Shown here: positions 1 through 64,000 of the stretch, piece after piece
Position numbering within the stretch: position 1 is the first letter of the stretch
Layout: every line of letters begins with the position of its first letter
Origin: an uncultured Christensenellaceae bacterium
Lineage (GTDB): Bacteria > Bacillota > Clostridia > Christensenellales > Borkfalkiaceae
Direction: 5' to 3'
Assembly: GCA_910586825.1 (NCBI GenBank)
Contig: CAJUJF010000010.1
Location: 5,589-69,588 of the forward strand
DNA length: 64,000 nt
Notes under the pieces: generated by a model
Databases searched by the model: none
The model's input: only the letters and a program-made list of their open reading frames with translations
What the model was told of the DNA's origin: nothing
Made by a program: the position numbers and the translations under genes

Positions 1-507
1 TTGCCCGTACTTCTCGTGCTTGGCGGAGGAAGCGGAAGCAAAACCGTTAACGACGCGTTGCGCCGCCGCTTGCCGGAATTATTGAAGAAATTCAACATCC
101 TGCATCTGTGCGGAAAAGACAATCTTATGGAAAATCCGCCGGAAGGCTATGTGCAACGCGAGTACGAATCGGATATGGGAAGCGCTTACGCTTGCGCGGA
201 TCTCGTCCTCTCCCGTGCCGGAAGCAACACGGTATTCGAGCTTCTCGCGCTCAAAAAGCCCGCGTTGCTCGTTCCGCTCGAACGCGCGTCCCGCGGCGAC
301 CAACTTGAAAACGCACTCTATTTCGAACGCAAAGGACTTTGCGCGGTACTTCGCGAAGACATGCTCGACACTCTTCCCGACGCGCTCGAAGCCGCGTATG
401 GCAACGCCGCGCTGAAAAGAGCGCTGTCGGAATCGGAAATCAAGAGCGGTACGCCGGAAATATTAGAACTCATTCGGGACACCTTACCAGACGGCGCGAG
501 CGGATAG
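1..507 (+). CDS. murG: MurG (undecaprenyldiphospho-muramoylpentapeptide beta-N-acetylglucosaminyltransferase), C-terminal part; 5' end lies outside the window
   Basis: The ORF is open at the window start. GGGSGSKTVN, ADLVLSRAGSNTVFELLALKKPALLVP and RGDQLENA match the conserved UDP-GlcNAc-binding C-terminal half of GT28 MurG enzymes. Confidence 0.85.
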   Translation: MPVLLVLGGGSGSKTVNDALRRRLPELLKKFNILHLCGKDNLMENPPEGYVQREYESDMGSAYACADLVLSRAGSNTVFELLALKKPALLVPLERASRGDQLENALYFERKGLCAVLREDMLDTLPDALEAAYGNAALKRALSESEIKSGTPEILELIRDTLPDGASG

Positions 508-1151
508 CCGTTTCCGAAAATATCCGCTTGCAGATACGTATCGGGAACTTTTCCGAGCAATACGCTTTCGCAGATAAGCACTTCCGTCAACGATGCGAAA
601 TTGCTCGTGCCCGACGGCATGACGATCGAAATATCCGCAACGATTTCAAGATAGATCGAATGTTTGGTCTGATTGATCCCCGCCGACTCGAACGAAGAAA
701 CAAACCGGCAAGCGACGTTGGAAATCGGAATGATCTTGACGTGAATTTTCGGTCCGAAACCCGCCCAGGCTTCCACGCCCGTCAGCGCGCCGAGCGGGAT
801 CTCGATTCCTCCTTCGCTCATCGTCTGTAAATTCTGCTGAGACATATACGCGGTATCGCGGGCAATGCGGTTAATCTGCAAAGAATTGGAAGTGATGGCG
901 AGAATATTTCCGACTTCGTCGCGTTCGACGGCAACCAGATCTTCATAGCGGATATGGTCGGAAAGCGTATAGTAAATGGCATCGTTCACGGCGACGGTCG
1001 TGATCGACCGCATGCTCGACTCTGCGATCGACTTCAATACGCCCGTGATATTCCGCTGAACGAACACGACGATGCCTATCAGAAAAAAAGCGACGACCAC
1101 GGTCACGATTCTTCTGCGCAGTTTGGTCGCCTTGCTTACATAACGCTTCAC
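318..1151 (-). CDS. yunB: Sporulation protein YunB
   Basis: An N-terminal TM helix (IVTVVVAFFLIGIVVFV) is followed by a YunB-like domain (GGIEIPLGALTG, GPKIHVKIIPI, TKHSIYLEIVADISIV, GKVPDTYL). Coordinates cover the full ORF. Its last ~63 codons run antisense through the murG 3' end. Confidence 0.75.
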   Translation of the reverse strand: MKRYVSKATKLRRRIVTVVVAFFLIGIVVFVQRNITGVLKSIAESSMRSITTVAVNDAIYYTLSDHIRYEDLVAVERDEVGNILAITSNSLQINRIARDTAYMSQQNLQTMSEGGIEIPLGALTGVEAWAGFGPKIHVKIIPISNVACRFVSSFESAGINQTKHSIYLEIVADISIVMPSGTSNFASLTEVLICESVLLGKVPDTYLQADIFGNGYPLAPSGKVSRMSSNISGVPLLISDSDSALFSAALPYAASSASGRVSSMSSRSTAQSPLRSK

Positions 1152-1254
1152 GCCATTATTTTATGCGCCCGAACAAGCGGTTATGAAAGATTGTCCGATA
1201 CGGAAAACGCGGACGGGATCCCCCGTCCGCGTTCTTTTCGGTTGTAACTTCCCC

Positions 1255-1407
1255 TCACAATTCCGATTCGTAATGGCAGTCGGAATACTGCGTAGGAGGC
1301 ATGGTCTCGCCCTCGCCCACATAGATGGTATTGATGACGTTGCCGTGTCCGTCGATTACTTTGTACGATCCCGTTTTCGGGCATACGTCGCCGCAATGCA
1401 ATTTCAT
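1255..1407 (-). CDS. Small 50-aa protein, YjzC-like
   Basis: Absent from the supplied ORF track because it is under 60 aa. The ATG at 1407 is preceded by GGAGGTGAATC. It translates to MKLHCGDVCPKTGSYKVIDGHGNVINTIYVGEGETMPPTQYSDCHYESEL, stop TGA at 1255-1257. The P-x-x-G-x-Y ... G-E-G-E-x-x-P-P-T pattern resembles YjzC-family small proteins. Confidence 0.45.
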   Translation of the reverse strand: MKLHCGDVCPKTGSYKVIDGHGNVINTIYVGEGETMPPTQYSDCHYESEL

Positions 1408-1460
1408 GATTCACCTCCGTTATCCGCAGTATGCGTCGCAACGGAAAAATTATACCCCGA

Positions 1461-2291
1461 TCAATACGGAACAGCCGAAATCGCGTCCAGCCAAAAACAG
1501 GTAAGCGATAAAATCACGAGATAGCATGCAAACCACTTGTAATTACCCTTCCCGATCACTTTCAGCATAACGCCGATCGCCAAAAAGCCGAAGAACGCTG
1601 CAAACGCAACGCCGAACAGCATTCCGACGATTTCATTGAAGCCGAACGCGATCGCAACGCCTTCGGACGGAAATACCGCGTCTTTCATTCCGACGGCGAA
1701 CCCGCCCAGAATGACGGGGATACTCATCAAAAAAGAAAATTTCGCAAGCTTTTCGGGCTTGGCGCCCGCAAAAGTACCGGCGGCGATCGTCGAACCGCTG
1801 CGGGAAATACCCGGAAAGAGCGCAACCGCCTGCGCAATGCCCATTGCCGCGGTGTTGCCCCAATTCAAATCGAAATGCCTCTTTCTGCGTTTGGCGGCAA
1901 ACTCGGTCGAAAGCAACAAAAGCGCGGTCACGGCGAAACATACGGACAAATACAACAGTCCGTCCGCGCCAGCAAACAAGGCGTCGATCTGCGAATGAAA
2001 GATCAAGCCCACGACCGCCGCGGGGACCGTCGCGACGACGAGCATCAACAACGTGCGGAACGGTTTTTTGAATAACGCGACAATATCGCGCCGGAACACG
2101 ATACAGACGGAGAGCAGCGTGCCGAGGTGCAACATGAGATTGACGAGCGTCATGCTGCCGCCCGTGAGATCGAAGCCCAAAAGCCGCTGTAAAAGCGATA
2201 GATGCCCGCTAGAAGAAACGGGCAGGAACTCCGTGAGTCCCTGCACCGTACCAAGTAAAGATGATTTCCAGATAGCTTCCCAAAGCGTCAT
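1461..2291 (-). CDS. uppP: Undecaprenyl-diphosphate phosphatase (BacA/UppP)
   Basis: Polytopic membrane protein with the diagnostic GLTEFLPVSSSGHL and PGISRSGSTI motifs. Confidence 0.9.
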   Translation of the reverse strand: MTLWEAIWKSSLLGTVQGLTEFLPVSSSGHLSLLQRLLGFDLTGGSMTLVNLMLHLGTLLSVCIVFRRDIVALFKKPFRTLLMLVVATVPAAVVGLIFHSQIDALFAGADGLLYLSVCFAVTALLLLSTEFAAKRRKRHFDLNWGNTAAMGIAQAVALFPGISRSGSTIAAGTFAGAKPEKLAKFSFLMSIPVILGGFAVGMKDAVFPSEGVAIAFGFNEIVGMLFGVAFAAFFGFLAIGVMLKVIGKGNYKWFACYLVILSLTCFWLDAISAVPY

Positions 2292-2303
2292 GCCAACTCC
2301 GAA

Positions 2304-4436
2304 TCAGTCGTCTAAATTCAGCAGGTCGGAATAAGCGCTCTCGTAAACGGTCGCACAGCCTTTATAGTTCGTTACGATCGTCGTCTGTTTGGTGGAACTG
2401 TAATTCTCCACGATCGTCGCTTTCACCGATTCGTAGAAGAGGTTCGAAAAAGATCCCTCTTCGTCCGCTTCCGAAGCCAGATAGGTGAAAGGTCTGATTT
2501 CTCCGTTCTGTTCTTTGAAGGAGAACGTGCAGTAAATTACATGCCAGCCGTAATCGGAAGGAACGATTTTATACGCGCCCGCGCCTTCTTTGCAAACTTC
2601 CTGCGCTGCATACTCGAATTCGCTCACAAAGCTCGTTTTGCTCGTCACGATCGAATAGCCGAGATAGGAATTCAAACCCGCCGTATCGGTATTATACGCA
2701 AACGAGAGTTCGTTTATTACCGACAGCGCTTTATTTTCCTGCGAACCGGCAACAAAAAGACGGTTTGCATTGAAATTGTCGAGTTTGACCTTTCCTTCGT
2801 AATATACGAACTTGGAATAGTCCACTTTTCCGTCCTCGTTATAATAGCTCGGTTGGGAATAGTAAGCGTCTTTTCCGTTGGAATATTTGTTTTCTTCGAT
2901 TGCGAAGCCCGCAGAAGCGAAATAGCCCTCCATTTCCGAAATAAACTCGTCGACAGTGATCTTTTTCGGGCTGAGCACGTATTTGTCGTCCGCATCCTTC
3001 GTGACGTTGCCGTTGTAGGTATACTGTCCGAAATATTTTTTCAGCGGTTCGTATTTCGATTCGTTCTCATTGCCCGATTCGATGTTCAGGCAATCTTCAA
3101 AGAACAGATACTTGCGGTTCGTGTCCAGATAGTCGCCCGTGCCGCGGAATCTGTCGTTCGTCTCGTGTCCCTCTTCGTCGGTATTCCACGAATAATCGGT
3201 ATTCCCCGTGAACCACGTGCCGCGCTGGTCGGTCGCGCGGATCTCTTTGAGGATCTGCGCGCGCTGTACGAAAGAATTCCCCTGCTTGTCGCCGTAATCG
3301 GCATTCAGTGCGCTGACGCGCGCCGCCTGCGACTTGTTGAACGGAAGCAGAATATTGATGACGTAACCGTAATTCTCGGACGGCGCCGTGAGCAGGAACT
3401 TGCTGTCGGAAAGATTGTCGAGCTGAGAATCGAACGAACTCGGATCGCCCGCGAACGCGTCTTTCTGGTTGCGGTACAATTCCTCGTAATAATTCTCCAT
3501 ATAATTGCCTTCGCTCAGCGTCTCCTCCGCTTCCTCTTCCAAAAGGTCGCCGAGTTTCGTCACGATCGCGCTCTCGTAAGCGGATTTGAGTTCGAGCTTG
3601 TAATATCCGAGCGTTTCGAACTTCGTCGTGTCTTCGCCGTCGCTCAAGAGATCGTTCTGACGGAGATTCGCAAGGAACGAGCCGAACGCCTTTCTTCTCG
3701 TCGCGGGCGTAGACCCTTCGATCGTTTCATAGCCGCCGCATTCGGAAGCAGAAGCGCTCGCAACCGCGTCGTCTTTATTCTCGGTCGTCACGACGGATCC
3801 GGTATAGATCTTATACGCCTTGTCGCAATAATCGGAATTTGCGGTATTGACGCCGGTAGGAAGAGTACGAACGCTCACGGATTCCGAATCCTCGTCCGAA
3901 TCCGACTTGATATACGACTTTTCCTGAGAATCGAGCGTATTGTTAAAAAGCCGCTTCGTGCTGTAATCCGCTTTCGCCTTCTCGTCCGCAGTCAGGAAAT
4001 AAGCAAGCCCCGCGATTTCCTTGTCCTGCCCCTCTTTGCCTTCGATCGCGGCGGAATATCCCTCGGGCGTGAAGTCGTCCGACTTTTTCATGAGATACGC
4101 CATGGCGTACTGAATCGTGACCTGACGGTTTACGAGACTTTCGCTGATCGCCTGGAAGGTCTGACGGTAAGTCCAACCGTAAGAACTCATAATGTTGGAA
4201 CCGTTGCTCATGAACGCGGCGATCATATCGCGTTTTAGAATGTTTGCGGGCTGGATCACGTTTTTCAGATCGGGGAACTCCTCCGAATATTGGCTCTCCG
4301 TCGAAATGTCTACGGTCGCGATAACCTGAGCAAAATCCTTGCCTGCATCCGTCGTAACCAAATTGCATCCCGCAAGGATCCCGCAACCCAATACCGCCGC
4401 AAGCGCGAGCGCCGCTGTCTTTTTCTTCTTCATCAT
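2304..4436 (-). CDS. Large (710 aa) lipoprotein with a C-terminal parvulin-like (PrsA/SurA-type) PPIase domain
   Basis: Lipobox signal peptide MMKKKKTAALALAAVLGCGILAGC. The C-terminal stretch SFVSEFEYAAQEV...YKIVPSDYGWHVIYC parallels the parvulin F-x-x-A-A ... G-[YW]-H-[IV]-I core. It sits directly downstream of mfd, where Clostridia usually carry a prsA-like gene. Confidence 0.55.
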   Translation of the reverse strand: MMKKKKTAALALAAVLGCGILAGCNLVTTDAGKDFAQVIATVDISTESQYSEEFPDLKNVIQPANILKRDMIAAFMSNGSNIMSSYGWTYRQTFQAISESLVNRQVTIQYAMAYLMKKSDDFTPEGYSAAIEGKEGQDKEIAGLAYFLTADEKAKADYSTKRLFNNTLDSQEKSYIKSDSDEDSESVSVRTLPTGVNTANSDYCDKAYKIYTGSVVTTENKDDAVASASASECGGYETIEGSTPATRRKAFGSFLANLRQNDLLSDGEDTTKFETLGYYKLELKSAYESAIVTKLGDLLEEEAEETLSEGNYMENYYEELYRNQKDAFAGDPSSFDSQLDNLSDSKFLLTAPSENYGYVINILLPFNKSQAARVSALNADYGDKQGNSFVQRAQILKEIRATDQRGTWFTGNTDYSWNTDEEGHETNDRFRGTGDYLDTNRKYLFFEDCLNIESGNENESKYEPLKKYFGQYTYNGNVTKDADDKYVLSPKKITVDEFISEMEGYFASAGFAIEENKYSNGKDAYYSQPSYYNEDGKVDYSKFVYYEGKVKLDNFNANRLFVAGSQENKALSVINELSFAYNTDTAGLNSYLGYSIVTSKTSFVSEFEYAAQEVCKEGAGAYKIVPSDYGWHVIYCTFSFKEQNGEIRPFTYLASEADEEGSFSNLFYESVKATIVENYSSTKQTTIVTNYKGCATVYESAYSDLLNLDD

Positions 4437-4540
4437 CTACTCCTGATCCGTCTACCCCCCCCGTAAGGAAACGCAAACGGCTTATCACGATATCTTGTCC
4501 GCTTCGGAAACTGCTTAGCGCATACTCCTACACTCTGATA

Positions 4541-4569
4541 ATTATAACCTATTTTTAAATAACTTGCAA
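4541..4569 (-). promoter_or_regulatory. Sigma-A type promoter for the lipoprotein gene
   Basis: Minus strand reads TTGCAA, a 17-nt spacer, then TATAAT (-35 at 4564-4569, -10 at 4541-4546). It lies ~100 nt upstream of the ATG at 4436. Confidence 0.5.
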
Positions 4570-4586
4570 ATAATTCACCGTGAAAA

Positions 4587-7500
4587 TTATGCAAAATTTG
4601 CCGCAAATTTCAAAAATTTCGTCATGAGTACCATGGTTTTCCCGCCGTCCGCCTGCGGCGCAAATTTCAGAACGGGCGCGGTCGTCATATCGAGGGAAAG
4701 ATAGGCGCCGAATTTTTCCATCGCCGCCGACATTTTGGGACTGCTGAGCGCTTCCAGCGCGGCAAATTCCAACGCGCCGCCCTTTTTATCGACGCTGATC
4801 TTCCGTACGCGGAATTTCGCGGCGTAACTCTTCATCATCGCGATCACGAGCAGATTGAGCGTTTCGGCGGGAAGCGGTCCGTACTGCTCTTCCATGGAGA
4901 CGCAGACCCGTTTATAATCCGCCGCCGTGCGGATCTCGGCGATCTGTTTATAGCAATCCATGCGCCCCGCGTTCGATTCGATATAACGTTCCGGAATATA
5001 CGCCGTCGCCTTCACGTCGAGATCGACGCTCTCCTGTCTCTCGCCCGTCAGTTCTTCTTTCAGAATCTTGGCGTACAGCTCGTAACCGACGCGATCCATG
5101 TGACCGTGCTGTTCCGCGCCGAGCACGTTGCCCGCGCCGCGGATTTCCAGATCCCGCATCGCGATCTTGAATCCCGAGCCGAGTTCGGTGAACTGCATGA
5201 TCGCCTTTAAGCGTTCCGCGGCGTTCTCCGTCATGACGCGTTCGGGCTTGTAGGTGAAATAGGCGTGCGCAAGCCGCGCGCCGCGCCCCACTCTGCCGCG
5301 CAACTGATAGAGCTGCGAAATCCCGAGCCGATCCGCGTCGATCACGACGAGCGTATTCGCGTTCGGCAAATCGATGCCGTTTTCGATGATCGTCGTCGTC
5401 ACGAGAACGTCGTATTCGCCGCGGTAAAACGCGAACACGTTGCGTTCCAGCTCGCTCTTTTCCATTCTTCCGTGCGCGACGGCGACGCGGGCTTCGGGCA
5501 CGATCTCGGTGAGCCGTTTCGCATAGGCGTGAATGCTTTCGACGCGGTTGTAGAGTACGAAGATCTGTCCGCGCCGCGCGATTTCCCTCACGCACGCGTC
5601 GCGCACAAGGGTTTCCGTCTCCTCCGCAACGTACGTCTGAACGGGCAGACGGGCGTGCGGCGGTGTCTGAATGGTGGAAATATCGCGGATCCCCGAAAGC
5701 GACAGGTGCAGCGTGCGGGGAATTGGCGTCGCGGTCATCGTCAGGCAGTCGACGTCGCGCTTGTAATTTTTGATCTTTTCTTTATGCTCCACGCCGAACC
5801 GCTGTTCTTCGTCGAGCAGTAAAAGTCCCAGATCGCGGAACTTTACGTCTTTGGAAAGCAAACGGTGCGTTCCCACAATCAGATCGATCTCCCCCTTTTC
5901 GAGTTGCGCCAAGATGAGCGCCTGCTCTTTTTCGGTACGGAATCGGTTCAGGGAAGCAACGCGCACGCCGAAATCTTTCATCCGTTCGGTCGCGGTGCGG
6001 AAATGCTGTTCGGAAAGAACGGTGGAAGGACACATCAGCGCGACCTGACGGCCCGCCAGAATACAGAGATACGCGGCGCGTAGCGCGACCTCCGTCTTGC
6101 CGAACCCCACGTCGCCGCACAAAAGACGGTCCATCACTTTCGCAGAACACATATCCTCTTTGATTTCTTCGAAAGAAGCAAGCTGATCGGGCGTCTCTTC
6201 ATAGGGAAACGCCGCCGCAAACTCTTCGAGCAGTTCGGGATATTCGGGAAAGGCGTACCCTTTTTTCTCCTGCCGTTCGGCGTAGAGCTGTTTCAAGTCG
6301 AACGCCATTTTTTTCAGCGAAGCGCGCACGCGCGCCTTGACGCGTTCGAACTCCCCGCCGCCGATTTTCGAAAGCGCAGGATCGTCTCCGCCCATGTATT
6401 TGGACAGGACGTCCATTTGCTCCACGGGCACGTACAGACAGTCTCCGCCCTGATAAGCGAGCGCGACGTACTCCTTTACGCCGTCCGTCGTTTCGATCTT
6501 TTTCGTTCCCGTGATCTTGCCGACGCCGTACTTTTCGTGAACGGCATAATCGCCGACTTCGGGCGCGAGAAACAGATCCCCGCGGCGCTTTTTGATACGG
6601 CGCGACGAAGCGGTTTTCGTAAACAGATCGTTCGTCCCGACAACGGCGAGTTTACAGCCATGCAGAAGAAAGCCGTTGGCGAGCTCCTCTTCCAGAACCG
6701 CGATCCCTTTCAACGATTCCAAAGCGGAAGGAAGCGGCGCGACGGGAAAATAATTTTCCGTAAGTTCGTCCCGTAATTTTTTCGCGCGTTCGGGCGTGCC
6801 GCACCAGAGCATGGCGCGATAACCCGTCTTGCCCCACGCGCGCAGATCGGTAAACAAATCGGGCAAAGAATTGAGATAGCGGTGTACGGGCGCGGAAGTG
6901 AAATTGTAGATCTTCATGGGATCGAAGAAATACGTCTGCCCCGCGAACGACTGCAACGCAAGCGCGCGCCGTCCCGCAAAATTCGGCGTTCCCGCCCACG
7001 CAACGTACTGTCCTCCCGAGAACCCGACCGACTCTCCGCCCTCCGTCAGCATGCGTAGCCGCTCCCAATGTTCCCGATAAAGCCCCTCGAACTTGTCTTT
7101 CAAGGGCTTGCATTCGTCGAAAATCAGTACGGTTTGCGCATCCGTTTCGTCCAGCAAGGAAACGGAATTTTCCAGAAGCGGAAGAATAAAATCGTTGCGG
7201 TAATCCGCCGCCTCCAACTCCGAAACGATGGACTGCAAACGGGAATACGCGTCCGCGTCGCGGACGCGCCTGAGTTCCGCCGCGAGCGCCGAGCGCAGTT
7301 TCGGAATCTCCCCTTCGGCAATGACGACGTCCGTCGCCGCCGCGATTTCCAATTCGGGAAGCAACGGATAACGCTCGCCCGTAATTTCGTCGTACGGTTT
7401 GATGCTCTCCACTTCGTCCCCGAAAAAATCGATTCGCACGGGATGTTCGCAGTTTACGGGATAGATGTCGAGAATGTCGCCGCGCACGGAGAACGCGCCT

Positions 7501-7976
7501 TTGCCGTCCACCGAATATTCGCGGGTATAGCCCGCCCGCACGAGGGTATCCACCAACGCGCGCATGTCCGCCTCGCCGCCCGCGCGGAGCAGAAAGGTCT
7601 CCAACCGCCGCGGGACCAACTGAACCGCCGCTTCGATATCGGTCACGAGAACGTCGGCGCCGCGCTGCCATTCGTACAGCGCGGTAATGCGGCGGTACAA
7701 CGCGTCTTTGGAGAGCGATTTCCGATACGTCAGCACTTCGTCTTTTGCGGGAAGCAGAACGCATTTTTTCTTGGAAAGCGCGGAAATCGCGGCGTGCGCG
7801 CGTTGCGCCGCAAGCGCGTCGGGCGCAATATAAACCGCCCGTCCTCCGACGAGCGATGCGATCAGATATTTTTCGGGATCGGAAACGCCGAATACCGCCG
7901 CGGGAACGCCGTGCGCGATATCCGCCCCGAGCGCGGGATACTCCCCGCCGAGATTTTCGAAACGAAAAAAACTCAT
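4587..7976 (-). CDS. mfd: Transcription-repair coupling factor Mfd
   Basis: 1129 aa with a CarD-like RNAP-interaction segment (YAVHEKYGVGK) and SF2 helicase motifs (GDVGFGKTEVA, DEEQRFGV, TATPIPRT). A TRCF C-terminal domain follows. The prs-pth-mfd order is conserved. Confidence 0.95.
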   Translation of the reverse strand: MSFFRFENLGGEYPALGADIAHGVPAAVFGVSDPEKYLIASLVGGRAVYIAPDALAAQRAHAAISALSKKKCVLLPAKDEVLTYRKSLSKDALYRRITALYEWQRGADVLVTDIEAAVQLVPRRLETFLLRAGGEADMRALVDTLVRAGYTREYSVDGKGAFSVRGDILDIYPVNCEHPVRIDFFGDEVESIKPYDEITGERYPLLPELEIAAATDVVIAEGEIPKLRSALAAELRRVRDADAYSRLQSIVSELEAADYRNDFILPLLENSVSLLDETDAQTVLIFDECKPLKDKFEGLYREHWERLRMLTEGGESVGFSGGQYVAWAGTPNFAGRRALALQSFAGQTYFFDPMKIYNFTSAPVHRYLNSLPDLFTDLRAWGKTGYRAMLWCGTPERAKKLRDELTENYFPVAPLPSALESLKGIAVLEEELANGFLLHGCKLAVVGTNDLFTKTASSRRIKKRRGDLFLAPEVGDYAVHEKYGVGKITGTKKIETTDGVKEYVALAYQGGDCLYVPVEQMDVLSKYMGGDDPALSKIGGGEFERVKARVRASLKKMAFDLKQLYAERQEKKGYAFPEYPELLEEFAAAFPYEETPDQLASFEEIKEDMCSAKVMDRLLCGDVGFGKTEVALRAAYLCILAGRQVALMCPSTVLSEQHFRTATERMKDFGVRVASLNRFRTEKEQALILAQLEKGEIDLIVGTHRLLSKDVKFRDLGLLLLDEEQRFGVEHKEKIKNYKRDVDCLTMTATPIPRTLHLSLSGIRDISTIQTPPHARLPVQTYVAEETETLVRDACVREIARRGQIFVLYNRVESIHAYAKRLTEIVPEARVAVAHGRMEKSELERNVFAFYRGEYDVLVTTTIIENGIDLPNANTLVVIDADRLGISQLYQLRGRVGRGARLAHAYFTYKPERVMTENAAERLKAIMQFTELGSGFKIAMRDLEIRGAGNVLGAEQHGHMDRVGYELYAKILKEELTGERQESVDLDVKATAYIPERYIESNAGRMDCYKQIAEIRTAADYKRVCVSMEEQYGPLPAETLNLLVIAMMKSYAAKFRVRKISVDKKGGALEFAALEALSSPKMSAAMEKFGAYLSLDMTTAPVLKFAPQADGGKTMVLMTKFLKFAANFA

Positions 7977-8542
7977 GCGTTGTATTTCCCCATTACGAGA
8001 TCGATCTTATCCCCTTTGGCAAGACAGACCGCCGCCTCCGCCGCGCGTTTGCAAGCGGCGGCATACGCATCGTAATCGGCTTTCGGAATATCGGCAAGCA
8101 CGTAATTGATGATCGGGATATTGACCTGCGGATCGCGGATACCGATACGGATGCGCGCGAAATCGCCGTGTCCGAGTTCGGCGATCACGGAACGCATGCC
8201 GTTGTGCGTCCCCGCGCTTCCCGCAGGGCGAATCCGCACGTGAGCCTTGGGAAGATCGTAATCGTCGTACAGCACGACCAGCTCTTCTTGGGAGATTTTA
8301 TATTTCGCGACAAGCTGTTTCACCGCCCTGCCCGAAGCGTTCATATAGGTCAACGGGCGGGCGATAATCACCTTTTCGCCGCCGATAAACGCTTCCGCAA
8401 CGCTCGATTCGCATTCTTTCTTCCTGAATTTCACGCCGAGGGAATCCGCAACGTCGCCCGCGGCAAGAAATCCGAGATTGTGAAAGGTTTTAAAATATTT
8501 TTCCTCGGGATTCCCGAGTCCTACGATCAAATACATATCCAC
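7973..8542 (-). CDS. pth: Peptidyl-tRNA hydrolase
   Basis: N-terminal LIVGLGNPEEKY...HNLGF signature and a length of 189 aa. It overlaps the mfd start by 4 nt. Confidence 0.95.
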   Translation of the reverse strand: MDMYLIVGLGNPEEKYFKTFHNLGFLAAGDVADSLGVKFRKKECESSVAEAFIGGEKVIIARPLTYMNASGRAVKQLVAKYKISQEELVVLYDDYDLPKAHVRIRPAGSAGTHNGMRSVIAELGHGDFARIRIGIRDPQVNIPIINYVLADIPKADYDAYAAACKRAAEAAVCLAKGDKIDLVMGKYNA

Positions 8543-8586
8543 CCCGAATTATAAGACAAAACCGCCGCGTTGCGGCGGTTGTCGGA

Positions 8587-9534
8587 TCAATCGTAAATCT
8601 TGCTCATCGGCTTATCGAGATACACGTTCTCGATTGCCGCCGCAAATATTTCCGCCGTGGAGAGAATTTTCATTTTGGAAAGCATTTTTTCCGGCGGCAA
8701 CTGAACGGTATCGAGCATGACGAGTTCGGTGATCGCCGATTTTTCCAACCGCTCGATCGCAGGTCCCGACAGCACGGCGTGCGTACAGCAGGCGTGAATT
8801 TCGATCGCGCCCTGATCGACGAGCGCCTGCGCGCCCTGTACGATCGTCCCCGCCGTATCGATCATATCGTCCACGAGAAGGCACTTTTTCCCCTCTACGT
8901 TTCCGATGATGTTCATGACTTCCATCACGTTCGCCTTGGGACGGCGCTTATCGATGATCGCCATCGGACAGTTCAAGCGCTCCGCAACCTTTCTCGCGCG
9001 GTTGACGCTGCCGATATCGGGAGACACGACGATATAATTTTCGTCCATCTTGTCCGCGAAATAATTGTAAAGCGTAGGTCCGCCCAAGAGGTTATCCACA
9101 GGGATATTGAAGAAACCCTGAATCTGCGCGGCGTGCAGGTCCATCGTAAGCACGCGGTCCGCGCCCGCGGAAGTGAGCAGATCCGCAACGAGCTTCGCCG
9201 TGATGGGATCGCGCGAACGCGCCTTTCTGTCCTGACGGGCGTACCCGAAATAGGGCATCACCGCCGTTACGCGGCCCGCGGACGCGCGTTTTGCCGCGTC
9301 GATCATGATCAGGAGTTCCATTAAATTGTCGTTTACGGGCGTGGACGTGGACTGGATGATGAAAAGATCCCTTCCGCGTACCGTTTCGCCGAGGTGAACG
9401 CTCGTTTCGCCGTCGGAAAACTTTCCGACTTCGATGTCGCCGAGCGTGGTGTTCAATCGCTTCGCAACCGCTTCCGCAAGAGGACGGTTGGAGTTGCCCG
9501 CAAACAACTTGATTTCGTTTCCGTGTGTAATCAT
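8587..9534 (-). CDS. prs: Ribose-phosphate pyrophosphokinase
   Basis: [11 protein letters not shown] and the PRPP-binding loop [11 protein letters not shown], at 315 aa. Confidence 0.95.
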
Positions 9535-9657
9535 AACCCGATTTTCCTCATAATGATTTGTACCGCACGCTTTTCCGCGCGCGTATTTCTATTGTAACTT
9601 TTTTTCCCCTTTCCGTCAACCGTTTGGGGGAAATTCGCGCAGAATCAACGGAAATTT

Positions 9658-10827
9658 TTATTTCCGCGCGATACCCGTCCTGCGCGCGGCTTCCGCAACC
9701 GCTTTCGCGACCGCTTCGTGCGCGCCGCAATCGTAGGCGTAAGGCAGAATATAATCGGGCGAAAGCTTGTCCCCGACGCAGGAAGCGATCGCCTCGCTCG
9801 CCGCTCGCATCATCTCGAAATTGATATCCCGCGCGCGAACGTCGAGCGCGCCGCGGAACAGACCGGGGAATACGAGAACGTTGTTGATCTGATTGGGCTT
9901 TTCGGAAGAACCGGTTCCGACGACCGCCGCCCCCGCCTCCAACGCCGCTTCGCGGGAAATCTCCGGCACGGGATTGGCGCAGGTAAACACGACGGGATCG
10001 TTCGCCATGGAACGCACCATTTCTTTGGTGACGCAGTTCGCAACGGACACCCCGACGAATACGTCCGCGCCCTTCATCGCATCGCCCAGCCCGCCCGTGA
10101 TTCGGGAACGGTTGGTCAATTTGGCGATCTCCTGTTTTTCGGAATTGAGTCGGGAATCCCCTTCGCAAATGATCCCCTTGCTGTCGCACAGCACGACGGC
10201 GCGGCAACCGAGATTCAAGAGAAAGCGCGCGATCGCGATTCCGGCGGCGCCCGCGCCGTTGACGGCGATTTTCAGATCTTCCGCCCGTTTGCCGACAAGT
10301 TTCAACGCGTTAAACAGCGCGGCGGCGGTCACCACCGCGGTGCCGTGCTGATCGTCGTGAAATACGGGAATATCGAGTTCCTCTTTCAGACGGCGTTCGA
10401 TTTCGAAACAGCGCGGCGCCGAAATGTCTTCCAGATTGATTCCGCCGAAGGAGCCGGCAAGCAATTCGATCGTACGGATGATCTCCTCCGTATCTTTGGA
10501 ACGAATGCAAAGCGGGATCGCATCTACGCCGCCGAACGCCTTGAACAGCGCGCATTTTCCCTCCATGACGGGCATGCCCGCCTCCGGTCCGATATCCCCC
10601 AGCCCCAAGACCGCCGTACCGTCGGTGATGACGGGAACGGTATTCCAACGGCGGGTGAGTTCGAAACTCTTCTCCGTATCTTCGTGAATGGCGAGACAGG
10701 GTTCCGCAACCCCGGGCGTATAGGCAAGGGAGAGCTTTTCGCGGCTGTCCACCTCCACGCGGGAAACCACTTCGATCTTTCCTCTCCACTGTCCGTGCAA
10801 CTTCAACGATTCTTCTCTGTAATTCAT
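9658..10827 (-). CDS. NAD(P)-dependent malic enzyme (short form, no PTA domain)
   Basis: LAYTPGVAEPC and the Rossmann motif VNGAGAAGIA. At 389 aa it matches the short bacterial malic enzymes. Confidence 0.85.
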   Translation of the reverse strand: MNYREESLKLHGQWRGKIEVVSRVEVDSREKLSLAYTPGVAEPCLAIHEDTEKSFELTRRWNTVPVITDGTAVLGLGDIGPEAGMPVMEGKCALFKAFGGVDAIPLCIRSKDTEEIIRTIELLAGSFGGINLEDISAPRCFEIERRLKEELDIPVFHDDQHGTAVVTAAALFNALKLVGKRAEDLKIAVNGAGAAGIAIARFLLNLGCRAVVLCDSKGIICEGDSRLNSEKQEIAKLTNRSRITGGLGDAMKGADVFVGVSVANCVTKEMVRSMANDPVVFTCANPVPEISREAALEAGAAVVGTGSSEKPNQINNVLVFPGLFRGALDVRARDINFEMMRAASEAIASCVGDKLSPDYILPYAYDCGAHEAVAKAVAEAARRTGIARK

Positions 10828-10944
10828 AAACGTTCACCTCTTGATTCTTTCCGGTTCCGCCTTTGCAACAAATAACCGATCGGATTTATTATACACGCTC
10901 GGCTCTTTTCCGTCAACCCCGCGAACGCCCGTTTTTCCCAAAAC

Positions 10945-10982
10945 GGCAAAAAAATCGGGAGCCGTTCCGAAGAACGACTCCC
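10945..10982 (-). terminator. Intrinsic terminator downstream of the arabinofuranosidase gene
   Basis: Minus strand reads GGGAGTCGTTC-TTCG-GAACGGCTCCC (11 bp with one G-U), followed by GATTTTTTT. Confidence 0.55.
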
Positions 10983-11000
10983 TCCCCCCAAAAGCGGACT

Positions 11001-13391
11001 TTATTTCGTACGGATCCGCACAGCCGTCACGCTGTAAGGATCGATCGTAACGCCGATCTTGTTTCCGCCCGTAAACCCGTTTACGACCCGCTTGACGGGC
11101 TGCACCGCATCGCCCTGCAACGAACTGACGGCGTTCGACTTGAAATTTTGCAACGTAGTAATCTGCGCCGTGCCTTTCAGTTCCGTACCCGCAACGCCCA
11201 CGTCTAAATTCAGTTTCATTTCCGTTCCGCCGGCGTTGACGATCTTCACAATCAAATCGCCCGTTTCCCCGTCTGCGCTCGCGACATAGAAGAAATCGTC
11301 GAGCGTGCGCGTGACGACGGCGCCCGTCAGCTTCGAATTTCCTTTATAGTCCGTTTTCGGCGCGCTTCCGGAAGCAAACGCGATCGAAGAATCGAGTTTG
11401 TGATCGCCCGCATTCTGCATGAACAACTGCTGGACGTAATAGTTCGGCGTCAGCACGACGTCGGTGGCGTCGAAGAACATCATGTTCACGCCCCAATGGT
11501 GATTGATGTTCATGTCGCTCGGACGGATCAGATTGCCGAACATGGGCGCGTACGCCGCAAGTTTCACGATATCGCCGTTGCGCTCGTAACCCGTCATCAT
11601 CGCCGCCTCGGAAAGCGCCGTGATCCAACTGTTCTCCGTATAGGGAAAGCGCGTGTTTTCGTCCGGTTCGGGCGAACAGACCGTAAGCGTATTCGCCGAA
11701 TACTCGCCGACGAACACCTCGTAATATTCGTTGGGATCGGTGTCCGGACGCTTGTAGCCGTCGTACATCGTCGTGTTCGCCAAAAAGTCGGTATAGTTCA
11801 TGTAGTAATGCTGGTCGTGCACGCCGTAATCGCTGACCGCGCCGATCTTACCGCTCTTTTTATAATTGAGCGCCGCCTGTTGCGCCAGCCCCTTACGGTT
11901 TGCGGAAGGAAGCTCGCAGTGCATGAACAAGGTACAGTTCCCGACGATGATCTTGACGCTGCGGTATAGATCGTTGTCTTCGAACGCGAACTCTTTCAAA
12001 AACTCTTCGTAATAGCGGGTGTAATAATCGCCCCACTGTTCGTTACCGATGCCGAGATAGTCCATTTCGAACGGTTCGGGGTGCCCCATGTTCACACGGA
12101 CCTGCGCCCAGTATTTTTCGTTCGGATCGGAGGAATCCACGCTCCCCTTCGCAAAGCAGATCAGGTCTTTCGCATCCTGTACGAAATCTTTGATCTTGTT
12201 GCCGTGACGCCCGTTCAGCGCCGCGCCGATGCTTTGACCCTGACAGGCTTTTCCGCAATTCAGCACGGGAATCGCTTTCGCGCCCAGCGAATCGCACAGC
12301 AAGAAATATTCGTAGAAGCCGATGCCGTATTCCATCTGATAATAGGATTTTCCGTTGCCGTCGTTCAACGCCCAGATATCCGTGCTGTAATCTCTCGTCG
12401 CCTGTTCGCCGTACGTGCGCTCTTCCGAAATTTTACTCTCGTCGTTGAGTTGATAGACGAATTCGGGCACCGTGTCCGCCGTCGCTTCGCCCGCGACGAG
12501 AGAAGCGCCGATGGACTTCTTCCAATCGTAATAGCTGTCGTCGTCCTTCCCCTCGATAATGCATCCGCCGGGGAAACGGAAAAATGCGGGCGACATGTCT
12601 TTGATCGCGTTGTACAGATAGTTTTTAAAACCGAGCGTCGAATCCGTCGTCTCGAATTTCACGCAGTCCAGAAGCACCTTCCCCGTACCGTTGAAAGTGA
12701 TCTTCATGACGAGATCTTTCGAGGACGTCCCCGTCGCCGTAACCGTCGCGCGGTATTTCACCCATTCGGCAGAAGGCGCGAGCGACAGTTCCTTTTTCGC
12801 ATAAACGGTCGTGCCGTCCGTCACCTCGACGGTGATTCCGTCGGAATAACTTCCCGTTTTGATAAAAGCGCTGAAAACGTAATCCACGCCCTCCGTTACC
12901 GCGATCGGCGCGGCGCCGTACCCGAGATTGGTAAGCGAACTGCCAGCCGTCGCGGCGATCTCCGCGTAGTCGAGATTGATGCCCCCGAACGCCGGTCTGT
13001 TTTTAAAAATCCCGTCGGTAGAAGCAACTTTAAAAATCGAAGACGGTTCCGCGCGCCAGCGTTCCCCTTTGCCGCCCGCGCCTTTGTTCGCAAACGACCC
13101 GTTCGCGACGAGGTTGTCGTCGAGTCCGTAACAGGCGAAATTGATGTCTTCGAGAAACAGCCCGAATAAATCGGAGGAAATTTGCTTCGACGCCGTCGTT
13201 TTGTCGATTCCGCCGGTGAGCGAAACCGTGACGTCCGCCTGATCGAACGCGGGCGCCGTGCCGTCGATTTTTTCGGGTTCGGACGGATCGCCGACGGGGT
13301 CCTTCCCCCCGTCTCCGCAACCGACCAGACCCAGAAATGCGGACGCGCAAAAAGCGCCCGCCAGACATGTTGCCAACACCTTCTTTTTCAT
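11001..13391 (-). CDS. Secreted lipoprotein alpha-L-arabinofuranosidase (GH51-like) with an N-terminal CBM4/9-like module
   Basis: Lipobox FLGLVGCGDGG. The N-terminal ~230 aa form a beta-sandwich-like module (NLVANGSFANKG...LLDCVKFE). The catalytic region carries GIGNEQWG (acid/base) and VFVGEYSA, followed by an AbfA-type C-terminal beta domain. I chose the ATG at 13391 (MKKKV) because GGGGGGA lies 6 nt upstream. Confidence 0.7.
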   Translation of the reverse strand: MKKKVLATCLAGAFCASAFLGLVGCGDGGKDPVGDPSEPEKIDGTAPAFDQADVTVSLTGGIDKTTASKQISSDLFGLFLEDINFACYGLDDNLVANGSFANKGAGGKGERWRAEPSSIFKVASTDGIFKNRPAFGGINLDYAEIAATAGSSLTNLGYGAAPIAVTEGVDYVFSAFIKTGSYSDGITVEVTDGTTVYAKKELSLAPSAEWVKYRATVTATGTSSKDLVMKITFNGTGKVLLDCVKFETTDSTLGFKNYLYNAIKDMSPAFFRFPGGCIIEGKDDDSYYDWKKSIGASLVAGEATADTVPEFVYQLNDESKISEERTYGEQATRDYSTDIWALNDGNGKSYYQMEYGIGFYEYFLLCDSLGAKAIPVLNCGKACQGQSIGAALNGRHGNKIKDFVQDAKDLICFAKGSVDSSDPNEKYWAQVRVNMGHPEPFEMDYLGIGNEQWGDYYTRYYEEFLKEFAFEDNDLYRSVKIIVGNCTLFMHCELPSANRKGLAQQAALNYKKSGKIGAVSDYGVHDQHYYMNYTDFLANTTMYDGYKRPDTDPNEYYEVFVGEYSANTLTVCSPEPDENTRFPYTENSWITALSEAAMMTGYERNGDIVKLAAYAPMFGNLIRPSDMNINHHWGVNMMFFDATDVVLTPNYYVQQLFMQNAGDHKLDSSIAFASGSAPKTDYKGNSKLTGAVVTRTLDDFFYVASADGETGDLIVKIVNAGGTEMKLNLDVGVAGTELKGTAQITTLQNFKSNAVSSLQGDAVQPVKRVVNGFTGGNKIGVTIDPYSVTAVRIRTK

Positions 13392-13544
13392 AAAATATCC
13401 CCCCATGATATTTTTGATACGAACGGCATGCTATCGCCCGTACCGTTTTGTCGGTCAACCGTATTGTAACACACTTTTTCGGATTCCGCAAGAGTGTCAT
13501 TGAATTTTTTCTGAAATTTTTTAAATTTTATTAAAGCAATGAAA

Positions 13545-14723
13545 TTACTGCTTATCCCCCGCGATTTCTTTTTTGTTCTTCGTGATCCGAAAGGTCAGTT
13601 CCGTCATGCAGATCATGATCGCGACGAATACGAGAAGATAGACGGGCATGATCGTAAAACCGATCAGATTTCCTAGAAGCCCGAACAGCGGCGGAATAAA
13701 CGTGGTCCCGACATAAGCGCTCGCCATCTGGACGCCGATGATCGCGCCGGAATTTTCCGCACCGAAATTTTTCGGCGTAGAATGAATGATCGAGGGATAA
13801 ATCGGCGCGCAACCAAACCCGATCACGACGAATCCGACAAGGGCAACGATCGATGACTGTACGGGGATCAGCAACGAAACGATCCCACAGGTTAAAATAC
13901 AAGTTCCTATGAGGATCATTTTTCTGTCGCCGAGCTTATCCGTGATAAACCCGCCGATAAATCTTCCGACGGTAATCCCGATATAAAACAGCGAAGCGAA
14001 CGTCGCCGCACGTTCGGGAGAGATCCCCTTCACCTCTACAAAATAAGTGCTTGCCCACTGCATGGCGGTGGCTTCCGCGGCGCAATAAGCAAAAAAACCG
14101 ATCAGGAGAAACGAAACCCCCTTGATTTTCAGCGCGCCGATCAGACCCAAGCTCTTCTGTTCCTGCACCGCCGCCTTTTTATTGACCTTCCAGACGGGAA
14201 GGGTCGCCAAAAGTAACACGCCGATCGCCAACTGAATATATCCTACGATACGGTATCCGTTGTTCCAGGTCGAGTTCGTCAGCGCGTATCCCATCACGAA
14301 CGGGCTGACGATCGTCCCCACCCCCCAAAAACAGTGCAACCAACTCATGTGCCTGGACTTATAGTGTAAGGCAACGTAGTTGTTCAACGCCGCGTCGATC
14401 GCGCCCGCGCCAAGTCCGTAAGGTACGGCAAAGACGATCAGCATCCAAAAACGGTTCGAAAAAGAAAAACCGAACAACGCGACGGCGGTGAGAAACACGC
14501 TGATCACGGTCACGACACGCGTGCCGAGTTTCCGCGTCAACTGATCCGAGAACAAGCTCGAAAGAATCGTTCCGCCCGATATGACCATGGAAACGATTCC
14601 CATAAAGGATACGGGCACGTTCAATTCTTCGTGCATGACCGGCCAGCCCGAACCGAGAAGAGAATCGGGAAGTCCCAAACTGATAAACGCGATATAGATC
14701 AACGCAAGCAAAAGAGTATACAT
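13545..14723 (-). CDS. MFS transporter
   Basis: About 12 predicted TM helices, with an MFS loop motif in DQLTRKLGTRVV. I chose the ATG at 14723 (MYTLLLALIY), since the track's start is a TTG 21 codons upstream. Confidence 0.8.
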   Translation of the reverse strand: MYTLLLALIYIAFISLGLPDSLLGSGWPVMHEELNVPVSFMGIVSMVISGGTILSSLFSDQLTRKLGTRVVTVISVFLTAVALFGFSFSNRFWMLIVFAVPYGLGAGAIDAALNNYVALHYKSRHMSWLHCFWGVGTIVSPFVMGYALTNSTWNNGYRIVGYIQLAIGVLLLATLPVWKVNKKAAVQEQKSLGLIGALKIKGVSFLLIGFFAYCAAEATAMQWASTYFVEVKGISPERAATFASLFYIGITVGRFIGGFITDKLGDRKMILIGTCILTCGIVSLLIPVQSSIVALVGFVVIGFGCAPIYPSIIHSTPKNFGAENSGAIIGVQMASAYVGTTFIPPLFGLLGNLIGFTIMPVYLLVFVAIMICMTELTFRITKNKKEIAGDKQ

Positions 14724-14860
14724 AATGTTTCCGATTTGCAATAGATTTCCGTCAACTTTCAAAATCCCATTTCGTTCACCGTGCAAGGTTTCGGCGTCGT
14801 TGAAATCAGATTCTTACGCATTATATCATTCTCTGATCGAATTATCAATCAAATACAGTC

Positions 14861-14890
14861 AAAAAACGGCTTGCATTTTCAAGCCGTTTT
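14861..14890 (-). terminator. Intrinsic (bidirectional-looking) terminator after the Na/Pi transporter gene
   Basis: AACGGCTTG-loop-CAAGCCGTT forms a 9-bp stem, flanked by an A-run and a T-run. Confidence 0.6.
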
Positions 14891-14914
14891 TCCTCGTTAG
14901 ACGCTTATGCACGA

Positions 14915-16585
14915 TCAGTAAGATTTTATCGTCTTTGCAACGTTGATATAGTGGTCGGCGATTCGTTCGATATTCAAAGACAGGGAGAGATACTGCGAGC
15001 CGACTTCGGGCGTGCAAGCACCCTCGCCCAAACGACAGATGTTGTTTTCCGCCATACGGGAGGTAAAACCGTCTATTTTTTCCTCCGCCTCGTACGCATT
15101 TTTCAGCGCTTGCAGGTCGCCGTTTTCGTAGGCTTTCATCACCTGATCAAAGAGGACGTGAATCAGTTCTTTCAGTTCCGCGATCTCCTTTTTCGCCGTT
15201 TCCGAAAACGCCGTTTCGGTCTCTTTCAGTCTGTCCGCATATTCGACGATATTTTCCGCATAGTCCCCGACGCGTTCCAGATCGGTGATCGTGCGGAACG
15301 CCGTGGAGAGATAGACGCGGTCTTTCTCGCTCAATTCGGATTTCATCAACCTGACGATGAACTTTGCAAGTTCCCGATTCAGATAATCGAGCTGCCGTTC
15401 CTGCCTGCGGAACAGCCCCTCTTTTTCATAGTTCAAGGTACACACGATTTCCGTGGAAATATCGAAATTCTTCAAAGCGATCTCCGCCATGTTCATGATC
15501 TCGCGCTTCGCCTGCTGAACGGCGATCGGAGGATTTTTCAGCATGTGCTCTTCCACGTAAAAGAAATGCGGCTCGTCGGCTTTCTTCCCGTCGCTTACCT
15601 TGTCGGGTACGATTTTCGTAACGAATTTTGCAAGAATGCCGGTGAGCGGCAACACGACAAACACCGTCAGCACGTTGAAAAACGTATGGAACATCGAAAG
15701 CTGTATCTGCGGCGCATGCGGGAACATTTTGGCGAAAAGCCAACCGTAATCGATACCGCCGAGCCGCAGGAAGAGTCCGAGCAACAAAAACACGACAACG
15801 CCGCTAACGTTGAATATCAGATGGATGAGCGCCGTCCGCTTGGCGTTGCGCGTGCTGGTCAGTCCCGCCATAAGCGCGGTGACGCACGTTCCGATATTCG
15901 CGCCCATCGTGAGATAGATGCCCTGATCGAGGGAGATCAAACCGCTTACGACCATGGTAAGGGTCATGGAAGTCATTACGGAAGAACTCTGAACGACCGC
16001 CGTCAACAGCGCCCCCACCAGCACCAACAACAAGGGATTCCGGAACGACGCGAGAAAGTTTTTAACCGATTCGAGTTCGGAAAAATAATTCATTGCCCCG
16101 CTCATCATCGAAAGTCCGACGAAAAGCATTCCGAACCCCGCCAAAATCCCGCCCGCTTTCCGGAACTTGTCCTTCTTTGCGAAAACGAGAATGAAGGCGC
16201 CGACGCCCGCCAACGAAGCAAAGACGACGGAAGTGGAAACGGAATTTCCGCCGAACATTCCCAAAGCGACAAGCTGCCCCGTGATCGTCGTACCGATATT
16301 CGCGCCGAAAATCACCGTTGCGGCCTGCGTAAGCGTCATGATCCCCGCGTTTACGAAGCCGATTACCATGACGGTCGTCGCGCTCGAACTTTGGATAAGC
16401 GCGGTCGTCGCCGCGCCGACGCCGACGCCCGCCAATTTACTCTTCGAAGTCTTCGCAAACAGCGCTTTCAGCCTCCTGTTCCCCAGCGATTCCAGATTGG
16501 AACTCATCATCGAACAGGCAATCAGAAATATCCCGACCCCAGCGATCAAATTAAGTACCGAAGTAACCACGGTTACCGCGTCCAT
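14915..16585 (-). CDS. Na/Pi-cotransporter family protein with C-terminal PhoU-like repeats
   Basis: Two Na/Pi-cotransporter repeats (LIQSSSATTVM, VVQSSSVMTSM) and two PhoU-like repeats (LERVGDYAENI, IERIADHYINV). I prefer the ATG at 16585 (MDAVTVV) because GGAGG lies 5 nt upstream. Confidence 0.85.
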   Translation of the reverse strand: MDAVTVVTSVLNLIAGVGIFLIACSMMSSNLESLGNRRLKALFAKTSKSKLAGVGVGAATTALIQSSSATTVMVIGFVNAGIMTLTQAATVIFGANIGTTITGQLVALGMFGGNSVSTSVVFASLAGVGAFILVFAKKDKFRKAGGILAGFGMLFVGLSMMSGAMNYFSELESVKNFLASFRNPLLLVLVGALLTAVVQSSSVMTSMTLTMVVSGLISLDQGIYLTMGANIGTCVTALMAGLTSTRNAKRTALIHLIFNVSGVVVFLLLGLFLRLGGIDYGWLFAKMFPHAPQIQLSMFHTFFNVLTVFVVLPLTGILAKFVTKIVPDKVSDGKKADEPHFFYVEEHMLKNPPIAVQQAKREIMNMAEIALKNFDISTEIVCTLNYEKEGLFRRQERQLDYLNRELAKFIVRLMKSELSEKDRVYLSTAFRTITDLERVGDYAENIVEYADRLKETETAFSETAKKEIAELKELIHVLFDQVMKAYENGDLQALKNAYEAEEKIDGFTSRMAENNICRLGEGACTPEVGSQYLSLSLNIERIADHYINVAKTIKSY

Positions 16586-16693
16586 GCAACCCTCCATTTT
16601 TTCTTTTTGAGTGAATTTTTTATTTTACGAAACGATCTTTGCGATCAGTTTGTGCTTTTTTCCGAAAAAGGCATCCTCGCGATCTGAGACTTT

Positions 16694-16740
16694 CAAAAAA
16701 ATAAAGAGACCCTTACTGAACTCAATTCAGTAAAAGTCTC
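16694..16740 (-). terminator. Leader terminator (expression platform) upstream of the Na/Pi transporter gene
   Basis: Minus strand reads GAGACUUUUACUGAA-UUGAG-UUCAGUAAGGGUCUC (15 bp incl. 2 G-U), followed by UUUAUUUUUUU. It lies ~110 nt upstream of the start codon, inside the 5' UTR. Confidence 0.6.
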
Positions 16741-16824
16741 GAAATTTAAGCGTTCCCGGACATTCGCAGATATCGTATTGACGGTTAGCGCACGTTATTG
16801 ACAACGCTTTCTACTCCCTTTTAT
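16731..16824 (-). promoter_or_regulatory. Candidate yybP-ykoY (Mn2+) riboswitch aptamer
   Basis: Minus strand: AUAAAAGGGAGUAG AAGCGUU ... GUCAAUA ... GUCAAUACG ... AACGCUU AAAUUUC GAGACUUUUA. The 5' AAAAG can pair with the 3' CUUUU (P1). GGGAGUAG matches the conserved L1 sequence and GAGAC the conserved 3' element. A 7-bp inner helix AAGCGUU/AACGCUU is present. The inner helices could not be mapped fully onto the family by eye. Confidence 0.45.
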
Positions 16825-16848
16825 GGCAATCTTACTATTTACAAGTTA

Positions 16849-16877
16849 ATCATAGCATACCCGATTTTGTTTGTCAA
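16849..16877 (-). promoter_or_regulatory. Sigma-A type promoter driving the riboswitch-like leader and Na/Pi gene
   Basis: Minus strand reads TTGACA, a 17-nt spacer, then TATGAT with a TGC extended -10 (-35 at 16872-16877, -10 at 16849-16854). Confidence 0.6.
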
Positions 16878-17052
16878 GAAAATTAAATATTTTGTTGCGT
16901 TGCAAATTTGTCTCGTCATCCCATAAATTTCTTTGAAAATTCGAATATCGCAAATTTTTATCAAACAATTATTATTTATCGATTTTTGTTTCTCTTTTCA
17001 TTTCCGCCATTTGCTCGATCAGTTCCGCCAAAGGATGGTATTCGCCGCCCCA

Positions 17053-17502
17053 TTATTCAAAGACGCGCATTCCCTCGTCTTGCAAAACCGGTCCCGTCAT
17101 TTTGATATCGATATTGATTTCCGATAAAGCTTTTTCGTAGTCAAGCGGTTTATAATCATTCGGCGTTAATAATGAAAACTTTTGATGGGAAACGCCGAAA
17201 ACTACGTTTTTAATTCCCAACGACGCAATCGCCGTTAAACAACGCTCGCACGGCGCAAAGCTTGTATAAAAAATCGCTTCTCGCAAAACCTCGTCGGAAT
17301 ACTTGTTTGCGCATTTATGTACCAAATTAAATTCCGCGTGTCCGAATAAACCGTTTATATGATCTGCGGTATTTTCGGCTTCTTGCAAAATATTTCCTCG
17401 ATATACGATTACCGCGCCGAAAGTATCGTAACCTTTTTTTTCCGCCGAGATTGCAAGTTCTAAGCAACGTCTCATATATTGTTCGTGTTCTTTCATTTCC
17501 AT
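17053..17502 (-). CDS. CMP/dCMP-type zinc deaminase (guanine/cytidine/tRNA-adenosine deaminase family)
   Basis: H-A-E motif (GHAEFNLV) and P-C-x-x-C motif (APCERC), at 149 aa. The gene is visibly AT-richer than its neighbours. Confidence 0.8.
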   Translation of the reverse strand: MEMKEHEQYMRRCLELAISAEKKGYDTFGAVIVYRGNILQEAENTADHINGLFGHAEFNLVHKCANKYSDEVLREAIFYTSFAPCERCLTAIASLGIKNVVFGVSHQKFSLLTPNDYKPLDYEKALSEINIDIKMTGPVLQDEGMRVFE

Positions 17503-17542
17503 AAGATCATTCTATCGCTTTTATATATTGTTCACCAACCGC

Positions 17543-17600
17543 AAAATAAAAGAAAAAACCCAAATCAAACTACCCTTTATATAGGTGTTCAACTTAGGTT
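17543..17600 (-). terminator. Putative terminator after tRNA-Ser
   Basis: Minus strand AACCUAAGUUGAAC pairs with GUUUGAUUUGGGUU (14 bp incl. 4 G-U, 16-nt loop). UUUUCUUUUAUUUU follows. Confidence 0.4.
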
Positions 17601-17605
17601 CTTAC

Positions 17606-17695
17606 TGGCGCAGAGAAAGGGATTTGAACCCTTGGATACATTCCTGCATCACACGATTTCGAATCGTGCGCGTTCGACCGCTCCGCCATCTCTGC
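17606..17695 (-). tRNA. tRNA-Ser (anticodon CGA), CCA encoded
   Basis: The reverse complement folds as a class II tRNA. Acceptor stem GCAGAGA/TCTCTGC. Anticodon stem-loop CACGA-TTCGAAA-TCGTG gives anticodon CGA. It has a long variable arm, T-arm AAGGG-TTCAAAT-CCCTT, discriminator G and CCA. Confidence 0.9.
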
Positions 17696-17708
17696 AAAAC
17701 CGAACATA

Positions 17709-17737
17709 ATTGTACACGAATTTCGCCAAAAAAGCAA
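17709..17737 (-). promoter_or_regulatory. Dedicated sigma-A type promoter for tRNA-Ser
   Basis: Minus strand reads TTGCTT, a 17-nt spacer, then TACAAT. The -10 ends ~13 nt upstream of the mature tRNA 5' end. Confidence 0.5.
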
Positions 17738-17777
17738 TCGTTTTGGCGCGACTTTCACCTTTTTTCGGAAAAATTCA

Positions 17778-17810
17778 TAAAAAACTTCCTCTCCGTCACC
17801 GAAGAGGAAG
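17778..17810 (-). terminator. Intrinsic terminator ending the giant-gene operon
   Basis: Minus strand reads CTTCCTCT-TCGGTGACGG-AGAGGAAG (8-bp perfect stem), followed by TTTTTT. It starts 12 nt after the stop of the 849-aa gene. Confidence 0.65.
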
Positions 17811-17821
17811 CAAAATTCGTT

Positions 17822-20371
17822 TTATTTTTTGATAGCGGCGTTTTCAGCGTCGTCGATGACCCGAATCAGCCCGCGGGCGATCAATTCTTCGGTCGTGGAA
17901 TACGGTTCGGCGTAATCAACGGATTCGTGTTCTATCCGCACTAAGCCGTGTTCCGAAAACACCGTTTCGATCAACTGCTTTGCATAATCGAGCCTGCGAT
18001 CGGTCTGCACGCGATAAAGCAGAGGCGTTTTGGTGTTCTTACTCGTAAGCGACAGATCTTCCACCTTGTATTTCGTATTCGCATAACGCGCGGGATCGGC
18101 ATTCAAGCAAAGACACAGCGTTTCCCCGCGGACGACGATCGTAGCAAGACTGACTTTTCCCTTGCGGAAAGATTCGCGCTTCCAATAAACTTTATTGCGC
18201 ACGCCGCGGAAGGAGAAAATGCAATTCTTTAACGCCGAATAACGCTCTTTCAACCCCTTGTCGCCCTGCGCGACGTAAGCCGTAAGACTGACGTTGTACC
18301 GCACGACGTTGCCCGTTTCAGTCACGACGATTTCCGCGGCGTCCTCGTTCTCCTCCTCGTTTTCCGAAAACAACACCGCGAGAGGAATTTCTTCCGCCTC
18401 TACCTGTTCTTCCGACTCTTCCTCCTCCGGAACGGGCGCGGCTTCCGCCACAACGACCTCTTCCGCCGCCTCTTCGGGGAAAATTTCCAAAACGGGAGTA
18501 TCGTCCTCGTCTTCGATCGTCATCTGTGAAAACGGTTCCCCGAACAAAGTCTCTTCTGCGATCGGCTCCGCTTCTTCCGGTTGCGATTCCGATTCGGTGA
18601 CGGTCTCTTCTTGCGTATCTTCGGGAACGGGTTGTTCGACAACGGGCTCTTTGGGCTTTTCCGGTTCGGAAAGCGTTTCTTCCGCGTGCGCGATTCCCCC
18701 GAACGGCGTTCCGCCCTCTCCCATCACTTTGATCAGCTCGCGTTCGATCAACGCTTCCGTCGTCTCGTACGGTAATCGGTAATCCTCCGTTGCCGCTTCC
18801 GCCAAGCGCTCGATCCCCAGCTCCTCCATCATCCGATCGATCAGATCCTTCGCGTAACCCACCCGCCGTTCGTTTCTGATCTGATACAGCAACGGCGTTT
18901 TCGTCTTGGGACTGCGGATCCGCAGATCTTTTACCTTGTACTTCGTCTCCTCGTATTGATTCGGTTCCGTCGCGAGACACAGACACAGCGTCTTTCCGCG
19001 GATCGCAAACGTTGCGACAGTCTGTCTTCCGCAATGGAAACTATCCCGTTTCCAACTGATCCTGCTCTTTACTTTCTTATACGAAAGCAGGTAGTTTTTC
19101 AGTTCCGTGTAACGCGCTTGCAACACGTCGCCGCCCTGAATGAGCCGCGCCGTGAAACTGCGGTTATAGCGCAGAACCCGACCCGTTTCCGTCACGACTA
19201 CTTCGACCTCTTCCGTCTCCTCGTCGGCGAAGTCTGCAAGCGTCGCATCGTCCTCTTCTTCCTCTTCCGCCGTTGTTTCGGCAACGGGTTCCTCGGACTT
19301 TTCCGGTTCGGGAAGCGTTTCTTCCGCGTGCGCGATTCCCCCGAACGGCGTTCCGCCCTCTCCCATCACTTTGATCAGCTCGCGTTCGATCAACGCTTCC
19401 GTCGTCTCGTACGGTAATCGGTAATCCTCCGTTGCCGCTTCCGCCAAGCGCTCGATCCCCAGCTCCTCCATCATCCGATCGATCAGATCCTTCGCGTAAC
19501 CCACCCGCCGTTCGTTTCTGATCTGATACAGCAACGGCGTTTTCGTCTTGGGACTGCGGATCCGCAGATCTTTTACCTTGTACTTCGTCTCCTCGTATTG
19601 ATTCGGTTCCGTCGCGAGACACAGACACAGCGTCTTTCCGCGGATCGCAAACGTTGCGACAGTCTGTCTTCCGCAATGGAAACTATCCCGTTTCCAACTG
19701 ATCCTGCTCTTTACTTTCTTATACGAAAGCAGGTAGTTTTTCAGTTCCGTGTAACGCGCTTGCAACACGTCGCCGCCCTGAATGAGCCGCGCCGTGAAAC
19801 TGCGGTTATAGCGCAGAACCCGACCCGTTTCCGTCACGACTACTTCGACCTCTTCCGTCTCCTCGTCGGCGAAGTCTGCAAGCGTCGCATCGTCCTCTTC
19901 TTCCTCTTCCGCCGCCGTTTCGATAGCAGCTTCTTCGGGCTTTTCCGGTTCGGAAGCCGAATCGACGACCGGCACCGCCTGAATGGGCGGAACCGCGACT
20001 GCGATCGCTTCCGGCGCGGAAATCTTGGTAACGACTTCGTACTTTTCCGCCGCCGAAGAGATGATATTCCGAAGATCGGAAATCGTCTTTTCTTCCGAAG
20101 CGGCGTACTTTTCGGAATCCTGTACGGCGTTAATGACGCCCTCGACGTTGTCCTTATCGACGCTCGCACCGACGTTCATGTTTCTGAGCTGTTGCATCAG
20201 AATTTCGCGTTCCTGTTGCAACAGCTTGTCGTACAGTTTCCGTTCGCCGCGCTTATTGAAGAAATAGGCGACGACGACGTTCGTCACGATCAGCGCCGCG
20301 ACGACGATCGCCGCGACGATACAGATGATCGTTTGCGTAGGGGTAAATACGGAAGCAAGGATACCGTTCAT
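17822..20371 (-). CDS. 849-aa membrane-tethered protein with three copies of an uncharacterised ~150-aa basic domain separated by acidic linkers
   Basis: N-terminal TM helix (IICIVAAIVVAALIVTNVVVAYFF) followed by KRGERK, which predicts a cytoplasmic body. A coiled-coil segment (LLQQEREILMQQL) comes next. The repeated domain reads RYNRSFTARLIQ...ISWKRDSFHCGRQTVATFAIRGKTLCLCL...KYKVKDL...TPLLYQIRNERRVGYAKDLI. The start ATG overlaps the giant gene's stop (TAATG), and the giant gene's last codons form GGAGGTG. Confidence 0.85.
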   Translation of the reverse strand: MNGILASVFTPTQTIICIVAAIVVAALIVTNVVVAYFFNKRGERKLYDKLLQQEREILMQQLRNMNVGASVDKDNVEGVINAVQDSEKYAASEEKTISDLRNIISSAAEKYEVVTKISAPEAIAVAVPPIQAVPVVDSASEPEKPEEAAIETAAEEEEEDDATLADFADEETEEVEVVVTETGRVLRYNRSFTARLIQGGDVLQARYTELKNYLLSYKKVKSRISWKRDSFHCGRQTVATFAIRGKTLCLCLATEPNQYEETKYKVKDLRIRSPKTKTPLLYQIRNERRVGYAKDLIDRMMEELGIERLAEAATEDYRLPYETTEALIERELIKVMGEGGTPFGGIAHAEETLPEPEKSEEPVAETTAEEEEEDDATLADFADEETEEVEVVVTETGRVLRYNRSFTARLIQGGDVLQARYTELKNYLLSYKKVKSRISWKRDSFHCGRQTVATFAIRGKTLCLCLATEPNQYEETKYKVKDLRIRSPKTKTPLLYQIRNERRVGYAKDLIDRMMEELGIERLAEAATEDYRLPYETTEALIERELIKVMGEGGTPFGGIAHAEETLSEPEKPKEPVVEQPVPEDTQEETVTESESQPEEAEPIAEETLFGEPFSQMTIEDEDDTPVLEIFPEEAAEEVVVAEAAPVPEEEESEEQVEAEEIPLAVLFSENEEENEDAAEIVVTETGNVVRYNVSLTAYVAQGDKGLKERYSALKNCIFSFRGVRNKVYWKRESFRKGKVSLATIVVRGETLCLCLNADPARYANTKYKVEDLSLTSKNTKTPLLYRVQTDRRLDYAKQLIETVFSEHGLVRIEHESVDYAEPYSTTEELIARGLIRVIDDAENAAIKK
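18656..19914. repeat. Near-perfect in-frame tandem duplication, period 642 bp (214 codons)
   Basis: 18656-19272 matches 19298-19914 at an offset of exactly 642 bp. The only mismatch I found is 18670 a versus 19312 g. The encoded protein segments are identical. Confidence 0.9.
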
Positions 20372-23300
20372 TACTCTTCACCTCCCGATTTCTTTGCGCT
20401 CTTTTTCCGCGCCGTTTTCTTCGGCTGTTCCGAAGCGGGTTCCGCTTCGCTTTGAACATCTTCCGCAGACGGTTCCGCCCCTTCGCCCGACTGTTCCGCG
20501 GACGATTCGTTCGGTTCTACGGCTTGATCCGCGGACGGCTGCGCAACGGGCGCTTCCGCTTCCTTTGCGTTCGTTTCCGCGCGCGCCTGAATCGTTTCGT
20601 GGAATTCTTTCGCCGCCGCGGCTTCCGCCGCCGCTTCGACGCGTTTTCTGCGTCTGTGGACGAGATACTGAATTCCGATCGCGATCGCGGAGATCCCCGC
20701 AACGACTCCGAGCGAACTCATGACGATCACGAAGATCGTATCCCAGCCGACAACGCTCCAATCGAACTCGATGGCATCCGTCGTGGAATCCGCCCATTCG
20801 AAGTTAAACGGATCTTTCAGCGTGACGGTGACTTTGAACGTTCCACCGTAACTGATTTCGTTGCCCGCGATCTCCATCGTCGTTTCGTCGAACCCGACGG
20901 GCATATAGCGCAGCATGCCGCCGTTTACGATGAACGTGGAAGTGTTCGCCGTAGGCTTTTCGATCTTCTTGCGCGCGACGTTCCAGACGAGTACCGCGTC
21001 CCCCGATTCGTCAAGTGCAACGCCCTCGTCCCAACGGTAGTTCGACGCGTCGCTGATCCTGAACTTCACGGTATACGCGCCCGCGTTCAACGCGCGAAGC
21101 ACAACGCCTTCCGCCGTCGCGGCATACCCTTCCGTGTAATCGTATACGATCTGCGTACGCGTGTTATCGTATCCACGCACCACCGTCTGCAACAGCGCGC
21201 CCGTGTAAGTGTCGTTCTTGCTTTCGCCTTCCGCAACGACGGTCAGCGAAGGCGCAGACAGCCTTGCCTTTTCGATGACGAATTCCGCCGCGCCGCTCGT
21301 CGCGCCGTTGTAGTTCTCCGTCGGACGGACCTCGACGCGCACGAACCAAATGCCCGCCGCCGAGGGTACGGTCGTCGTCCAGTCGTCGGCATTTGCCTCG
21401 CCCGTTTTACTATAATAATACGTGTAACTGTCCTGATTCGTGAGCTGGGTCTGCGTAGACGGCGCGTTCGGCGCGTTTCCGTACGTCCAGCCCTCGATGG
21501 AGACGTCCTTTCCGTCCGCGGTCGGCACAAAGCTGATTTCACCCTTTTCGATCGTGAACGAAACCACCCGCGTCGGACCGTCTACCGTCGCCCATCTGTA
21601 ATTGTTGAAGTCTTTGAGGGTAAGCGTGACGTCCCAGACTCCGACGTTCACATAGGTAACGGGCGTGACTTCGTAGAGCGCTTCGTAATCGTTTGCGTTG
21701 AGCTCCGGACGAAGTTCGCCGCCGGTATACGTTGCGTTCTTGACCGTGATTCCGGAATTCGCGGCATCGATCACCTTTTTGGAAATCACGTATTCCACGC
21801 CGTTGCTCGCGGTGAGCGTATAATTGCCGGAAACGCTTCCGATCGGCTTCGCAACATAGTTGCCTGCGCGCGTAGGCGCCGCGTCGGTTGCCAGAAGTTC
21901 GGTAAAGCTCCATTCGCCGTCGTTCGAAGTCCCGAAGTAAACGAAGCGGAAGCTGGGAACGATGATGTTTTCGATCTCGGCAAGATTCTTGCCTGCGTGC
22001 GCGCCGTTCGCCGCAACCATGCTCTGCGCGTTGTATGCGGGCGCGATCGCGGCGCCGCCGTATTCTCCGCCGCCGCCCGTGAACTCAACGTTGATTTGCA
22101 ACGGGCTCACGATGTACGCGCCGATTACGGGGAAGGTAACTTCGTAGTTTCCGTTCGAATAGTCCGCCGCGATGCGCATCATGTAGTTGCCCGCGCCGTA
22201 ACTTCCGTTGCTCGCAGGCGCGTCGTACAGCGCGAGCGATTCGTAGATCCGAAGATCCGCGATCTCGTCTCCCGCGACGATGCCGCCCTCGGGATATACC
22301 GTGATCTGTGCGGAAGCGAGGGAGAACGGATCTCCGTATACCGCGTTCACGCTGCCGATCAACACGCTGATCTGCTTCTTGGTTACCGTAAATTCGCCCG
22401 TTGCAACGACGACGTCGTAGTTGTCCGCCGTAATCCCCGTCACGACGTCGTATTCCGTGCCGTAAAAGGTATGTTTGGTGCTTGCAAGGGTGAGCGCGTA
22501 ACTGCCCGCGTTGAGCTTTTCGGGCGTTTCGACGAGCCGATACGTCACGCCGCCGTCGGCATAGCGGAGAACGCTCTCCGTTTCGCCCGCGACAAAGCCC
22601 GCGAATCCGAGCGCGTACTGTTGCGACCCGCCGACGGGATCGAACGCCGTTCCGTACACCGCGGTCGCCGAGGGCGTCACGGTGATCCGCGCGCGGCGGA
22701 TTTCGAAGTCGAATTCTTCGCCGACGGCGCGCGTTCCCTCCGTCCCCGCATAATAGTTGTTCGTCGCAGGGCTTACCGCGCGCACTTTGTAATTGCCCGC
22801 CGCAACGGGTTTCCGCGTTGACCAGACGCCGTCCGCGAAATACTCGATTACGATTTCGCCGCCGTAAGTCGCTTCCGCCTCGGGCGCCGCGTAATCCTGC
22901 CCGTAAACCAGCGCTTCCAACACCGAAGCGTCGAACCGCGTAACGGCGTGGTCGCTTGCCGCCGCGACCGACCAGACAAAAGTCGCAACGTTGTTCGCGA
23001 GATCGTAGCGCACGCTGTCGATCCCCTCCGTTTCGTCCAGATCGACGAGCATGTAGTTTCTGGTATCGTTCAGACGGAAGGTCACGGTGTAATCCCCGCG
23101 ATCGGTCTGATAGACGATCAAGCCGTTGTTTCTTCCGTCGCCGTCCGTCGTCGTCTGCGAAACGCCGTCGTACACCACGTCGAACAGCGTGAAATTGTAG
23201 GTGAATCTCGTGCTCAGCCGTTCTCCCGTAAACGTCGGATCGGAAGATTCGACTTTCGGGCGCGACACCGTCGCCTGCGTGACGACGAAGAGCAGATACG

Positions 23301-26300
23301 CATTCGCGCTCGAAATCTCTTCCGTACCGGGATAGTATGCACGAAGCATGTAAGTTCCCGCATTGCGGGGTACGAACGCGGAGAACGTTCCCGCGCCGAA
23401 CGCGGCGACGGGGTCGCTTTCCGTAAGAAGATTTCCGTAATTTGCGAACCCGTCGGGGATCTTGCTCGGATCGACCGACGCGTACGCGAACTGCACGGAC
23501 GAAGACGTGCCGTCCCCTACGTTCTGTAGGCGATATTCCGGCGCGGGGTGAACAACTTCCTTCGGCGTATACTGCCAGCCGGAATAGGTGAGCACGAGGA
23601 ATTTCGCCGCCGTTGCGGAGAAGCGCACGCTCGGCATCGTGACCTGATCGGTCCCGAACGTGTAGTTGTTCCTGGCGCCGTCCTGCAATCTCACGACGAG
23701 ATAATACTCACCCGTACCGTAGACGCGGATCGTAAGACCGTTGTCCGATTCGTGATAAGTGCCGTCGGCCAGCGCGGCGATATCGGCGACCGAAACGAGG
23801 TCGTATGCCCTATCTTTGTCCGGACGGTACTGGATGACGACGGGTTCCATGATCGCCGCAATGTACGAAGGCAGTTCCAGAACCTTTTTGCCGCGATCCT
23901 TTTCTTCGTCCCAGGCGTAATAGGATCTTCCGTCTTCGGTGGTACCGTAGTTCGTCCAGTTCAGACTGAGTTCGCGCTGCAATACCGCGTAGTTCAGCGT
24001 TTCCGAAGTCTTGGGCGTACTGCCCGTTTTATCGGATACGGACACGACTTTATAGTCGTAGTTTCCGCTCTCCGAATTAAGCGTCACGGTCACGGTATAT
24101 TTGCCGACGCGCGTAGGACCCTGATTCGGGATCGCGTCGCCCGTTCCTTCGCGGTACGCATAGCTGTAAGAAGCGATCTTCGGCGCGATCGCCGTCGCAT
24201 TGGCGACGACTTCGTACCCGTCGGTCTTGATATCCGTTCCTTTGACCGCGCTTCCGCCTTCGTAATACACGCCCGCATTGTTGATGCCGTAAAGCTCGTT
24301 GCCGCCGAAATCTTTGAACACGATTTGCGCGGCGTGATTTCTGCCGGAGGCGCCGCCCTTGTAGTTGAAACGGTCGAACACTCCCGACTCCGAGACGATC
24401 GACTCGGCATAGTTTCTGTCTTCCGTTTCCGCAGTGACGAGACGGGACACAACCGTCATTTCCGCGGGCATGAAAGTCGTTTCGTTGCTCCAAGTGCCGT
24501 CCGCGTTCATGACGTTAATCGCATAGTTGGAGAACGTGACGCCGTAAGGAATCACTTTGTATACGGAACCCGCGTGACTGTTCCACGCCGCATAATTCTC
24601 CTCGCCCTTTCCGGAAACCAGCTCGGTACGGAATTGCAAACTCCCCTGCATCTGATTGCGGTTGCCGAGGAATTCGTACTCGTTCCCCTCGTCGTGCTGC
24701 CAGCCGTAATAACGAACGGTAAAATAGCTGTCGCGCCTATCGTCCAACTTCACGGTGTTTCCGTAAGTGATATTGAATTCGCGGAATTTGCCGAGCGAAG
24801 CCGCGTCCTCCCGATCGACGGAAACGGTCTTGTTGTCGCCGTTCATGCCGACCGAACCGGCATAGACGTAAAGCTGCGCTTTTTCAATGCGGAACGAAGG
24901 CATGTTCGTATTCGAATCCCCGTGTTCGCCCGCAAAGATCGTATCGCCCGCCGCGTTCTTGAACGTCGCGCGATAATTGGATTCGCCGACGTGCAGCGTC
25001 ATCACGTAGTCGCCCGCGTTGATCGCGGAAGTGCCGCCGAAATCCAAGGTCAGTTCGAAGAGATCCGCGTAATTTTTGGAAGCGTCCCCCGCCGCCGCGC
25101 CATACCATTTGCGCGAAGAATTCGGATCCTGCGGCGCAAAGAATTTGTCGGCATACGCGCGGTAATCCACCGTCTGCGCAAGACCCGTGTAGATCTTTCT
25201 CGCCCAGGCGTAAGTCGAAGTATCGTCTTTGTCGTAACCGTTTACGATCACCGTGATTTCGCGGCGGTTTACCGTGAGCCGACCGTTGGCGTCGCCGGAT
25301 GCGGCATTGTAAGTGACGTCGTAATTGTACGCCCAAAGCCCGCCCGGCAGAACGTACAGCCCCGACGCGCCCGCCTGCGATTTTGCGGGATCGTATTGGG
25401 GTGCCGTAAAGACAGGCGCGTTCGTGAACGAACCTGCAAACGCCGCGTTTTCCGCCGCGATTTTATCGAGCGTCTTTTGCGTGAGCGAGAAGCCCTGGAA
25501 GAGCGCCGCCGCTTGCGCGTCCGCCTGCTGAGAGGCGTTCCCGATCGGCGTGCCGTACTGCACCCATGCGTCTTTCGCGGTCACGTTGAACGTGTCGGGA
25601 AGGATCGTGAATGTGAAGGAAATCGCGCCGTCTTTCAGATCCGCGCCCATTTCGAACACGTAGTTTTCCATGTCCGCGCCGAGCGACAGCGTTACCGTAT
25701 AAGTACCCGCGTTCTTTGCCGAAAGCGTGAATACGTATCCCGCATAAGTACCGCCGTACGTGGATTCGAGGCTCAGACTTCCGAACGCCGCCGATTCGGA
25801 AGCATTCAGTGCGCGGCGCTGCGCGGAAACGGCTTGCGCGAGATTCACCGCCTCGCTGCCGACGTAGTTCCCGAACGTATAGGTGAGCGTATAATCGTTG
25901 TCCGCTCCCGCGCCCTTGTACTTAAAGGAATTGTCGTTATAAGCCGCCGCGCGGACGCGATCGGCGCCGTCGATTTGGACGGAAGCCCGCAACGGCCGTT
26001 TTGCAATGTTGATCGTAGGATTGCTCGCGCCGCCCGGATTCCAAGTGAAATCGGGATTGTCTACCACGAAACGGTATTCGTATCTGCCCACGTTGACGGG
26101 ATCGGCAGTCCAATCCTCCGCGCCCGAACCAGCAATACGGTACTGCGCGTTGATCACAACGCTGTACTTCTCGTCCGCGGGCTGCGCGGTATAGCCTTTG
26201 GATCTTCCGTCGTAATACATCGCATCGGTGTCGCCGTCCGCATAAGCCTGATAGGTGCCGTCCGCCTTGCGGTAACTCAGATCGGAAGACGACATTCTCA

Positions 26301-29300
26301 GGTCGGCTTTTTCGATCGTATAAGTCCCCGCGGGATAGACGCCGCCTTCCGGCGCGCCGATGACGGTTGCCGTCGCGGCGAGTTCGCTATGATACCCCGA
26401 CACGAAAATATCGGAGAAATTCCAAGCCGCATCGCCTTTATGGAAATAATCTTTCACGGCGGCTTCCGTATCCGGATCGCCCGTATAAACAGTCTCGACG
26501 GTGATCGCGTAATTCTTTTTCGCCGCCTCGTCTTGATAGAGCGCGAAGATCGGATAGTTGCCGACGTTCTGCGTGCGGATTTCGTTTGCAGACGCGTTGA
26601 GAATCGCGTTGGTGCGCAGTTCCACGACCGCCCGCGCGGCGTTGTCGTACACCCCGTTATAGGGCGCGGCGACGCCGTAGAAAGGCGTACCGGTAAGCGC
26701 GCCGTATTCGAGTTCCGAACCGAGCGCGGCGGTAAACGTAAGTTTCTGTTTCCCGCCCGGCTGACCGTCCGCAATGCTCGTTCCCGACGCCGCGTTGTAG
26801 TCGTAACGGCTCGTCTGACTTTCGATCCGAATGACGATCGGACGAGGCAACACGTGAAGCGTGCCCGTCACGTTCTCCTGTACCGAAGACTCCGCCGTGT
26901 AAGAAGCGTTCAGATGCACGGTATAATTGCCGTACTTGTCATTCGGCTCACCCGCGACCGCGCTGACCGTATAGTCCGCAACGGGACTGCCAGCGTCCGT
27001 ATAGCCCGCCGCCGAAAGCGAATAGGCAAGCACTTCGTTAAACCCGTCCGGCGTGCCGTCTCCGTCGCCGTCCGCAAGTCCGTATACCTTGACCGAAGCG
27101 ATCAGATCGGGCTTTTCGCCGTAATATGCGTACGAATCCCCCGTCCAGAGATACAGATCTCTCTTTCCGATGCTGAAATAACGGCTCGCTTCCGGAGTCT
27201 CGCCGTAATCGGCGGTGCCTTCCAAGATATAAGAAACTTTATAAACGCCCGCGTTGAACGAACCGCCCGAAAGCAGCGCTTTAAACAGCGCGTCGATGTC
27301 CGACGAAGATTCTCCGAGCTGTTCCCATGCGGAACCGTTGTAATAGAACACCGTGTAGACGATCGCGTCCGCGCGGTCGCCGCCGAGCAGCGTCGCGGGC
27401 TTCGTGATCCGATGATCGCCCTCCGCGTCATAACCGTCAGCAACGCCGTTCACACCGTTTACGCCGTAAATCCAAGCGTACAGATCGCGAACCGTTTCGA
27501 GGCTTTCGCCCGTCTTTTCGTTATGGAAATCGAATCCGCTCGTGAACGCGTTCTGCGCCTGCGTGATTCCGATCACGCCCGCAGGCGCGCCGATCGTCTG
27601 TCCTTCCGTCAGCGTACCGTCCGTAACCGTTCCGGAATATTCCGCGCCGTCGACCGCGAACGTAAAGTCGTAATTGCCCGAAAGCACGACTGCATACAGC
27701 GGATAAACGCCGACCCCCTGCGTGGCGGCGATCGTATCGCCCGTCAGCGTAAACGCCGTCGTCCGAAGCATCGCGATATCCGTCTGCGCGTCGGGAAGCG
27801 CCGATACCTTTCCGTCCGCCGCGGAACCGATTTCGAACGCGACGTGAGAAGCGTTCTGCAATATCGAAACGTCTTTGCCCACATAGTCGGGACTCATGTA
27901 ATTCACGTCCGAATTGCTCTTGATCGTAACCGTTACGGGCAGTTTGCGGATATGAAGCGCGCCTTCCTGATAAGTGAACGTATAATTCAGCGAATCGAGC
28001 GTAAAGCCGTCCGATGAAACCGCGGTCGTATACCCTTTTCCGACGGGATTCCGATTCCCCGCCGCCATCGAAGTCGTGAAGCCGAACGAACCGCTCAACC
28101 CGTTGATCGTACCGTATGCAAGCCATTTCGCTTCGTCGTTCCCGACAAAGCCCGTGACCGAATATATTCCGGCGGGAAGCGGCTCGCCGTCCGAAATCGT
28201 GACCGTTGTCGCGGGATTCTTTTCTCCGTAATACAGCGCGTGATCGCCCGTAAAGTTTACGGTGAGCGTAAGCTGTGCCTTGGTGATTTCGACGCGCACG
28301 CGGATCGGCGCGCTGTCGGCGTGGTTGGGCGCCGTCGCCTTGACCCAATAATAGGTTTCGCTCATAGCGTCGGCAACTTTGGCAGGGAAGTTTCCCCACG
28401 CGGACGAAGCCGCGGGCGGCGTATCGGACGATCCTTTCGCATACTTCCACACGACGGGATTTTCCGCCGCGTTCCAAGCCGTCGCGGCGACTGTGATCAT
28501 GCCGCCGCCGTCGTCTTCGGAAAGCCAAGGATAGCCCTCCGACCCTCTGTACGGTTTCGTCTGACCGTCCGCGTTTACGTCCCCGAGCGCGGCGGGCGTG
28601 ACCGTATACACCCCGAGTTCGGCGAAGTCTCCGTCCGATACCGCGGCGGACGATACGGTGATTTCGTAGTTGGCGTTCGCCGTTTTCGTCAGACGCACGG
28701 AATATCCGCCCTCTTTCACCGCAAGCCAGGTGCTATCCGTGACGTTTTCCGCGTCCGAGAACAGCGAGAGCGTGAAAATCTTATTCGGTGTATCTTGAGG
28801 AACCCGCCAATCCGCGTCGCTGCCCGCGCCCTTGTTGGTCCAGACGACCGAATACGCGTTCGAAAGGTCCGCCTTTTCCTCGCGGTATTCGTGCGATTTT
28901 TGCGATTCGTCGCCCGTGATCGAAACGGTGATCTTGCGCGGAACGACTTCGAAGTTTCCGAAATGATCTTCGGTAACCGTGAGTTCGTAATTGGTTTTCC
29001 CGAAATCGGTAAGGACGGGAACGAGTTCGTAATCGCCTACGTTGACGGTCCCGCCGTACACGACGCCCGATTTTCTGACCTCGTACGTCACGATCTTCTG
29101 CGCGGTGTCGTTGCCCGTCTCGCCGTCTGTAAGATCGCCCGCGATCAACTGCAAGCTGCCCGCGACGTAATTCCAACGCGCGGCGGAAGTGTCGATCGCG
29201 TTTCCGTACACGTGACCCGCGACGCCCGTCGTAACGGCGACCCCGATCGCGCGTTTTTCGATTTCGAGCGTTGCGCCGACGCTTGCCGAACCCGTCAGCG

Positions 29301-32300
29301 TGAAATTATCGTTCGAAAGCGAAACGGCGGAGAAAGCGTATGTGTTTGCGTTAAGAGGATAATTTTCCGCCGTATAGTTGAGTACGATCCCGACGGTCTC
29401 CTCCGCACCGCCCGCCGTCTTGGAGGGCGCGTTCGTAACGGAAGCGATCAGACCGTGCCTGATTCCGTCGTAAGTCACCTTCCAAACGGAACCTTCTGAT
29501 TTAACGGACGCATCTCCCGCACTCCATTCGTATTCGATCGCAAGACGCCCTACTTCGAACGTTCCCTCTTTGACCAGCGTTTCCAGCTGACTGCCCATGG
29601 GATCGTCTTGGTCGAATTCCAAACGGACGCTGAATTTATAGCTGCCCGCGTTCCAGGGAAGGAAGTTTACGAGATCGGGATAATCGCTTGCATCCGCCGC
29701 GACGTAATTTTCGCCTTCCTGCTTCACGAGCGAATACGCACCGTCCTGACCGATCTGTACGATGCCGACGATACGGCCTTCCGAATCGGTGAACGTGATC
29801 GTCTGCGTATATTTTACGTTATGATACGCGCCGCCTTCCGGGAGCAACACGCCGTCCGTATCCGTCATCGTCAGCTTGTCGCGCAACACGATCGTCGTGT
29901 GCGCGCCCGCCGCGAAATAGCCGTTGTCGCCGAACGTGTATCCGCCGACCGCGTACTCGATCCGCAGGATCTTGTTCGTGATCGCATAGTTGAGGTAGAT
30001 GCTGACGTTGCCGGTTTCGTATTCGTACTTGGCGTACTCTTTCACGAGACCGCGGTTTTCCGTGTCCGCCGTGTTCTCGACCCATACGTAGTTGAGCGCG
30101 GCATCCGCATTTTTAATTTTCAAACGTACGTAATAGCAACCGAGCGAACTGGGTTTGTCTGCCATTTCCGCGTAAACGAACGGGCTTGCCGCACCGGTTA
30201 CACTGCCGTAAGTGATTTCGAAATCAGAAGAACTCCAAGCCGAGGTCGGGAAACGCAAAGACGGCGTCAATGCGTTTCCGGAGTTGAATTCCATGGTGCG
30301 GTGGGTGACGAACTTGCCGCCGACCTCTTCGCCCAGCATGGGCGCGATAATTTCCTGACGGTTGACGGTGATTTCCGCCGATTCGAATACGTTCGTATTG
30401 CCCGCGTTCGCCCAACAGAAATTGGAATCGTTAATCGTAAACGTTACGGTATATACGCCCGCATTGCGAACGGTCAGCGTCGCCGTATCCAGACTGAAAC
30501 TGCCCTGATCGTCCATCGTGAAATTCTTCCCGTCGAACCGGTACGCGCCTGCGACGCTCGCCGATAACACAGCGGACCAATTCCAGGTATAGCCGGACGC
30601 CATTTCGGGCTTGTTCATCGTAAACTGCTGCGTGATGTTCTCGCCCGTATACGCGGCGGAAGAAAGCCCGCCTTTCAGTTCGGGAAGCGCGATCTGCCGT
30701 TGCGAGATCGTCACTTCCTGATCGATCCCGCTCGCAAGCGAGTAGTTGAACGCGCGGTCGCCCGAGAGTTTGATCGCCGTTGCCGTATACGAGCCGACGT
30801 TCGTCGCGTTGCTCGTTCCGTTCGTGATTCTGATCCCGTCGGCGTCGAATTTTACCGTTGCCGCGGTATCGTTTTTATGCAACAGGCTTTCCGCCTTGAC
30901 CGCGGGCGAGGGAAGTTGTTGCGCGCCGTTATAAATAAACGACACCGTACCCCACTCGATCCCGTCCGCGCCGATTTCTTTTTGCGTGATTTCGAAATCG
31001 TAGGCGAAGCCCGCTCTTTCCGTGCCGTTTACGGACATGCTTGCCTGATATCCGGAAGCCGCTTTCGCCGCGGCGCTCCATTCGAAGTTCGCCGCGGGAT
31101 AGACGTAAACGGTATAGACGCTCACGTCCGTCATGCCTACGGACACGCCCTTGGAATCGGAAGCGCCCGCCGTAAAGATCAAGCCCGCCTGCTCGGTTTC
31201 CGTCTTGCGCACGATATAGATTTCGAGACGGAAGCCGTTCTCGCCGAATTTATAGTCGTTCCAGTTGAAATAATCCGCGCCGAACGTGTACGGCGTACCC
31301 GTGTATTCTTCCGAAAGATCCGCCGCCGTTCTCTGCGGCGCGTCAAGCGCGCTCGGCATGATCGCGAACTGCACTTTCAGACCGCCGTCCGGCAATTTGA
31401 AGTTCAACGCGCGGGAATAGCCGCCGTCCGCCGCGGCGTTCCAGGCGAGCAGTTCGACCCAATAGGTCCCCGCCGCCGTAATGCTGCCCGTAAGCACGCC
31501 CGTGCCGTTTTCGGCATAGTATTTCACCTGTCCCGCCGCCGCAAAGGTAAGCGCGTCGTCCGTGAAATATTTCGAAGCGTCTGGAACAGGCTTATGATCC
31601 GCGCCGTCGAACAGGAACCCGAGCGTCCATTCGAACGTCGTGCCGTCGGAAGCGGAAGTCGGCGGGGTTTTCACCTCGTGCGCCGACATCTCCTTCTGTC
31701 CCACTGCGTACTCGAACGTCACCTGTTCCGAATCGTCGTCCGTATAAGAATCCCACCGATAATTGGCGTTCAGCGTGACGGCGACCGTATATCTTCCCGC
31801 ATGGAGGAAGGAGAATTTGCCGTTTGCATGATCTGCCGCCGTACCGACGGGAAGCGCCGTAGAAGCGCCGTCCGGAATCTCGGCGGTGAGCGGCATCTCA
31901 GCCGTACCGATCACGCCGTCCGCGCCGAACTGAACGCCCGTAACCGCCCAAGTGAGAATGTACTTTCCGCCGTCCGCGGAATGATCTTTCCCCGCGTTCC
32001 AATTCGTCACGGAAATCTCGTACGCCGAACCGTTGTAGATGTCGGAACCGCTCTGCGTGAAAGAAACCTGCGCGATCGATTTTTTGGAAACGGTAAATTC
32101 CGCGTGCGCCGCGGGAAGATTGAAATCCCCGTCGCGGTAATCCTCTATCGCGGATTCAGTTACGTAATATACGACGTAATCCCCCGCGTCCCACGTTCCG
32201 AAATCGGCGGGATCGTATTCCGTCGCGCCTGCGTTCGGAACCCCCGTCGTTGTATTGAACTCGCTCTTGGCATAATATTTGGGATAACCGGAAACGATCT

Positions 32301-35300
32301 GCGCAAAGAAGAGACTGCCCGCCGAGCTTTCCCAATTCGACGAACCCGTATCCGAACAATACTTCACGTCGGCGGTCCCGATCGCGCTCAGCCCGTTTCC
32401 GGAACTGTCTTCGCCGCCGTATACGAAGTTCAATTTCCACGCGCTGTCGATTTTAAGTCCGAGCGAACGCGCGCCGATTTTGAAGCTCTTCTGCACGTTC
32501 CCGTCGGCATCGACGGTTTCGCTGTCCGCCCACTCGTAATTGTTCTTCGCCGCCGCTTTGATTTCCAGCTTCACGCTGTACGTGCCGGCGTGGAGAACCG
32601 TACCGTCCGTTTCGACGACCCCGACCGGAGTCGAAGCGGAATCGACCGCAAGACTGCCCGACACGATCCCGACGACGTCGTCTTTCTCATCGTATTGCGT
32701 GACGATGCCGTTCGCCGTTATGAAATCGGACGGATCGTGCTTTTGATTGTCGAACGTAATATCCTGCAACAGACGGTCGGATTGCAACTTCGCGGGATTT
32801 ACGGTCACGACGGGCGCGCGGAGAAGCGTCTCCGTCGGCGAATCGCTGAAACGGTACGCGTCGGTATCGGTCGCCGAAACGTATACGACGTATTTGCCCG
32901 CGTTAAGATGCTGACCCGCCTGAGAGAGATCGATCACGTTAAGCGTTTCCGTGTCAATATAGTACAGCTTAAATTCGGTGTATACCGTCCATGCGGGAAT
33001 CGACGCGTCGTCGGAGGGCTTTTCCGAGAGCGGTCTCAGCGTATAAGTCGCGTCGCCGAATTCCGTCACGCCCGTCACTTCGGGAGTTTTGGGATTTTCG
33101 CCGTACGTCCAGACCTTGTCTGCGGACGCGTACGAAACGCGGAGATTGAGCGCGAGTTTATCGATCTGAACGGTGTACGTCAGGCTGAGCGATTCGCGTT
33201 CCGCGCCCGAACTGCCCGCGTCGGCAAACTCCACTTCGTCCTTATGCCGTTCGTCGATCGCGATCCTCACGCGGTAAATCCCCGCTTTCCGGAACGAAAG
33301 CGTGAACTTGTGCGCCGCCTTTTCTCTTTCCACTGCGTAGTCTTCCGCGGGGACTTCGTTCCCGTTCTGATGCAAGAGCGTAACGCTCATCGCGTCAAAA
33401 ATATCGTCGGGCAGATCTTTGGCAAAGGTGATCGTCTTACTGGCGTCGGAAGAAAAATTGATCGTGTCCGTGTTGAACGCGGGCAAAGGCACTTCGTACT
33501 TGCTTACGGGAATGTAAATACGGGCGTAATCGTTTTCGTCCGTCGTAAACTCTACCCAATCGGTCGCGTGAGTGTCGTCGTATATGAATTTGAACCTTAC
33601 CGACCCCACTTTCGTCGTCGCATTGTTGTAAAACGCCTTTACGTTCAACGGCGCTCCGGAACAGTCGGTGGAGGTAAAATATTCGATTTCAAAATGGGAC
33701 ATATCCTCCGTAATGAAATCGGAAAGATATGCGTTTCGCGCTTGCCCCGAACCGTATTTCAAAGATACCGTCATCTGTCCGAAATCGAACGGAGAAAGAT
33801 ACTTCTGCACCGGTCCGCTGTCGCCCGTGGCGATATCTCCGACGGTGGTGACGTTTCTGTAATTAATTTTGAATTGCGCCGTACCTTTGACCGTCGGATC
33901 GGCATTGTAAATGAGCGTAACGTTTTTGAGATAGGTATCGCCCGGCATGTGATTGAGATCCGCCGCCGTGGGCGTGAGCGTCCCTTCCAGCGAATAACCG
34001 GTTGCGAGCGGGTTCCAGGCGCCCGAATTGTCGCGCGTTTCCACTTTGCCGTTGAGAAGGTTCTGGACGGCGGGAGTCGTTACGGCTACGTTCGGTTCCA
34101 AAGCCGTGGTCTGGCTTTCGGCAACCCCGAGCGCGCGGATCCCGATCACTTTCGTCGCCTCGAACGGAATCGTAATCGAAGCGGGAACGGATGTGCCGTA
34201 CTGGACGCGGCTCACCTGTACGCCGATCGTGTTGTCCCCTTCCGTAAACGTCTGCGCGTTGCCGAGGGTGACGAATTCGCCCGAAGCCGCCGTCGCGGTC
34301 GTGTTTTGCAAATCGATCCCCGTAAAGTCGACCGTCTTGGCGGAATGCGCGTAATAGACCGAAAGCACGATCGCATTCTGCATGACGTAAGTACGGTTCA
34401 TCGAATCGATAAACGCCGAGAATTTGACGGGGTTTCCGTTTTCGTCGTTTTCGCCTTCGATCGTCTTGGTATAGCGCGCGCCGATTTTTTCATAGGAGGG
34501 GTTTACCTGAAAATCGGCGGCAAGCAACGGCGCCTGCGACACGGAAATGATTTGCGTGGTCGCAGAAACGGAAGCGTCAGCCGCCAGCGATACCGTAACG
34601 GTCACGGGGAAAGAAGAAGCGTCGCTCAGTTCGCCGCTCAACGAGACGTTGTAGAGTTCGCGGTTGGCGATCAGCTCGTACACACTGCCGTCCGTCGTGC
34701 CGTAGACCTTTAAAACGGAGCCGTCCAGCTTTAAGGACTCCGCCGTATAATCGTCGGTCACGCCCGAAAGCACGGCGGTGTTCATCGACGCGTTGCCGAT
34801 CCTGAGACCGGTATAAACGGGTTTCTCGCCCGTTGCGATGGTCACGGAAACTTCGGCTCTTACCTCGCCCGAAATCACGACGAGCGTCGCGCTCTCTTCC
34901 GTAGAGCCTTCCGCAACGATCGGCTCGTTTTTCCCGATCGCCTGCATCGTATTTCCCGCTTTCAGCGAAAGCGTGAATTCTTCGGGCATCAGCGCGATCG
35001 CCTGACCCAATCCCGCGAAGGTACCCGTAACGGATAAGTTTTGTTTAAAGTCTTCCGCAGTCGTGACGCCGGGATAGACGACCGCACCCTGCACGACGGA
35101 AGCGCTCAAACCCGTGTACGCATGTTTCGGCGAAGCGCTGTCCTGTATGATCGTTGCGGGCGACGTGCTATCGGCGCCCGCATTGGAATTTCGCGCGAAA
35201 TTCGGCGCAAGGATCCCCAACGCAAGCGCTAAACATGCAAAAACGGCACAAGCCGCGATTGCGACTTTGCGCCAAAAGGATACGTTACGGTATGTATTCA

Positions 35301-35301
35301 T
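20371..35301 (-). CDS. Giant (4,976 aa) repeat-built cell-surface protein / putative fibrillar adhesin with a C-terminal membrane anchor
   Basis: Uninterrupted 14,931-nt ORF with GGAGGGG 8 nt upstream of the ATG. N-terminal signal peptide (WRKVAIAACAVFACLALALGILA...NSNAGA). The body consists of tandem beta-rich modules with recurring MBG-like signatures (AGTY/GSY-x-V-x-[VL] ... N-[YF]-x-[WIVT] ... [TI]-[IV]-x-[KR]). Examples are DNYDVVVATGEFTVTKKQISV, NYRWATVDGPTRVVSFTIEKGEISF and NFEWADSTTDAIEFDWSV. It ends in a C-terminal TM helix (IFVIVMSSLGVVAGISAIAIGIQYLV), an HRRRKR stop-transfer and a 95-aa acidic tail. There is no LPXTG. Confidence 0.9.
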   Translation of the reverse strand: MNTYRNVSFWRKVAIAACAVFACLALALGILAPNFARNSNAGADSTSPATIIQDSASPKHAYTGLSASVVQGAVVYPGVTTAEDFKQNLSVTGTFAGLGQAIALMPEEFTLSLKAGNTMQAIGKNEPIVAEGSTEESATLVVISGEVRAEVSVTIATGEKPVYTGLRIGNASMNTAVLSGVTDDYTAESLKLDGSVLKVYGTTDGSVYELIANRELYNVSLSGELSDASSFPVTVTVSLAADASVSATTQIISVSQAPLLAADFQVNPSYEKIGARYTKTIEGENDENGNPVKFSAFIDSMNRTYVMQNAIVLSVYYAHSAKTVDFTGIDLQNTTATAASGEFVTLGNAQTFTEGDNTIGVQVSRVQYGTSVPASITIPFEATKVIGIRALGVAESQTTALEPNVAVTTPAVQNLLNGKVETRDNSGAWNPLATGYSLEGTLTPTAADLNHMPGDTYLKNVTLIYNADPTVKGTAQFKINYRNVTTVGDIATGDSGPVQKYLSPFDFGQMTVSLKYGSGQARNAYLSDFITEDMSHFEIEYFTSTDCSGAPLNVKAFYNNATTKVGSVRFKFIYDDTHATDWVEFTTDENDYARIYIPVSKYEVPLPAFNTDTINFSSDASKTITFAKDLPDDIFDAMSVTLLHQNGNEVPAEDYAVEREKAAHKFTLSFRKAGIYRVRIAIDERHKDEVEFADAGSSGAERESLSLTYTVQIDKLALNLRVSYASADKVWTYGENPKTPEVTGVTEFGDATYTLRPLSEKPSDDASIPAWTVYTEFKLYYIDTETLNVIDLSQAGQHLNAGKYVVYVSATDTDAYRFSDSPTETLLRAPVVTVNPAKLQSDRLLQDITFDNQKHDPSDFITANGIVTQYDEKDDVVGIVSGSLAVDSASTPVGVVETDGTVLHAGTYSVKLEIKAAAKNNYEWADSETVDADGNVQKSFKIGARSLGLKIDSAWKLNFVYGGEDSSGNGLSAIGTADVKYCSDTGSSNWESSAGSLFFAQIVSGYPKYYAKSEFNTTTGVPNAGATEYDPADFGTWDAGDYVVYYVTESAIEDYRDGDFNLPAAHAEFTVSKKSIAQVSFTQSGSDIYNGSAYEISVTNWNAGKDHSADGGKYILTWAVTGVQFGADGVIGTAEMPLTAEIPDGASTALPVGTAADHANGKFSFLHAGRYTVAVTLNANYRWDSYTDDDSEQVTFEYAVGQKEMSAHEVKTPPTSASDGTTFEWTLGFLFDGADHKPVPDASKYFTDDALTFAAAGQVKYYAENGTGVLTGSITAAGTYWVELLAWNAAADGGYSRALNFKLPDGGLKVQFAIMPSALDAPQRTAADLSEEYTGTPYTFGADYFNWNDYKFGENGFRLEIYIVRKTETEQAGLIFTAGASDSKGVSVGMTDVSVYTVYVYPAANFEWSAAAKAASGYQASMSVNGTERAGFAYDFEITQKEIGADGIEWGTVSFIYNGAQQLPSPAVKAESLLHKNDTAATVKFDADGIRITNGTSNATNVGSYTATAIKLSGDRAFNYSLASGIDQEVTISQRQIALPELKGGLSSAAYTGENITQQFTMNKPEMASGYTWNWSAVLSASVAGAYRFDGKNFTMDDQGSFSLDTATLTVRNAGVYTVTFTINDSNFCWANAGNTNVFESAEITVNRQEIIAPMLGEEVGGKFVTHRTMEFNSGNALTPSLRFPTSAWSSSDFEITYGSVTGAASPFVYAEMADKPSSLGCYYVRLKIKNADAALNYVWVENTADTENRGLVKEYAKYEYETGNVSIYLNYAITNKILRIEYAVGGYTFGDNGYFAAGAHTTIVLRDKLTMTDTDGVLLPEGGAYHNVKYTQTITFTDSEGRIVGIVQIGQDGAYSLVKQEGENYVAADASDYPDLVNFLPWNAGSYKFSVRLEFDQDDPMGSQLETLVKEGTFEVGRLAIEYEWSAGDASVKSEGSVWKVTYDGIRHGLIASVTNAPSKTAGGAEETVGIVLNYTAENYPLNANTYAFSAVSLSNDNFTLTGSASVGATLEIEKRAIGVAVTTGVAGHVYGNAIDTSAARWNYVAGSLQLIAGDLTDGETGNDTAQKIVTYEVRKSGVVYGGTVNVGDYELVPVLTDFGKTNYELTVTEDHFGNFEVVPRKITVSITGDESQKSHEYREEKADLSNAYSVVWTNKGAGSDADWRVPQDTPNKIFTLSLFSDAENVTDSTWLAVKEGGYSVRLTKTANANYEITVSSAAVSDGDFAELGVYTVTPAALGDVNADGQTKPYRGSEGYPWLSEDDGGGMITVAATAWNAAENPVVWKYAKGSSDTPPAASSAWGNFPAKVADAMSETYYWVKATAPNHADSAPIRVRVEITKAQLTLTVNFTGDHALYYGEKNPATTVTISDGEPLPAGIYSVTGFVGNDEAKWLAYGTINGLSGSFGFTTSMAAGNRNPVGKGYTTAVSSDGFTLDSLNYTFTYQEGALHIRKLPVTVTIKSNSDVNYMSPDYVGKDVSILQNASHVAFEIGSAADGKVSALPDAQTDIAMLRTTAFTLTGDTIAATQGVGVYPLYAVVLSGNYDFTFAVDGAEYSGTVTDGTLTEGQTIGAPAGVIGITQAQNAFTSGFDFHNEKTGESLETVRDLYAWIYGVNGVNGVADGYDAEGDHRITKPATLLGGDRADAIVYTVFYYNGSAWEQLGESSSDIDALFKALLSGGSFNAGVYKVSYILEGTADYGETPEASRYFSIGKRDLYLWTGDSYAYYGEKPDLIASVKVYGLADGDGDGTPDGFNEVLAYSLSAAGYTDAGSPVADYTVSAVAGEPNDKYGNYTVHLNASYTAESSVQENVTGTLHVLPRPIVIRIESQTSRYDYNAASGTSIADGQPGGKQKLTFTAALGSELEYGALTGTPFYGVAAPYNGVYDNAARAVVELRTNAILNASANEIRTQNVGNYPIFALYQDEAAKKNYAITVETVYTGDPDTEAAVKDYFHKGDAAWNFSDIFVSGYHSELAATATVIGAPEGGVYPAGTYTIEKADLRMSSSDLSYRKADGTYQAYADGDTDAMYYDGRSKGYTAQPADEKYSVVINAQYRIAGSGAEDWTADPVNVGRYEYRFVVDNPDFTWNPGGASNPTINIAKRPLRASVQIDGADRVRAAAYNDNSFKYKGAGADNDYTLTYTFGNYVGSEAVNLAQAVSAQRRALNASESAAFGSLSLESTYGGTYAGYVFTLSAKNAGTYTVTLSLGADMENYVFEMGADLKDGAISFTFTILPDTFNVTAKDAWVQYGTPIGNASQQADAQAAALFQGFSLTQKTLDKIAAENAAFAGSFTNAPVFTAPQYDPAKSQAGASGLYVLPGGLWAYNYDVTYNAASGDANGRLTVNRREITVIVNGYDKDDTSTYAWARKIYTGLAQTVDYRAYADKFFAPQDPNSSRKWYGAAAGDASKNYADLFELTLDFGGTSAINAGDYVMTLHVGESNYRATFKNAAGDTIFAGEHGDSNTNMPSFRIEKAQLYVYAGSVGMNGDNKTVSVDREDAASLGKFREFNITYGNTVKLDDRRDSYFTVRYYGWQHDEGNEYEFLGNRNQMQGSLQFRTELVSGKGEENYAAWNSHAGSVYKVIPYGVTFSNYAINVMNADGTWSNETTFMPAEMTVVSRLVTAETEDRNYAESIVSESGVFDRFNYKGGASGRNHAAQIVFKDFGGNELYGINNAGVYYEGGSAVKGTDIKTDGYEVVANATAIAPKIASYSYAYREGTGDAIPNQGPTRVGKYTVTVTLNSESGNYDYKVVSVSDKTGSTPKTSETLNYAVLQRELSLNWTNYGTTEDGRSYYAWDEEKDRGKKVLELPSYIAAIMEPVVIQYRPDKDRAYDLVSVADIAALADGTYHESDNGLTIRVYGTGEYYLVVRLQDGARNNYTFGTDQVTMPSVRFSATAAKFLVLTYSGWQYTPKEVVHPAPEYRLQNVGDGTSSSVQFAYASVDPSKIPDGFANYGNLLTESDPVAAFGAGTFSAFVPRNAGTYMLRAYYPGTEEISSANAYLLFVVTQATVSRPKVESSDPTFTGERLSTRFTYNFTLFDVVYDGVSQTTTDGDGRNNGLIVYQTDRGDYTVTFRLNDTRNYMLVDLDETEGIDSVRYDLANNVATFVWSVAAASDHAVTRFDASVLEALVYGQDYAAPEAEATYGGEIVIEYFADGVWSTRKPVAAGNYKVRAVSPATNNYYAGTEGTRAVGEEFDFEIRRARITVTPSATAVYGTAFDPVGGSQQYALGFAGFVAGETESVLRYADGGVTYRLVETPEKLNAGSYALTLASTKHTFYGTEYDVVTGITADNYDVVVATGEFTVTKKQISVLIGSVNAVYGDPFSLASAQITVYPEGGIVAGDEIADLRIYESLALYDAPASNGSYGAGNYMMRIAADYSNGNYEVTFPVIGAYIVSPLQINVEFTGGGGEYGGAAIAPAYNAQSMVAANGAHAGKNLAEIENIIVPSFRFVYFGTSNDGEWSFTELLATDAAPTRAGNYVAKPIGSVSGNYTLTASNGVEYVISKKVIDAANSGITVKNATYTGGELRPELNANDYEALYEVTPVTYVNVGVWDVTLTLKDFNNYRWATVDGPTRVVSFTIEKGEISFVPTADGKDVSIEGWTYGNAPNAPSTQTQLTNQDSYTYYYSKTGEANADDWTTTVPSAAGIWFVRVEVRPTENYNGATSGAAEFVIEKARLSAPSLTVVAEGESKNDTYTGALLQTVVRGYDNTRTQIVYDYTEGYAATAEGVVLRALNAGAYTVKFRISDASNYRWDEGVALDESGDAVLVWNVARKKIEKPTANTSTFIVNGGMLRYMPVGFDETTMEIAGNEISYGGTFKVTVTLKDPFNFEWADSTTDAIEFDWSVVGWDTIFVIVMSSLGVVAGISAIAIGIQYLVHRRRKRVEAAAEAAAAKEFHETIQARAETNAKEAEAPVAQPSADQAVEPNESSAEQSGEGAEPSAEDVQSEAEPASEQPKKTARKKSAKKSGGEE

Positions 35302-35528
35302 ATAGTTATCCCCTCCCGCCTGCCGACGCGCTCGTTCCGCGAAAGCAAGCGTTTAAATCACCTATGGTAAAATATGCGCGAATCGGTTCGAAAAGGACTT
35401 CGCCGCACCGTTATCCGGAAAACCGTCTTCCGAGAAAAGATAAAAAATATGCCGAACGGTCTTTTCGGGACAGCCGACGACCTTCAAGCACATTTCAATA
35501 TTTTTATATATTGAACGTTTACGCTTAT

Positions 35529-35558
35529 ATAATAACATACGTGTCGCGTTTTTGTCTA
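35529..35558 (-). promoter_or_regulatory. Candidate promoter of the giant gene
   Basis: Minus strand reads TAGACA, an 18-nt spacer, then TATTAT preceded by TGT (extended -10). This would give a ~220-nt 5' UTR. The -35 is weak. Confidence 0.3.
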
Positions 35559-35578
35559 TACTTCTTGCATAAAAAAAA

Positions 35579-35623
35579 TTGATTTTTTCAGAAAATTATT
35601 AACAGAATTTCCGAAAAAATCAA
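35579..35623. promoter_or_regulatory. AT-rich 11-bp inverted repeat, either a weak terminator of the upstream gene or an operator
   Basis: TTGATTTTTTC (35579-35589) and GAAAAAATCAA (35613-35623) are perfectly complementary, 23 nt apart. On the minus strand a T8 run follows. Confidence 0.35.
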
Positions 35624-35697
35624 ATTTATCCAACAAATTATTCGACTTCCGCCGAACGCGGCCCGAGAAGCAAGCGCACTTTTTCGACACGAAGCGA

Positions 35698-36075
35698 TCA
35701 GATGATCACGTTTTCGAGCGCTTCGTCCTCCTGCGCTTTGCGCACGGCCTGCGCGTTCGCTTTCATCGTATCCATTTTTTCGAGCAATTTTTCGCGCTCT
35801 TGCTGCAAACGCTCGTCGTGCAGTTTGCGCGGCGCAAGCGGCGCGGGCGTCTCCGGTTCGGAAACGATCTCGCCCGATTTCATGCCGTCGAGCTGTTTGA
35901 TGAGCATTTCGCGCTCCTCCTGCAATTCGCCGGTGAGACGGCGTTCTACGTTCCGCTTCATGTAAATGATAAACAGCACGTTCATGACCGTAAGCGCAGC
36001 CAAAAGAACCGCAACGATAATCGATACGGCAAGCTGTGCGGGCGTGAAACTGACTGCAAGCATATTCGTGTTCAT
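35698..36075 (-). CDS. Small (125 aa) membrane-anchored coiled-coil protein, paralogous to the N-terminus of the 849-aa protein
   Basis: The ATG at 36075 (MNTNMLAVSFTPAQ) has GGAG 7 nt upstream. It has a TM helix (LAVSIIVAVLLAALTVMNVLFIIY), then KRNVERR, then two copies of an LQ[EQ]ERE-x-L heptad-like motif. Confidence 0.65.
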   Translation of the reverse strand: MNTNMLAVSFTPAQLAVSIIVAVLLAALTVMNVLFIIYMKRNVERRLTGELQEEREMLIKQLDGMKSGEIVSEPETPAPLAPRKLHDERLQQEREKLLEKMDTMKANAQAVRKAQEDEALENVII

Positions 36076-36199
36076 AACTCTTCTCCTTTGCACTTCTTCG
36101 GTGCGGAACGGATAACGCGAAAGACGTTAGGCGTTTTTTTGCGTACGAAACAATTCCGCGACGCCGTACGGCATCCCGGAAGCGGGTTTTTTAACGCGA

Positions 36200-36427
36200 T
36201 CAGTCGAGCTTTTCGAGTTCTTCGTTCAGCTGACGGAGATTCTTGCGTTCAAGTTCGATCAGCGTCGAAAAAATCTTGAAATATTCCACGTCCGATTCGT
36301 TGGGCGACGTGTTGTTCAGATACGCTTCGAGCAACGCGGACTGGGAGCGCATGCGCTTCTTTTCAAGGGTCTCGATTTCCTTTTCGCTCTCGCTGATTTC
36401 TCTTTTCAGATCGCTTTTCTTAGACAT
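36200..36427 (-). CDS. Small (75 aa) soluble coiled-coil protein, function unknown
   Basis: Strong RBS AAAGGAGAAAGG 4 nt upstream of the ATG. The sequence is charged and heptad-rich (SESEKEIETLEKK...ELERKNLRQLNEELEKLD). Confidence 0.6.
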   Translation of the reverse strand: MSKKSDLKREISESEKEIETLEKKRMRSQSALLEAYLNNTSPNESDVEYFKIFSTLIELERKNLRQLNEELEKLD

Positions 36428-36473
36428 AACCTTTCTCCTTTCGATTTGTTTTTATTAAAACGGATCGCCGTTT

Positions 36474-36830
36474 TTAACTTAGTTTGCGGATATTTTCCAC
36501 CGCGCATGCATAATCGACGCGGACTTGTTCGAACAAAGGAACGGTTTCCGGCGTATACTCCGTCTTTCCGCGAAGCGCTTCCGTCAGTTTGCTTGCGGAC
36601 TCCTGCAAACGCGTGAGGGATAAGTTCAAGCAAATCCCCTTTAACGTGTGCGCGGCGCGGAACGCCTCCTCCATGTTCTTCTCTTCCAAAGACCGGCACA
36701 GCAGCGCATAACTGCCGTCCTCGGCGACTTTGATCAGAAAGCGCACGATGCGCTCGTCCGATCTCAAACGGCTGAACGCCTCGTCGTAATTGGCGCCCAT
36801 TGCCTCGTAACATTCGCGAACCGTCATCAT
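36474..36830 (-). CDS. Stand-alone Hpt (histidine phosphotransfer) protein
   Basis: 118 aa, four-helix-bundle sized, with the phospho-His motif AAHTLKGICLNL (H-x-x-K-G). It starts 9 nt downstream of the response-regulator gene. Confidence 0.8.
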   Translation of the reverse strand: MMTVRECYEAMGANYDEAFSRLRSDERIVRFLIKVAEDGSYALLCRSLEEKNMEEAFRAAHTLKGICLNLSLTRLQESASKLTEALRGKTEYTPETVPLFEQVRVDYACAVENIRKLS

Positions 36831-36839
36831 CTATCTCCT

Positions 36840-38903
36840 TTACCGTTCGTCTTTCCGCTGATCGGCGGAAGGCAGAACGGATTCCATTGAATCGTCATAA
36901 AAACAGTAATTGCATTTCGAGCCGCGCTTTACCGTATATTGCGCCGTGTCCGCCATGCGGAACAGCGCGTCGTAATCGCCGTCAAAGTTCTCGGTGCAGG
37001 CAACGCCCATGCTCACGCCGATTTTATAGCCCCTGTGTTCGACCGTGAGTCTGCGGAAGATACGGTCGATCTGTTCGCGAACCCGCTTCGTATACTCCAT
37101 GAAGATGATGAATTCGTCGCCGCCCATGCGCGCGCCGATATCCGTCGTACGGATATTCGCCTTGATGCGCGCGGCGACCGTTTCAAGCACCTCGTCGCCG
37201 AACAGGTGTCCGTATTGGTCGTTCGCCTGTTTGAAATTGTCGACGTCGAAGAACGCGAGCGCATATTTCTTGCCCTTGCCCTCCGCGAGCCGTTCGTTGA
37301 TGATCCGCCGCGCCGCGTTGTGGTTCAAAAGTCCCGTGCGCGAATCGCGGTTCGCCTTGTCTTCCAGATTCTCCAACGCGATCGTATCGTCGTTGACGTC
37401 CATGATCTTGCCGATCGCGCCTTCGAATTCCGGCCGCTCGGAATCTCCCCACAATACCTTTGCAACGATCTTGTTCCAGGTCTTTTCGCCGTTGATTTCG
37501 AGCTGGCATTTTTCGATCAGGATCGGATTCTCCGGCGTCGTCGCGCGCAGGTGTTCGATAAAACGGCGGAAATTGTCCGCATCGAACATCTTGCACCAGA
37601 GCGGATCTTCCGAAGGATTGACAATCTTTTCGGGCATGCCGAGCGATTCCGCGCTCCACTCCGTGAGTTTGATCATCTCGGGCACGGCGTTGTATTCGAA
37701 GGTGATCTCGCGGGAAATGTCCGAAAGATAGCGGAATTTCATGCGTTCGCGTTCGAGGAGCCGCACGCTGCGCGCCGTCATGTCCGGTCCGTCGTTTTTC
37801 AGGATCTGCTGAACGGTGTCCTGAATACTGCTGTCCGTCACCTGACCGAGCGAAAGCACGCTCAATTCGTGTTTCAGCTGATCGGCGTTCGCGCGCAGGC
37901 ACTCGATCAGAATGGGGTTAAACGTACCGCACTCGCCGTTCAGGATCATGCGAACCGCCTCGTCGGGCGAGAACGCCGCCTTATAGCAACGCTTGCTCGT
38001 GAGCGCATCGTACACGTCCGCGATCGCGACGACCTGCGCGGAAATGGGGATATCGTCCCCTTTCAACCCGTCGGGATAGCCCTTTCCGTCGTAACGCTCG
38101 TGGTGCCAACGGCATATTTCGTAACTGAACCGAATGAGCGCTTCGTTCTGACGGAACGGAATGTTGTCGAGCATCTTTGCGCCCTCGACGGTGTGCCGCT
38201 TCATGATCTCGAACTCTTCCGGCGTGAATTTGCCCGGTTTGTTCAAAATCTCGGATGGAACGGAAATCTTGCCGATGTCGTGCAAAGCGGATGCGTTTCC
38301 GATCAAACGAATGTCTTTGGTCGAGAGCGGATATTTGTCCGTCATCTTGACGAGCTGTTTGAGCAACATTTCGGTGATCGCGTGTACGTGAAGCACGTGC
38401 ATGCCGCTTTCGCCGTTGCGGAATTCCACGATATGGGAAAGAATTTCGATCATCAGCGAATTGTCTTTCTCTTTCTCGTAAATCTGCGAAGAGAGCATAT
38501 CGGACATTTCGCGCTGTTTTACGGTCAACAGATAGTTGCTCGCAACGCGGTGTTTTACAGTGCGCTCGTCGAACGGACGGCTGATGTAATCGATCGCGCC
38601 CAGATCGTACGCGCGGTCGATGTACGTGCCGCCGGCTTCGGCGGAGATCATGATGACGGGGATCGTTTTGATCCAGCCCTTCTGATTCATCATCGCAAGC
38701 ACTTCGAACCCATCCATGACCGGCATGACGATATCGAGCAGTAAAAGCGATATCTCCAATTCGTGTTCTTGTAAAACCTGCAACGCCTCCATGCCGTTTT
38801 CCGCTTCGAGGATCTCGAAATCCTCGGAAAGCATATCCGCCAGAAGCGCGCGGTTCAATTCGGAATCGTCAACAACAAGTATGATTTTTTTCTCTTTTTT
38901 CAT
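36840..38903 (-). CDS. Response regulator with REC, HD-GYP, PAS-like and GGDEF domains (potentially bifunctional in c-di-GMP turnover)
   Basis: REC (ILVVDDSELNR, LLLLDIVMPVMDG). HD-GYP (ALHDIGK, HHERYDGKGYPDGL). GGDEF (RTTDIGARMGGDEFIIF) with an RxxD I-site five residues upstream. Confidence 0.9.
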   Translation of the reverse strand: MKKEKKIILVVDDSELNRALLADMLSEDFEILEAENGMEALQVLQEHELEISLLLLDIVMPVMDGFEVLAMMNQKGWIKTIPVIMISAEAGGTYIDRAYDLGAIDYISRPFDERTVKHRVASNYLLTVKQREMSDMLSSQIYEKEKDNSLMIEILSHIVEFRNGESGMHVLHVHAITEMLLKQLVKMTDKYPLSTKDIRLIGNASALHDIGKISVPSEILNKPGKFTPEEFEIMKRHTVEGAKMLDNIPFRQNEALIRFSYEICRWHHERYDGKGYPDGLKGDDIPISAQVVAIADVYDALTSKRCYKAAFSPDEAVRMILNGECGTFNPILIECLRANADQLKHELSVLSLGQVTDSSIQDTVQQILKNDGPDMTARSVRLLERERMKFRYLSDISREITFEYNAVPEMIKLTEWSAESLGMPEKIVNPSEDPLWCKMFDADNFRRFIEHLRATTPENPILIEKCQLEINGEKTWNKIVAKVLWGDSERPEFEGAIGKIMDVNDDTIALENLEDKANRDSRTGLLNHNAARRIINERLAEGKGKKYALAFFDVDNFKQANDQYGHLFGDEVLETVAARIKANIRTTDIGARMGGDEFIIFMEYTKRVREQIDRIFRRLTVEHRGYKIGVSMGVACTENFDGDYDALFRMADTAQYTVKRGSKCNYCFYDDSMESVLPSADQRKDER

Positions 38904-38906
38904 GTC

Positions 38907-40334
38907 TTACCCTTGCTTATTGCGTTTCGCCAGTTTTTTGAAAATGACGCTGTTTTCCCTGCCGTACTCCGTCGCCTCGTTGCAGTCCTTATTGAGCTTT
39001 GCGGCGCATTCCTGCGGCGTAAGCCTGCCGGAGAGCAGATTGAATATCCCTTTGTAGAATACGTTTCTGACCGAATTGTCCAACCCCTGCCAGTTGGGAT
39101 TTCCGCGCATGAAATGGATCACGTTCGGAATATTTTTGGTAAATTGATCGATCATGAGCATATTCTGCGCTTCCTGCTGTTCGGTGACCCGTTTGCTGGC
39201 GGAAATACTGCCCGAAGAAACGTTGAGCCATTCCTCGGTCTCGTAGATGAATTTCACGAAATCCTTTGCGGCGGCAAGCTTGCGCGCGTCCTTGTTGTCG
39301 AAAATTTCGAAACCGGTCACAAACCTCGTCGCGATTCCGCCCGTCAGGCTCGGAAAATTGACGTAACCGCATTTCGCGACTTCCTCTTCTCCTTGCAGAT
39401 AAACTTCGCAACCGATATTGAAGACGTAGAACGCGATCTGCCCTTCGTGAAAGAGCCTGTCGCAATCGCTCAACGTAAAATTCTGAGGGTGCGGCATATA
39501 CCAATTCCGCTCGATCCCGCTTTGCAGCCATTCCAATCCCCGCAACGCCTCCGGCTCGTCGAAATGAAAATAGCCGTCGTCGTCGACCAGCGATACGCCG
39601 AACCCGCTGATCAGCGCCATGATGTGCGAATCGCCCTGATTGTCTTTGGCGTACATCATCGTGGGCGCGTATTTTTTATCCGTCTTCTGCGCCATGCCCG
39701 CGCCGAGCGTATCCAGCACGTATTCCCATTCGTCGATGCTCCAAGTCTGAATGATGCCCGTTTCGTCTTCCACGAATTCGTCCAATCCGTATTCGCGGAG
39801 AATCGCCTTATTGTACATGAGAATGTTCTGCCGCCCCAGATACGGCAACATATACACCTCGCCGGCGACCTCTCCCCATTCCACGTAACCGTCTTTCAGA
39901 TCGGCGCGCGCGGATTCGGAAAGCAACCCTTCGAGCGAAATCGCGTTTCCGGAATGCACGTACGTGATCATATTATAAAAATCGTCGTAGAGAACGTCCG
40001 CCGCATCTTCCGTTCCGAACATATCCGTTACGAAGCGTTCTTCTTCGCCGTCCGGAAACATATTCACGGTGATCTCGACCTTATCTTTTTTATACTGCTC
40101 CGTGAACGCCTTTGCGGCAAGCGAGAGGAAATCTCCGCTCGTCGCGATCTCCGCGTTCGAAATTGCCGACGGAGTCGACATACGGATCAGCGGCGTTTTG
40201 ACGTTGATCCGGACGGTATCGTCCCCACCGTCGTTTCCGCAACCGCCGAGCGCAAAAAGCGAGAATCCCAAAACGGCGGAAAGCGCCGTGCAAATAATTC
40301 TTTGTCTTTTCATAAGAAAACTCCTCTTATTCAC
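38907..40334 (-). CDS. Extracellular solute-binding lipoprotein (ABC SBP family 1-like), orphan
   Basis: Lipobox FSLFALGGCGNDGG. At 475 aa it has the size and character of an SBP. No permease or ATPase genes are adjacent. There are 3-nt gaps to both flanking signalling genes. Confidence 0.8.
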   Translation of the reverse strand: MNKRSFLMKRQRIICTALSAVLGFSLFALGGCGNDGGDDTVRINVKTPLIRMSTPSAISNAEIATSGDFLSLAAKAFTEQYKKDKVEITVNMFPDGEEERFVTDMFGTEDAADVLYDDFYNMITYVHSGNAISLEGLLSESARADLKDGYVEWGEVAGEVYMLPYLGRQNILMYNKAILREYGLDEFVEDETGIIQTWSIDEWEYVLDTLGAGMAQKTDKKYAPTMMYAKDNQGDSHIMALISGFGVSLVDDDGYFHFDEPEALRGLEWLQSGIERNWYMPHPQNFTLSDCDRLFHEGQIAFYVFNIGCEVYLQGEEEVAKCGYVNFPSLTGGIATRFVTGFEIFDNKDARKLAAAKDFVKFIYETEEWLNVSSGSISASKRVTEQQEAQNMLMIDQFTKNIPNVIHFMRGNPNWQGLDNSVRNVFYKGIFNLLSGRLTPQECAAKLNKDCNEATEYGRENSVIFKKLAKRNKQG

Positions 40335-40337
40335 GCG

Positions 40338-42557
40338 TTAATTCCCCGAATGTTTTTTTAAACTGATCGCTTCCATCTTTTGCAGGAATACCTTCACGTC
40401 GATCGGCTTGGTCAGGAAATCGTTCATGCCGCTCTGCATCGCGCGCACGCGGTCCTCTTCGAACGTATTCGCGGTGCATGCGAAAATCGGAACCGTCTTC
40501 GCGTCTTCGCGGTCGAGTTCGCGGATCGCTTTCGACGCCGCGCAACCGTCCATGATCGGCATGCGCATATCCATAAGAATGATGTCGTATTCGTTTAGCT
40601 CGGAATCGGAGAACATCTGAACCGCTTCGCTTCCGTTATTTGCGTGGGACGCGACAAACCCCGCTTCCCCGAGAATTTCGAGCAGGATCTCCGCGTTGAG
40701 TTCGTTGTCTTCGGCAACGAGAACGCGCGTGGGACGGTTGGTGTCCTTCTGCTTGGTAATCGGAAGCGACATATCCCGACCGTCGGAATACTGCATGTAA
40801 TCGGGCATTTCCGAAATTTCGGCGGGAATGGTTACGGTGAACTTGCTTCCCTTTTCCAGCTCGCTCTCCACCACGATCTGTCCGCCCATCGCGTCGACCA
40901 GCAGTTTGCTGATTGCCATGCCGAGTCCCGTTCCCTTGACGCTGTTGCTGTTGCGGTTGCGCTCCTGCGAGAAAGAATCGAATATCTTTTTCAGGAACTC
41001 CTTGCTCATTCCGCATCCGCTATCTTCGCAGACGAATGTCGTGGCGACCCGCTTGTCGTCGATTATTTTCTGGTGCAACGAGAGTTTGATAAACCCGCCT
41101 CTGGGCGTGAACTTCGCGGCGTTGCCGACAATGTTCATGAGCACCTGCTTGATGCGCACTTCGTCGCCGTAAACGCAGGGCGCTTTGATGTCGATATCCG
41201 TGATGAACCGCACGCCGCGCGATTCGATATTGTCGCGTTGCATCGACCAGATCGCGTCCATGACCGTTTCGAGCAGAAGCGGCTCGTGCGTGAGTTCCAC
41301 TTTCCCCGCCTGCAACTTCGACATGTCGAGCACGTCGTTTACAAGCGACAGGAGATAGTTGGCGGTGCTGTGCGATTTTGCAAGCCATTCTTTGATCTGT
41401 TCCGCCTTTTCGGGGTCGTTGATCGACTGCAACACCAAGTAGTTCAATCCGACCAGCCCGTTGAGCGGCGTCCGGATCTCATGGCTCATATTGGAAAGGA
41501 ATTCGCTCTGCGCCCGTTCCTTGGCAAGCGCTTTGACCGCGCGGTTCTGCGTGATCATGACGAACAGCAACGCAACGATCACGATCAAGAGAACGATGAC
41601 CAACTCTATGATATTGAGCGTGATCAACGAAGAACTCCATTCGTCGAACACCGCTTCGTTGACCGACATGATAAAGTACCATTCGATGCCGCTATCCTCG
41701 AACGGAGTGCAATAGGCGAATCTGCGGACGGGATCGCCGTCCTCGCGGTCGGTGCGGTAGAAACTGAACGTCTCGCTTGCGCTCATCTTTTCCGCAACCT
41801 GTTCTTTGGTAAAATCCGACTGATCGCAGTTTTCGATATACGTAAACAGATTGCGCGTCTGATTCAGATATCCGGTGCGGTAAGCGTCTACGATAAAGTT
41901 GCCCGACTTATCCACGACGGCGCTGTAACCGCGCGGAGAATTGCCTTTATGGAAAATATCGATGACCAATCCGTCCTGAATCGAACTCACTTTCGTAAAA
42001 CCGAGCAGAAAAGACATCTTCTTTCCGCTTACGACCAGATCCCCGAGATTTTCTCCGTTGACGTCGCGTAAGGCAGACACATTGATCCCGTAAACGAGAT
42101 ATTCCTCTTCCTCGTTTTCGCCGACCCAATCGTAATGGAACACCGTGTTGCTCAACACTTCTTCGTTACGTATAAAATGCGCCGAAAAATCGTACTCTTC
42201 TTTATCGAGAAAGAGAAACGTATCGGTGTACGCCGTTCCGTCTTCGCCGACCAGATACACGTAGTCGAACGAACTCTCTTCCCGCTCTTGCAGGATATAT
42301 TCCTGAATATCCTGAATATATCTATATTCCTTGCGGTGGAGTCGCTGACCCATACGATCCAAAAAATCCCAATTGTGATTGATATACGTGTTGATCGCGT
42401 TGCGGTCGTGCTTCACCATTTCGCTGATCATCTGTACGGTATTGGTATGCACCACGCCGTCCAGCAACGCGATGTAGACGACCGCAACGACAAAAACGAC
42501 GCATGCAATGATCGTCGCAACCGCGATATGTAAAACTCGTCTTTTTACTTTTTCCAT
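40338..42557 (-). CDS. Hybrid sensor histidine kinase (extracytoplasmic sensor, HisKA, HATPase_c, REC)
   Basis: TM1 (IAVATIIACVVFVVAVVYIALL), then ~270 aa outside, then TM2 (IIELVIVLLIVIVALLFVMI). H-box SHEIRTPLNG and HATPase motifs (DSGCGM, GTGLGMAI). C-terminal REC (VLVAEDNELN, IILMDMRMPIMDG). I chose the ATG at 42557 (MEKVKRR) because GGAG lies 6 nt upstream. Confidence 0.9.
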   Translation of the reverse strand: MEKVKRRVLHIAVATIIACVVFVVAVVYIALLDGVVHTNTVQMISEMVKHDRNAINTYINHNWDFLDRMGQRLHRKEYRYIQDIQEYILQEREESSFDYVYLVGEDGTAYTDTFLFLDKEEYDFSAHFIRNEEVLSNTVFHYDWVGENEEEEYLVYGINVSALRDVNGENLGDLVVSGKKMSFLLGFTKVSSIQDGLVIDIFHKGNSPRGYSAVVDKSGNFIVDAYRTGYLNQTRNLFTYIENCDQSDFTKEQVAEKMSASETFSFYRTDREDGDPVRRFAYCTPFEDSGIEWYFIMSVNEAVFDEWSSSLITLNIIELVIVLLIVIVALLFVMITQNRAVKALAKERAQSEFLSNMSHEIRTPLNGLVGLNYLVLQSINDPEKAEQIKEWLAKSHSTANYLLSLVNDVLDMSKLQAGKVELTHEPLLLETVMDAIWSMQRDNIESRGVRFITDIDIKAPCVYGDEVRIKQVLMNIVGNAAKFTPRGGFIKLSLHQKIIDDKRVATTFVCEDSGCGMSKEFLKKIFDSFSQERNRNSNSVKGTGLGMAISKLLVDAMGGQIVVESELEKGSKFTVTIPAEISEMPDYMQYSDGRDMSLPITKQKDTNRPTRVLVAEDNELNAEILLEILGEAGFVASHANNGSEAVQMFSDSELNEYDIILMDMRMPIMDGCAASKAIRELDREDAKTVPIFACTANTFEEDRVRAMQSGMNDFLTKPIDVKVFLQKMEAISLKKHSGN

Positions 42558-42575
42558 AACCGCTCCGAATAGATC

Positions 42576-42593
42576 TTGCCGCCGCGGCGGCAA
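42576..42593. promoter_or_regulatory. 18-nt perfect GC-rich palindrome in the 5' UTR of the kinase operon
   Basis: TTGCCGCCGCGGCGGCAA lies ~20 nt upstream of the kinase RBS. It could be an RNA hairpin or a protein-binding site. Confidence 0.4.
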
Positions 42594-42626
42594 CTCAACG
42601 ATATCGGGCAAAGCCCGTACATAATT

Positions 42627-42655
42627 ATTTTATCATATTTATTTACAATACGCAA
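42627..42655 (-). promoter_or_regulatory. Sigma-A type promoter of the kinase/SBP/RR/Hpt operon
   Basis: Minus strand reads TTGCGT, a 17-nt spacer, then TAAAAT preceded by TGA (extended -10). -35 at 42650-42655 and -10 at 42627-42632. Confidence 0.55.
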
Positions 42656-42726
42656 GAGTTTCGTTAAAATATCGCGACGGAAGCTTTGCTTTTTCTCGAA
42701 AAAACGTCTTTTTCCACCCTTTTTCC

Positions 42727-43614
42727 TTATTGGCGGAACAAATTGAGAAAACTCCGCAGCGAAAAATTCGTCGCCGCCGCCCGCGGAAGCGCGACCGCGA
42801 CCGAACGCGCGGGCATGGCGGGCTCCACGCGCAGTTCGACGAGCGATCCGCTTTCGAGTTCGTTCAAGGAATATTCCCGCGGAATGCAGCCGATCCCCAT
42901 TCCGCGTTCGACGAGCCGTTTCATGAACCCCCAGCTGTCGATCTCCACCGCGGGCAGAAGCTTTGCGCCGAGGCTTTCCGCATGCCTGTCGAGCGCGGCG
43001 CGCGCAACGGTGTTCTGCTCCATCAGCAAAAGCGGATACTTCTGCAAATCCCACACCGAAAGCGTGCCCGCGCGCTCCGGAAAGAACTCGCCGCCCGCAA
43101 CGAATACGTCGTGCAACAGCGCGATGGAATCGGTGATCACGATCCCCTCGTCCGGCGCGATGGGGAGATTGAGAAATCCGACGTCGCAACGGTCCGTTTT
43201 CATCAGCTCGATGATCTTGGGCGAGACGTCCGAAATCAGCTCGATCTTCACCTCGGGACAGAGACGGTTGTATTCTACGATCTTGTCGGCAAGCAAATAC
43301 TGAAAGATCGTCTCGGAAGCGCCGATGCGTAAAGTGCCCGTCGCGCACCCGCGCAGCTCTTCCAGCCGATCCTCCACGCCGCCGAGGAGTTTCAGCGCCT
43401 TTTCGACGTCGCCGAACACCAACTCCCCGCCCTGCGCGGTCAGTTCCATGCCCTTGTGCATGCGCTTGAAGAGCGGCGTCCCGAGCTGCGATTCCAACTG
43501 CTTGATCGCCTGCGACACGGCGGGCTGGGAGATATACAGTTCCTCCGCCGCCTTGGTGAGACTGCCGCACCGCGCAACGGTGTAGAACACTTTATACAAT
43601 TCGAGATTTACCAT
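42727..43614 (-). CDS. LysR-family transcriptional regulator
   Basis: HTH GSLTKAAEELYISQPAVSQAIKQLE plus a LysR substrate-binding domain. The ATG at 43614 gives 295 aa. The ORF-track extension upstream overlaps mnmE and is Arg-rich junk. Confidence 0.9.
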   Translation of the reverse strand: MVNLELYKVFYTVARCGSLTKAAEELYISQPAVSQAIKQLESQLGTPLFKRMHKGMELTAQGGELVFGDVEKALKLLGGVEDRLEELRGCATGTLRIGASETIFQYLLADKIVEYNRLCPEVKIELISDVSPKIIELMKTDRCDVGFLNLPIAPDEGIVITDSIALLHDVFVAGGEFFPERAGTLSVWDLQKYPLLLMEQNTVARAALDRHAESLGAKLLPAVEIDSWGFMKRLVERGMGIGCIPREYSLNELESGSLVELRVEPAMPARSVAVALPRAAATNFSLRSFLNLFRQ

Positions 43615-43616
43615 CG

Positions 43617-44906
43617 TTATTTCCCTACGCAGAATTTTTCGAAAATTTCCGCGATCACCGCTTCGGACGCCGTTTCTCCGCTGAACGAACCGAGTTCGTG
43701 CCAGACGCGGCGCATCCCCTCGGCGTACAGTTCGGGCGGAAGTCCGCCCTCCGCCGCCGCAAGCGCTTCGTCCGCCGCTTCGCAGGCGGCTTTCGCCGCG
43801 CGGTAATGCCGTTCCTCCAATACGAACACGTCGTTTTCCCTTCCGTAACCGCGTTCGAACATCAGCCGTTTGAGTTCGGCGATCCCCTCGCCCGTCAGCG
43901 CGGAGAGCGCGAGATCGCACCCGCTTTTCTTGCCGAGATCGCATTTCGCGCCGACGACGATCACCGGCGTCTCCGCGGGGAATCCGAAATCCCCGTCGCC
44001 TTCCTCTTTCAGATACACGATCAGATCGGCGGAGCGGATCGCGTTTCCCGCGCGGCGGATCCCTTCCCGCTCGATTTCGTCCGCGCCCGCGCGAATCCCC
44101 GCCGTATCGGTGAGATTGAAACGGACGCCGCCGATCTCCAACGTTCCATCCACCGAGTCCCGCGTCGTACCGGGGACGGATGAAACAATGGCGCGGTCAT
44201 AGCCGAGCAACGCGTTCAGAAGGGAACTCTTCCCCGCGTTGGGGCGGCCGCAAAGCGCGACGTTGACCCCCGCCTTGATCTTTCTGCCGCAGCGGTATTG
44301 TTCGATCAGTTTTCCGAGCGAGGCGCGCACTTCGCGCAAACCGCGCACCGTCTCCGCGCGGGAAGAGGCGTTCAGATCCTCTTCGGGATAGTCGATATCC
44401 GCTTCGACGCCGGCGAGACAGGTCTTGATAAGTCCCTGCAAACGCTTTCCCTCTTCGGTCAGCCGCTCGGTATACAGAGAATATCCCGCCCGCACCTGCG
44501 CCTGCGATTCCGCGTCGATCATGTCCGCCATACCCTCCGCCGCGGAAAGAGAGAGTTTGCCGTTGAGAAAGGCGCGCTTCGTAAATTCGCCGCGCTCCGC
44601 AAGCCGCGCCCCGAAGAACAGCGTGCGCGCGAGCACCCCGCGGGCGATTTCCGTCCCGCCGTGACAGTGAAACTCCACGACGTCCTCGCCCGTAAACGAC
44701 TTCGGCGCGCGGAAATAAACGCACATTCCGTAATCCCCGAAGTCGCCGCAGTCGATTTCGCCCGCATACATCGTATTGGGCGCGAATTCCGCCTTGCGGG
44801 AAAACATTTTTTTTGCGACGTCGAGCGCGCCGCGCCCGCTCATCCGTATGACCGCGACCCCGCCGCGCCCCTGCGCGGTCGCGATCGCGGAAATAACCTC
44901 TTCCAT
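43617..44906 (-). CDS. mnmE: tRNA modification GTPase MnmE
   Basis: N-terminal AIATAQGRGGVAVIRMSG. G-domain motifs GRPNAGKSSLLNAL and DTAGIR. C-terminal FCVGK motif. I prefer the ATG at 44906 (GGAG 9 nt upstream) over the TTG at 44939. Confidence 0.9.
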   Translation of the reverse strand: MEEVISAIATAQGRGGVAVIRMSGRGALDVAKKMFSRKAEFAPNTMYAGEIDCGDFGDYGMCVYFRAPKSFTGEDVVEFHCHGGTEIARGVLARTLFFGARLAERGEFTKRAFLNGKLSLSAAEGMADMIDAESQAQVRAGYSLYTERLTEEGKRLQGLIKTCLAGVEADIDYPEEDLNASSRAETVRGLREVRASLGKLIEQYRCGRKIKAGVNVALCGRPNAGKSSLLNALLGYDRAIVSSVPGTTRDSVDGTLEIGGVRFNLTDTAGIRAGADEIEREGIRRAGNAIRSADLIVYLKEEGDGDFGFPAETPVIVVGAKCDLGKKSGCDLALSALTGEGIAELKRLMFERGYGRENDVFVLEERHYRAAKAACEAADEALAAAEGGLPPELYAEGMRRVWHELGSFSGETASEAVIAEIFEKFCVGK

Positions 44907-45055
44907 ATCTATAAGCTCCGTGAATCGCAAAACGGGCAATTCCGCCCTGCGACATAATTATATATTATATTGTATCACGCTCGCGGCAGTTTGTAAACCG
45001 ATTGAAAGAACTTTCAACGGACAAAGAAAAAGCCCCCGGAAGGAGGCTTTGAATT

Positions 45056-45931
45056 TCAAAAATCGGAAAAAGGATTGTCGTCGGAACCGCCCGATCCGCC
45101 CGCGGCGTTCCCGCCGTCGGCGCCGTTGCCGTTATTTCCGCCGCCGAACTCGGAAAACGGATCGGCGGGATCGCGATAGCCGCCTGCGCCGCTTCCGTAC
45201 ATCTGCTGTTGCCGTCTCTGAATTTCTTCCATACGCCGCCGCATATAGGCGTTATAATCGACGGGCGTGTTGTTCCGCACCGCAAACAGCACGAATCCGC
45301 GGACGGGCAGGAAAGAACACAAGAACGCCATGAGGAAGGGTCCGCGCAGATAATACTTTCTGAAAAACGCCGTGAACATGACGAGGAACAGAAAGAGCAG
45401 GGTTACGCGGGCGAATATGTCGAGAACTTGAAGCACGGTGTTCAACGTGAGAAGCCATGCGTATTCGGGCGCTTTGAGTTTGACAAGGTTCGGTTTGAAT
45501 TCGATATACGACAATTCTTCGCCCGCTTCCACGATATCGTAAAACTCTTCGTTTAAAAACAGGAACGTCGTCACCAAAAGTCCGACCTCGACCAGCACGA
45601 AAAAGACTTCGGCGATCACCGCCCAGATCCCCGGCTGTTTCATCTTCACGCCGAACATATTCGCCTCGCCCGCCAGCTTCCCTGCCAGCACGGTATTGCC
45701 GAACGGAAGAAACCCGATCCACCAATAGGAAATACACTTGGACTTTGCCATGCGCATCAGCCCCAAGCCGCCGAACAGCAAGCCGACGAGGTAGAGCGCG
45801 CCCGCGGACGCGAGACAGATGATCCAGACGAGTTTGAGCTGTTCCACCGCTTCCCCGACGCTGTTCGCCTTCGTCGACTGCAAAAAGGTGAGCACCAACT
45901 GCGGAACGCTGATCCAATCGAAAAACTCCAC
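45056..45931 (-). CDS. Polytopic membrane protein of unknown function with a Gly/Asn-rich C-terminal tail
   Basis: GTG start with GGAGGAG 6 nt upstream. It has ~6 hydrophobic helices. The tail reads YGSGAGGYRDPADPFSEFGGGNNGNGADGGNAAGGSGGSDDNPFSDF. Confidence 0.6.
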   Translation of the reverse strand: MEFFDWISVPQLVLTFLQSTKANSVGEAVEQLKLVWIICLASAGALYLVGLLFGGLGLMRMAKSKCISYWWIGFLPFGNTVLAGKLAGEANMFGVKMKQPGIWAVIAEVFFVLVEVGLLVTTFLFLNEEFYDIVEAGEELSYIEFKPNLVKLKAPEYAWLLTLNTVLQVLDIFARVTLLFLFLVMFTAFFRKYYLRGPFLMAFLCSFLPVRGFVLFAVRNNTPVDYNAYMRRRMEEIQRRQQQMYGSGAGGYRDPADPFSEFGGGNNGNGADGGNAAGGSGGSDDNPFSDF

Positions 45932-46699
45932 TTAAATCTCCTCCGTTCCGAATAACGGAACTTCGTATTCTATATTTTCCATGACAAGCCCGCACGCGGG
46001 CATCGTCTTGGCGAGACAGCCGCGCCTGCCGCTTGTAAACGCCGCCGTGATCCCCTCCCGTTTTCCGCACCCCACGGCGATCAGTTCGCCGGCAATGATG
46101 CGTACCATATTATATAGGAATCCGCTTCCGCATACGGAAATGCGGAACACCTCCGCCGTACCGACCGTTTCGGAATCCACCCGTACCGAATACACCGTGC
46201 GCACGCTCGTCTTGACGGAAGAGCCTGCGGCGCAAAATGCTTTGAAATCGTGTTCGCCTTCGAGAAGCCGCGCCGCTTCGCGCATTGCGGAAAGATCGGG
46301 CTTGCCCGATACGCGCGCGCAGAACCGCCGAAGAAGGGGCTGTTCGGTCTCTGAACAATAAAAGGTATAACAGTACGTCTTCCGTTTTGCCGAGCGCGTG
46401 CAATCGAAGCCCTCAGGCGCCCGTATACTCTTTAATACCCTTAAATCGGGCGGAAGAAACCGATTGAAGCAATCTTTTATCTTTTTTGCGGGAATGTTCG
46501 TCTCCGCGTCGAAATGGCAGACCTGACCGCGCGCATGCACGCCTGCGTCCGTACGCCCGCTTCCGCAGATCTTCGCCCGAACACCGAGCGCTTCTTCCGC
46601 CGCCCGTTCCAGCTCCCCCTGCACCGTACGGCAATCGGGCTGGATCTGGAATCCCGAAAAATCCGTGCCGTCGTAACTGATCAAAAGCGCGAACCTCAT
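45932..46699 (-). CDS. truA: tRNA pseudouridine(38-40) synthase TruA
   Basis: LISYDGTDFSGFQ and the catalytic GRTDAGVHA. It follows ecfT as in other Firmicutes. Confidence 0.95.
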   Translation of the reverse strand: MRFALLISYDGTDFSGFQIQPDCRTVQGELERAAEEALGVRAKICGSGRTDAGVHARGQVCHFDAETNIPAKKIKDCFNRFLPPDLRVLKSIRAPEGFDCTRSAKRKTYCYTFYCSETEQPLLRRFCARVSGKPDLSAMREAARLLEGEHDFKAFCAAGSSVKTSVRTVYSVRVDSETVGTAEVFRISVCGSGFLYNMVRIIAGELIAVGCGKREGITAAFTSGRRGCLAKTMPACGLVMENIEYEVPLFGTEEI

Positions 46700-47508
46700 A
46701 TCGCACCCACCCCGTACACGCGCAACAGGACGACGCCCGTCACAAGCGCCGCGCCGAAGAAAAAGCCCACGAGATCCCGCCAGCCGAACCGCAGTTTTTT
46801 GAACTTCGTGCGTTTTTTTCCGCCCGAATAACAGCGCGCGTCCATCGCGTCGCCGAGTTCTTCCGCGCGCCGAAGCGCGGAGAGCAGCAACGGAATCAGC
46901 ACGGGAACGATCGACTTGATCTTTTTGATCAGCCCGCCCCTTTCGAAATCCGCGCCGCGCGCTTTTTGCGCGTTTTTAATGCGCTCCGTTTCGTCCATGA
47001 GAATGGGAATGAATCTGAGCGCGATGCTCATGATGAGCGCAAGTTCGTGAACGGGAAACCGAATCCATTTCAGCGGCGTGAGCAGACTTTCGATCCCGTC
47101 GGTGAGTTCTACGGGCGCGGTCGTGTACGTGAGCAACGAAGAACAGGTGACGAGCAACACGAGCCGACAGACGAGAAACGCCGAAAATATCAAGCCCTCC
47201 GTCGTCACGGTCAAAAACTTCCAACTCCACAGCACCGTTTCGCCGCGAAAAAAGAACACGTTGATCACCGCGGTGAACAGAACGAGAAAGAGAATCCCGC
47301 GAAGCGCGCGCAACACTTTCAGAAACGGAACGCGTGAAAACGCGATGATCAGAATCATGACGAACGCGCAAGCCGCCAAGCCGTAAAAACTCGTCGCCAG
47401 AAAGATGGCGGTGATAAAGGCGATCAGGAACAGGATTTTCAGCCGCGGGTCCATGCGGTGAATAAAGGAAGTTACGGGATAATATTGCCCGAACGCGACG
47501 TCTTTCAT
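46696..47508 (-). CDS. ecfT: ECF transporter transmembrane component EcfT
   Basis: CbiQ/EcfT family features (HRMDPRLKI, A-R-G-containing coupling helix AQKARGADFERG). It has 4-nt overlaps with both neighbours. Confidence 0.9.
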   Translation of the reverse strand: MKDVAFGQYYPVTSFIHRMDPRLKILFLIAFITAIFLATSFYGLAACAFVMILIIAFSRVPFLKVLRALRGILFLVLFTAVINVFFFRGETVLWSWKFLTVTTEGLIFSAFLVCRLVLLVTCSSLLTYTTAPVELTDGIESLLTPLKWIRFPVHELALIMSIALRFIPILMDETERIKNAQKARGADFERGGLIKKIKSIVPVLIPLLLSALRRAEELGDAMDARCYSGGKKRTKFKKLRFGWRDLVGFFFGAALVTGVVLLRVYGVGAI

Positions 47509-48425
47509 ACCGCGCCCCCCTTTGCTTTCAGCACTTTTCCGACGAAATCCTCCGCCGTAAAATCGCAGTCGATCTCAACGCCTTTCTCTTTGAGGAGCGC
47601 GCAGAGCCGCGCGGTAAGCGGAACGTCCAGTCCGAGCGCCTTCAACTCCTCCCCTTTGCGGAAGAGTTCGCGGGGCGGAAGCGCGTACTTCACCGCGCCG
47701 TCCGAAAAGACCGCCGCCCGCGTACAGTTTTCGCTGATCTCGTCCATGTCGTGCGAAACGATGATCACCGTTTTGCACCACTCGCGGTGGAGGCGGTGCA
47801 ACAGCTCCATGATCTCGCGTTTGCCGAGCGGATCGAGACCCGCCGCAGGCTCGTCGAGAACCAGAACTTCGGGACGGGTCACGATGACGCCCGCAATGGC
47901 GACCCGCCGCTTCTGCCCGCCCGAAAGGTCGAAAGGAGACTTGTCCTTGATTTCTTCGTAATTCAGTCCGACGATCCCGAGTGCGGCGCGCACGGCGGCT
48001 TCTTTCTCCTCCGCCGTGAGTTTTTTATCGGAAAAATTTTTCAAGCCGAACGCAACGTCCTCTTTCACCGTTTCGGCAAAGAGCTGGTATTCGGGATATT
48101 GGAACACCATGCCGACCTTTTTCCGCAGGGCGCGGAAATCCGTTTTCTTCGAAGTGAGATCGAACTCCCCCACGGTCAGCACCGTTTTCGGCGGAACCGG
48201 CTTACCCTTTTTCGGCTTCTTTTCCCGATACCGTTTTAACGAGGAAGGCACCCGCAACAATCCGTTCAGATGCTGTACAAACGTGCTCTTGCCGCTGCCC
48301 GTGTGTCCGATAATGCCGAAAAATTCCCCCTCTTCGATCGTGAGAGAGACGTCTTTCAAAGCCGCCGTCGCAAAGAGGGAACCGGCGTTGTAGGTATAAC
48401 TCAAACGCTCCGCCGTAATACGCAC
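47505..48425 (-). CDS. ecfA2: ECF transporter ATPase EcfA2
   Basis: Walker A GHTGSGKST, signature LSGGQKRRV, Walker B VLVLDEP. It contains an extra basic insert (KRYREKKPKKGKPVPPK) after the Walker A region. Confidence 0.9.
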   Translation of the reverse strand: MRITAERLSYTYNAGSLFATAALKDVSLTIEEGEFFGIIGHTGSGKSTFVQHLNGLLRVPSSLKRYREKKPKKGKPVPPKTVLTVGEFDLTSKKTDFRALRKKVGMVFQYPEYQLFAETVKEDVAFGLKNFSDKKLTAEEKEAAVRAALGIVGLNYEEIKDKSPFDLSGGQKRRVAIAGVIVTRPEVLVLDEPAAGLDPLGKREIMELLHRLHREWCKTVIIVSHDMDEISENCTRAAVFSDGAVKYALPPRELFRKGEELKALGLDVPLTARLCALLKEKGVEIDCDFTAEDFVGKVLKAKGGAV

Positions 48426-49234
48426 CGCGCGATTTCCTCCGCAAGTTTTTCTTCGCTCATCGTATCCTCGATCTCCATTCCGCCCGCGCGCAAACGATTC
48501 GCAATCGCGCCGATCCGCGGAAGATCGAGATTGTAGGTCAACAGTTCTTCCTGCCGCTCGAATATCTCTTCCGGCGCGCCGGACATGACGATCTCGCCGC
48601 GGTTCATCACGATCGCGCGGTCTGCAAGCAACGCTTCTTCCGGAAAATGCGTCACGAGCAGAACGGTGATCTTTTCTTCCCGGTTCAGTCGGAGCACGAC
48701 GTCGATAATCTCTTTTCTGCCGCGCGGATCGAGCATCGCGGTCGATTCGTCGAGGATCATGATTTTCGGTTTCAACGCCAACACGCCCGCGATCGCGACC
48801 CGCTGTTTCTGCCCGCCCGAAAGCCGCGCGACCGTCGCATGGCGGTAATCCTGCATGCCGACCGCGCCCAGCGCAAATTCGATGCGCGCCCCGATCTCTT
48901 CCCGTGGCAGACCGATGTTTTCCGCGCCGAACGCAACGTCGTCCTCCACGTAGGAAGCGACCGTCTGGTTGTCGGGATTCTGAAACACGACCCCTACGTT
49001 TCTGCGGATCTCGAAAAGGTTTTTATTGGTGAGCGGCTTGCCGAACACGCTGATTTCGCCCGCGTCCGCTTCGAGCAAACCGTTCGCGAGACGGGCGAGC
49101 GTGCTTTTTCCGCTGCCGTTATGACCGAGAACGACGACGAATTCCCCTTCCTCGACCGAAAAATTTAGATTTTTAATTGTAAAGGACCCGTCGCCGTACG
49201 AAAACGCGACGCCTTTGAATTCAAGTGCCTGCAT
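48401..49234 (-). CDS. ecfA1: ECF transporter ATPase EcfA1
   Basis: Walker A GHNGSGKST, signature LSGGQKQRV, Walker B IMILDEST. Confidence 0.9.
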   Translation of the reverse strand: MQALEFKGVAFSYGDGSFTIKNLNFSVEEGEFVVVLGHNGSGKSTLARLANGLLEADAGEISVFGKPLTNKNLFEIRRNVGVVFQNPDNQTVASYVEDDVAFGAENIGLPREEIGARIEFALGAVGMQDYRHATVARLSGGQKQRVAIAGVLALKPKIMILDESTAMLDPRGRKEIIDVVLRLNREEKITVLLVTHFPEEALLADRAIVMNRGEIVMSGAPEEIFERQEELLTYNLDLPRIGAIANRLRAGGMEIEDTMSEEKLAEEIARCVLRRSV

Positions 49235-49335
49235 TTTTTCTTTTCTTTATTGGATTCTCACATATTATACCAAAATCACCGCGATTTTACAATGAAAACG
49301 CAGTGAAATCCGAAAAAAGATTTCTTTCCAAACAC

Positions 49336-49364
49336 TTGCAAATCTTTTCCCGCTATGTTATACT
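49336..49364 (+). promoter_or_regulatory. Sigma-A type promoter of the LRR-lipoprotein leader
   Basis: TTGCAA, a 17-nt spacer, then TATACT preceded by TGT (extended -10). Confidence 0.55.
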
Positions 49365-49370
49365 GAACCT

Positions 49371-49525
49371 ACCACACAAAATCGAATATTTTTTTGACGA
49401 AGCGCAATAGTATAAAGGCATTGCGTATCTCTTTTTGCTTTGTCAAAAAATAGATTTTGTGTGGTAACGAATTCGGAGATACCATGCAGTGTGTTTCCAA
49501 ATTCGGGAACACACTTTTTTATTTT
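49371..49525 (+). promoter_or_regulatory. Structured ~155-nt leader RNA (candidate riboswitch, attenuator or sRNA) ending in an intrinsic terminator
   Basis: A 13-bp perfect outer stem ACCACACAAAATC (49371-49383) / GATTTTGTGTGGT (49453-49465) encloses TTTTTTGAC/GTCAAAAAA and CGCAAT/ATTGCG helices. The terminator follows: AGTGTGTTTCC-AAATTC-GGGAACACACT plus TTTTTATTTT (49488-49525). The RBS GGAGG comes directly after it. Confidence 0.4.
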
Positions 49526-49537
49526 ACGGAGGTATTT

Positions 49538-50644
49538 ATGAAAAAGAAACTGCTATTTGCCGCCGGCGCATCATTGTTTGCCGCCCTCGTTCCGCTCACC
49601 GCCTGTAACTTTTGGGGAGGAATAAACAAAAAACCGTCGGGAAAACACGAACATACTTTTTCCGAAACCTGGCAGTATGACGAAACGGAACACTGGCATG
49701 AATCAACTTGCGGACACGACGTGACCGACGGAAAAAATCAACATGATTTTGACAATAGAAATTGTATCGAATGCGGCTATTTATTACCACCGGAAGAAAA
49801 AGAACTTACGATTGACAAATTGCATTTTATCTGGAACACGGAATTATACGGTTATACCGTTAGCGCAAATAAAGAGAAAATACATTCCTTAAAGAAAATC
49901 GAGATTCCTGCTTCCGTCAATCGGTATCCGGTAAAGGGAATTGATGACTTAGCATTCGCAAAATGCAACGAGCTTACAACCGTCACTATTCCCGACAGCG
50001 TAACAGACATTGGAGACGCGGCGTTTGCCTATTGTAAAAATTTGAAGAGCATCACCGTTCCAGACAGTGTCACGAAGTTCGGAGAAGCAGTGTTTGGCTA
50101 TTGCGAAAGCTTGACAAACGTTACGATTCCAAACAACTTAAAAACAATATCATACGGTATGTTTGCCTATTGTTACAGGTTAACAAGTATCAAAATACCC
50201 TATGGCGTAACGAGTATTCAAGGCGGTGCGTTTGGGTTTTGCAAAAATTTGACGAACATTACAATTCCCGACAGCGTGACGGAAATAGAAAGCGGCGTAT
50301 TCATGGGTTGTAGCGGACTTACAAGCATTGCACTTCCTGACAGCGTGACGTATATCGGAAACGATGCATTTTTCGAATGTAGCCGATTGTCAAACATCAT
50401 GATTCCGCACGGAGTTTCATCGATTGAGAGCGACACTTTCACCAACTGCAACGAATTGATAAGCATTTCCATTCCGGTCAGCGTAACCAATATTAAATAT
50501 GCGTTCTCGTCCTGTAACAATTTATCGGAAATACATTTTAACGGAACGATCGCGCAATGGAACGCAATCGAAAAAGCAAACGAATGGGATAGAGACATCA
50601 GAACTTACACCGTTTACTGCACGGACGGACAAATAAACAAATAA
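49538..50644 (+). CDS. BspA-type leucine-rich-repeat surface lipoprotein
   Basis: Lipobox ALVPLTAC and a His/Cys-rich N-terminal segment (HEHTFSETWQYDETEHWHESTCGHD...CIECGY). About nine tandem ~23-aa repeats follow (L-T-x-[IV]-x-I-P-D-S-V-T-x-I-G-x-x-A-F-x-x-C). I chose the ATG at 49538 because GGAGG is upstream. Confidence 0.8.
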   Translation: MKKKLLFAAGASLFAALVPLTACNFWGGINKKPSGKHEHTFSETWQYDETEHWHESTCGHDVTDGKNQHDFDNRNCIECGYLLPPEEKELTIDKLHFIWNTELYGYTVSANKEKIHSLKKIEIPASVNRYPVKGIDDLAFAKCNELTTVTIPDSVTDIGDAAFAYCKNLKSITVPDSVTKFGEAVFGYCESLTNVTIPNNLKTISYGMFAYCYRLTSIKIPYGVTSIQGGAFGFCKNLTNITIPDSVTEIESGVFMGCSGLTSIALPDSVTYIGNDAFFECSRLSNIMIPHGVSSIESDTFTNCNELISISIPVSVTNIKYAFSSCNNLSEIHFNGTIAQWNAIEKANEWDRDIRTYTVYCTDGQINK

Positions 50645-50680
50645 AAAGACGCCGCGACTACCAATCGCGGCGTCTTTTTA
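50644..50680. terminator. Bidirectional intrinsic terminator between convergent genes
   Basis: AAGACGCCGCGA-loop-TCGCGGCGTCTT forms a 12-bp perfect stem, flanked by AAAAA and TTTTT. Confidence 0.7.
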
Positions 50681-50902
50681 TTCGGGCTTTTCTGCCTGTT
50701 CCTTTTGATTCTTTTCTTCCGCTTTGGCTTGCCGGTTTTCTTTCGCGCGAATATTGTGATCCACCCAGCCCAGAACGCAACACACCGTGCCGATCACCGC
50801 GGTGACAATCGATATGTAGACAAAAGCCTCGACAACATTACCGAAAAGAAACAGCCAGATACTGAAAACGTACATCCCAATCCCAAACAAAATTGCAATC
50901 AT
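50678..50902 (-). CDS. Small (74 aa) two-TM membrane protein with a Lys/Glu-rich tail
   Basis: RBS AAAGGAGAA 7 nt upstream of the ATG. There are two hydrophobic helices, then KENRQAKAEEKNQKEQAEKPE. Confidence 0.5.
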   Translation of the reverse strand: MIAILFGIGMYVFSIWLFLFGNVVEAFVYISIVTAVIGTVCCVLGWVDHNIRAKENRQAKAEEKNQKEQAEKPE

Positions 50903-50935
50903 AGATATTCTCCTTTAACATTCTGAATTGATTCC

Positions 50936-50963
50936 AAAAACAAACGCGACAAGACGCGTTTGT
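50936..50963 (-). promoter_or_regulatory. Terminator-like hairpin in the leader of the small membrane-protein gene
   Basis: Minus strand reads ACAAACGCG-TCTTGT-CGCGTTTGT (9-bp perfect stem), followed by TTTTT. It lies ~35 nt upstream of the ATG. Confidence 0.35.
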
Positions 50964-51002
50964 CCGAAAACCGATTTGCTCCGTTGCCCACGTCACGATT
51001 AA

Positions 51003-51030
51003 ATTGTAACATATTATCGCATTTTGTCAA
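51003..51030 (-). promoter_or_regulatory. Candidate promoter of the small membrane-protein gene
   Basis: Minus strand reads TTGACA, a 16-nt spacer, then TACAAT preceded by TGT. Confidence 0.45.
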
Positions 51031-51094
51031 TACTTGGATAAAAAATAATTTCATATTTATTTCGCAAAACGGACAAGTTTTTCTTTCCCCGCTA

Positions 51095-51123
51095 TTGACT
51101 TTGCCGTAAAAAACCTATATAAT
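51095..51123 (+). promoter_or_regulatory. Sigma-A type promoter of the PFOR gene
   Basis: TTGACT, a 17-nt spacer, then TATAAT. It lies ~80 nt upstream of the ATG at 51202. Confidence 0.6.
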
Positions 51124-51201
51124 AGTTTGGGTGCGGACAGGCACGGCTTTTTCCGCGCGCAAAATCAGGTAATATTATTTATTTTATTGGAGGTTTTATT
51201 C

Positions 51202-54200
51202 ATGACTAAGATGACAATAGACGGCAATACCGCCGCCTCGCACGTCGCTTACGCGTTCTCGGAAGTGGCTGCCATCTACCCCATCACCCCCTCGTCCCCC
51301 ATGGCGGAATCCGCCGACGAATGGGCGACCCAAGGCAGAGTGAACATGTGGGGACAAAAACTCCGCATTGCCGAAATGCAATCGGAAGGCGGCGCGGCAG
51401 GCGCGGTACACGGTTCGCTGACCGCGGGCGCGCTCACCACCACTTACACCGCTTCGCAGGGGCTTTTGCTCATGATCCCCAACATGTACAAGATTTCGGG
51501 CGAACTGCTCCCCATGGTCATGCACGTTTCGGCGCGCGCGCTTGCGGCGCATTCGCTGAACATCTTCGGCGACCATGCCGACGTTATGGCTTGCCGTCAG
51601 ACGGGATTCGCGATGATCGCCGGCTGCTCGGTGCAGGAAGTCATGGATCTTGCGCTCGTCGCGCACCTCTCCACGCTACGCTCCCGCGTCCCCTTCATCA
51701 ACTTCTTCGACGGATTCCGTACTTCGCACGAAGTGAGCAAGATCGACGCGATCGATTACGCCGAAATGAAAGCGATCTTCGACAAAAAGGGTCTCGATAA
51801 AGACGTGGCGGCGTTCAAAGCGCGCGCGCTCAATCCCGAACACCCCGTACAGCGCGGCACGGCGCAGAACGGCGACACCTATTTCCAGAACCGCGAAACG
51901 GCGAACAGTTACTACAACGCGACGCCCGCGATCGTGCAGGAGATGATGGACGAAGTTTCCGCCCTTACGGGAAGAAATTATCACCTCTTCGACTACGTGG
52001 GCGATCCCAAAGCGGAAAACGTGATCGTCATTATGGGTTCGGGCGCGGAGACGGTGGAAGAGAGCATCAACAAACTCAATAAACAGGGCAAAAAGTACGG
52101 CTTGATCAAAGTCCGCCTGTACCGCCCGTTCGTGACCGACGCGTTCGTCGCGGCGATCCCCAAGACCTGCAAAAAGATCGCGGTTCTCGACAGAACGAAA
52201 GAACCCGGCTCGCTCGGCGAACCCCTTTACCTCGACGTATGCACCTCCCTGCTCGAAAAGGGCATGAAGAATATCGACGTTGTCGGCGGAAGATACGGTT
52301 TGGGTTCCAAGGAATTCAACCCCTCGATGGTGCTTTCCGTTTACAAGAACCTCGAAGCGAAACAACCCAAGAATCACTTCACCGTCGGTATCTACGAAGA
52401 CGTGACGAACACTTCGCTCGACTTCTCCGAAAAATTCGACGCGGCGCCCGAAGGCTCCACCTCCTGCAAATTCTACGGACTCGGTTCGGACGGTACGGTC
52501 GGCGCGAACAAGAACTCCATCAAGATTATCGGCGACCACACCGACATGTACGCGCAGGCGTATTTCTTCTACGACAGCAAGAAGTCGGGCGGCATCACCG
52601 TCTCCCACCTCCGCTTCGGAAAAACGCCCATTCAGAGCGAATATCTGATCGACTCGGCGGACTTCATCGCCTGCCATAATCCCTCGTACATCATCCGTTA
52701 CGATATGACGAGCGATCTGAAAGAGGGCGGCGCGTTCCTGCTCAACGCTCCCTGGACGACGGTGGAAGAACTCGAAAAGAACCTTCCCGCGAAAGTCAAG
52801 AACGCGCTCGCGAAAAAGCACGCGAAACTCTACGTGATCGACGCGATCGAGATCGCCGCGAAACTGGGTCTGCGCGGCAGAACGAACACCATTCTGCAAT
52901 CGGCGTTCTTCCTGATCAACGAACAGATCATGCCCTACGCGACGGCGGTCGAGCTCATGAAGAAGATGGCGTACAAGTCCTTCGCGAGAAAAGGCGACGC
53001 AATCGTACAGATGAACTACAACGCGATCGATTCCGCGAAAGAGAATCTCGTGAAGATCGAAATCCCCGCTTCCTGGGAAAAGACGACCGAAGGCGCGGAC
53101 ATGATCTCCCAGCCCGGCAACGACTACTTCCGGAACGTGGTTTCTCCCATTCTCGCGCTCGAAGGCGACAAGCTCCCCTCCTCCGCGTTCGAAGCGGACG
53201 GCACCGTTCCGACCGGCACGACCAAGTACGAAAAACGCGGCGTCGCCGTTATGGTTCCCAAGTGGGTCAAAGAAAACTGCATTCAGTGCAACTTCTGTTC
53301 CTTCGTATGCCCGCACGCGTGCATCCGTCCCGCGCTCGTCGCAAACGGAAGCGACAAACCCGCGGACTTCGATACCAAGCCCGCTACGGGAATCCCCGGA
53401 TATGAGTTCCGCATGCAGGTGTCCCCGCTCGACTGTATGGGTTGCGGCGTTTGCGCGGAAGTCTGCCCCGGCATGAAGGGAAACAAGGCGTTGGTCATGA
53501 CGCCGTTTGCCGAACTCGAAGTAAAAGAAGCGAAGAATTGGGAATACGCGGTAGAACTTCCCGAAGCCGACCTTTCGAACGCGAAAATGGCGGACGTGAA
53601 GAAGTCGCAGTTCACCCCTTCCCTCTTCGAATTCTCCGGCGCGTGCGCGGGCTGCGGAGAAACCCCTTACGTAAAGGTCGTCACCCAGCTGTTTGGCGAT
53701 CGGATGATCGTTGCGAATGCGACGGGCTGCTCCTCCATCTACGGCGGCTCCTCCCCCACCTGCCCTTACACGACCAACAAGCAAGGTCACGGACCCGCAT
53801 GGGCAAACTCGCTGTTCGAAGACAACGCGGAATTCGGATACGGCATGAATCTTGCTTATAAGGCGAGAAGAAGCGCATTGAAAGAGAAAGTCGAGAAACT
53901 TGCAGGACTGTGGAGCGGCTGGGCAGAAGGCAAAGCGGCTTGCGAGAGATGGATCGCAAATATGGACGACGCGGAAGGAAGCAAAACCGCGGCTGCCGAA
54001 CTTGTAAAACGCATTGAGGAGTGCAAGGACTGCGGCTGCGAATGCGACGCGCTTGAAAAAGAAATCTATACCGATAAAGACTGCCTCGTGAAGAAATCCT
54101 TCTGGATTATCGGCGGCGACGGCTGGGCTTACGACATCGGTTACGGCGGACTCGATCACGTGCTCGCTTCCGGCGAAGACGTGAACGTACTCGTACTCGA

Positions 54201-54738
54201 CACCGAAGTTTATTCCAACACGGGCGGACAGGCTTCGAAATCCACCCCCATCGGCGCGGTTGCGAAATTCGCTTCGAGCGGAAAGCGCGTCAAGAAGAAG
54301 GATCTCGGCATGATCGCGGCGTCCTACGGATACGTTTACGTTGCGCAGTGCGCAATGGGCGCGGACAAGACGCAGCTCGTCAAAGCGCTGAAAGAAGCGG
54401 AAGCGTACCACGGACCTTCCCTCATCATCTGCTATGCGCCCTGCATCAACCACGGCATCAACATGACGAAGTCGCAGGCGGAACAGAAATCGGCGGTCGA
54501 TTGCGGTTACTGGCAGCTGTACCGTTACAATCCCGAACTTGCGGACAAGGGAGAGAACCCCTTCACCCTCGATTCGAAGGATCCCACCGAGGACTATCAG
54601 GCGTTCATCTTAGGCGAAACCCGTTATGCTTCGCTGAAAAAGACGCAGCCCGAAGTTGCGGAAGAACTCTTCAAAAAGACGGAAGAATCTTCGAAAGCGC
54701 GCCTTGCGGGCTATAAGAAGATGGCGGGAAAAGAATAA
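51202..54738 (+). CDS. nifJ: Pyruvate:ferredoxin (flavodoxin) oxidoreductase, single-polypeptide type
   Basis: 1178 aa from the ATG at 51202 (GGAGG upstream). It carries two 4Fe-4S motifs (CIQCNFCSFVCPH, CMGCGVCAEVCP), the TPP-binding GGDGWAYDIG, and the typical N-terminus MTIDGNTAASHVAYAFSE. Confidence 0.95.
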   Translation: MTKMTIDGNTAASHVAYAFSEVAAIYPITPSSPMAESADEWATQGRVNMWGQKLRIAEMQSEGGAAGAVHGSLTAGALTTTYTASQGLLLMIPNMYKISGELLPMVMHVSARALAAHSLNIFGDHADVMACRQTGFAMIAGCSVQEVMDLALVAHLSTLRSRVPFINFFDGFRTSHEVSKIDAIDYAEMKAIFDKKGLDKDVAAFKARALNPEHPVQRGTAQNGDTYFQNRETANSYYNATPAIVQEMMDEVSALTGRNYHLFDYVGDPKAENVIVIMGSGAETVEESINKLNKQGKKYGLIKVRLYRPFVTDAFVAAIPKTCKKIAVLDRTKEPGSLGEPLYLDVCTSLLEKGMKNIDVVGGRYGLGSKEFNPSMVLSVYKNLEAKQPKNHFTVGIYEDVTNTSLDFSEKFDAAPEGSTSCKFYGLGSDGTVGANKNSIKIIGDHTDMYAQAYFFYDSKKSGGITVSHLRFGKTPIQSEYLIDSADFIACHNPSYIIRYDMTSDLKEGGAFLLNAPWTTVEELEKNLPAKVKNALAKKHAKLYVIDAIEIAAKLGLRGRTNTILQSAFFLINEQIMPYATAVELMKKMAYKSFARKGDAIVQMNYNAIDSAKENLVKIEIPASWEKTTEGADMISQPGNDYFRNVVSPILALEGDKLPSSAFEADGTVPTGTTKYEKRGVAVMVPKWVKENCIQCNFCSFVCPHACIRPALVANGSDKPADFDTKPATGIPGYEFRMQVSPLDCMGCGVCAEVCPGMKGNKALVMTPFAELEVKEAKNWEYAVELPEADLSNAKMADVKKSQFTPSLFEFSGACAGCGETPYVKVVTQLFGDRMIVANATGCSSIYGGSSPTCPYTTNKQGHGPAWANSLFEDNAEFGYGMNLAYKARRSALKEKVEKLAGLWSGWAEGKAACERWIANMDDAEGSKTAAAELVKRIEECKDCGCECDALEKEIYTDKDCLVKKSFWIIGGDGWAYDIGYGGLDHVLASGEDVNVLVLDTEVYSNTGGQASKSTPIGAVAKFASSGKRVKKKDLGMIAASYGYVYVAQCAMGADKTQLVKALKEAEAYHGPSLIICYAPCINHGINMTKSQAEQKSAVDCGYWQLYRYNPELADKGENPFTLDSKDPTEDYQAFILGETRYASLKKTQPEVAEELFKKTEESSKARLAGYKKMAGKE

Positions 54739-54763
54739 TTTCCGCATAACGCAAAACGAACAG

Positions 54764-54798
54764 GAACGGCAATTTGGCAATCAAATTGCCGTTCTTTT
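54764..54798 (+). terminator. Intrinsic terminator after PFOR
   Basis: GAACGGCAATTT-GGCAATC-AAATTGCCGTTC (12-bp perfect stem), followed by TTTT. Confidence 0.75.
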
Positions 54799-54827
54799 AA
54801 AAACCGCAAATTTTACGGAGGATCACG

Positions 54828-56000
54828 GTGATCAATTTTTACTATAACAACCCTACGCGGATCGTCTTCGGGAGCGGAAAACTGAACTCTCTGCACGAAC
54901 AGGAATTTCCCGGCAAAAAGGCTCTGCTGCTCATTTCCAACGGCAAATCGGCGAAAACGAACGGCTCGTTCGACAAAGTCGTTTCCGAACTGAAAAAAGC
55001 GGGCGTAGACTACGCCGTATTCGATAAGATCATGGAAAATCCGATCCGCGAAGCGATCATGGAGGGCGCGGCGGTCGCAAGAGAAAACGGTTGCGATTTC
55101 ATTCTCGCGCTCGGCGGCGGCGCGGTTCTCGACAGTTCCGCCGGAATCGCGGCGATGGCGACCAACGACGGCGATCTTTGGGATTACGTTTCGGGCGGCA
55201 CGGGCAAAGCCCTGCCGCGCAAGAACAAGGGGATCCCCATCGTCGCCATTCCCACCACCTCCGGAACCGGTTCGGAAGTGAACTGCTGGGGCGTGATTTC
55301 CAATCTCGAAACCAAAGAAAAGATCGGCTTCGGCGCGGAAGATCTGGTGCCCGTTCTCGCAATCGTCGATCCCGAACTCATGAAAACGGTGCCGCCGAAA
55401 TACACGGCGTATCAGGGCTTCGACGCGCTGTTCCACAATACCGAAGTGATGATCAGCAAAGGGATCAACGTACTCAGCGAAGCGATCGCCCTTTCGGCGA
55501 TCGAAAACATCGCCGCCTACCTCCCCCGCGCGGTAAAGGACGGGAACGATCTCGAAGCGAGAGAGCGGGTTGCCTACGGCTCTACCGTCGCGGGCATGAC
55601 CATGCAGCTTTCGAACGTGACGGCGCAACATTCCATGGAACACGCGATGAGCGCGTACCACCACGATCTTCCGCACGGCGCGGGACTGATCATGATCTCC
55701 CTGGAATTCGCGCGGTTCTTTATCGAAAAACACGCTTGCGACGCGCAGTTCGTGAAAATGGCGCGCGTGATGGGAATCCCAGACGCCGAAAAAGCGGAGG
55801 ACTTTCTCACCGCGCTCGAAAACCTGCAAAAAGCGTGCGGCGTGGACGGATTGAAAATGAGCGACTACGGAATCGCATACGACGAAGCGGACGCGCTTGC
55901 AAAGAACGCCCGCGAGACAATGGGCGGACTGTTCCTCTCCAACCCCTGCGAAATGACGCACGCAGACTGCAAACGCATTTTCGAAAAAGCCTATCGTTAA
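54828..56000 (+). CDS. Iron-containing alcohol dehydrogenase
   Basis: Fe-ADH family motifs ALGGGAVLDS and PTTSGTGSE, plus the His-rich metal site HSMEHAMSAYHHDLPHGAG. GTG start with GGAGGA upstream. Confidence 0.9.
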   Translation: MINFYYNNPTRIVFGSGKLNSLHEQEFPGKKALLLISNGKSAKTNGSFDKVVSELKKAGVDYAVFDKIMENPIREAIMEGAAVARENGCDFILALGGGAVLDSSAGIAAMATNDGDLWDYVSGGTGKALPRKNKGIPIVAIPTTSGTGSEVNCWGVISNLETKEKIGFGAEDLVPVLAIVDPELMKTVPPKYTAYQGFDALFHNTEVMISKGINVLSEAIALSAIENIAAYLPRAVKDGNDLEARERVAYGSTVAGMTMQLSNVTAQHSMEHAMSAYHHDLPHGAGLIMISLEFARFFIEKHACDAQFVKMARVMGIPDAEKAEDFLTALENLQKACGVDGLKMSDYGIAYDEADALAKNARETMGGLFLSNPCEMTHADCKRIFEKAYR

Positions 56001-56046
56001 TCAGCGTTTGAAAGCGGTCTTTTCCTCAAAAACGTTTCTTTTAAAG

Positions 56047-56076
56047 AAAACGGGATCCTCCGATCCCGTTTTTTGT
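56047..56076 (+). terminator. Intrinsic terminator after the alcohol dehydrogenase gene
   Basis: AAACGGGATC-CTCC-GATCCCGTTT stem, followed by a T-run. Confidence 0.7.
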
Positions 56077-56146
56077 TTATCGGCAATTTTAGCGCGGCGG
56101 AAAAACGCGAAATCGGGAAAGTAACAGCGCGGACCGGAAAAGTAAC

Positions 56147-56186
56147 AACGGTTCGGGATACATTCCGAACCGTTTTATGATATAAT
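56147..56186 (+). promoter_or_regulatory. 10-bp perfect inverted repeat overlapping the -35 region, plus an extended -10, upstream of the XRE-family gene
   Basis: AACGGTTCGG (56147-56156) and CCGAACCGTT (56165-56174) are separated by 8 nt. TGATATAAT follows, with TATAAT at 56181-56186, ~29 nt upstream of the ATG. Confidence 0.4.
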
Positions 56187-56214
56187 GACGACAAGAGAAC
56201 AGCGAGGTTTTACG

Positions 56215-57810
56215 ATGCAATTCAACGAAAAGCTGAAACTTTTGCGAAAAGAAAAAGGAATTTCGCAAGCCGCGCTTGCCGAACGGATCTACGTAAGCAG
56301 AAGCGCCGTCGCGAAATGGGAAAACGGACACGGTCTTCCGAGCGAGGAATCGTTAAACATGCTTGCGGCTTTTTTCGGCGTCGCGGCCGAAGAACTCCTT
56401 TCCGACCCCGTCAACGAGACCGTGATCGTCGCGAAAAACAAGAAGCTTACGAAGCAGAAAATCTGGATCCTGATTTTGAGCGGCATTCTGTTTCTGGCGT
56501 CTTCGATCGCGATCGCGTTTACCGTTTTATATGCAAACAACCGCCGTTTGCATTTCTTTCCCGAACCGACCTTCACGCAAGAGCTGATCTTTGCGACCGA
56601 ACGGGAAACGGACCCCCTTTCGTTTATCGTTTACGGAGACGGCGAACTCGCCGACGGCAAAGAGTTTGCCGCGAGCAGAACTTTTGAAATAAAACACGGC
56701 GTCGGAGAACTGAAACTGCCGCAGTTGCTTTTAAGAAAAACCGTAAACGGCGCCGTTACTTACGAAAGTGTGAAATATGAAAACATCATTATTTATTCCG
56801 TCGGTCCGTTGGCGGTCAGAAAATCGGAAAACGAAATCTTTCTTCTCCCGACGGATTACTATCTCGACGAGTTCGACGGGCGTGCCAATCTCAAATACGG
56901 CGATCTTGTCGTATCCGTCAGAATCGAACGCCATAGAATCACGGCGCAAAGCGTCGCAATCCGTTTAGACGACGGTACGAATTCCGTCGGTCTGGCGCGG
57001 AAAAAGCTTATAAGCGCGGAGGTTCTTCCCTACAACGCCGACGGGACCTTAGTCATCTCGATCGAAAAAATCATGCGGAAAGACGGCTCGCAATACACGG
57101 GCGACCTTTCGGACTGTGCGAAAATCGAAAACCATTACCTGACGGTTTCCGAAACCGCCGAAATCGGCGCGCGGATTCACATAACCGCGACGGCGGTCAA
57201 AGACAACGTCAAAAGCGACGAACTCATCGTCGAAGTCGTACGCGTCCCGATCGAAAATTTCAACTTGCGTTTCGAAGATCTCGCCACGAATATCGACATC
57301 GGGGAAAGCCGGCTTCTGACGCTGCTCGTACGCCCGTCGGACGCAACGTTTAACGTCTTAAAAGAAGAGGCGAAACTTGCGCTCTTGACGCCCGAAATCG
57401 CCCTTTTGGAACTAACCGAAAACGGCTGGCGTCTTACCGTAACAAGCGATAAAAGCGCCGTCGGAAAAATCGTTACCGTTCGGGTGGAAGCGGACGGGCT
57501 CGTCGAAAATTTTTCTTGGGACGTGACAAGAATCCCCGTCGAGAGCGTCGCCGTCATGAATGCGGATGCGAACGGGGAAGCGCAGGAAACGTTCGAAACG
57601 TCCTTAAACGACAGACTGCGGATGCTTGTAAAAATCAAGCCGGAAAACGCGACGTACGACAAAATCATCGATACCGCACGGCGGACGCGCCTCGGCTCGG
57701 CAGATATTTCTCCCTGTCGGAGGACGGCGTGCCGGCCGCTTCCGAAAAAGCCCTCGCGGGCTCGGAAATCTTCGTCGGCGTCTATGTCGGCAGAAAACGC
57801 GCGAAGCTGA
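56215..57810 (+). CDS. Membrane-bound XRE-family HTH regulator with extracytoplasmic Ig-like repeats; 3' end frameshifted
   Basis: HTH LRKEKGISQAALAERIYVSRSAVAKWENG and TM helix IWILILSGILFLASSIAIAFTVLY. Three ~95-aa beta-rich repeats follow. After residue ~493 the frame yields Arg/Ser/Pro junk. The -1 frame (to 57839) encodes a plausible repeat C-terminus. Confidence 0.7.
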   Translation: MQFNEKLKLLRKEKGISQAALAERIYVSRSAVAKWENGHGLPSEESLNMLAAFFGVAAEELLSDPVNETVIVAKNKKLTKQKIWILILSGILFLASSIAIAFTVLYANNRRLHFFPEPTFTQELIFATERETDPLSFIVYGDGELADGKEFAASRTFEIKHGVGELKLPQLLLRKTVNGAVTYESVKYENIIIYSVGPLAVRKSENEIFLLPTDYYLDEFDGRANLKYGDLVVSVRIERHRITAQSVAIRLDDGTNSVGLARKKLISAEVLPYNADGTLVISIEKIMRKDGSQYTGDLSDCAKIENHYLTVSETAEIGARIHITATAVKDNVKSDELIVEVVRVPIENFNLRFEDLATNIDIGESRLLTLLVRPSDATFNVLKEEAKLALLTPEIALLELTENGWRLTVTSDKSAVGKIVTVRVEADGLVENFSWDVTRIPVESVAVMNADANGEAQETFETSLNDRLRMLVKIKPENATYDKIIDTARRTRLGSADISPCRRTACRPLPKKPSRARKSSSASMSAENARS

Positions 57811-57896
57811 TCAGGATCGTCGTCCGCAATCCCGCCTGAAAGGATTCCTCTTTGCCTGTCGATGCGTTTCCGCCGCCGAAGCGAAAGGACATATCG

Positions 57897-57934
57897 AAAA
57901 AGCTCTCGGCTATCCGCCGGGAGCTTTTGTGTTT
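57897..57934. terminator. Putative bidirectional terminator between the XRE gene and ribokinase
   Basis: AAGCTCTCGG-CTATCCG-CCGGGAGCTT (10 bp incl. one G-U), flanked by AAAA and TTGTGTTT. Confidence 0.45.
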
Positions 57935-57954
57935 GATAAATTCACGTCGCAAAA

Positions 57955-58866
57955 TCATTCTTTCGATCCGATTCTTTTTTGCAACGCTTCCGCCTCTGCG
58001 CGCGTGGGAACGGATACCTGCGCCCCGCGGCGGGTCACCGCGATTCCGGAACAGAGAGACGCGAAAGAAGCCGCCTCTTTCAAATCCGCGCCTTCGGCGA
58101 GTTTCACGCACAGCGCGCCGCAGTAGGTATCTCCCGCCGCCGTCGTATCCACCGCCTCCCCCGCGTCTACGCACGGGATCCGAAGCCGCTCCTTACGCGT
58201 ATACACAAGCGAGCCCTGTTCGCCGAGCGTGACGATCACCCCGCCCGCGCCGAGAGACAGCAACGTTTCGCACCCCGCTTCGATCTCCTCCCGCCCGCTC
58301 AGCAATTTCAGCTCTTTGCGGTTGGGCGTGATCAGGTCGGCATACGATACCGCCTCCCGCGCCTCCGACTTTGCGGGCGCGGGATTCAACACGGTAAACA
58401 GCCCTTTTTCTTTCGCGTATCGCAAGGCGGATAAGACGACGGGCAACGGCGTTTCCAACTGCGTGATGAACAGATCGCCCGCCTGCGCATCGGCAAGCAA
58501 CGCGCGCGCGTCCGCTTCCGTAACTTCGCCGTTCGCCCCCTCGTCCAGAATAATGCGGTTATCCCCGTCGATCACCGTGATCACCGCGACGCCCGTGTTC
58601 CGCTCTGTGCGGCGAACGCACGAAACGTCCGCGCCCGCGCCGTTAAGGCTCTTTAAAAGCAGATCGCCGAAGGCGTCCGTTCCGACCGCACCCGCCATTT
58701 TCACGCTGCCGCCGAGATTGGCGCAGGCGTAAGCCTGATTGGCGCCTTTGCCGCCGGCGGTGATCATGAAGCCGTTCCCTTTCAGCGTCTCGCCCGCTTC
58801 CGGCAGATAGGGCGCGCAGACGGTCAGATCGCAATTCAGACTTCCGAGCAAAAATATCCTTTTCAT
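57955..58866 (-). CDS. rbsK: Ribokinase (PfkB family)
   Basis: N-terminal GSLNCDL...AGGKGANQA and C-terminal DTTAAGDT motifs, at 303 aa. Confidence 0.9.
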   Translation of the reverse strand: MKRIFLLGSLNCDLTVCAPYLPEAGETLKGNGFMITAGGKGANQAYACANLGGSVKMAGAVGTDAFGDLLLKSLNGAGADVSCVRRTERNTGVAVITVIDGDNRIILDEGANGEVTEADARALLADAQAGDLFITQLETPLPVVLSALRYAKEKGLFTVLNPAPAKSEAREAVSYADLITPNRKELKLLSGREEIEAGCETLLSLGAGGVIVTLGEQGSLVYTRKERLRIPCVDAGEAVDTTAAGDTYCGALCVKLAEGADLKEAASFASLCSGIAVTRRGAQVSVPTRAEAEALQKRIGSKE

Positions 58867-58942
58867 ACGGGCATTATAACACGGGCGAAACGGGATGTCA
58901 AGAACCGCCGAAACACGCTCTGCCCTCCCGCCCCGAAACGCC

Positions 58943-60844
58943 CTATTTCGCTTTCCCGGCTTTGAATTTCATGTAGATCCCGTACCGTTCCGCAAACTTG
59001 CGGTAATGCAACGAATACGTCAACGTGCCGTTTTCGCATTTCAGCGTAAATTTTCCGCCTTGCTCCCTTTTCAGATGCCCGTCGATTCCTCTCATGTATT
59101 CCGCAACGGAATCCGCTGGAACGGCATAGACGATATCCCCGACCGCTTCTGCGGGCACGGTCACGTTCACGCCCGTCGTTGTCGTTTTCATGTCCTCCGC
59201 GCCCAGATCGGCGGAGAGCAAAAAAGGTCCGTACATAAACGCATAGGTGTTTTTCCCGTCGGGCAGATCATACGCGCGCACCCGCTTTTTCAGTTGCACA
59301 ACCACCCGATCGCCCTGTTCGACGTCGACGGAGACAAAGAGTTCGTCGCCCGCCGTCTCCGCTTCCTCGCCGTTTACCCGAACGGTAAATCCGTCCGACC
59401 AATACGGCCTGCGGAAACGCAAGGTCGTTTTGCCGCGCTCGACCGTGACCGTCGCGGTATCCGAACGTTCGAGATCGGCTTCCTGCACGAGCGCGACCTT
59501 ATCCGTTTCGTAACGCGCAGAGAGATACAGCGCAAGATAAGTCGCGTTCCCCGCGTCGTAAAAAATGCTGTCGCCGAGCTTGGAAAAACTCTCCATGCCG
59601 CTTCCCGTACAGCACCAGAAGTTGTTCTCCTCCGAGGAGTACACTTTGAAATACCCCGTCGCCATCGGTTGAAAATACGTCGTCATACCCGTTTCGGGAT
59701 TCTGAGAAGAGAGGATCGCGTTATAAAAGGTGTTTTCGTAATAGTCGAGATATTTTCTCTCGCCCGTGATCCCGAACAGCGCGCGGGAGAGTTTGAGCAT
59801 GTTGTAAGTATTGCAGGTTTCGCAATTCGCGTTGGTCCGTTCGCGGTCGAGAACGCTGTCTTTACCGAAATGCTCCCATTCGGAATTCCCGCCCGTGACG
59901 TAAGTGTGACGCCGAACGACGAAATCCCAGAATTTTTCGGCGGTTTCGAGATAACTTCTCGCATCCACGGTTTCGCCCGCGACCGTCTTTCCGTGACAGG
60001 CGATATATCGGTTCAGCGCGCCGAGGATCTTGGGAATCGTCGTGTTCGCGTGCACGCCGTCGAGATAGTCCGCCGTTTCATTTCTCGCCTTGGTAAAGAG
60101 GTCTTCCTCGTCAAAGCGGTGCGCCGCAACGGCGTACCTGTCTTTGCCCGTCAACAGATAAAGTTCGTACATGCAGTCGTTCATGCCGCCGTATTCGATC
60201 GCGAGTACGGTCCGCCGCGTCTCTTCGCTCCAACCGTTTACCCGATCGCAAACCCAATCACCGAGCGCCGCCGCAACTTCTTTCGCCGTCCCGTCTCCCG
60301 CGTAAACGGCGAGCGCGACCAGCCCCGCAACGATCTTATGCATGGTGTACCACGGCACCCACGCTTCCGCGGCGATGTCCGCGCGCCCGCGTTCGACGAA
60401 ATCGAACTGCGCCTCTTTGTTATCCCGATCGGCGGGCGCGGGCGCCGCGCCCCAGAGGAATCCCGCTTTCGCGCCCGCGGTCACGGCGTTATCCTGACAG
60501 CGTTTGAGTTCCGCGGCGAGATAGGTTATGCGGGCTTTCAGTTCCGCGCGGGACGGCTCCGAAGTATTTGCGTTGGCGTACGCCTGCGCGAGCGCGACCA
60601 TGTAGTGACCGAGCGTATGCCCGCCGATGAGCGCGCCCTCCCAGCCGCCTTGATAGGACGAAGGCGCGTCGGGCGCAAGCCCCGCGTTCACGTAAAAATA
60701 ATAGAGCAGTTTTCGAACGTCCAATTTCAGTAAATACGCGACTTCCTTTTCCATCGCCCGCGCGCAATATCCGTCCGTTACCTTTACTTCCCCAAGCCCT
60801 GTAAACGATACGGGTGCGGCGAAAGCCGCCGTAGACTGTTTCAT
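58943..60844 (-). CDS. GH127-family beta-L-arabinofuranosidase-like protein (DUF1680)
   Basis: At 633 aa it has HypBA1-like length and layout, including the Cys pair NFWCCTGSG typical of the GH127 Zn/Cys active site. Confidence 0.8.
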   Translation of the reverse strand: MKQSTAAFAAPVSFTGLGEVKVTDGYCARAMEKEVAYLLKLDVRKLLYYFYVNAGLAPDAPSSYQGGWEGALIGGHTLGHYMVALAQAYANANTSEPSRAELKARITYLAAELKRCQDNAVTAGAKAGFLWGAAPAPADRDNKEAQFDFVERGRADIAAEAWVPWYTMHKIVAGLVALAVYAGDGTAKEVAAALGDWVCDRVNGWSEETRRTVLAIEYGGMNDCMYELYLLTGKDRYAVAAHRFDEEDLFTKARNETADYLDGVHANTTIPKILGALNRYIACHGKTVAGETVDARSYLETAEKFWDFVVRRHTYVTGGNSEWEHFGKDSVLDRERTNANCETCNTYNMLKLSRALFGITGERKYLDYYENTFYNAILSSQNPETGMTTYFQPMATGYFKVYSSEENNFWCCTGSGMESFSKLGDSIFYDAGNATYLALYLSARYETDKVALVQEADLERSDTATVTVERGKTTLRFRRPYWSDGFTVRVNGEEAETAGDELFVSVDVEQGDRVVVQLKKRVRAYDLPDGKNTYAFMYGPFLLSADLGAEDMKTTTTGVNVTVPAEAVGDIVYAVPADSVAEYMRGIDGHLKREQGGKFTLKCENGTLTYSLHYRKFAERYGIYMKFKAGKAK

Positions 60845-60961
60845 CCTTTCCCCTCCTTGCCCTTAACCGGTTACGATCATTTTACCATAAAACCCGAAAA
60901 TTGCAATAACCTTCGCCGTATTTTTGTCCGCAAGAACCGATAACATCCGTCCGATCGGGAA

Positions 60962-60998
60962 CGGAAAAAGCCGCGACCCGTAACCGAGCCGCGGCTTT
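60962..60998 (-). terminator. Intrinsic terminator after the DUF1858 gene
   Basis: Minus strand AAAGCCGCG...CGCGGCTTT forms a 9-bp stem, followed by TTCC after a T-run. Confidence 0.5.
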
Positions 60999-61011
60999 CC
61001 CTTTTTTCGGA

Positions 61012-61209
61012 TTATTCGATGCCTTCGTTCAGCTTTGCAAGCAGAGAATCGAGGTCTTCGCCGTGTACGGCAACCGCCTCGGCAACCGTTTCGCCGTGCG
61101 CAAGCGCGCAACCGAAACAGTGCATTCCCGCGCCGAGCAGGATTTCCGCCGCATTGGGGTTGAGTTCCAAGCAGTCCGCAATCAACGTGTCCGCTGTGAT
61201 TTTCGCCAT
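61012..61209 (-). CDS. Small DUF1858 / redox-disulfide type protein (65 aa)
   Basis: The ATG at 61209 has AGGAG upstream. The LLGAGMHCFGCALAHGETV motif (C-x-x-C) is typical of hybrid-cluster-protein-associated DUF1858 proteins. Confidence 0.7.
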   Translation of the reverse strand: MAKITADTLIADCLELNPNAAEILLGAGMHCFGCALAHGETVAEAVAVHGEDLDSLLAKLNEGIE

Positions 61210-61297
61210 TTCAAACTCCTTTCCTTTCGTTCTTATCTCTATTTTACCACTTTTTCCCCGACTTTTCAACTGTTTGGGGAAAATTTCTTTTCTCCGC

Positions 61298-61753
61298 TTA
61301 AAGCGCCAACAACCAATAGATCAGCCCGACGGCGGCGCCCGCGCTGACGCCGAACACGATGATCGGTCCCGCAACGACGAACATCTTTGCCGCCATGCCG
61401 TATACGAACCCCTCGGTTTTGAATTCGATGGCGGGCGAGGCGACGGAATTGGCAAAGCCCGTGATCGGCACGATGCTTCCCGCGCCCGCGTTTTTCCCGA
61501 TCCGATCGTATACGCCGAACCCCGTCAGCAACGTGCCCAAGAATATGAGCACGACGGAAACGGTTCCTGCGAGTTCGTCACCCTGCAATCCCGCGAATTC
61601 GAGCATATACCGAATAAACTGACCGATACAGCAAATAAACCCGCCTACGAAAAACGCCCTTCCGCACGTCTTGAAATGTTGCGTGGGCGGATTGAAAGAG
61701 TTGACGTAATTGATATAATTGCGGTTGTAATTTTCCTTTGACTTCCCCGTCAT
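61298..61753 (-). CDS. spoVAC: Stage V sporulation protein AC
   Basis: GRAFFVGGFICCIGQ and GAGSIVPITGFANSV match the SpoVAC/SpoVAEB family, at 151 aa. Confidence 0.9.
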   Translation of the reverse strand: MTGKSKENYNRNYINYVNSFNPPTQHFKTCGRAFFVGGFICCIGQFIRYMLEFAGLQGDELAGTVSVVLIFLGTLLTGFGVYDRIGKNAGAGSIVPITGFANSVASPAIEFKTEGFVYGMAAKMFVVAGPIIVFGVSAGAAVGLIYWLLAL

Positions 61754-61859
61754 TGCCGCGCCTCCTCACGGATCTCGACATGCGGCTGATCGGGAAAGCA
61801 GCTCTCCCGTTCTTCGCGGGTTTTCCCGAGCGGATTGATCCGAATTTTTTTCATACCCT

Positions 61860-61889
61860 TAATATGGGAATCCGCCGCAAAAAATATAC
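61860..61889 (-). promoter_or_regulatory. Forespore sigma-G/sigma-F type promoter upstream of spoVAC
   Basis: Minus strand reads GTATA, an 18-nt spacer, then CATATTA. This matches the sigma-G consensus (G-[CT]-ATA N17-18 CAT-x-x-TA). It lies ~100 nt upstream of the spoVAC ATG. Confidence 0.5.
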
Positions 61890-61923
61890 CGATGCGGAAT
61901 TTCTCCGCATCGGTTTTCTTTTT
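61879..61923. terminator. Bidirectional intrinsic terminator ending the phage-like gene string
   Basis: ACCGATGCGGA-ATTTC-TCCGCATCGGT (11-bp perfect stem), flanked by AAAAAATAT and TTTCTTTTT. Confidence 0.65.
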
Positions 61924-61942
61924 CCGCCGCCCTTTCGGTCTC

Positions 61943-62431
61943 TCAGCAGTAACTTGCGAGCAAATCGTACAGCGTCTGATAAAATTCCCCCAGATAGCTT
62001 CGCGCCAGCGTATCCATGGCGTAAGCCTGCAAACGGGCGTCAGGATCCTCTACCTTCATGTAATAATTCCGCACCGCGATAAACCGCTGCGACGGCGAAA
62101 GATTGGGATTGGGGTTTTCGGGATAACGGTACGGTCCGTTTTCGTTCCCCTCCGACTGCAATCCCTCGTAAGCGAGCTGATAGAGCAGATCCTGCCGGAT
62201 GACTTCCGTCCCGCTCTTCACTTCCGCGGCGATCCTCTGCTGTTCCGCCTGATACATTGTCGAACGCGCGGTATTGTTTGCAAGCAGCATGTTGAACAGC
62301 TCCTGCGTGGTCCGCTCCGCTTCGGCAATGAGTTCGTTCTTCTTCGTCTGCGCCGCGCGCACCATCGCAAGTTGAACGGCGTTGAGGTTCGCAAATTGTT
62401 CGTCCGTAAGATCGATAATGTCGATGGTCAT
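61943..62431 (-). CDS. Hypothetical protein (162 aa), last gene of a phage-like cluster
   Basis: It has a 4-nt ATGA overlap with the upstream gene and is helical and charged. I recognised no family. Confidence 0.55.
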   Translation of the reverse strand: MTIDIIDLTDEQFANLNAVQLAMVRAAQTKKNELIAEAERTTQELFNMLLANNTARSTMYQAEQQRIAAEVKSGTEVIRQDLLYQLAYEGLQSEGNENGPYRYPENPNPNLSPSQRFIAVRNYYMKVEDPDARLQAYAMDTLARSYLGEFYQTLYDLLASYC

Positions 62432-63702
62432 AACCGCCGATCCCTCCTTGTCCGCACCCCGATTTTATCGACGCGGAAAAACCGATCCCGCCCCGCAATT
62501 TTCAGCGAAAACTCCCCGCCGCGCAACGCCTTCGGAAGCCGGTATTTCCCCGCTTTGCCGCTTAAAAGGGTTTCGTTGCCCGCCGCGTCTTTGAGCGTTA
62601 TCGCGAACGGTCCCGTTCCGCACACTTCGATCTCTTCGAGAAAGGTCTCCTTCCAATTCTCTTCCCCGAACGCAAAAGAGACCGTTACCGAACATTCCCG
62701 CGAACTGCCCACGTCCTTATCGAGCAACTTGTAGACCGCTTTTCCGTTCACGAAATACACTTCACGGCAGGAGGCGAGCGCTTCGCACGCCGAATCGAGA
62801 TATCGCCCTTCCGCATACAGCGTGTCGTACGCGTACAGTTTTCCGGCGTTCCTGACGGTGACGGAGGCGTAGTAATTCCCCCGTTCGCTTCCGCCCCAGA
62901 TCGGTTTTGTGAGATCGATTTCGCCGTCGTCCGCGTTTTTAACGCGCTCGCACGCGCCGCCGCGGTAGGCGTACAGCCCGCGTTCGGTAAAAAAGAACAC
63001 GCTGTCGCCGCAACGGGCGACCGAGCCTTTCACGATTTTCGGACAGGCGCATACGGGCGCGGCTTTAAAATTGAGCGGGTCGGCAAACGCCGTAAACGCG
63101 CTGACACCGTACTCGCGGAACAAGAGAAGCCGTTCTCCGAACGGAACGATTTCGAGAATGTTGCCGAACGCGTCGGGCGGAAGATCGAGAAATCCCGCGC
63201 TCTGCGTCGAACGGTCGGAAAAGGTATCGTAAGAAAGGGCGGCGGAATAATTGATGCGCGTACCGTTTCCGATAAAGATCCGCTCGTGATGAAACGCCGC
63301 GCACGTTCCGCCCGTCGTCGTTCCGATCGTCTTGATCGTCGTTCCCATCAACTTGTAACAGCGACTCGCGCCGACGGCGATCGAGAACGTCTCCCCGTCC
63401 GCATCCTTGTATTCCACGACGCGGTTCAGATTGCTGAACCCCGTTCTGTTCGTCCCCTCTTCGAGATAAAACAGCCGTCCGCCCTCATAGGCGTAGTTAT
63501 CCGATTCGGTGCAGAATAGTTTGGAGACCTGCATCGTGAGTTCGTACACTTTTGCGATCTGTTCGGCGCAGATGAATGCGCCGTTCTCCCGTCGCGCATG
63601 CTCCAAATGAACGGAACGGACGATCCCCCCCGCGCGGATTTCTCCCGCGGGGATCGTGTACGTCCTGTAAGTCGCGGCGGGAACCGCAAGCGTTTTTTCC
63701 AT
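62428..63702 (-). CDS. Hypothetical beta-rich protein (424 aa), possibly a phage virion or tail-associated protein
   Basis: The ATG at 63702 has GGAGGTG upstream and a TAATG overlap with the preceding ORF. The sequence is beta-strand rich and repetitive (FFFTERGLYAYRGG, YFVNGKAVYKL), suggesting a propeller or tail-fibre fold. I recognised no family. Confidence 0.5.
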   Translation of the reverse strand: MEKTLAVPAATYRTYTIPAGEIRAGGIVRSVHLEHARRENGAFICAEQIAKVYELTMQVSKLFCTESDNYAYEGGRLFYLEEGTNRTGFSNLNRVVEYKDADGETFSIAVGASRCYKLMGTTIKTIGTTTGGTCAAFHHERIFIGNGTRINYSAALSYDTFSDRSTQSAGFLDLPPDAFGNILEIVPFGERLLLFREYGVSAFTAFADPLNFKAAPVCACPKIVKGSVARCGDSVFFFTERGLYAYRGGACERVKNADDGEIDLTKPIWGGSERGNYYASVTVRNAGKLYAYDTLYAEGRYLDSACEALASCREVYFVNGKAVYKLLDKDVGSSRECSVTVSFAFGEENWKETFLEEIEVCGTGPFAITLKDAAGNETLLSGKAGKYRLPKALRGGEFSLKIAGRDRFFRVDKIGVRTRRDRRL

Positions 63703-64000
63703 TACAGCCACCTCCGCGCCCGCACTTTGAGACGGCGGCGAATGATCTCCGCCGCCCGCAGCGCGTCGCGGAAGCGACGTTCCCAGAGCGCCGCCTCGGC
63801 ATAGCGCGCCGAAGTCAGACAGAATTCGCACGCCACGCCGTACGAGAGCAACCGCGCGGTGATCTTTCCCGAAAACTCGCTTTCGCCGACGATTTCCTTG
63901 TGCTCGGGCGCATAGGCGTAAACGACCGTCAGGGCGCCCGTCTCGGCGGGAACGGAAAGATATGCAGGGTGCGCTTCGAAGTCCACGTCGCGGCCGTCCC
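63702..64000 (-). CDS. Hypothetical protein, 5' end possibly beyond the window
   Basis: The frame is open to the window edge, with a possible GTG at 63986. The C-terminus reads YAEAALWERRFRDALRAAEIIRRRLKVRARRWL. It is translationally coupled to the next gene. Confidence 0.45.
   Translation of the reverse strand, partial: DGRDVDFEAHPAYLSVPAETGALTVVYAYAPEHKEIVGESEFSGKITARLLSYGVACEFCLTSARYAEAALWERRFRDALRAAEIIRRRLKVRARRWL

Follow-up and report, generated by a model that had tools for sequence, protein, structure and literature searches.

Giant surface proteins are encoded by genes that rank among the largest of gut Firmicutes, and their anchoring, organisation and synthesis are barely known. A comparable architecture is that of giant Gram-positive surface proteins anchored in the membrane at their C-terminus, such as Staphylococcus Ebh/Embp, in which a giant repetitive ectodomain starts with an export signal and is followed by a C-terminal transmembrane (TM) segment and a charged cytoplasmic tail, as in the giant protein of the locus described here. 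The difference lies on the inner side: instead of a mere tail, the cytoplasm here receives a large, conserved module of several folded domains, either fused to the giant or split off as a coupled gene, and we know of no such module described for Ebh/Embp.

For the domain from which this module is built, likeness to YdhG/Fra (DUF1801) and YjbR/MmcQ (DUF419) is found at the level of fold only, and these proteins, unlike the window protein, are small, soluble and single-domain. For YdhG/Fra, a role in iron chaperoning has been discussed. YjbR has been predicted to bind DNA by a double wing, in the manner of T4 MotA-CTD (PMC7641849). In McrBC (type IV) restriction systems, extra domains on the proteins act as specificity modules (PMC11090510). 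With the McrC-like proteins, the repeated C-terminal domain is the sole feature that the window protein has in common; it has no DUF2357, nuclease or McrB neighbour. Compared with DUF5655 and the PADLOC defence candidate PDC-S18, the domain is longer here (~165 aa), being extended by a hairpin at its N-terminus and by a helix-strand with a terminal LIxxGLIK motif at its C-terminus, and the protein is membrane-tethered, holds tandem copies and adjoins a giant surface gene rather than lying in a defence island. It lacks the first ~190 positions of PDC-S18. Of ribosomal protein uL15 (PF00828), only the short LIxxGLIK helix-strand ending each copy is reminiscent.

The partner gene and its junction with the giant gene

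The window, i.e. the whole 64,000-nt stretch of DNA that was analysed, carries a gene for a 4976-aa surface protein and, directly 3' of it, one for an 849-aa protein, termed the partner. The features of the locus are as follows.

35698..36075, minus strand: 125-aa protein paralogous to the anchor-plus-helix part of the partner, with 396 nt between it and the giant gene downstream
20371..35301, minus strand: giant gene, 4976-aa surface protein (open reading frame)
20369..20386, minus strand: coupling junction (direct sequence read; like the overlaps in related loci)
17822..20371, minus strand: partner gene, 849 aa, membrane anchor and three basic domains of predicted DUF5655/YjbR-like fold with acidic linkers (open reading frame, family HMM)
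20258..20332, minus strand: hydrophobic membrane anchor, aa 14-38 (hydropathy)
20174..20257, minus strand: juxtamembrane region, aa 39-66, KRGERK-LYDKLLQQEREILMQQLRNM (alignment of Christensenellaceae-type partners)
19847..19957, minus strand: acidic linker 1, ~aa 139-175 (net -18 over aa 139-184)
19334..19846, minus strand: domain copy 1, aa 176-346 (family HMM, i-E 4e-67)
19205..19324, minus strand: acidic linker 2, ~aa 350-389 (net -20 over aa 350-398)
18692..19204, minus strand: domain copy 2, aa 390-560, identical to copy 1 (family HMM, i-E 4e-67)
18332..18679, minus strand: acidic linker 3 (long), ~aa 565-680 (net -43 over aa 565-689)
17825..18331, minus strand: domain copy 3, aa 681-849, where the protein ends (family HMM, i-E 1e-56)
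18640..19925, no strand assigned: 642-nt tandem duplication, two units (98.6% identity overall; interior ~600 nt identical)
17784..17811, minus strand: intrinsic terminator with 12-bp stem, 4-nt loop and T-run, 11 nt past the partner stop codon

The giant protein starts with a signal/anchor sequence, continues as a repetitive ectodomain with a weak MBG_2 match, and ends in a TM segment, HRRRKR and an acidic tail of ~95 aa. Its stop codon TAA (20373-20371) shares one nucleotide with the partner's ATG (20371-20369), forming TAATG, and its final codons, GGA GGT GAA GAG, contain the Shine–Dalgarno sequence GGGAGGTG (20386-20379), whose GGAGG (20385-20381) lies 9 nt 5' of the partner ATG. Together with 44 of 79 related loci in which stop and start likewise overlap or are barely separated, these elements bear out the translational coupling proposed in the preliminary description. 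The terminator behind the partner gene is the end of the operon. A frameshifted single gene was ruled out as an explanation of the overlap, because its frame varies among loci and every partner has its own Met and anchor. The 125-aa upstream paralogue is a possible third component; a homologue search with it returned the same species only, and none was present upstream of eight shorter giants examined. Other neighbours in the window are tRNA-Ser, a deaminase, a Na/Pi transporter and two-component genes, with no defence-island context.

The partner begins with MNGILASVFTPTQ, followed by a hydrophobic stretch of ~25 aa and then KRGERK, so that the previously described order of a 13-aa N-terminus, TM helix and KRGERK is present in full. 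The 13-aa N-tail is uncharged and bears an SVFTPTQ motif. Beyond the anchor, the juxtamembrane region is probably helical, and is conserved, its HMM matching 31 related loci (L001-L061) and four same-species loci (L080-L083). The whole open reading frame matches the family HMM at E 5e-192, and the i-E values listed above place the three domain copies, each of ~165 aa, far beyond chance. Core charges are +14, +14 and +12 for copies 1, 2 and 3 (core 1 pI 10.0); the whole protein has a net charge of -59 and a pI of 4.7. Both the HMM matches and the charge computation agree with the earlier picture of three Lys/Arg-rich copies, each behind an acidic stretch, and all motifs given for them were recovered, with ISWKR[DE]SF taking the form VYWKRESF in copy 3. 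An AF2 model of copy 1 (pLDDT 92.4) suggests that the acidic EEVEVVVTETG is partly structural, whereby VVV and RVLRYN form the domain's first beta-hairpin. In this model and the alignment, the near-invariant W51-K52-R53, G59-R60 and G70-K71 sit in beta-hairpin turns.

Copies 1 and 2 are not independent but derive from the 642-nt tandem duplication (units 18640-19283 and 19282-19925), aa 154-353 being the same as aa 368-567; copy 3 is 47–48% identical to copy 1. That the perfect 600-nt repeat arose during assembly was ruled out, since the same 849-aa protein occurs, letter for letter, on 33 contigs from many samples.

Relatives of the basic domain

Pfam has no separate entry for the domain, and the preliminary description could not assign it to a named family. 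From sequence matches and the structural model it is now predicted to be a divergent member of the DUF5655/YdhG/YjbR-like (CyaY-like) fold group, and it is homologous in sequence to the C-terminal domain of PDC-S18. Foldseek, proposed earlier for one copy, did return YdhG, YjbR and DUF5655 proteins, the PDB matches being weak: the best of these (9t2w, 2fki, 2a1v, 2oc6, 2kl4 and 2i8d; YdhG/Fra and YjbR/MmcQ), headed by a YdhG-like 'frataxin' from Listeria, had E values of 0.03-0.6 and 11–16% identity. Matches at E 0.03-0.09, with probabilities of 0.82-0.99 and TM-scores of 0.33-0.53, are consistent with a common alpha+beta fold but weak. Against BFVD, the model matched a DUF5655 protein (E 4.8e-3, probability 1.0, TMq 0.49).

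At the sequence level, DUF5655 (PF18899; gathering threshold 24 bits) gave no match to the 849-aa protein at E<=1 and weakly matched one of 44 diverse domain copies (E 5e-4); the first ~60 domain residues of the sister protein P0007 match it at E 3.6e-17 (62.8 bits). Neither PF08818 (DUF1801) nor PF04237 (DUF419) matched the window protein by sequence, and DUF1801 gave a single sub-threshold match among relatives (P0012, 23.8 bits against a cut-off of 27.2). Homology to the C-terminal domain of PDC-S18 (PADLOC) reached E 2.3e-14, best for copy 3, and the profile was matched by 27 of the 44 diverse copies. The PDC-S18 profiles are matched only in part (192-299 of 302, E 2.3e-14; 197-331 of 365, E 4.9e-13), which argues for a common domain and not for PDC-S18 membership. 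PDB sequences were searched with the protein itself and with a profile built from 44 sequences, and nothing was found, nor did tblastn of the domain match any of 50,697 phage records. Matches to Csx1_CARF, SAM_PNT and GroES (25 bits against a cut-off of 120) in Pfam, NCBIfam and PHROGs were sub-threshold and were discarded as compositional noise.

A word-indexed homology search yielded three fragments only; the family was revealed by a full HMMER search, with 3123 cluster representatives (50% identity clusters), and layouts were tallied on the top 150. All members are annotated as 'hypothetical' or mislabelled 'ribosomal protein L15'. The domain lies behind a membrane anchor in 107 of these 150; the anchor-only layout of the window protein is seen in 59, and fusions to an ectodomain of >600 aa before the anchor in 39, with total lengths up to 6312 aa. 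Giants of 1500-6312 aa bear two to three copies behind the TM region. No TM or signal sequence is present in 43 of the 150. TM-less McrC-like restriction proteins account for 27/150, with Pfam DUF2357 above its gathering score followed by two to six domain copies, and no PD-(D/E)xK nuclease was detected in them. Over 351 family copies, core charge is +9.3 ± 3.8, with 98% positive, and an acidic linker precedes the domain in 90%, the linkers averaging -8.5 per 40 aa.

A C-terminal uL15-like domain (PF00828) is carried by 56 of the top 150 representatives, also by P0176, P0208 and P0260, and by about a third of related loci (27-30/79). It is recognised by Pfam (E 3e-14) and Foldseek (E 1.7e-6), and superimposes on uL15 over ~76 aligned columns with an rmsd of 1.5 Å at 27–34% identity. 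With the tail HMM, a six-frame search at E<=10 found none anywhere in the window, the window protein included. The module is widespread in gut Clostridia. No description of it was found in the literature on DUF5655, PF00828, giant proteins, Pumilibacter or PDC-S18.

Association with giant genes and topology

Related loci were gathered with seven closer sequences as query, so that the resulting 79 are biased towards close relatives. In 44 of the 79, the homologue lies directly 3' of a giant TM-terminated open reading frame, most of which are of at least 3000 aa, lengths being lower bounds where the 10-kb flank cuts them; in a further 8 + 2, at least 10, it is fused with the ectodomain in one reading frame. 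Spacing between giant and partner is mostly -1, -4, -8 or -23 nt, and ranged from -58 to +22 nt among the 40 pairs found under the first, strict criteria. Some genomes have two giants and two partners (L009/L050, the pairs of Pumilibacter muris CLA-AA-M08, and L038/L055). No giant neighbour was present at 19 of the 79 loci, where the module follows, for example, rplI or a SpoIVA-like gene; the module is therefore not exclusive to giants. The synteny survey proposed earlier nevertheless supports a functional link with giant surface proteins, as do the 39 fusions among the 150 representatives. Docking of the partner to the giant's acidic tail, also proposed earlier, does not stand as a general mechanism: in the 44 adjacent pairs the post-TM tail has a median length of 28 aa (range 1-170, many of 1-10 aa) and is net acidic in only 32%.

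Concerning topology, the partner's N-terminus is colinear with the second hydrophobic element and last TM segment of fused single-chain giants. Single-TM fusions with an N-terminal signal sequence (P0067 and P0069) force the C-terminus inside, and multi-span fusions carry K/R-rich flanks behind TM1 and behind the last TM segment. Together with the 43 relatives devoid of TM or signal sequence, this argues for the cytoplasmic location suggested at the outset. An extracellular location was rejected on the same grounds, the hairpin being bordered by K/R-rich sequence at either end.

Proposed role of the module and alternative explanations

We consider, with a probability of roughly 0.55, that the 849-aa protein serves the giant as its cytoplasmic tail module, made from a separate, translationally coupled gene, and that it binds a cytoplasmic polyanion, likely nucleic acid. 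That the module is a split-off tail is indicated by the 44 homologues directly behind a giant reading frame and the 10 or more fused ones; elsewhere, in many genomes, it is the covalent C-terminus of a giant protein. The window protein shows the same layout of anchor, acidic linker and basic domains, all C-terminal to the anchor. On strong indications, the partner is held in the membrane by its N-terminal hydrophobic element, with everything past KRGERK in the cytoplasm. Fusion and coupling, the two observations that bear on physical contact, suggest an association of the partner with the C-terminal TM region of the giant, for which its segments in and next to the membrane would be mainly responsible. 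The partner's three basic domains, YjbR/DUF5655-like and set on long polyacidic spacers, would then bind the polyanion, tying the giant's anchor to the nucleoid or the translation machinery, or reporting on either. The linkers may be extended spacers, possibly also competing, autoinhibitory nucleic-acid mimics.

Nucleic acid (DNA, or RNA/ribosome) is the most likely ligand, to judge from core charge, fold matches, McrC-like relatives, PDC-S18 homology, uL15-like domains and the conserved hairpin K/R. The double-wing DNA binding predicted for YjbR fits the domain's basic hairpin turns (PMC7641849). DNA may be contacted through basic beta-hairpin wings, to which the conserved K/R in hairpin turns and the core charges of +12 to +14 point indirectly; the link to ribosomes comes from relatives only, the window protein having no uL15-like domain. 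Against a nucleic-acid ligand, the fold matches are weak, the McrC-like relatives showed no PD-(D/E)xK nuclease, the fold group also holds proteins of other kinds, such as frataxin-like YdhG/Fra, and we know of no established biological rationale for a nucleic-acid-binding tail on an adhesin.

The family-wide alternation of basic domains and acidic linkers could also reflect electrostatic self-assembly, whereby domains bind neighbours' acidic linkers or tails in trans and a sub-membrane lattice clusters and stabilises the giants. The multivalency of the domains (two to six copies), the window giant's ~95-aa acidic tail and the paralogous anchor-plus-helix protein upstream would suit such a lattice; we nevertheless find it doubtful, as giant tails are mostly short and infrequently acidic, soluble McrC-like proteins, which lack any membrane context, carry the same arrays, and the acidic linkers could just as well be inert spacers or mimics of nucleic acid. 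This explanation is close to the acidic-tail dock of the preliminary description. A secretion or targeting chaperone, with domains binding unfolded segments of the nascent giant or the translocon to aid export of 4976 aa, would account for the strict co-expression (TAATG, synteny); the SCOP YjbR-like and YdhG-like superfamilies share a 'secretion chaperone-like' fold class, and the uL15-like domain of relatives could bring ribosomes to the membrane. It is decidedly unlikely, however: a fused module is the last part to be translated and so cannot assist the chain to which it belongs, the strong basicity of the domains contrasts with the acidic T3S chaperones, the module also occurs away from giants and on McrC-like proteins, and the conserved neighbours include no Sec or SRP component.

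Membrane tethering and the highly positive charge of each copy are likewise compatible with peripheral binding to anionic phospholipids of the inner leaflet, giving firmer anchoring or sensing of membrane state. This is very unlikely, because acidic linkers of 40-125 residues would push the domains off the membrane and keep them at a distance, soluble McrC-like members also carry the domain, and the uL15-like partner domain points to RNA. Least credible of all is a frataxin/YdhG-like metal (iron) chaperone or an extracellular module of reversed topology. The former is prompted by the Listeria 'frataxin' as best PDB match, and was rejected as the domain is basic with no evident acidic ridge and DUF1801 is matched once among relatives, below threshold; the latter is prompted by two clear hydrophobic peaks in some fused giants (crude scan), and is countered by the K/R-rich hairpin flanks, single-TM fusions and TM-less relatives that put the domain inside.

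Returning to a polyanion-binding tail module, a broader proposal can be entertained, albeit as an unlikely one: the giants of gut Clostridia would be transmembrane devices whose cytoplasmic module, often uL15-capped, binds ribosomes/rRNA or DNA at the membrane. In one version this may serve ribosome or polysome docking for making and exporting chains of >5000 aa; in another, suggested by the domain being common to McrC-like and PDC-S18 defence proteins, it may be coupled to the surface and sense or trap foreign nucleic acid on its way in. The analysis defines a large unnamed family (3123 clusters) that forms the inward-facing half of many giants, fused or translationally coupled, and offers a rule by which split tails of giant proteins can be recognised in annotation. 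As the core domain is common to restriction and defence proteins and is frequently joined by a ribosomal-protein paralogue, coupling of giants to nucleic acid or ribosomes becomes a testable hypothesis; the gene pair is also present in a cultured host, Pumilibacter muris.

The gene pair and the layout of the partner protein

The giant and partner genes are followed by a strong terminator on the same strand:

20371..35301, minus strand, giant ORF of 4976 aa, read from sequence
17822..20371, minus strand, partner ORF of 849 aa, read from sequence
17811-17784, minus strand, strong intrinsic terminator with a 12-bp stem and T-run, downstream of the partner stop

One base is common to the giant TAA (20373-20371) and the partner ATG (20371-20369), and GGAGG was found at 20385-20381, 9 nt upstream of this ATG and within the final codons of the giant gene. 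As the terminator lies after the partner stop, the two genes close one transcription unit; they are co-transcribed and their translation is coupled. For the partner, the ORF, overlap with the giant stop, Shine-Dalgarno sequence, anchor and three domains with acidic linkers noted in the preliminary description were all borne out. Contigs from many samples, 33 in all, encode this protein without change, and none of the database entries for it gives a name.

The partner begins with MNGILASVFTPTQ, followed by a hydrophobic segment of ~25 aa and KRGERK; a conserved LLQQEREILMQQL stretch and a region without conservation then precede the domain array (charges computed):

aa 176-346, copy 1, ~165-aa domain of core charge +14 after a polyacidic linker of charge -18
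aa 390-560, copy 2, ~165-aa domain of core charge +14 after a polyacidic linker of charge -20
aa 681-849, copy 3, ~165-aa domain of core charge +12 after a polyacidic linker of charge -43

The pI of the whole protein is 4.7. Copies 1 and 2 are the product of a recent 642-nt (214-codon) tandem duplication (18640-19925), whose interior ~600 nt are identical and which is unchanged across the 33 contigs; copies 1 and 3 share 47-48% identity. The number of repeats may differ among strains: the cluster also has members of 606 and 340 aa, which could be fragments.

Fold and family of the basic domain

Searches of Pfam, NCBIfam, PHROGs and PDB sequences with the partner gave no significant match. With a profile built from its two distinct copies, HMMER was run in full against 1.84 billion cluster representatives; 3123 proteins matched at E<=1e-3, 869 of them at E<=1e-30, and the majority have 2-6 domain copies. 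The charge pattern is family-wide: over 351 copies the core carries +9.3 +/- 3.8 (98% positive) and the 40 aa ahead of it -8.5 +/- 6.3 (90% negative).

An AlphaFold2 model of copy 1, made with an alignment of 120 homologues, was very confident (pLDDT 92.4); it runs from a β-hairpin through two helices and a four-stranded antiparallel meander to another strand, a long helix and a terminal helix-strand. Foldseek with this copy gave YdhG-like/DUF1801 (9t2w, 2oc6, 2kl4, 2i8d) and YjbR/DUF419 (2fki, 2a1v) structures as top PDB matches, at probabilities up to 0.99 but weak E-values (0.03-0.6), and a DUF5655 protein in BFVD at probability 1.0. By sequence, Pfam DUF5655 matches the first ~60 residues of one copy in the sister protein P0007 (E 3.6e-17); of 44 diverse copies, only 1 gave such a match. 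The C-terminal ~110-130 profile positions of the PADLOC candidate defence protein PDC-S18 match 27 of the 44 (partner copy 3, E 2.3e-14). Together, these fold and sequence matches place the domain, as a probable new divergent family, in the DUF5655/YdhG/YjbR (CyaY-like) fold group. The earlier view that it could be assigned to no named family holds in so far as the window domain, whose fold matches that of DUF5655 and, weakly, those of DUF1801 and DUF419, falls below Pfam's own threshold and so is a member of none; it no longer holds for the fold group, nor for PDC-S18, whose C-terminal domain is homologous in sequence.

Architectures were counted in the 150 best representatives. A hydrophobic anchor lies ahead of the domains in 107, of which 59 have the anchor-only layout of the window protein, 9 have 150-600 aa before the anchor, and 39 have an ectodomain of >600 aa, with total lengths up to 6312 aa. 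A TM helix downstream of the first domain was seen only once in the 150. The remaining 43 have no TM, and 27 of these (P0012-P0014, P0024, P0025, P0029, P0053 and 20 more) have in common an N-terminal region of ~400 aa that scores above threshold for Pfam DUF2357, followed by 2-6 domain copies. DUF2357 is the N-terminal McrC domain through which McrB is activated (PMC11090510); Pfam detected no PD-(D/E)xK nuclease in these McrC-like relatives.

A C-terminal domain matching ribosomal protein uL15 (Pfam PF00828, E 3e-14) was found in 56 of the 150. The AlphaFold2 model of one such relative, P0176 (pLDDT 86), matches uL15 in many ribosome structures (E 1.7e-6; rmsd 1.5 Å over ~76 aligned columns, 27-34% identity), and on sequence and model this end is a genuine paralogue of the uL15 globular domain. 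It forms the extreme C-terminus of many giants and anchor-only relatives (e.g. P0067, P0095, P0176, L042, L076) and is absent from the window protein. Database names of family members are "hypothetical protein", "ribosomal protein L15", the label given to proteins with the uL15-like end, and "predicted transport protein".

Genetic link with giant surface proteins

When a single genome for each species was scanned, 299 matches were confirmed; the best 79 loci, a sample skewed to close relatives by the search pattern, were analysed:

44 of 79 loci, homologue directly 3' of a large same-strand ORF with a terminal TM helix
8 of 79 loci, one fused ORF with >600 aa ahead of the anchor
2 of 79 loci, fusion to a medium ectodomain
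6 of 79 loci, cut by contig ends
19 of 79 loci, other contexts, recurrently downstream of rplI or a SpoIVA-like gene

Hosts were Christensenellaceae/Christensenella, the cultured Pumilibacter muris and P. intestinalis, Candidatus Coproplasma, unclassified Clostridia, and some MAGs labelled Erysipelotrichaceae, Anaeroplasmataceae or Bacillales. Most of the 44 upstream ORFs are at least 3000 aa as cut by the 10-kb flank, and the junctions are typically -1, -4, -8 or -23 nt. Where a genome carries two giants, it also carries two partners (L009/L050, L038/L055). A position 3' of a giant gene was seen in the 44 adjacent cases, and fusion in 10 more, but the module is not exclusive to giants, given the 19 loci in other contexts; the uL15-like end is present in 13 of these 19. 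Two of these contexts, with neighbours named by eye from their C-terminal sequences, are conserved without a giant in a subfamily with a single domain and uL15-like end: rplI (ribosomal protein L9), with the homologue ~320-360 nt downstream (L035, L037, L044, L049, L051, L059), and a SpoIVA-like gene of 488-507 aa, with the homologue 120-160 nt downstream (L039, L068, L074).

The genetic link between the module and giants, covalent fusion included, is conserved. The partner N-terminus (xILASxF[ST]PxQ, TM, KRGxxK) is colinear in alignment with the second hydrophobic element and the final TM of single-chain giants, which argues that the window pair would be a fission of one functional unit, or the single chains its fusion. 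The giant C-terminus (~20680-20800, minus strand) carries a conserved motif, D.xN[YF]EW.D.[ST]TDA..[FY].W.VVG, directly ahead of the C-terminal TM, as do giants at L010, L013 and L024; its occurrence in giants paired with a Christensenellaceae-type partner suggests co-evolving cognate pairs.

A cytoplasmic location of the domains, as first predicted, is well supported by sequence features. In the fusions P0067 and P0069 an N-terminal signal sequence and single TM would force the domains inside; in multi-span fusions, K/R-rich segments after TM1 as well as after the last TM point to a hairpin between them and an inside C-terminus; the N-tail of the partner is uncharged, with KRGERK on the far side of the anchor; and the 43 relatives without TM are plainly soluble and cytoplasmic. 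We strongly infer that the partner is cytoplasmic, membrane-tethered and associated with the anchor region of the giant.

Giant Gram-positive surface proteins of the Ebh/Embp type are C-terminally anchored. The window pair is similar in overall arrangement, whereas it has a large, conserved, folded cytoplasmic module, separable as a coupled gene, of which no description was found in the searchable literature. The pair can be described as an anchored surface giant whose cytoplasmic module is novel.

Proposed function and neighbouring genes

With moderate confidence, the basic domains of the partner would bind nucleic acid, which could link the giant adhesin to it or to the ribosome. This reading draws on the domain charge, the conserved K/R in hairpin turns of the copy 1 model (W51-K52-R53, G59-R60, G70-K71) and the YjbR-like fold; YjbR is a predicted DNA binder through a "double-wing" motif resembling T4 MotA-CTD (PMC7641849). 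It draws also on the use of the same domain by PDC-S18 and, in tandem arrays, by McrC-like proteins, where accessory domains are typically nucleic-acid recognisers, and on its frequent pairing with the paralogue of rRNA-binding uL15. The acidic linkers (40-125 aa) would be spacers that could also act as competing mimics of nucleic acid.

The preliminary description had named a dock for the acidic tail of the giant among the possible roles. Across the 44 adjacent pairs this tail is short (median 28 aa, range 1-170), with a net acidic charge in only 32%, so that such docking is unlikely as a general rule; contact between the two proteins would more likely be made through the membrane and juxtamembrane parts. 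Lower probability is also given to an electrostatic lattice, to a secretion chaperone and to lipid binding by the basic domains, as it is to an iron chaperone or an external location, the latter at odds with the topology evidence.

Upstream of the giant gene the following were found:

35698-36075, minus strand, 125-aa ORF, 396 nt from the giant gene, paralogous to the anchor-plus-helix module of the partner
36200-36427, minus strand, 75-aa coiled-coil ORF
36474-36830, minus strand, Hpt protein
36840-38903, minus strand, response regulator with HD-GYP and GGDEF
38907-40334, minus strand, solute-binding protein
40338-42611, minus strand, hybrid histidine kinase

The 125-aa paralogue, which may be a third component, reads MLAVSFTPAQ, TM, KR, has the helix motif LQEEREMLIKQLDGMK, LQ[EQ]ERExL, twice, and aligns with partner aa 4-123 at 30% identity (121 columns, E 3e-14). 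Gene calls for it occur in 472 sample blocks; a homologue search found it in the same species only, and none appeared ahead of eight shorter giants from other genomes. The signalling cluster (36200-42611) lies directly upstream on the strand of the giant operon, which it may place under c-di-GMP control. Downstream of the operon terminator lie tRNA-Ser(CGA) (17606-17695, minus strand) and a 149-aa cytidine/deoxycytidylate-type deaminase (17053-17502, minus strand), an order kept in all same-species contigs examined.

Follow-up and report, generated by a model that had tools for sequence, protein, structure and literature searches.

Can a gut anaerobe govern its c-di-GMP through one phosphorelay and one enzyme that both makes and breaks the messenger? 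The question is raised by four tightly spaced genes at positions 36474-42557 on the minus strand of the window, the whole 64,000-nt stretch of DNA analysed here. They run in the order hybrid histidine kinase (HK), solute-binding lipoprotein (SBP), REC-HD-GYP-PAS-GGDEF response regulator (RR) and stand-alone Hpt, with intergenic gaps of 3, 3 and 9 nt (Table 1). The original prediction of a tight operon encoding a complete four-step His-Asp-His-Asp phosphorelay is borne out by the presence of all four phospho-accepting residues, namely H359 (SHEIRTPLNG) and D663 (IILMDMRMP) in HK, H61 (HTLKG) in Hpt and D57 (LLLLDIVMP) in RR, and the motifs quoted for the output domains, HHERYDGKGYP and RTTD-x5-GGDEF, are likewise found. 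It overlooked the SBP gene within the same range, and its description of all four modules as intact holds for HK, the HK receiver and Hpt but not for the RR receiver, where Arg (R109) takes the place of the conserved Lys. We consider it likely that these genes encode a four-step phosphorelay, assisted by SBP, which acts on a single bifunctional enzyme to set the c-di-GMP level of the cell.

Table 1. Features of the operon, its encoded domains and its neighbours, in window coordinates.
Feature	Position	Strand	Length or residues	Basis or description
LysR-type regulator gene	42727..43614	-		directly upstream of the operon, same strand
Operon leader	42558..42660	-		possible extended -10 promoter, two hairpins, RBS
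Hybrid sensor histidine kinase (HK)	40338..42557	-	739 aa	HisKA, HATPase_c, Response_reg (Pfam)
Solute-binding lipoprotein (SBP)	38907..40334	-	475 aa	SBP_bac_1, sugar-type, signal peptide
Response regulator (RR), REC-HD-GYP-PAS-GGDEF	36840..38903	-	687 aa	Pfam and alignments
RR receiver	38544..38882	-	residues 8-120	alignment to PleD
RR HD-GYP phosphodiesterase domain	37875..38456	-	residues 150-343	4mcw, 4r8z matches
RR PAS-fold domain	37398..37718	-	residues 396-502	AF2 model and Foldseek
RR GGDEF diguanylate cyclase domain	36915..37367	-	residues 513-663	PleD 1w25, 2wb4, ~4e-30
Stand-alone Hpt	36474..36830	-	118 aa	PF01627, 37.9 bits against a cut-off of 24.6
cc75, coiled-coil hairpin protein	36200..36427	-	75 aa	46 nt past the Hpt gene, own RBS

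HK starts at an ATG at 42557 preceded by a GGAG RBS, and a longer TTG ORF extends to 42611. In the leader, a candidate promoter read by eye (TTGCGT at 42655-42650, a 17-nt spacer and TGaTAAAAT, with the -10 at 42632-42627) is followed by two small GC hairpins, including an 18-nt palindrome, and then by the RBS. A consensus scan did not report this promoter because its -35 matches at just 3/6 positions, and that the leader is the operon promoter is a possibility to which we give low weight. The LysR-type gene also stands at the matching position in the syntenic relative L085; it is treated here as a neighbour of the system.

HK comprises a TM segment, an extracytoplasmic domain of ~270 aa, a second TM segment, HisKA, HATPase_c and a receiver (Pfam E-values of 2.2e-15, 3.4e-26 and 7.3e-24 for the last three). 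In an alignment to the hybrid kinase 6qrj the H, N, G1, F and G2 boxes of the core are intact and the receiver quintet is complete, with E616/D617, D663, T (FACTAN) and K (LTKPI). The family dCache_1, considered for the sensor domain, was rejected, as it reaches E=0.0074 in the window and is absent from the SBP-paired orthologues, whose sensor part gave no firm family match in a Pfam scan. The signal peptide of SBP is followed by the lipobox LGG-C, and its best solved relative is the sugar ABC-transporter binding protein 9ry2 (8.5e-21). SBP homologues lie directly downstream of an orthologous hybrid HK in 5/5 sampled contexts from several families, which amount to six loci, L083 and L084 sharing one identical protein. 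The HK cores of these contexts are 50-79% identical, whereas the Cache-type Pumilibacter HK reaches 40%. Permease genes beside the HK-SBP pair were found neither in the window operon nor in the six sampled loci; the FtsX-type ABC exporter of L083 and L084 is unrelated and lies on the opposite strand. Gene adjacency thus suggests that SBP is probably an extracellular co-sensor of HK. A metagenome scan with SBP as query returned matches from its own species only.

RR combines Response_reg (3.8e-24), HD_5 (1.2e-31) and GGDEF (2.5e-33) domains, and the catalytic residues of both output domains, predicted to be active, are all present on alignment. The HD-GYP domain is matched best by the c-di-GMP enzymes PmGH (4mcw, 1e-35) and PA4781 (4r8z, 3.3e-31), and also by the cGAMP-specific phosphodiesterase 5z7c (9.1e-24). 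Its motifs include HDIGK, and its metal ligands E165, H169, H208, D209, H237, H267, H268 and D296 correspond in order to residues of the trinuclear site that we take to be E185, H189, H221, D222, H250, H276, H277 and D305 of PmGH, whose chain positions as printed in the alignment are offset by 6 from this assumed numbering. Compared with PleD, the GGDEF domain keeps D553, D555, N561, D570, G594-G-D-E-F598 and K659, and its I-site, R585-T-T-D588, is separated by five residues from G594. The position aligned with the Arg of the C-terminal KxxGRN stretch of PleD, presumably R446, is K663 in RR (K in 36 sequences, R in 6). Across 42 sequences, down to 34% identity, the eight HD-GYP ligands, the GYP motif, the R and D of the I-site and the other GGDEF residues are invariant, with the exception of D570 (D in 35, N in 7). 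According to structural modelling, the spacer between the two domains, earlier described as PAS-like, is folded as a PAS domain: residues 396-520 were modelled by AF2 with a pLDDT of 90.3, and the top 50 Foldseek matches of this model in the PDB are all PAS/LOV (best 3mr0, E 3.8e-5, TM 0.64; the top matches, which include FixL 8js5 and 3h9w, have a TM of 0.58-0.68). A Pfam PAS match by sequence was not found for this middle segment, nor was a cofactor motif recognised in the fold, which a linker helix (503-517) joins to GGDEF. RR scores 146 bits (1.5e-42) against the NCBIfam NosR-family REC-HD-GYP model, below its 400-bit cut-off, and judged by its sequence would be functionally like the RpfG-family REC-HD-GYP regulators while being the equivalog of no named member.

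The genome (1.76 Mb) contains one GGDEF, one HD_5 and zero EAL domains, and as GGDEF and HD-GYP both reside in RR, the relay would therefore control the whole c-di-GMP pool. Since the source assembly, in 35 contigs, reaches 95% completeness, a small risk attaches to such counts of an only copy. A different reading of the same domain set is that a single catalytic domain is enzymatic in vivo while the other senses nucleotides in a regulatory role, for example GGDEF binding GTP or c-di-GMP to tune HD-GYP, in the way known of degenerate GGDEF domains in certain GGDEF-EAL proteins, or HD-GYP acting as a binding module. Many GGDEF/EAL hybrids indeed have one working domain (PMC2952852), and an archaeal GGDEF-HD-GYP protein displayed phosphodiesterase activity alone until its linker was mutated (PMC13725321). 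Moreover, relatives at four loci (L043, L046, L048 and L061) lack a GGDEF domain and retain REC-HD-GYP-PAS together with Hpt, which suggests that the HD-GYP half is the core. We nevertheless regard this reading as improbable, as a regulatory domain needs none of the catalytic residues that are invariant in both domains, and HD-GYP would be left without substrate were the only cyclase of the genome inactive.

The RR receiver is where the cassette departs from the original prediction. Relative to PleD it keeps D12, D13, D57 and S87, and the Lys position of the quintet (DD, D, T/S, K) is R109. Across 42 orthologues D57 is found in 39 and replaced by A in three, R109 is found in 37 and Lys in none; the D57-less orthologues are also without R109. 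Every other catalytic or phospho-accepting residue of the cassette is present and kept across up to 42 orthologues. Receivers in which K is changed to Arg, a common substitution, count as pseudo-receivers, although substitution at this position need not abolish phosphorylation (PMC12632262). By this definition R109 makes the RR receiver formally a pseudo-receiver, which might be phosphorylated weakly or not at all. The stronger version, in which the domain is a true pseudo-receiver that is never phosphorylated and Hpt and HK bind RR or serve another target, draws on the same Arg and on the complete absence of Lys. It is very unlikely given the conserved D12, D13, D57 and S87, the tolerance of phosphorylation to substitution of K and the loss of R109 in those few orthologues that have lost D57. 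Nor does it account for the dedicated Hpt gene beside RR in 36/45 of the closest loci (4 of the 9 exceptions are truncated by contig ends), or offer the single Hpt another free regulator, the remaining kinases adjoining regulators of their own.

H61 of Hpt lies in FRAAHTLKG and aligns with the phospho-His region of CheA P1, and AHT[LIM]KG is kept in 41/41 neighbouring Hpt orthologues. Apparent RR-Hpt fusions in L026, L046, L047 and L048 proved to be an artefact of tblastn matches that read through stops, and no fusion exists. Downstream of Hpt, at 9-188 nt, cc75 is found in 25/29 loci, the gene after it being variable; among 31 relatives it is limited to genomes that also carry RR, and it is a conserved companion of the RR-Hpt pair. 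The family comprises ~126 representative clusters among 1.84 billion proteins. Comparing a profile with PDB sequences, and scanning 27 members against Pfam, yielded coiled-coil noise alone, and assignment as a Spo0E-like phosphatase is unsupported, the SQELD-type motif being absent. Paralogues of cc75 are also found ahead of further genes for giant surface proteins.

Two conserved units make up this mosaic operon, one composed of the hybrid HK and SBP and the other of RR, Hpt and cc75. HK-SBP occurs without RR-Hpt in Lachnospiraceae and Holdemania, and in Pumilibacter, among others, the hybrid HK that accompanies RR-Hpt is of the Cache type and has two REC domains. Cultured relatives with the RR-Hpt cassette include Pumilibacter muris and P. 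intestinalis, with RR 70-72% identical. Within the genus, 13/18 species are without any GGDEF, and as the system is missing from many of these relatives it is therefore dispensable. The rarity in Firmicutes implied by the original prediction applies to the kinase, hybrid kinases making up <1% of two-component proteins in that phylum (PMC4558063), but extends neither to the RR-Hpt cassette, which is present in dozens of gut Clostridia genomes, nor to the output side, 74 HD-GYP/GGDEF hybrids having already been catalogued (PMC2952852).

Such separability, with the units apart in most genomes, might mean that they are merely juxtaposed here, HK feeding an unlinked regulator and another kinase feeding RR-Hpt. 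This is extremely unlikely: a hybrid kinase needs an Hpt, the single Hpt domain of the genome is encoded in the same operon as its single hybrid kinase, the gene gaps are 3-9 nt, and L041, L082 and L085 retain the complete arrangement, the last with identical gene order. The genome has in total approximately three kinases and six REC domains, and the other two kinases each adjoin their own regulator. With one hybrid HK and one Hpt the relay partners are nearly unambiguous, and their sequences indicate that HK most likely passes phosphate via Hpt to RR.

What reads the messenger is less apparent. An HMM search of the genome did not find PilZ, and neither a c-di-GMP riboswitch of class I or II nor an MshEN motif was found in the genome. 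A six-frame PilZ regex (RxxxR...D/NxSxxG) gave 153 matches, mostly spurious Arg-rich frames. At gathering score, tRNA was the sole Rfam match in the whole window, and a riboswitch in the giant-gene leader or past cc75 was rejected after a permissive search of 35200-36500 yielded noise only. Asp occupies the selectivity position in canonical c-di-GMP cyclases and Ser in Hypr enzymes. That RR handles another cyclic dinucleotide such as 3'3'-cGAMP, in the manner of Hypr-GGDEF cyclases and V-cGAP HD-GYPs, would agree with these receptor searches and with the 5z7c match but is scarcely probable given D570 (D or N throughout the orthologues) at the selectivity position, the better HD-GYP matches to PmGH and PA4781, and an RxxD I-site, which is a c-di-GMP site.

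Returning to c-di-GMP as the product, a bolder proposal is offered tentatively, and we hold it to be rather unlikely as a whole. Here c-di-GMP signalling would consist of one sensor relay and one make-and-break enzyme, the widespread receptors (PilZ, riboswitches, MshEN and degenerate GGDEF/EAL domains) being absent; an effector not described so far must then mediate the action of the messenger, and the R109 receiver and its private Hpt would be a pair specialised for phosphotransfer. Such a pair would be shielded from other donors, or its phosphorylated state would last long. The best candidates in the genome for a c-di-GMP effector are cc75 and the adjacent giant surface-fibre system.

For the SBP-assisted relay itself we infer a working model, in ligand, phosphotransfer, direction of regulation, both enzyme activities and downstream target alike. 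The lipoprotein SBP would bind an extracellular, probably carbohydrate-like solute and dock on the extracytoplasmic domain of HK, shifting its balance of kinase and phosphatase activity. Phosphate would pass from H359 to D663 within HK, on to H61 of Hpt and finally to D57 of RR, where the Arg-for-Lys receiver probably alters the kinetics of phosphotransfer or dephosphorylation and abolishes neither. By analogy with RpfG, phosphorylation may lift the inhibition of the adjoining HD-GYP phosphodiesterase. The PAS-GGDEF half would make c-di-GMP, capped by the RxxD product-inhibition site, and the PAS domain may bring a second, cytoplasmic input to this half. We also infer the toggle between c-di-GMP synthesis and degradation that was originally proposed. 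Downstream, the circuit possibly acts on the neighbouring giant surface-protein system.

The cassette is genuine, an unstudied variant of designs already known (RpfC/RpfG and LuxPQ-LuxU) that is assembled from parts of known types. In the DSF-sensing system of Xanthomonas campestris, RpfC/RpfG is likewise a His-Asp-His-Asp relay, which starts at a membrane hybrid kinase and ends at a REC-HD-GYP regulator, whose phosphorylation activates HD-GYP and switches on c-di-GMP hydrolysis, and whose GYP motif contacts the DxD motif on the GGDEF domains of other proteins (PMC3749722). The GGDEF domain of RR carries this motif as D553-V-D555, and the GGDEF partner is fused in cis, whereas RpfG lacks a PAS-GGDEF half. 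Further differences are that Hpt is fused in RpfC and a separate protein here, that the RpfG receiver has a normal Lys, and that the Rpf system belongs to another phylum and includes no SBP. In Vibrio AI-2 quorum sensing, LuxP-LuxQ-LuxU-LuxO pairs a binding protein with a hybrid kinase, from which a stand-alone Hpt leads to the terminal response regulator. The wiring, in which the binding protein is periplasmic or extracellular, is that of the operon described here, but LuxP is from another family of binding proteins, and the LuxO-side output is a sigma-54 activator rather than a predicted c-di-GMP enzyme. The cytoplasmic part of HK matches the NCBIfam LuxQ model (4.7e-77) with 259.7 bits against a cut-off of 1200 and is no LuxQ equivalog.

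Control of a bifunctional c-di-GMP enzyme by an extracytoplasmic solute-binding protein has a precedent in Vibrio cholerae NspS-MbaA, although there NspS makes direct contact with MbaA, a GGDEF-EAL protein of the membrane, and a phosphorelay is not involved (PMC8967002), while here the enzyme is of the HD-GYP type and is reached via a kinase and Hpt. The catalogued GGDEF/HD-GYP hybrids, often with PAS, likewise hold both domains intact in one polypeptide with both activities predicted (PMC2952852), as does the archaeal REC-PAS-PocR-GGDEF-HD-GYP protein (PMC13725321). Described hybrids mostly place GGDEF before HD-GYP, unlike the REC-HD-GYP-PAS-GGDEF order of RR, with its dedicated Hpt and Arg-type receiver. 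PleD and WspR similarly use a phospho-receiver to control a GGDEF domain with an RxxD I-site, but their receiver adjoins GGDEF and acts by dimerisation, whereas in RR it adjoins HD-GYP and a PAS domain and helix precede GGDEF.

Cause and effect are difficult to disentangle in most bacteria in which c-di-GMP has been investigated, because these encode dozens of redundant cyclases and phosphodiesterases. This 1.76-Mb gut anaerobe appears to run its whole c-di-GMP pool via one protein, one kinase and one Hpt, and the useful angle of the cassette is this one-enzyme c-di-GMP circuit. HK and SBP, for their part, constitute a widespread sensor unit in gut Firmicutes. Lost entirely in close relatives, and with its RR-Hpt cassette present in cultured ones, the system represents a naturally minimal c-di-GMP system that bears on how a fused HD-GYP/GGDEF enzyme switches direction, on the effect of an Arg-for-Lys receiver on phosphotransfer, and on what reads c-di-GMP where a known receptor is missing.

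The operon joins two units, a sensor unit of hybrid kinase (HK) plus solute-binding lipoprotein (SBP) and an output unit of regulator (RR) plus Hpt, each of which is conserved apart from the other in different genomes. The four genes occupy 36474-42557 of the minus strand with intergenic gaps of only 3, 3 and 9 nt, as anticipated by the original prediction of one tight operon. All motifs it cited for kinase, Hpt and regulator were found and these three components are borne out, but the SBP gene lying between kinase and regulator had gone unmentioned. The HK reading frame as listed opens with a TTG (42611); translation more likely begins with the ATG at 42557, which has a GGAG ribosome-binding site and agrees with the coordinate originally proposed. 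The HK leader contains a perfect 18-nt GC palindrome, TTGCCGCCGCGGCGGCAA (42576-42593, minus strand), and a smaller hairpin, GGGCTTTGCCC, both placed between a possible extended -10 promoter called by eye and the ribosome-binding site. Neither has a match in Rfam.

Coordinates of the operon and related features (L numbers are loci fetched from other genomes; unprefixed coordinates refer to the window)
Feature	Location	Strand	Details
Hybrid kinase (HK)	40338-42557	-	Pfam HisKA + HATPase_c + Response_reg
Binding protein (SBP)	38907-40334	-	475 aa; Pfam SBP_bac_1
Regulator (RR)	36840-38903	-	687 aa; Pfam Response_reg + HD_5 (HD-GYP model) + GGDEF
Hpt	36474-36830	-	118 aa; Pfam Hpt
cc75	36200-36427	-	75-aa coiled-coil hairpin protein, downstream of Hpt gene
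cc75 copies in other loci	L004:10932-11162; L093:7476-7697; L089:6476-6697
HK-SBP two-gene units	L083:3810-7335; L086:3813-7419; L087:3881-7335; L088:3788-7398
RR variant REC-HD-GYP	L046:7986-9509; L048:1510-3057; L043:356-1864; L061:7983-9524		about 500 aa, no Pfam GGDEF match
RR variant GGDEF-REC-HD-GYP	L052:7554-9569		permuted
RR variant (REC-HD-GYP)x2	L062:7998-10139		tandem
Large protein after cassette	window		4976 aa
Large protein after cassette	L085		4796 aa
Large protein after cassette	L011		at least 2366 aa
Large protein after cassette	L008/L009		1632 aa, one PMP repeat
Large protein after cassette	L089		1335 aa

Close RR relatives occur in at least 45 species-level genomes, mostly of Christensenellales-type gut Clostridia with some Lachnospiraceae and Oscillospiraceae bins, and include the cultured Pumilibacter muris and P. 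intestinalis. The Hpt gene lies directly 3' of RR in 36 of 45 loci, and four of the nine exceptions are contig ends. In about 30 loci a hybrid kinase sits just 5' of RR, yet it differs from that of the window, having about 850-1120 aa, two receivers and no accompanying binding protein; in P. muris it carries a Cache sensor and is 40% identical to the window HK core. SBP homologues (36-66% identity) instead directly follow an orthologous 705-751-aa hybrid HK in every context sampled (a Lachnospiraceae MAG, Holdemania, two further assemblies and one close relative), with kinase cores 50-79% identical to that of the window. No permease genes adjoin the pair in these contexts, and outside close relatives no regulator or Hpt is nearby. 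Conserved in Lachnospiraceae, Holdemania and other Firmicutes, the unit pairs a hybrid HK that has an unassigned ectodomain with an SBP_bac_1 lipoprotein directly after it. It seems to represent a sensor family, not described before, that depends on a binding protein and has its Hpt and regulator partners at other loci. The entire window arrangement, with the LysR gene upstream and the giant surface-protein gene downstream, recurs in L085, to some extent in L041, and also in L082, from the same species as the window.

Other loci show further layouts. In the same-genus species G018 (L090, G018:C5:68000-87999, at ~7400-17500 on the minus strand) the RR-Hpt pair lies between two hybrid kinases; the one downstream of Hpt has two receivers, and the upstream one is followed by a binding-protein gene of weak similarity (22%). 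The locus may represent an evolutionary step between the two sensor layouts. Each of the RR relatives with variant architecture (see table) has a neighbouring Hpt. An RR orthologue in a MAG contig (L005:7689-9758) is interrupted by one in-frame stop codon, the result of pseudogenisation or of faulty assembly. The Holdemania locus also carries a CBASS-like defence pair, probably unrelated to HK-SBP: a DncV-like CD-NTase (nucleotidyltransferase) that has an AGS_C domain, plus a NUDIX-type gene (L087:1-1461), situated ~2.4 kb before the HK-SBP unit with a GntR-type gene in between.

Both enzymatic domains of RR look catalytically competent from residue conservation across 42 full-length orthologues from public genomes (34-72% identity), the catalytic sets having been retained when checked against domain alignments. 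The HD-GYP domain aligns with two active enzymes of solved structure, PmGH (4mcw, 1e-35) and PA4781 (4r8z, 3.3e-31), and its eight PmGH-type metal ligands (E165, H169, H208, D209, H237, H267, H268 and D296) and HHERxDGxGYP motif are invariant. GGDEF matches PleD at about 4e-30, with D553, D555, N561, I-site R585/D588, GGDE 594-597 and K659 invariant and F598 present in 41 orthologues. Position 570, the selectivity position, is Asp in 35 and Asn in seven; the Asp points to c-di-GMP being favoured over cGAMP as product. The segment between the two domains has no Pfam match. The full-length AlphaFold model (pLDDT 79.9) places a beta-beta-alpha-alpha-alpha-beta-beta-beta unit at 400-502, then a helix leading into GGDEF; prediction is poor for residues 352-393. 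A separate model of residues 396-520, built with 42 sequences, has pLDDT 90.3, and its top PDB matches by Foldseek are all PAS/LOV domains (TM 0.58-0.68). The predicted fold thus bears out the PAS-like segment originally proposed, giving the architecture REC-HD-GYP-PAS-GGDEF.

Of the four phosphotransfer modules originally read as intact, three stand: the HK core and fused receiver are canonical, and the Hpt phospho-His lies within AHT[LIM]KG in all 41 Hpt orthologues neighbouring RR. The terminal receiver retains D12, D13, D57 and S87, but alignment with PleD places R109 at the conserved-Lys position; 37 of the 42 orthologues have Arg there and none has Lys. A recent survey classes receivers with such substitutions as pseudo-receivers, among which Lys to Arg is common, and phosphorylation is not necessarily abolished by them (PMC12632262). 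Partner assignment is nearly unambiguous from genome context. The 1.76 Mb draft (35 contigs, 95% complete) encodes six receiver domains and about three histidine kinases, of which HK alone is hybrid and the other two adjoin their own regulators. With one Hpt, one GGDEF, one HD-GYP and no EAL domain in the genome, its single hybrid kinase, Hpt and c-di-GMP turnover enzyme all fall in one operon.

We propose a model where SBP, whose best-matching relatives of solved structure bind sugars, takes up an extracellular, probably carbohydrate-like solute and modulates HK via the HK ectodomain, which has not been assigned to a family. Phosphate would then pass from H359 to D663 of HK, to H61 of Hpt and on to D57 of RR. 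Regulation could have either sign; LuxQ-type kinases can act as phosphatases once their binding protein is loaded. By analogy with RpfG (PMC3749722), the unphosphorylated receiver may inhibit HD-GYP and phosphorylation relieve this inhibition. The PAS-GGDEF half would supply c-di-GMP under I-site feedback, possibly with a second, cytoplasmic input via PAS. The RpfG GYP motif contacts a DxD motif on separate GGDEF proteins (PMC3749722), whereas in RR the DxD (D553-V-D555) and GYP motifs share one chain, which makes direct cross-talk between the two domains plausible.

A 75-aa coiled-coil protein, cc75, is tied to the RR-Hpt pair at least as strongly as to the giant gene. It lies 9-188 nt behind Hpt in 25 of 29 loci regardless of the next gene, and occurs in only three genomes among 31 relatives, all three also carrying RR. 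The family (about 126 representative clusters) has conserved LEKKRxRSQSALLEA and EYFxxFxxLIELER stretches and no Pfam or PDB relative. In the same-genus species G009 a paralogue lies away from any relay, 0.4 kb before two ORFs, one of 504 aa and one giant (at least 2149 aa); another, in G010, lies behind a 1335-aa protein that itself follows Hpt. Large, poorly annotated proteins come after the cassette in several loci. cc75 may connect the relay with the giant surface protein, a lead from gene neighbourhood rather than a finding.

The wiring of binding protein, hybrid kinase, free Hpt and regulator equals that of LuxPQ-LuxU-LuxO, and the output type that of RpfC/RpfG. NspS-MbaA likewise has a bifunctional c-di-GMP enzyme under the control of a binding protein (PMC8967002), the enzyme activities here being predicted. 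In a count of 1034 HD-GYP proteins, 74 were HD-GYP/GGDEF hybrids and almost all of these had an intact GGDEF (PMC2952852); one archaeal hybrid has been experimentally tested (PMC13725321). The rarity in Firmicutes originally emphasised is right in general, hybrid kinases making up <1% of their two-component proteins (PMC4558063), although gut Clostridia commonly carry this cassette. While the parts are of known kinds, distinctive traits are the domain order REC-HD-GYP-PAS-GGDEF, the Arg-type receiver with a private Hpt and the predicted binding-protein sensor.

A further distinctive trait is that RR is the sole c-di-GMP enzyme of a draft genome without a known receptor among the four classes searched, an absence of evidence for that limited set. 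HMM search of the six-frame translated genome gave no PilZ, covariance searches no class I or II c-di-GMP riboswitch, and motif searches no MshEN signature or PilB-type ATPase Walker motif. Rfam matched only one tRNA in the window, and the I-site of RR is the only recognisable c-di-GMP binding site. Many transcription-factor receptors of c-di-GMP are not recognisable from sequence. GGDEF domains are absent from 13 of 18 other species of the genus; in four the orthologous regulator (about 683-712 aa) is the only GGDEF protein, and one has no more than a weak match. By this distribution the system is accessory and patchy. Where present, the cassette is essentially the entire c-di-GMP machinery; within this one genus (G001-G018), c-di-GMP signalling is either there or missing as a single cassette.
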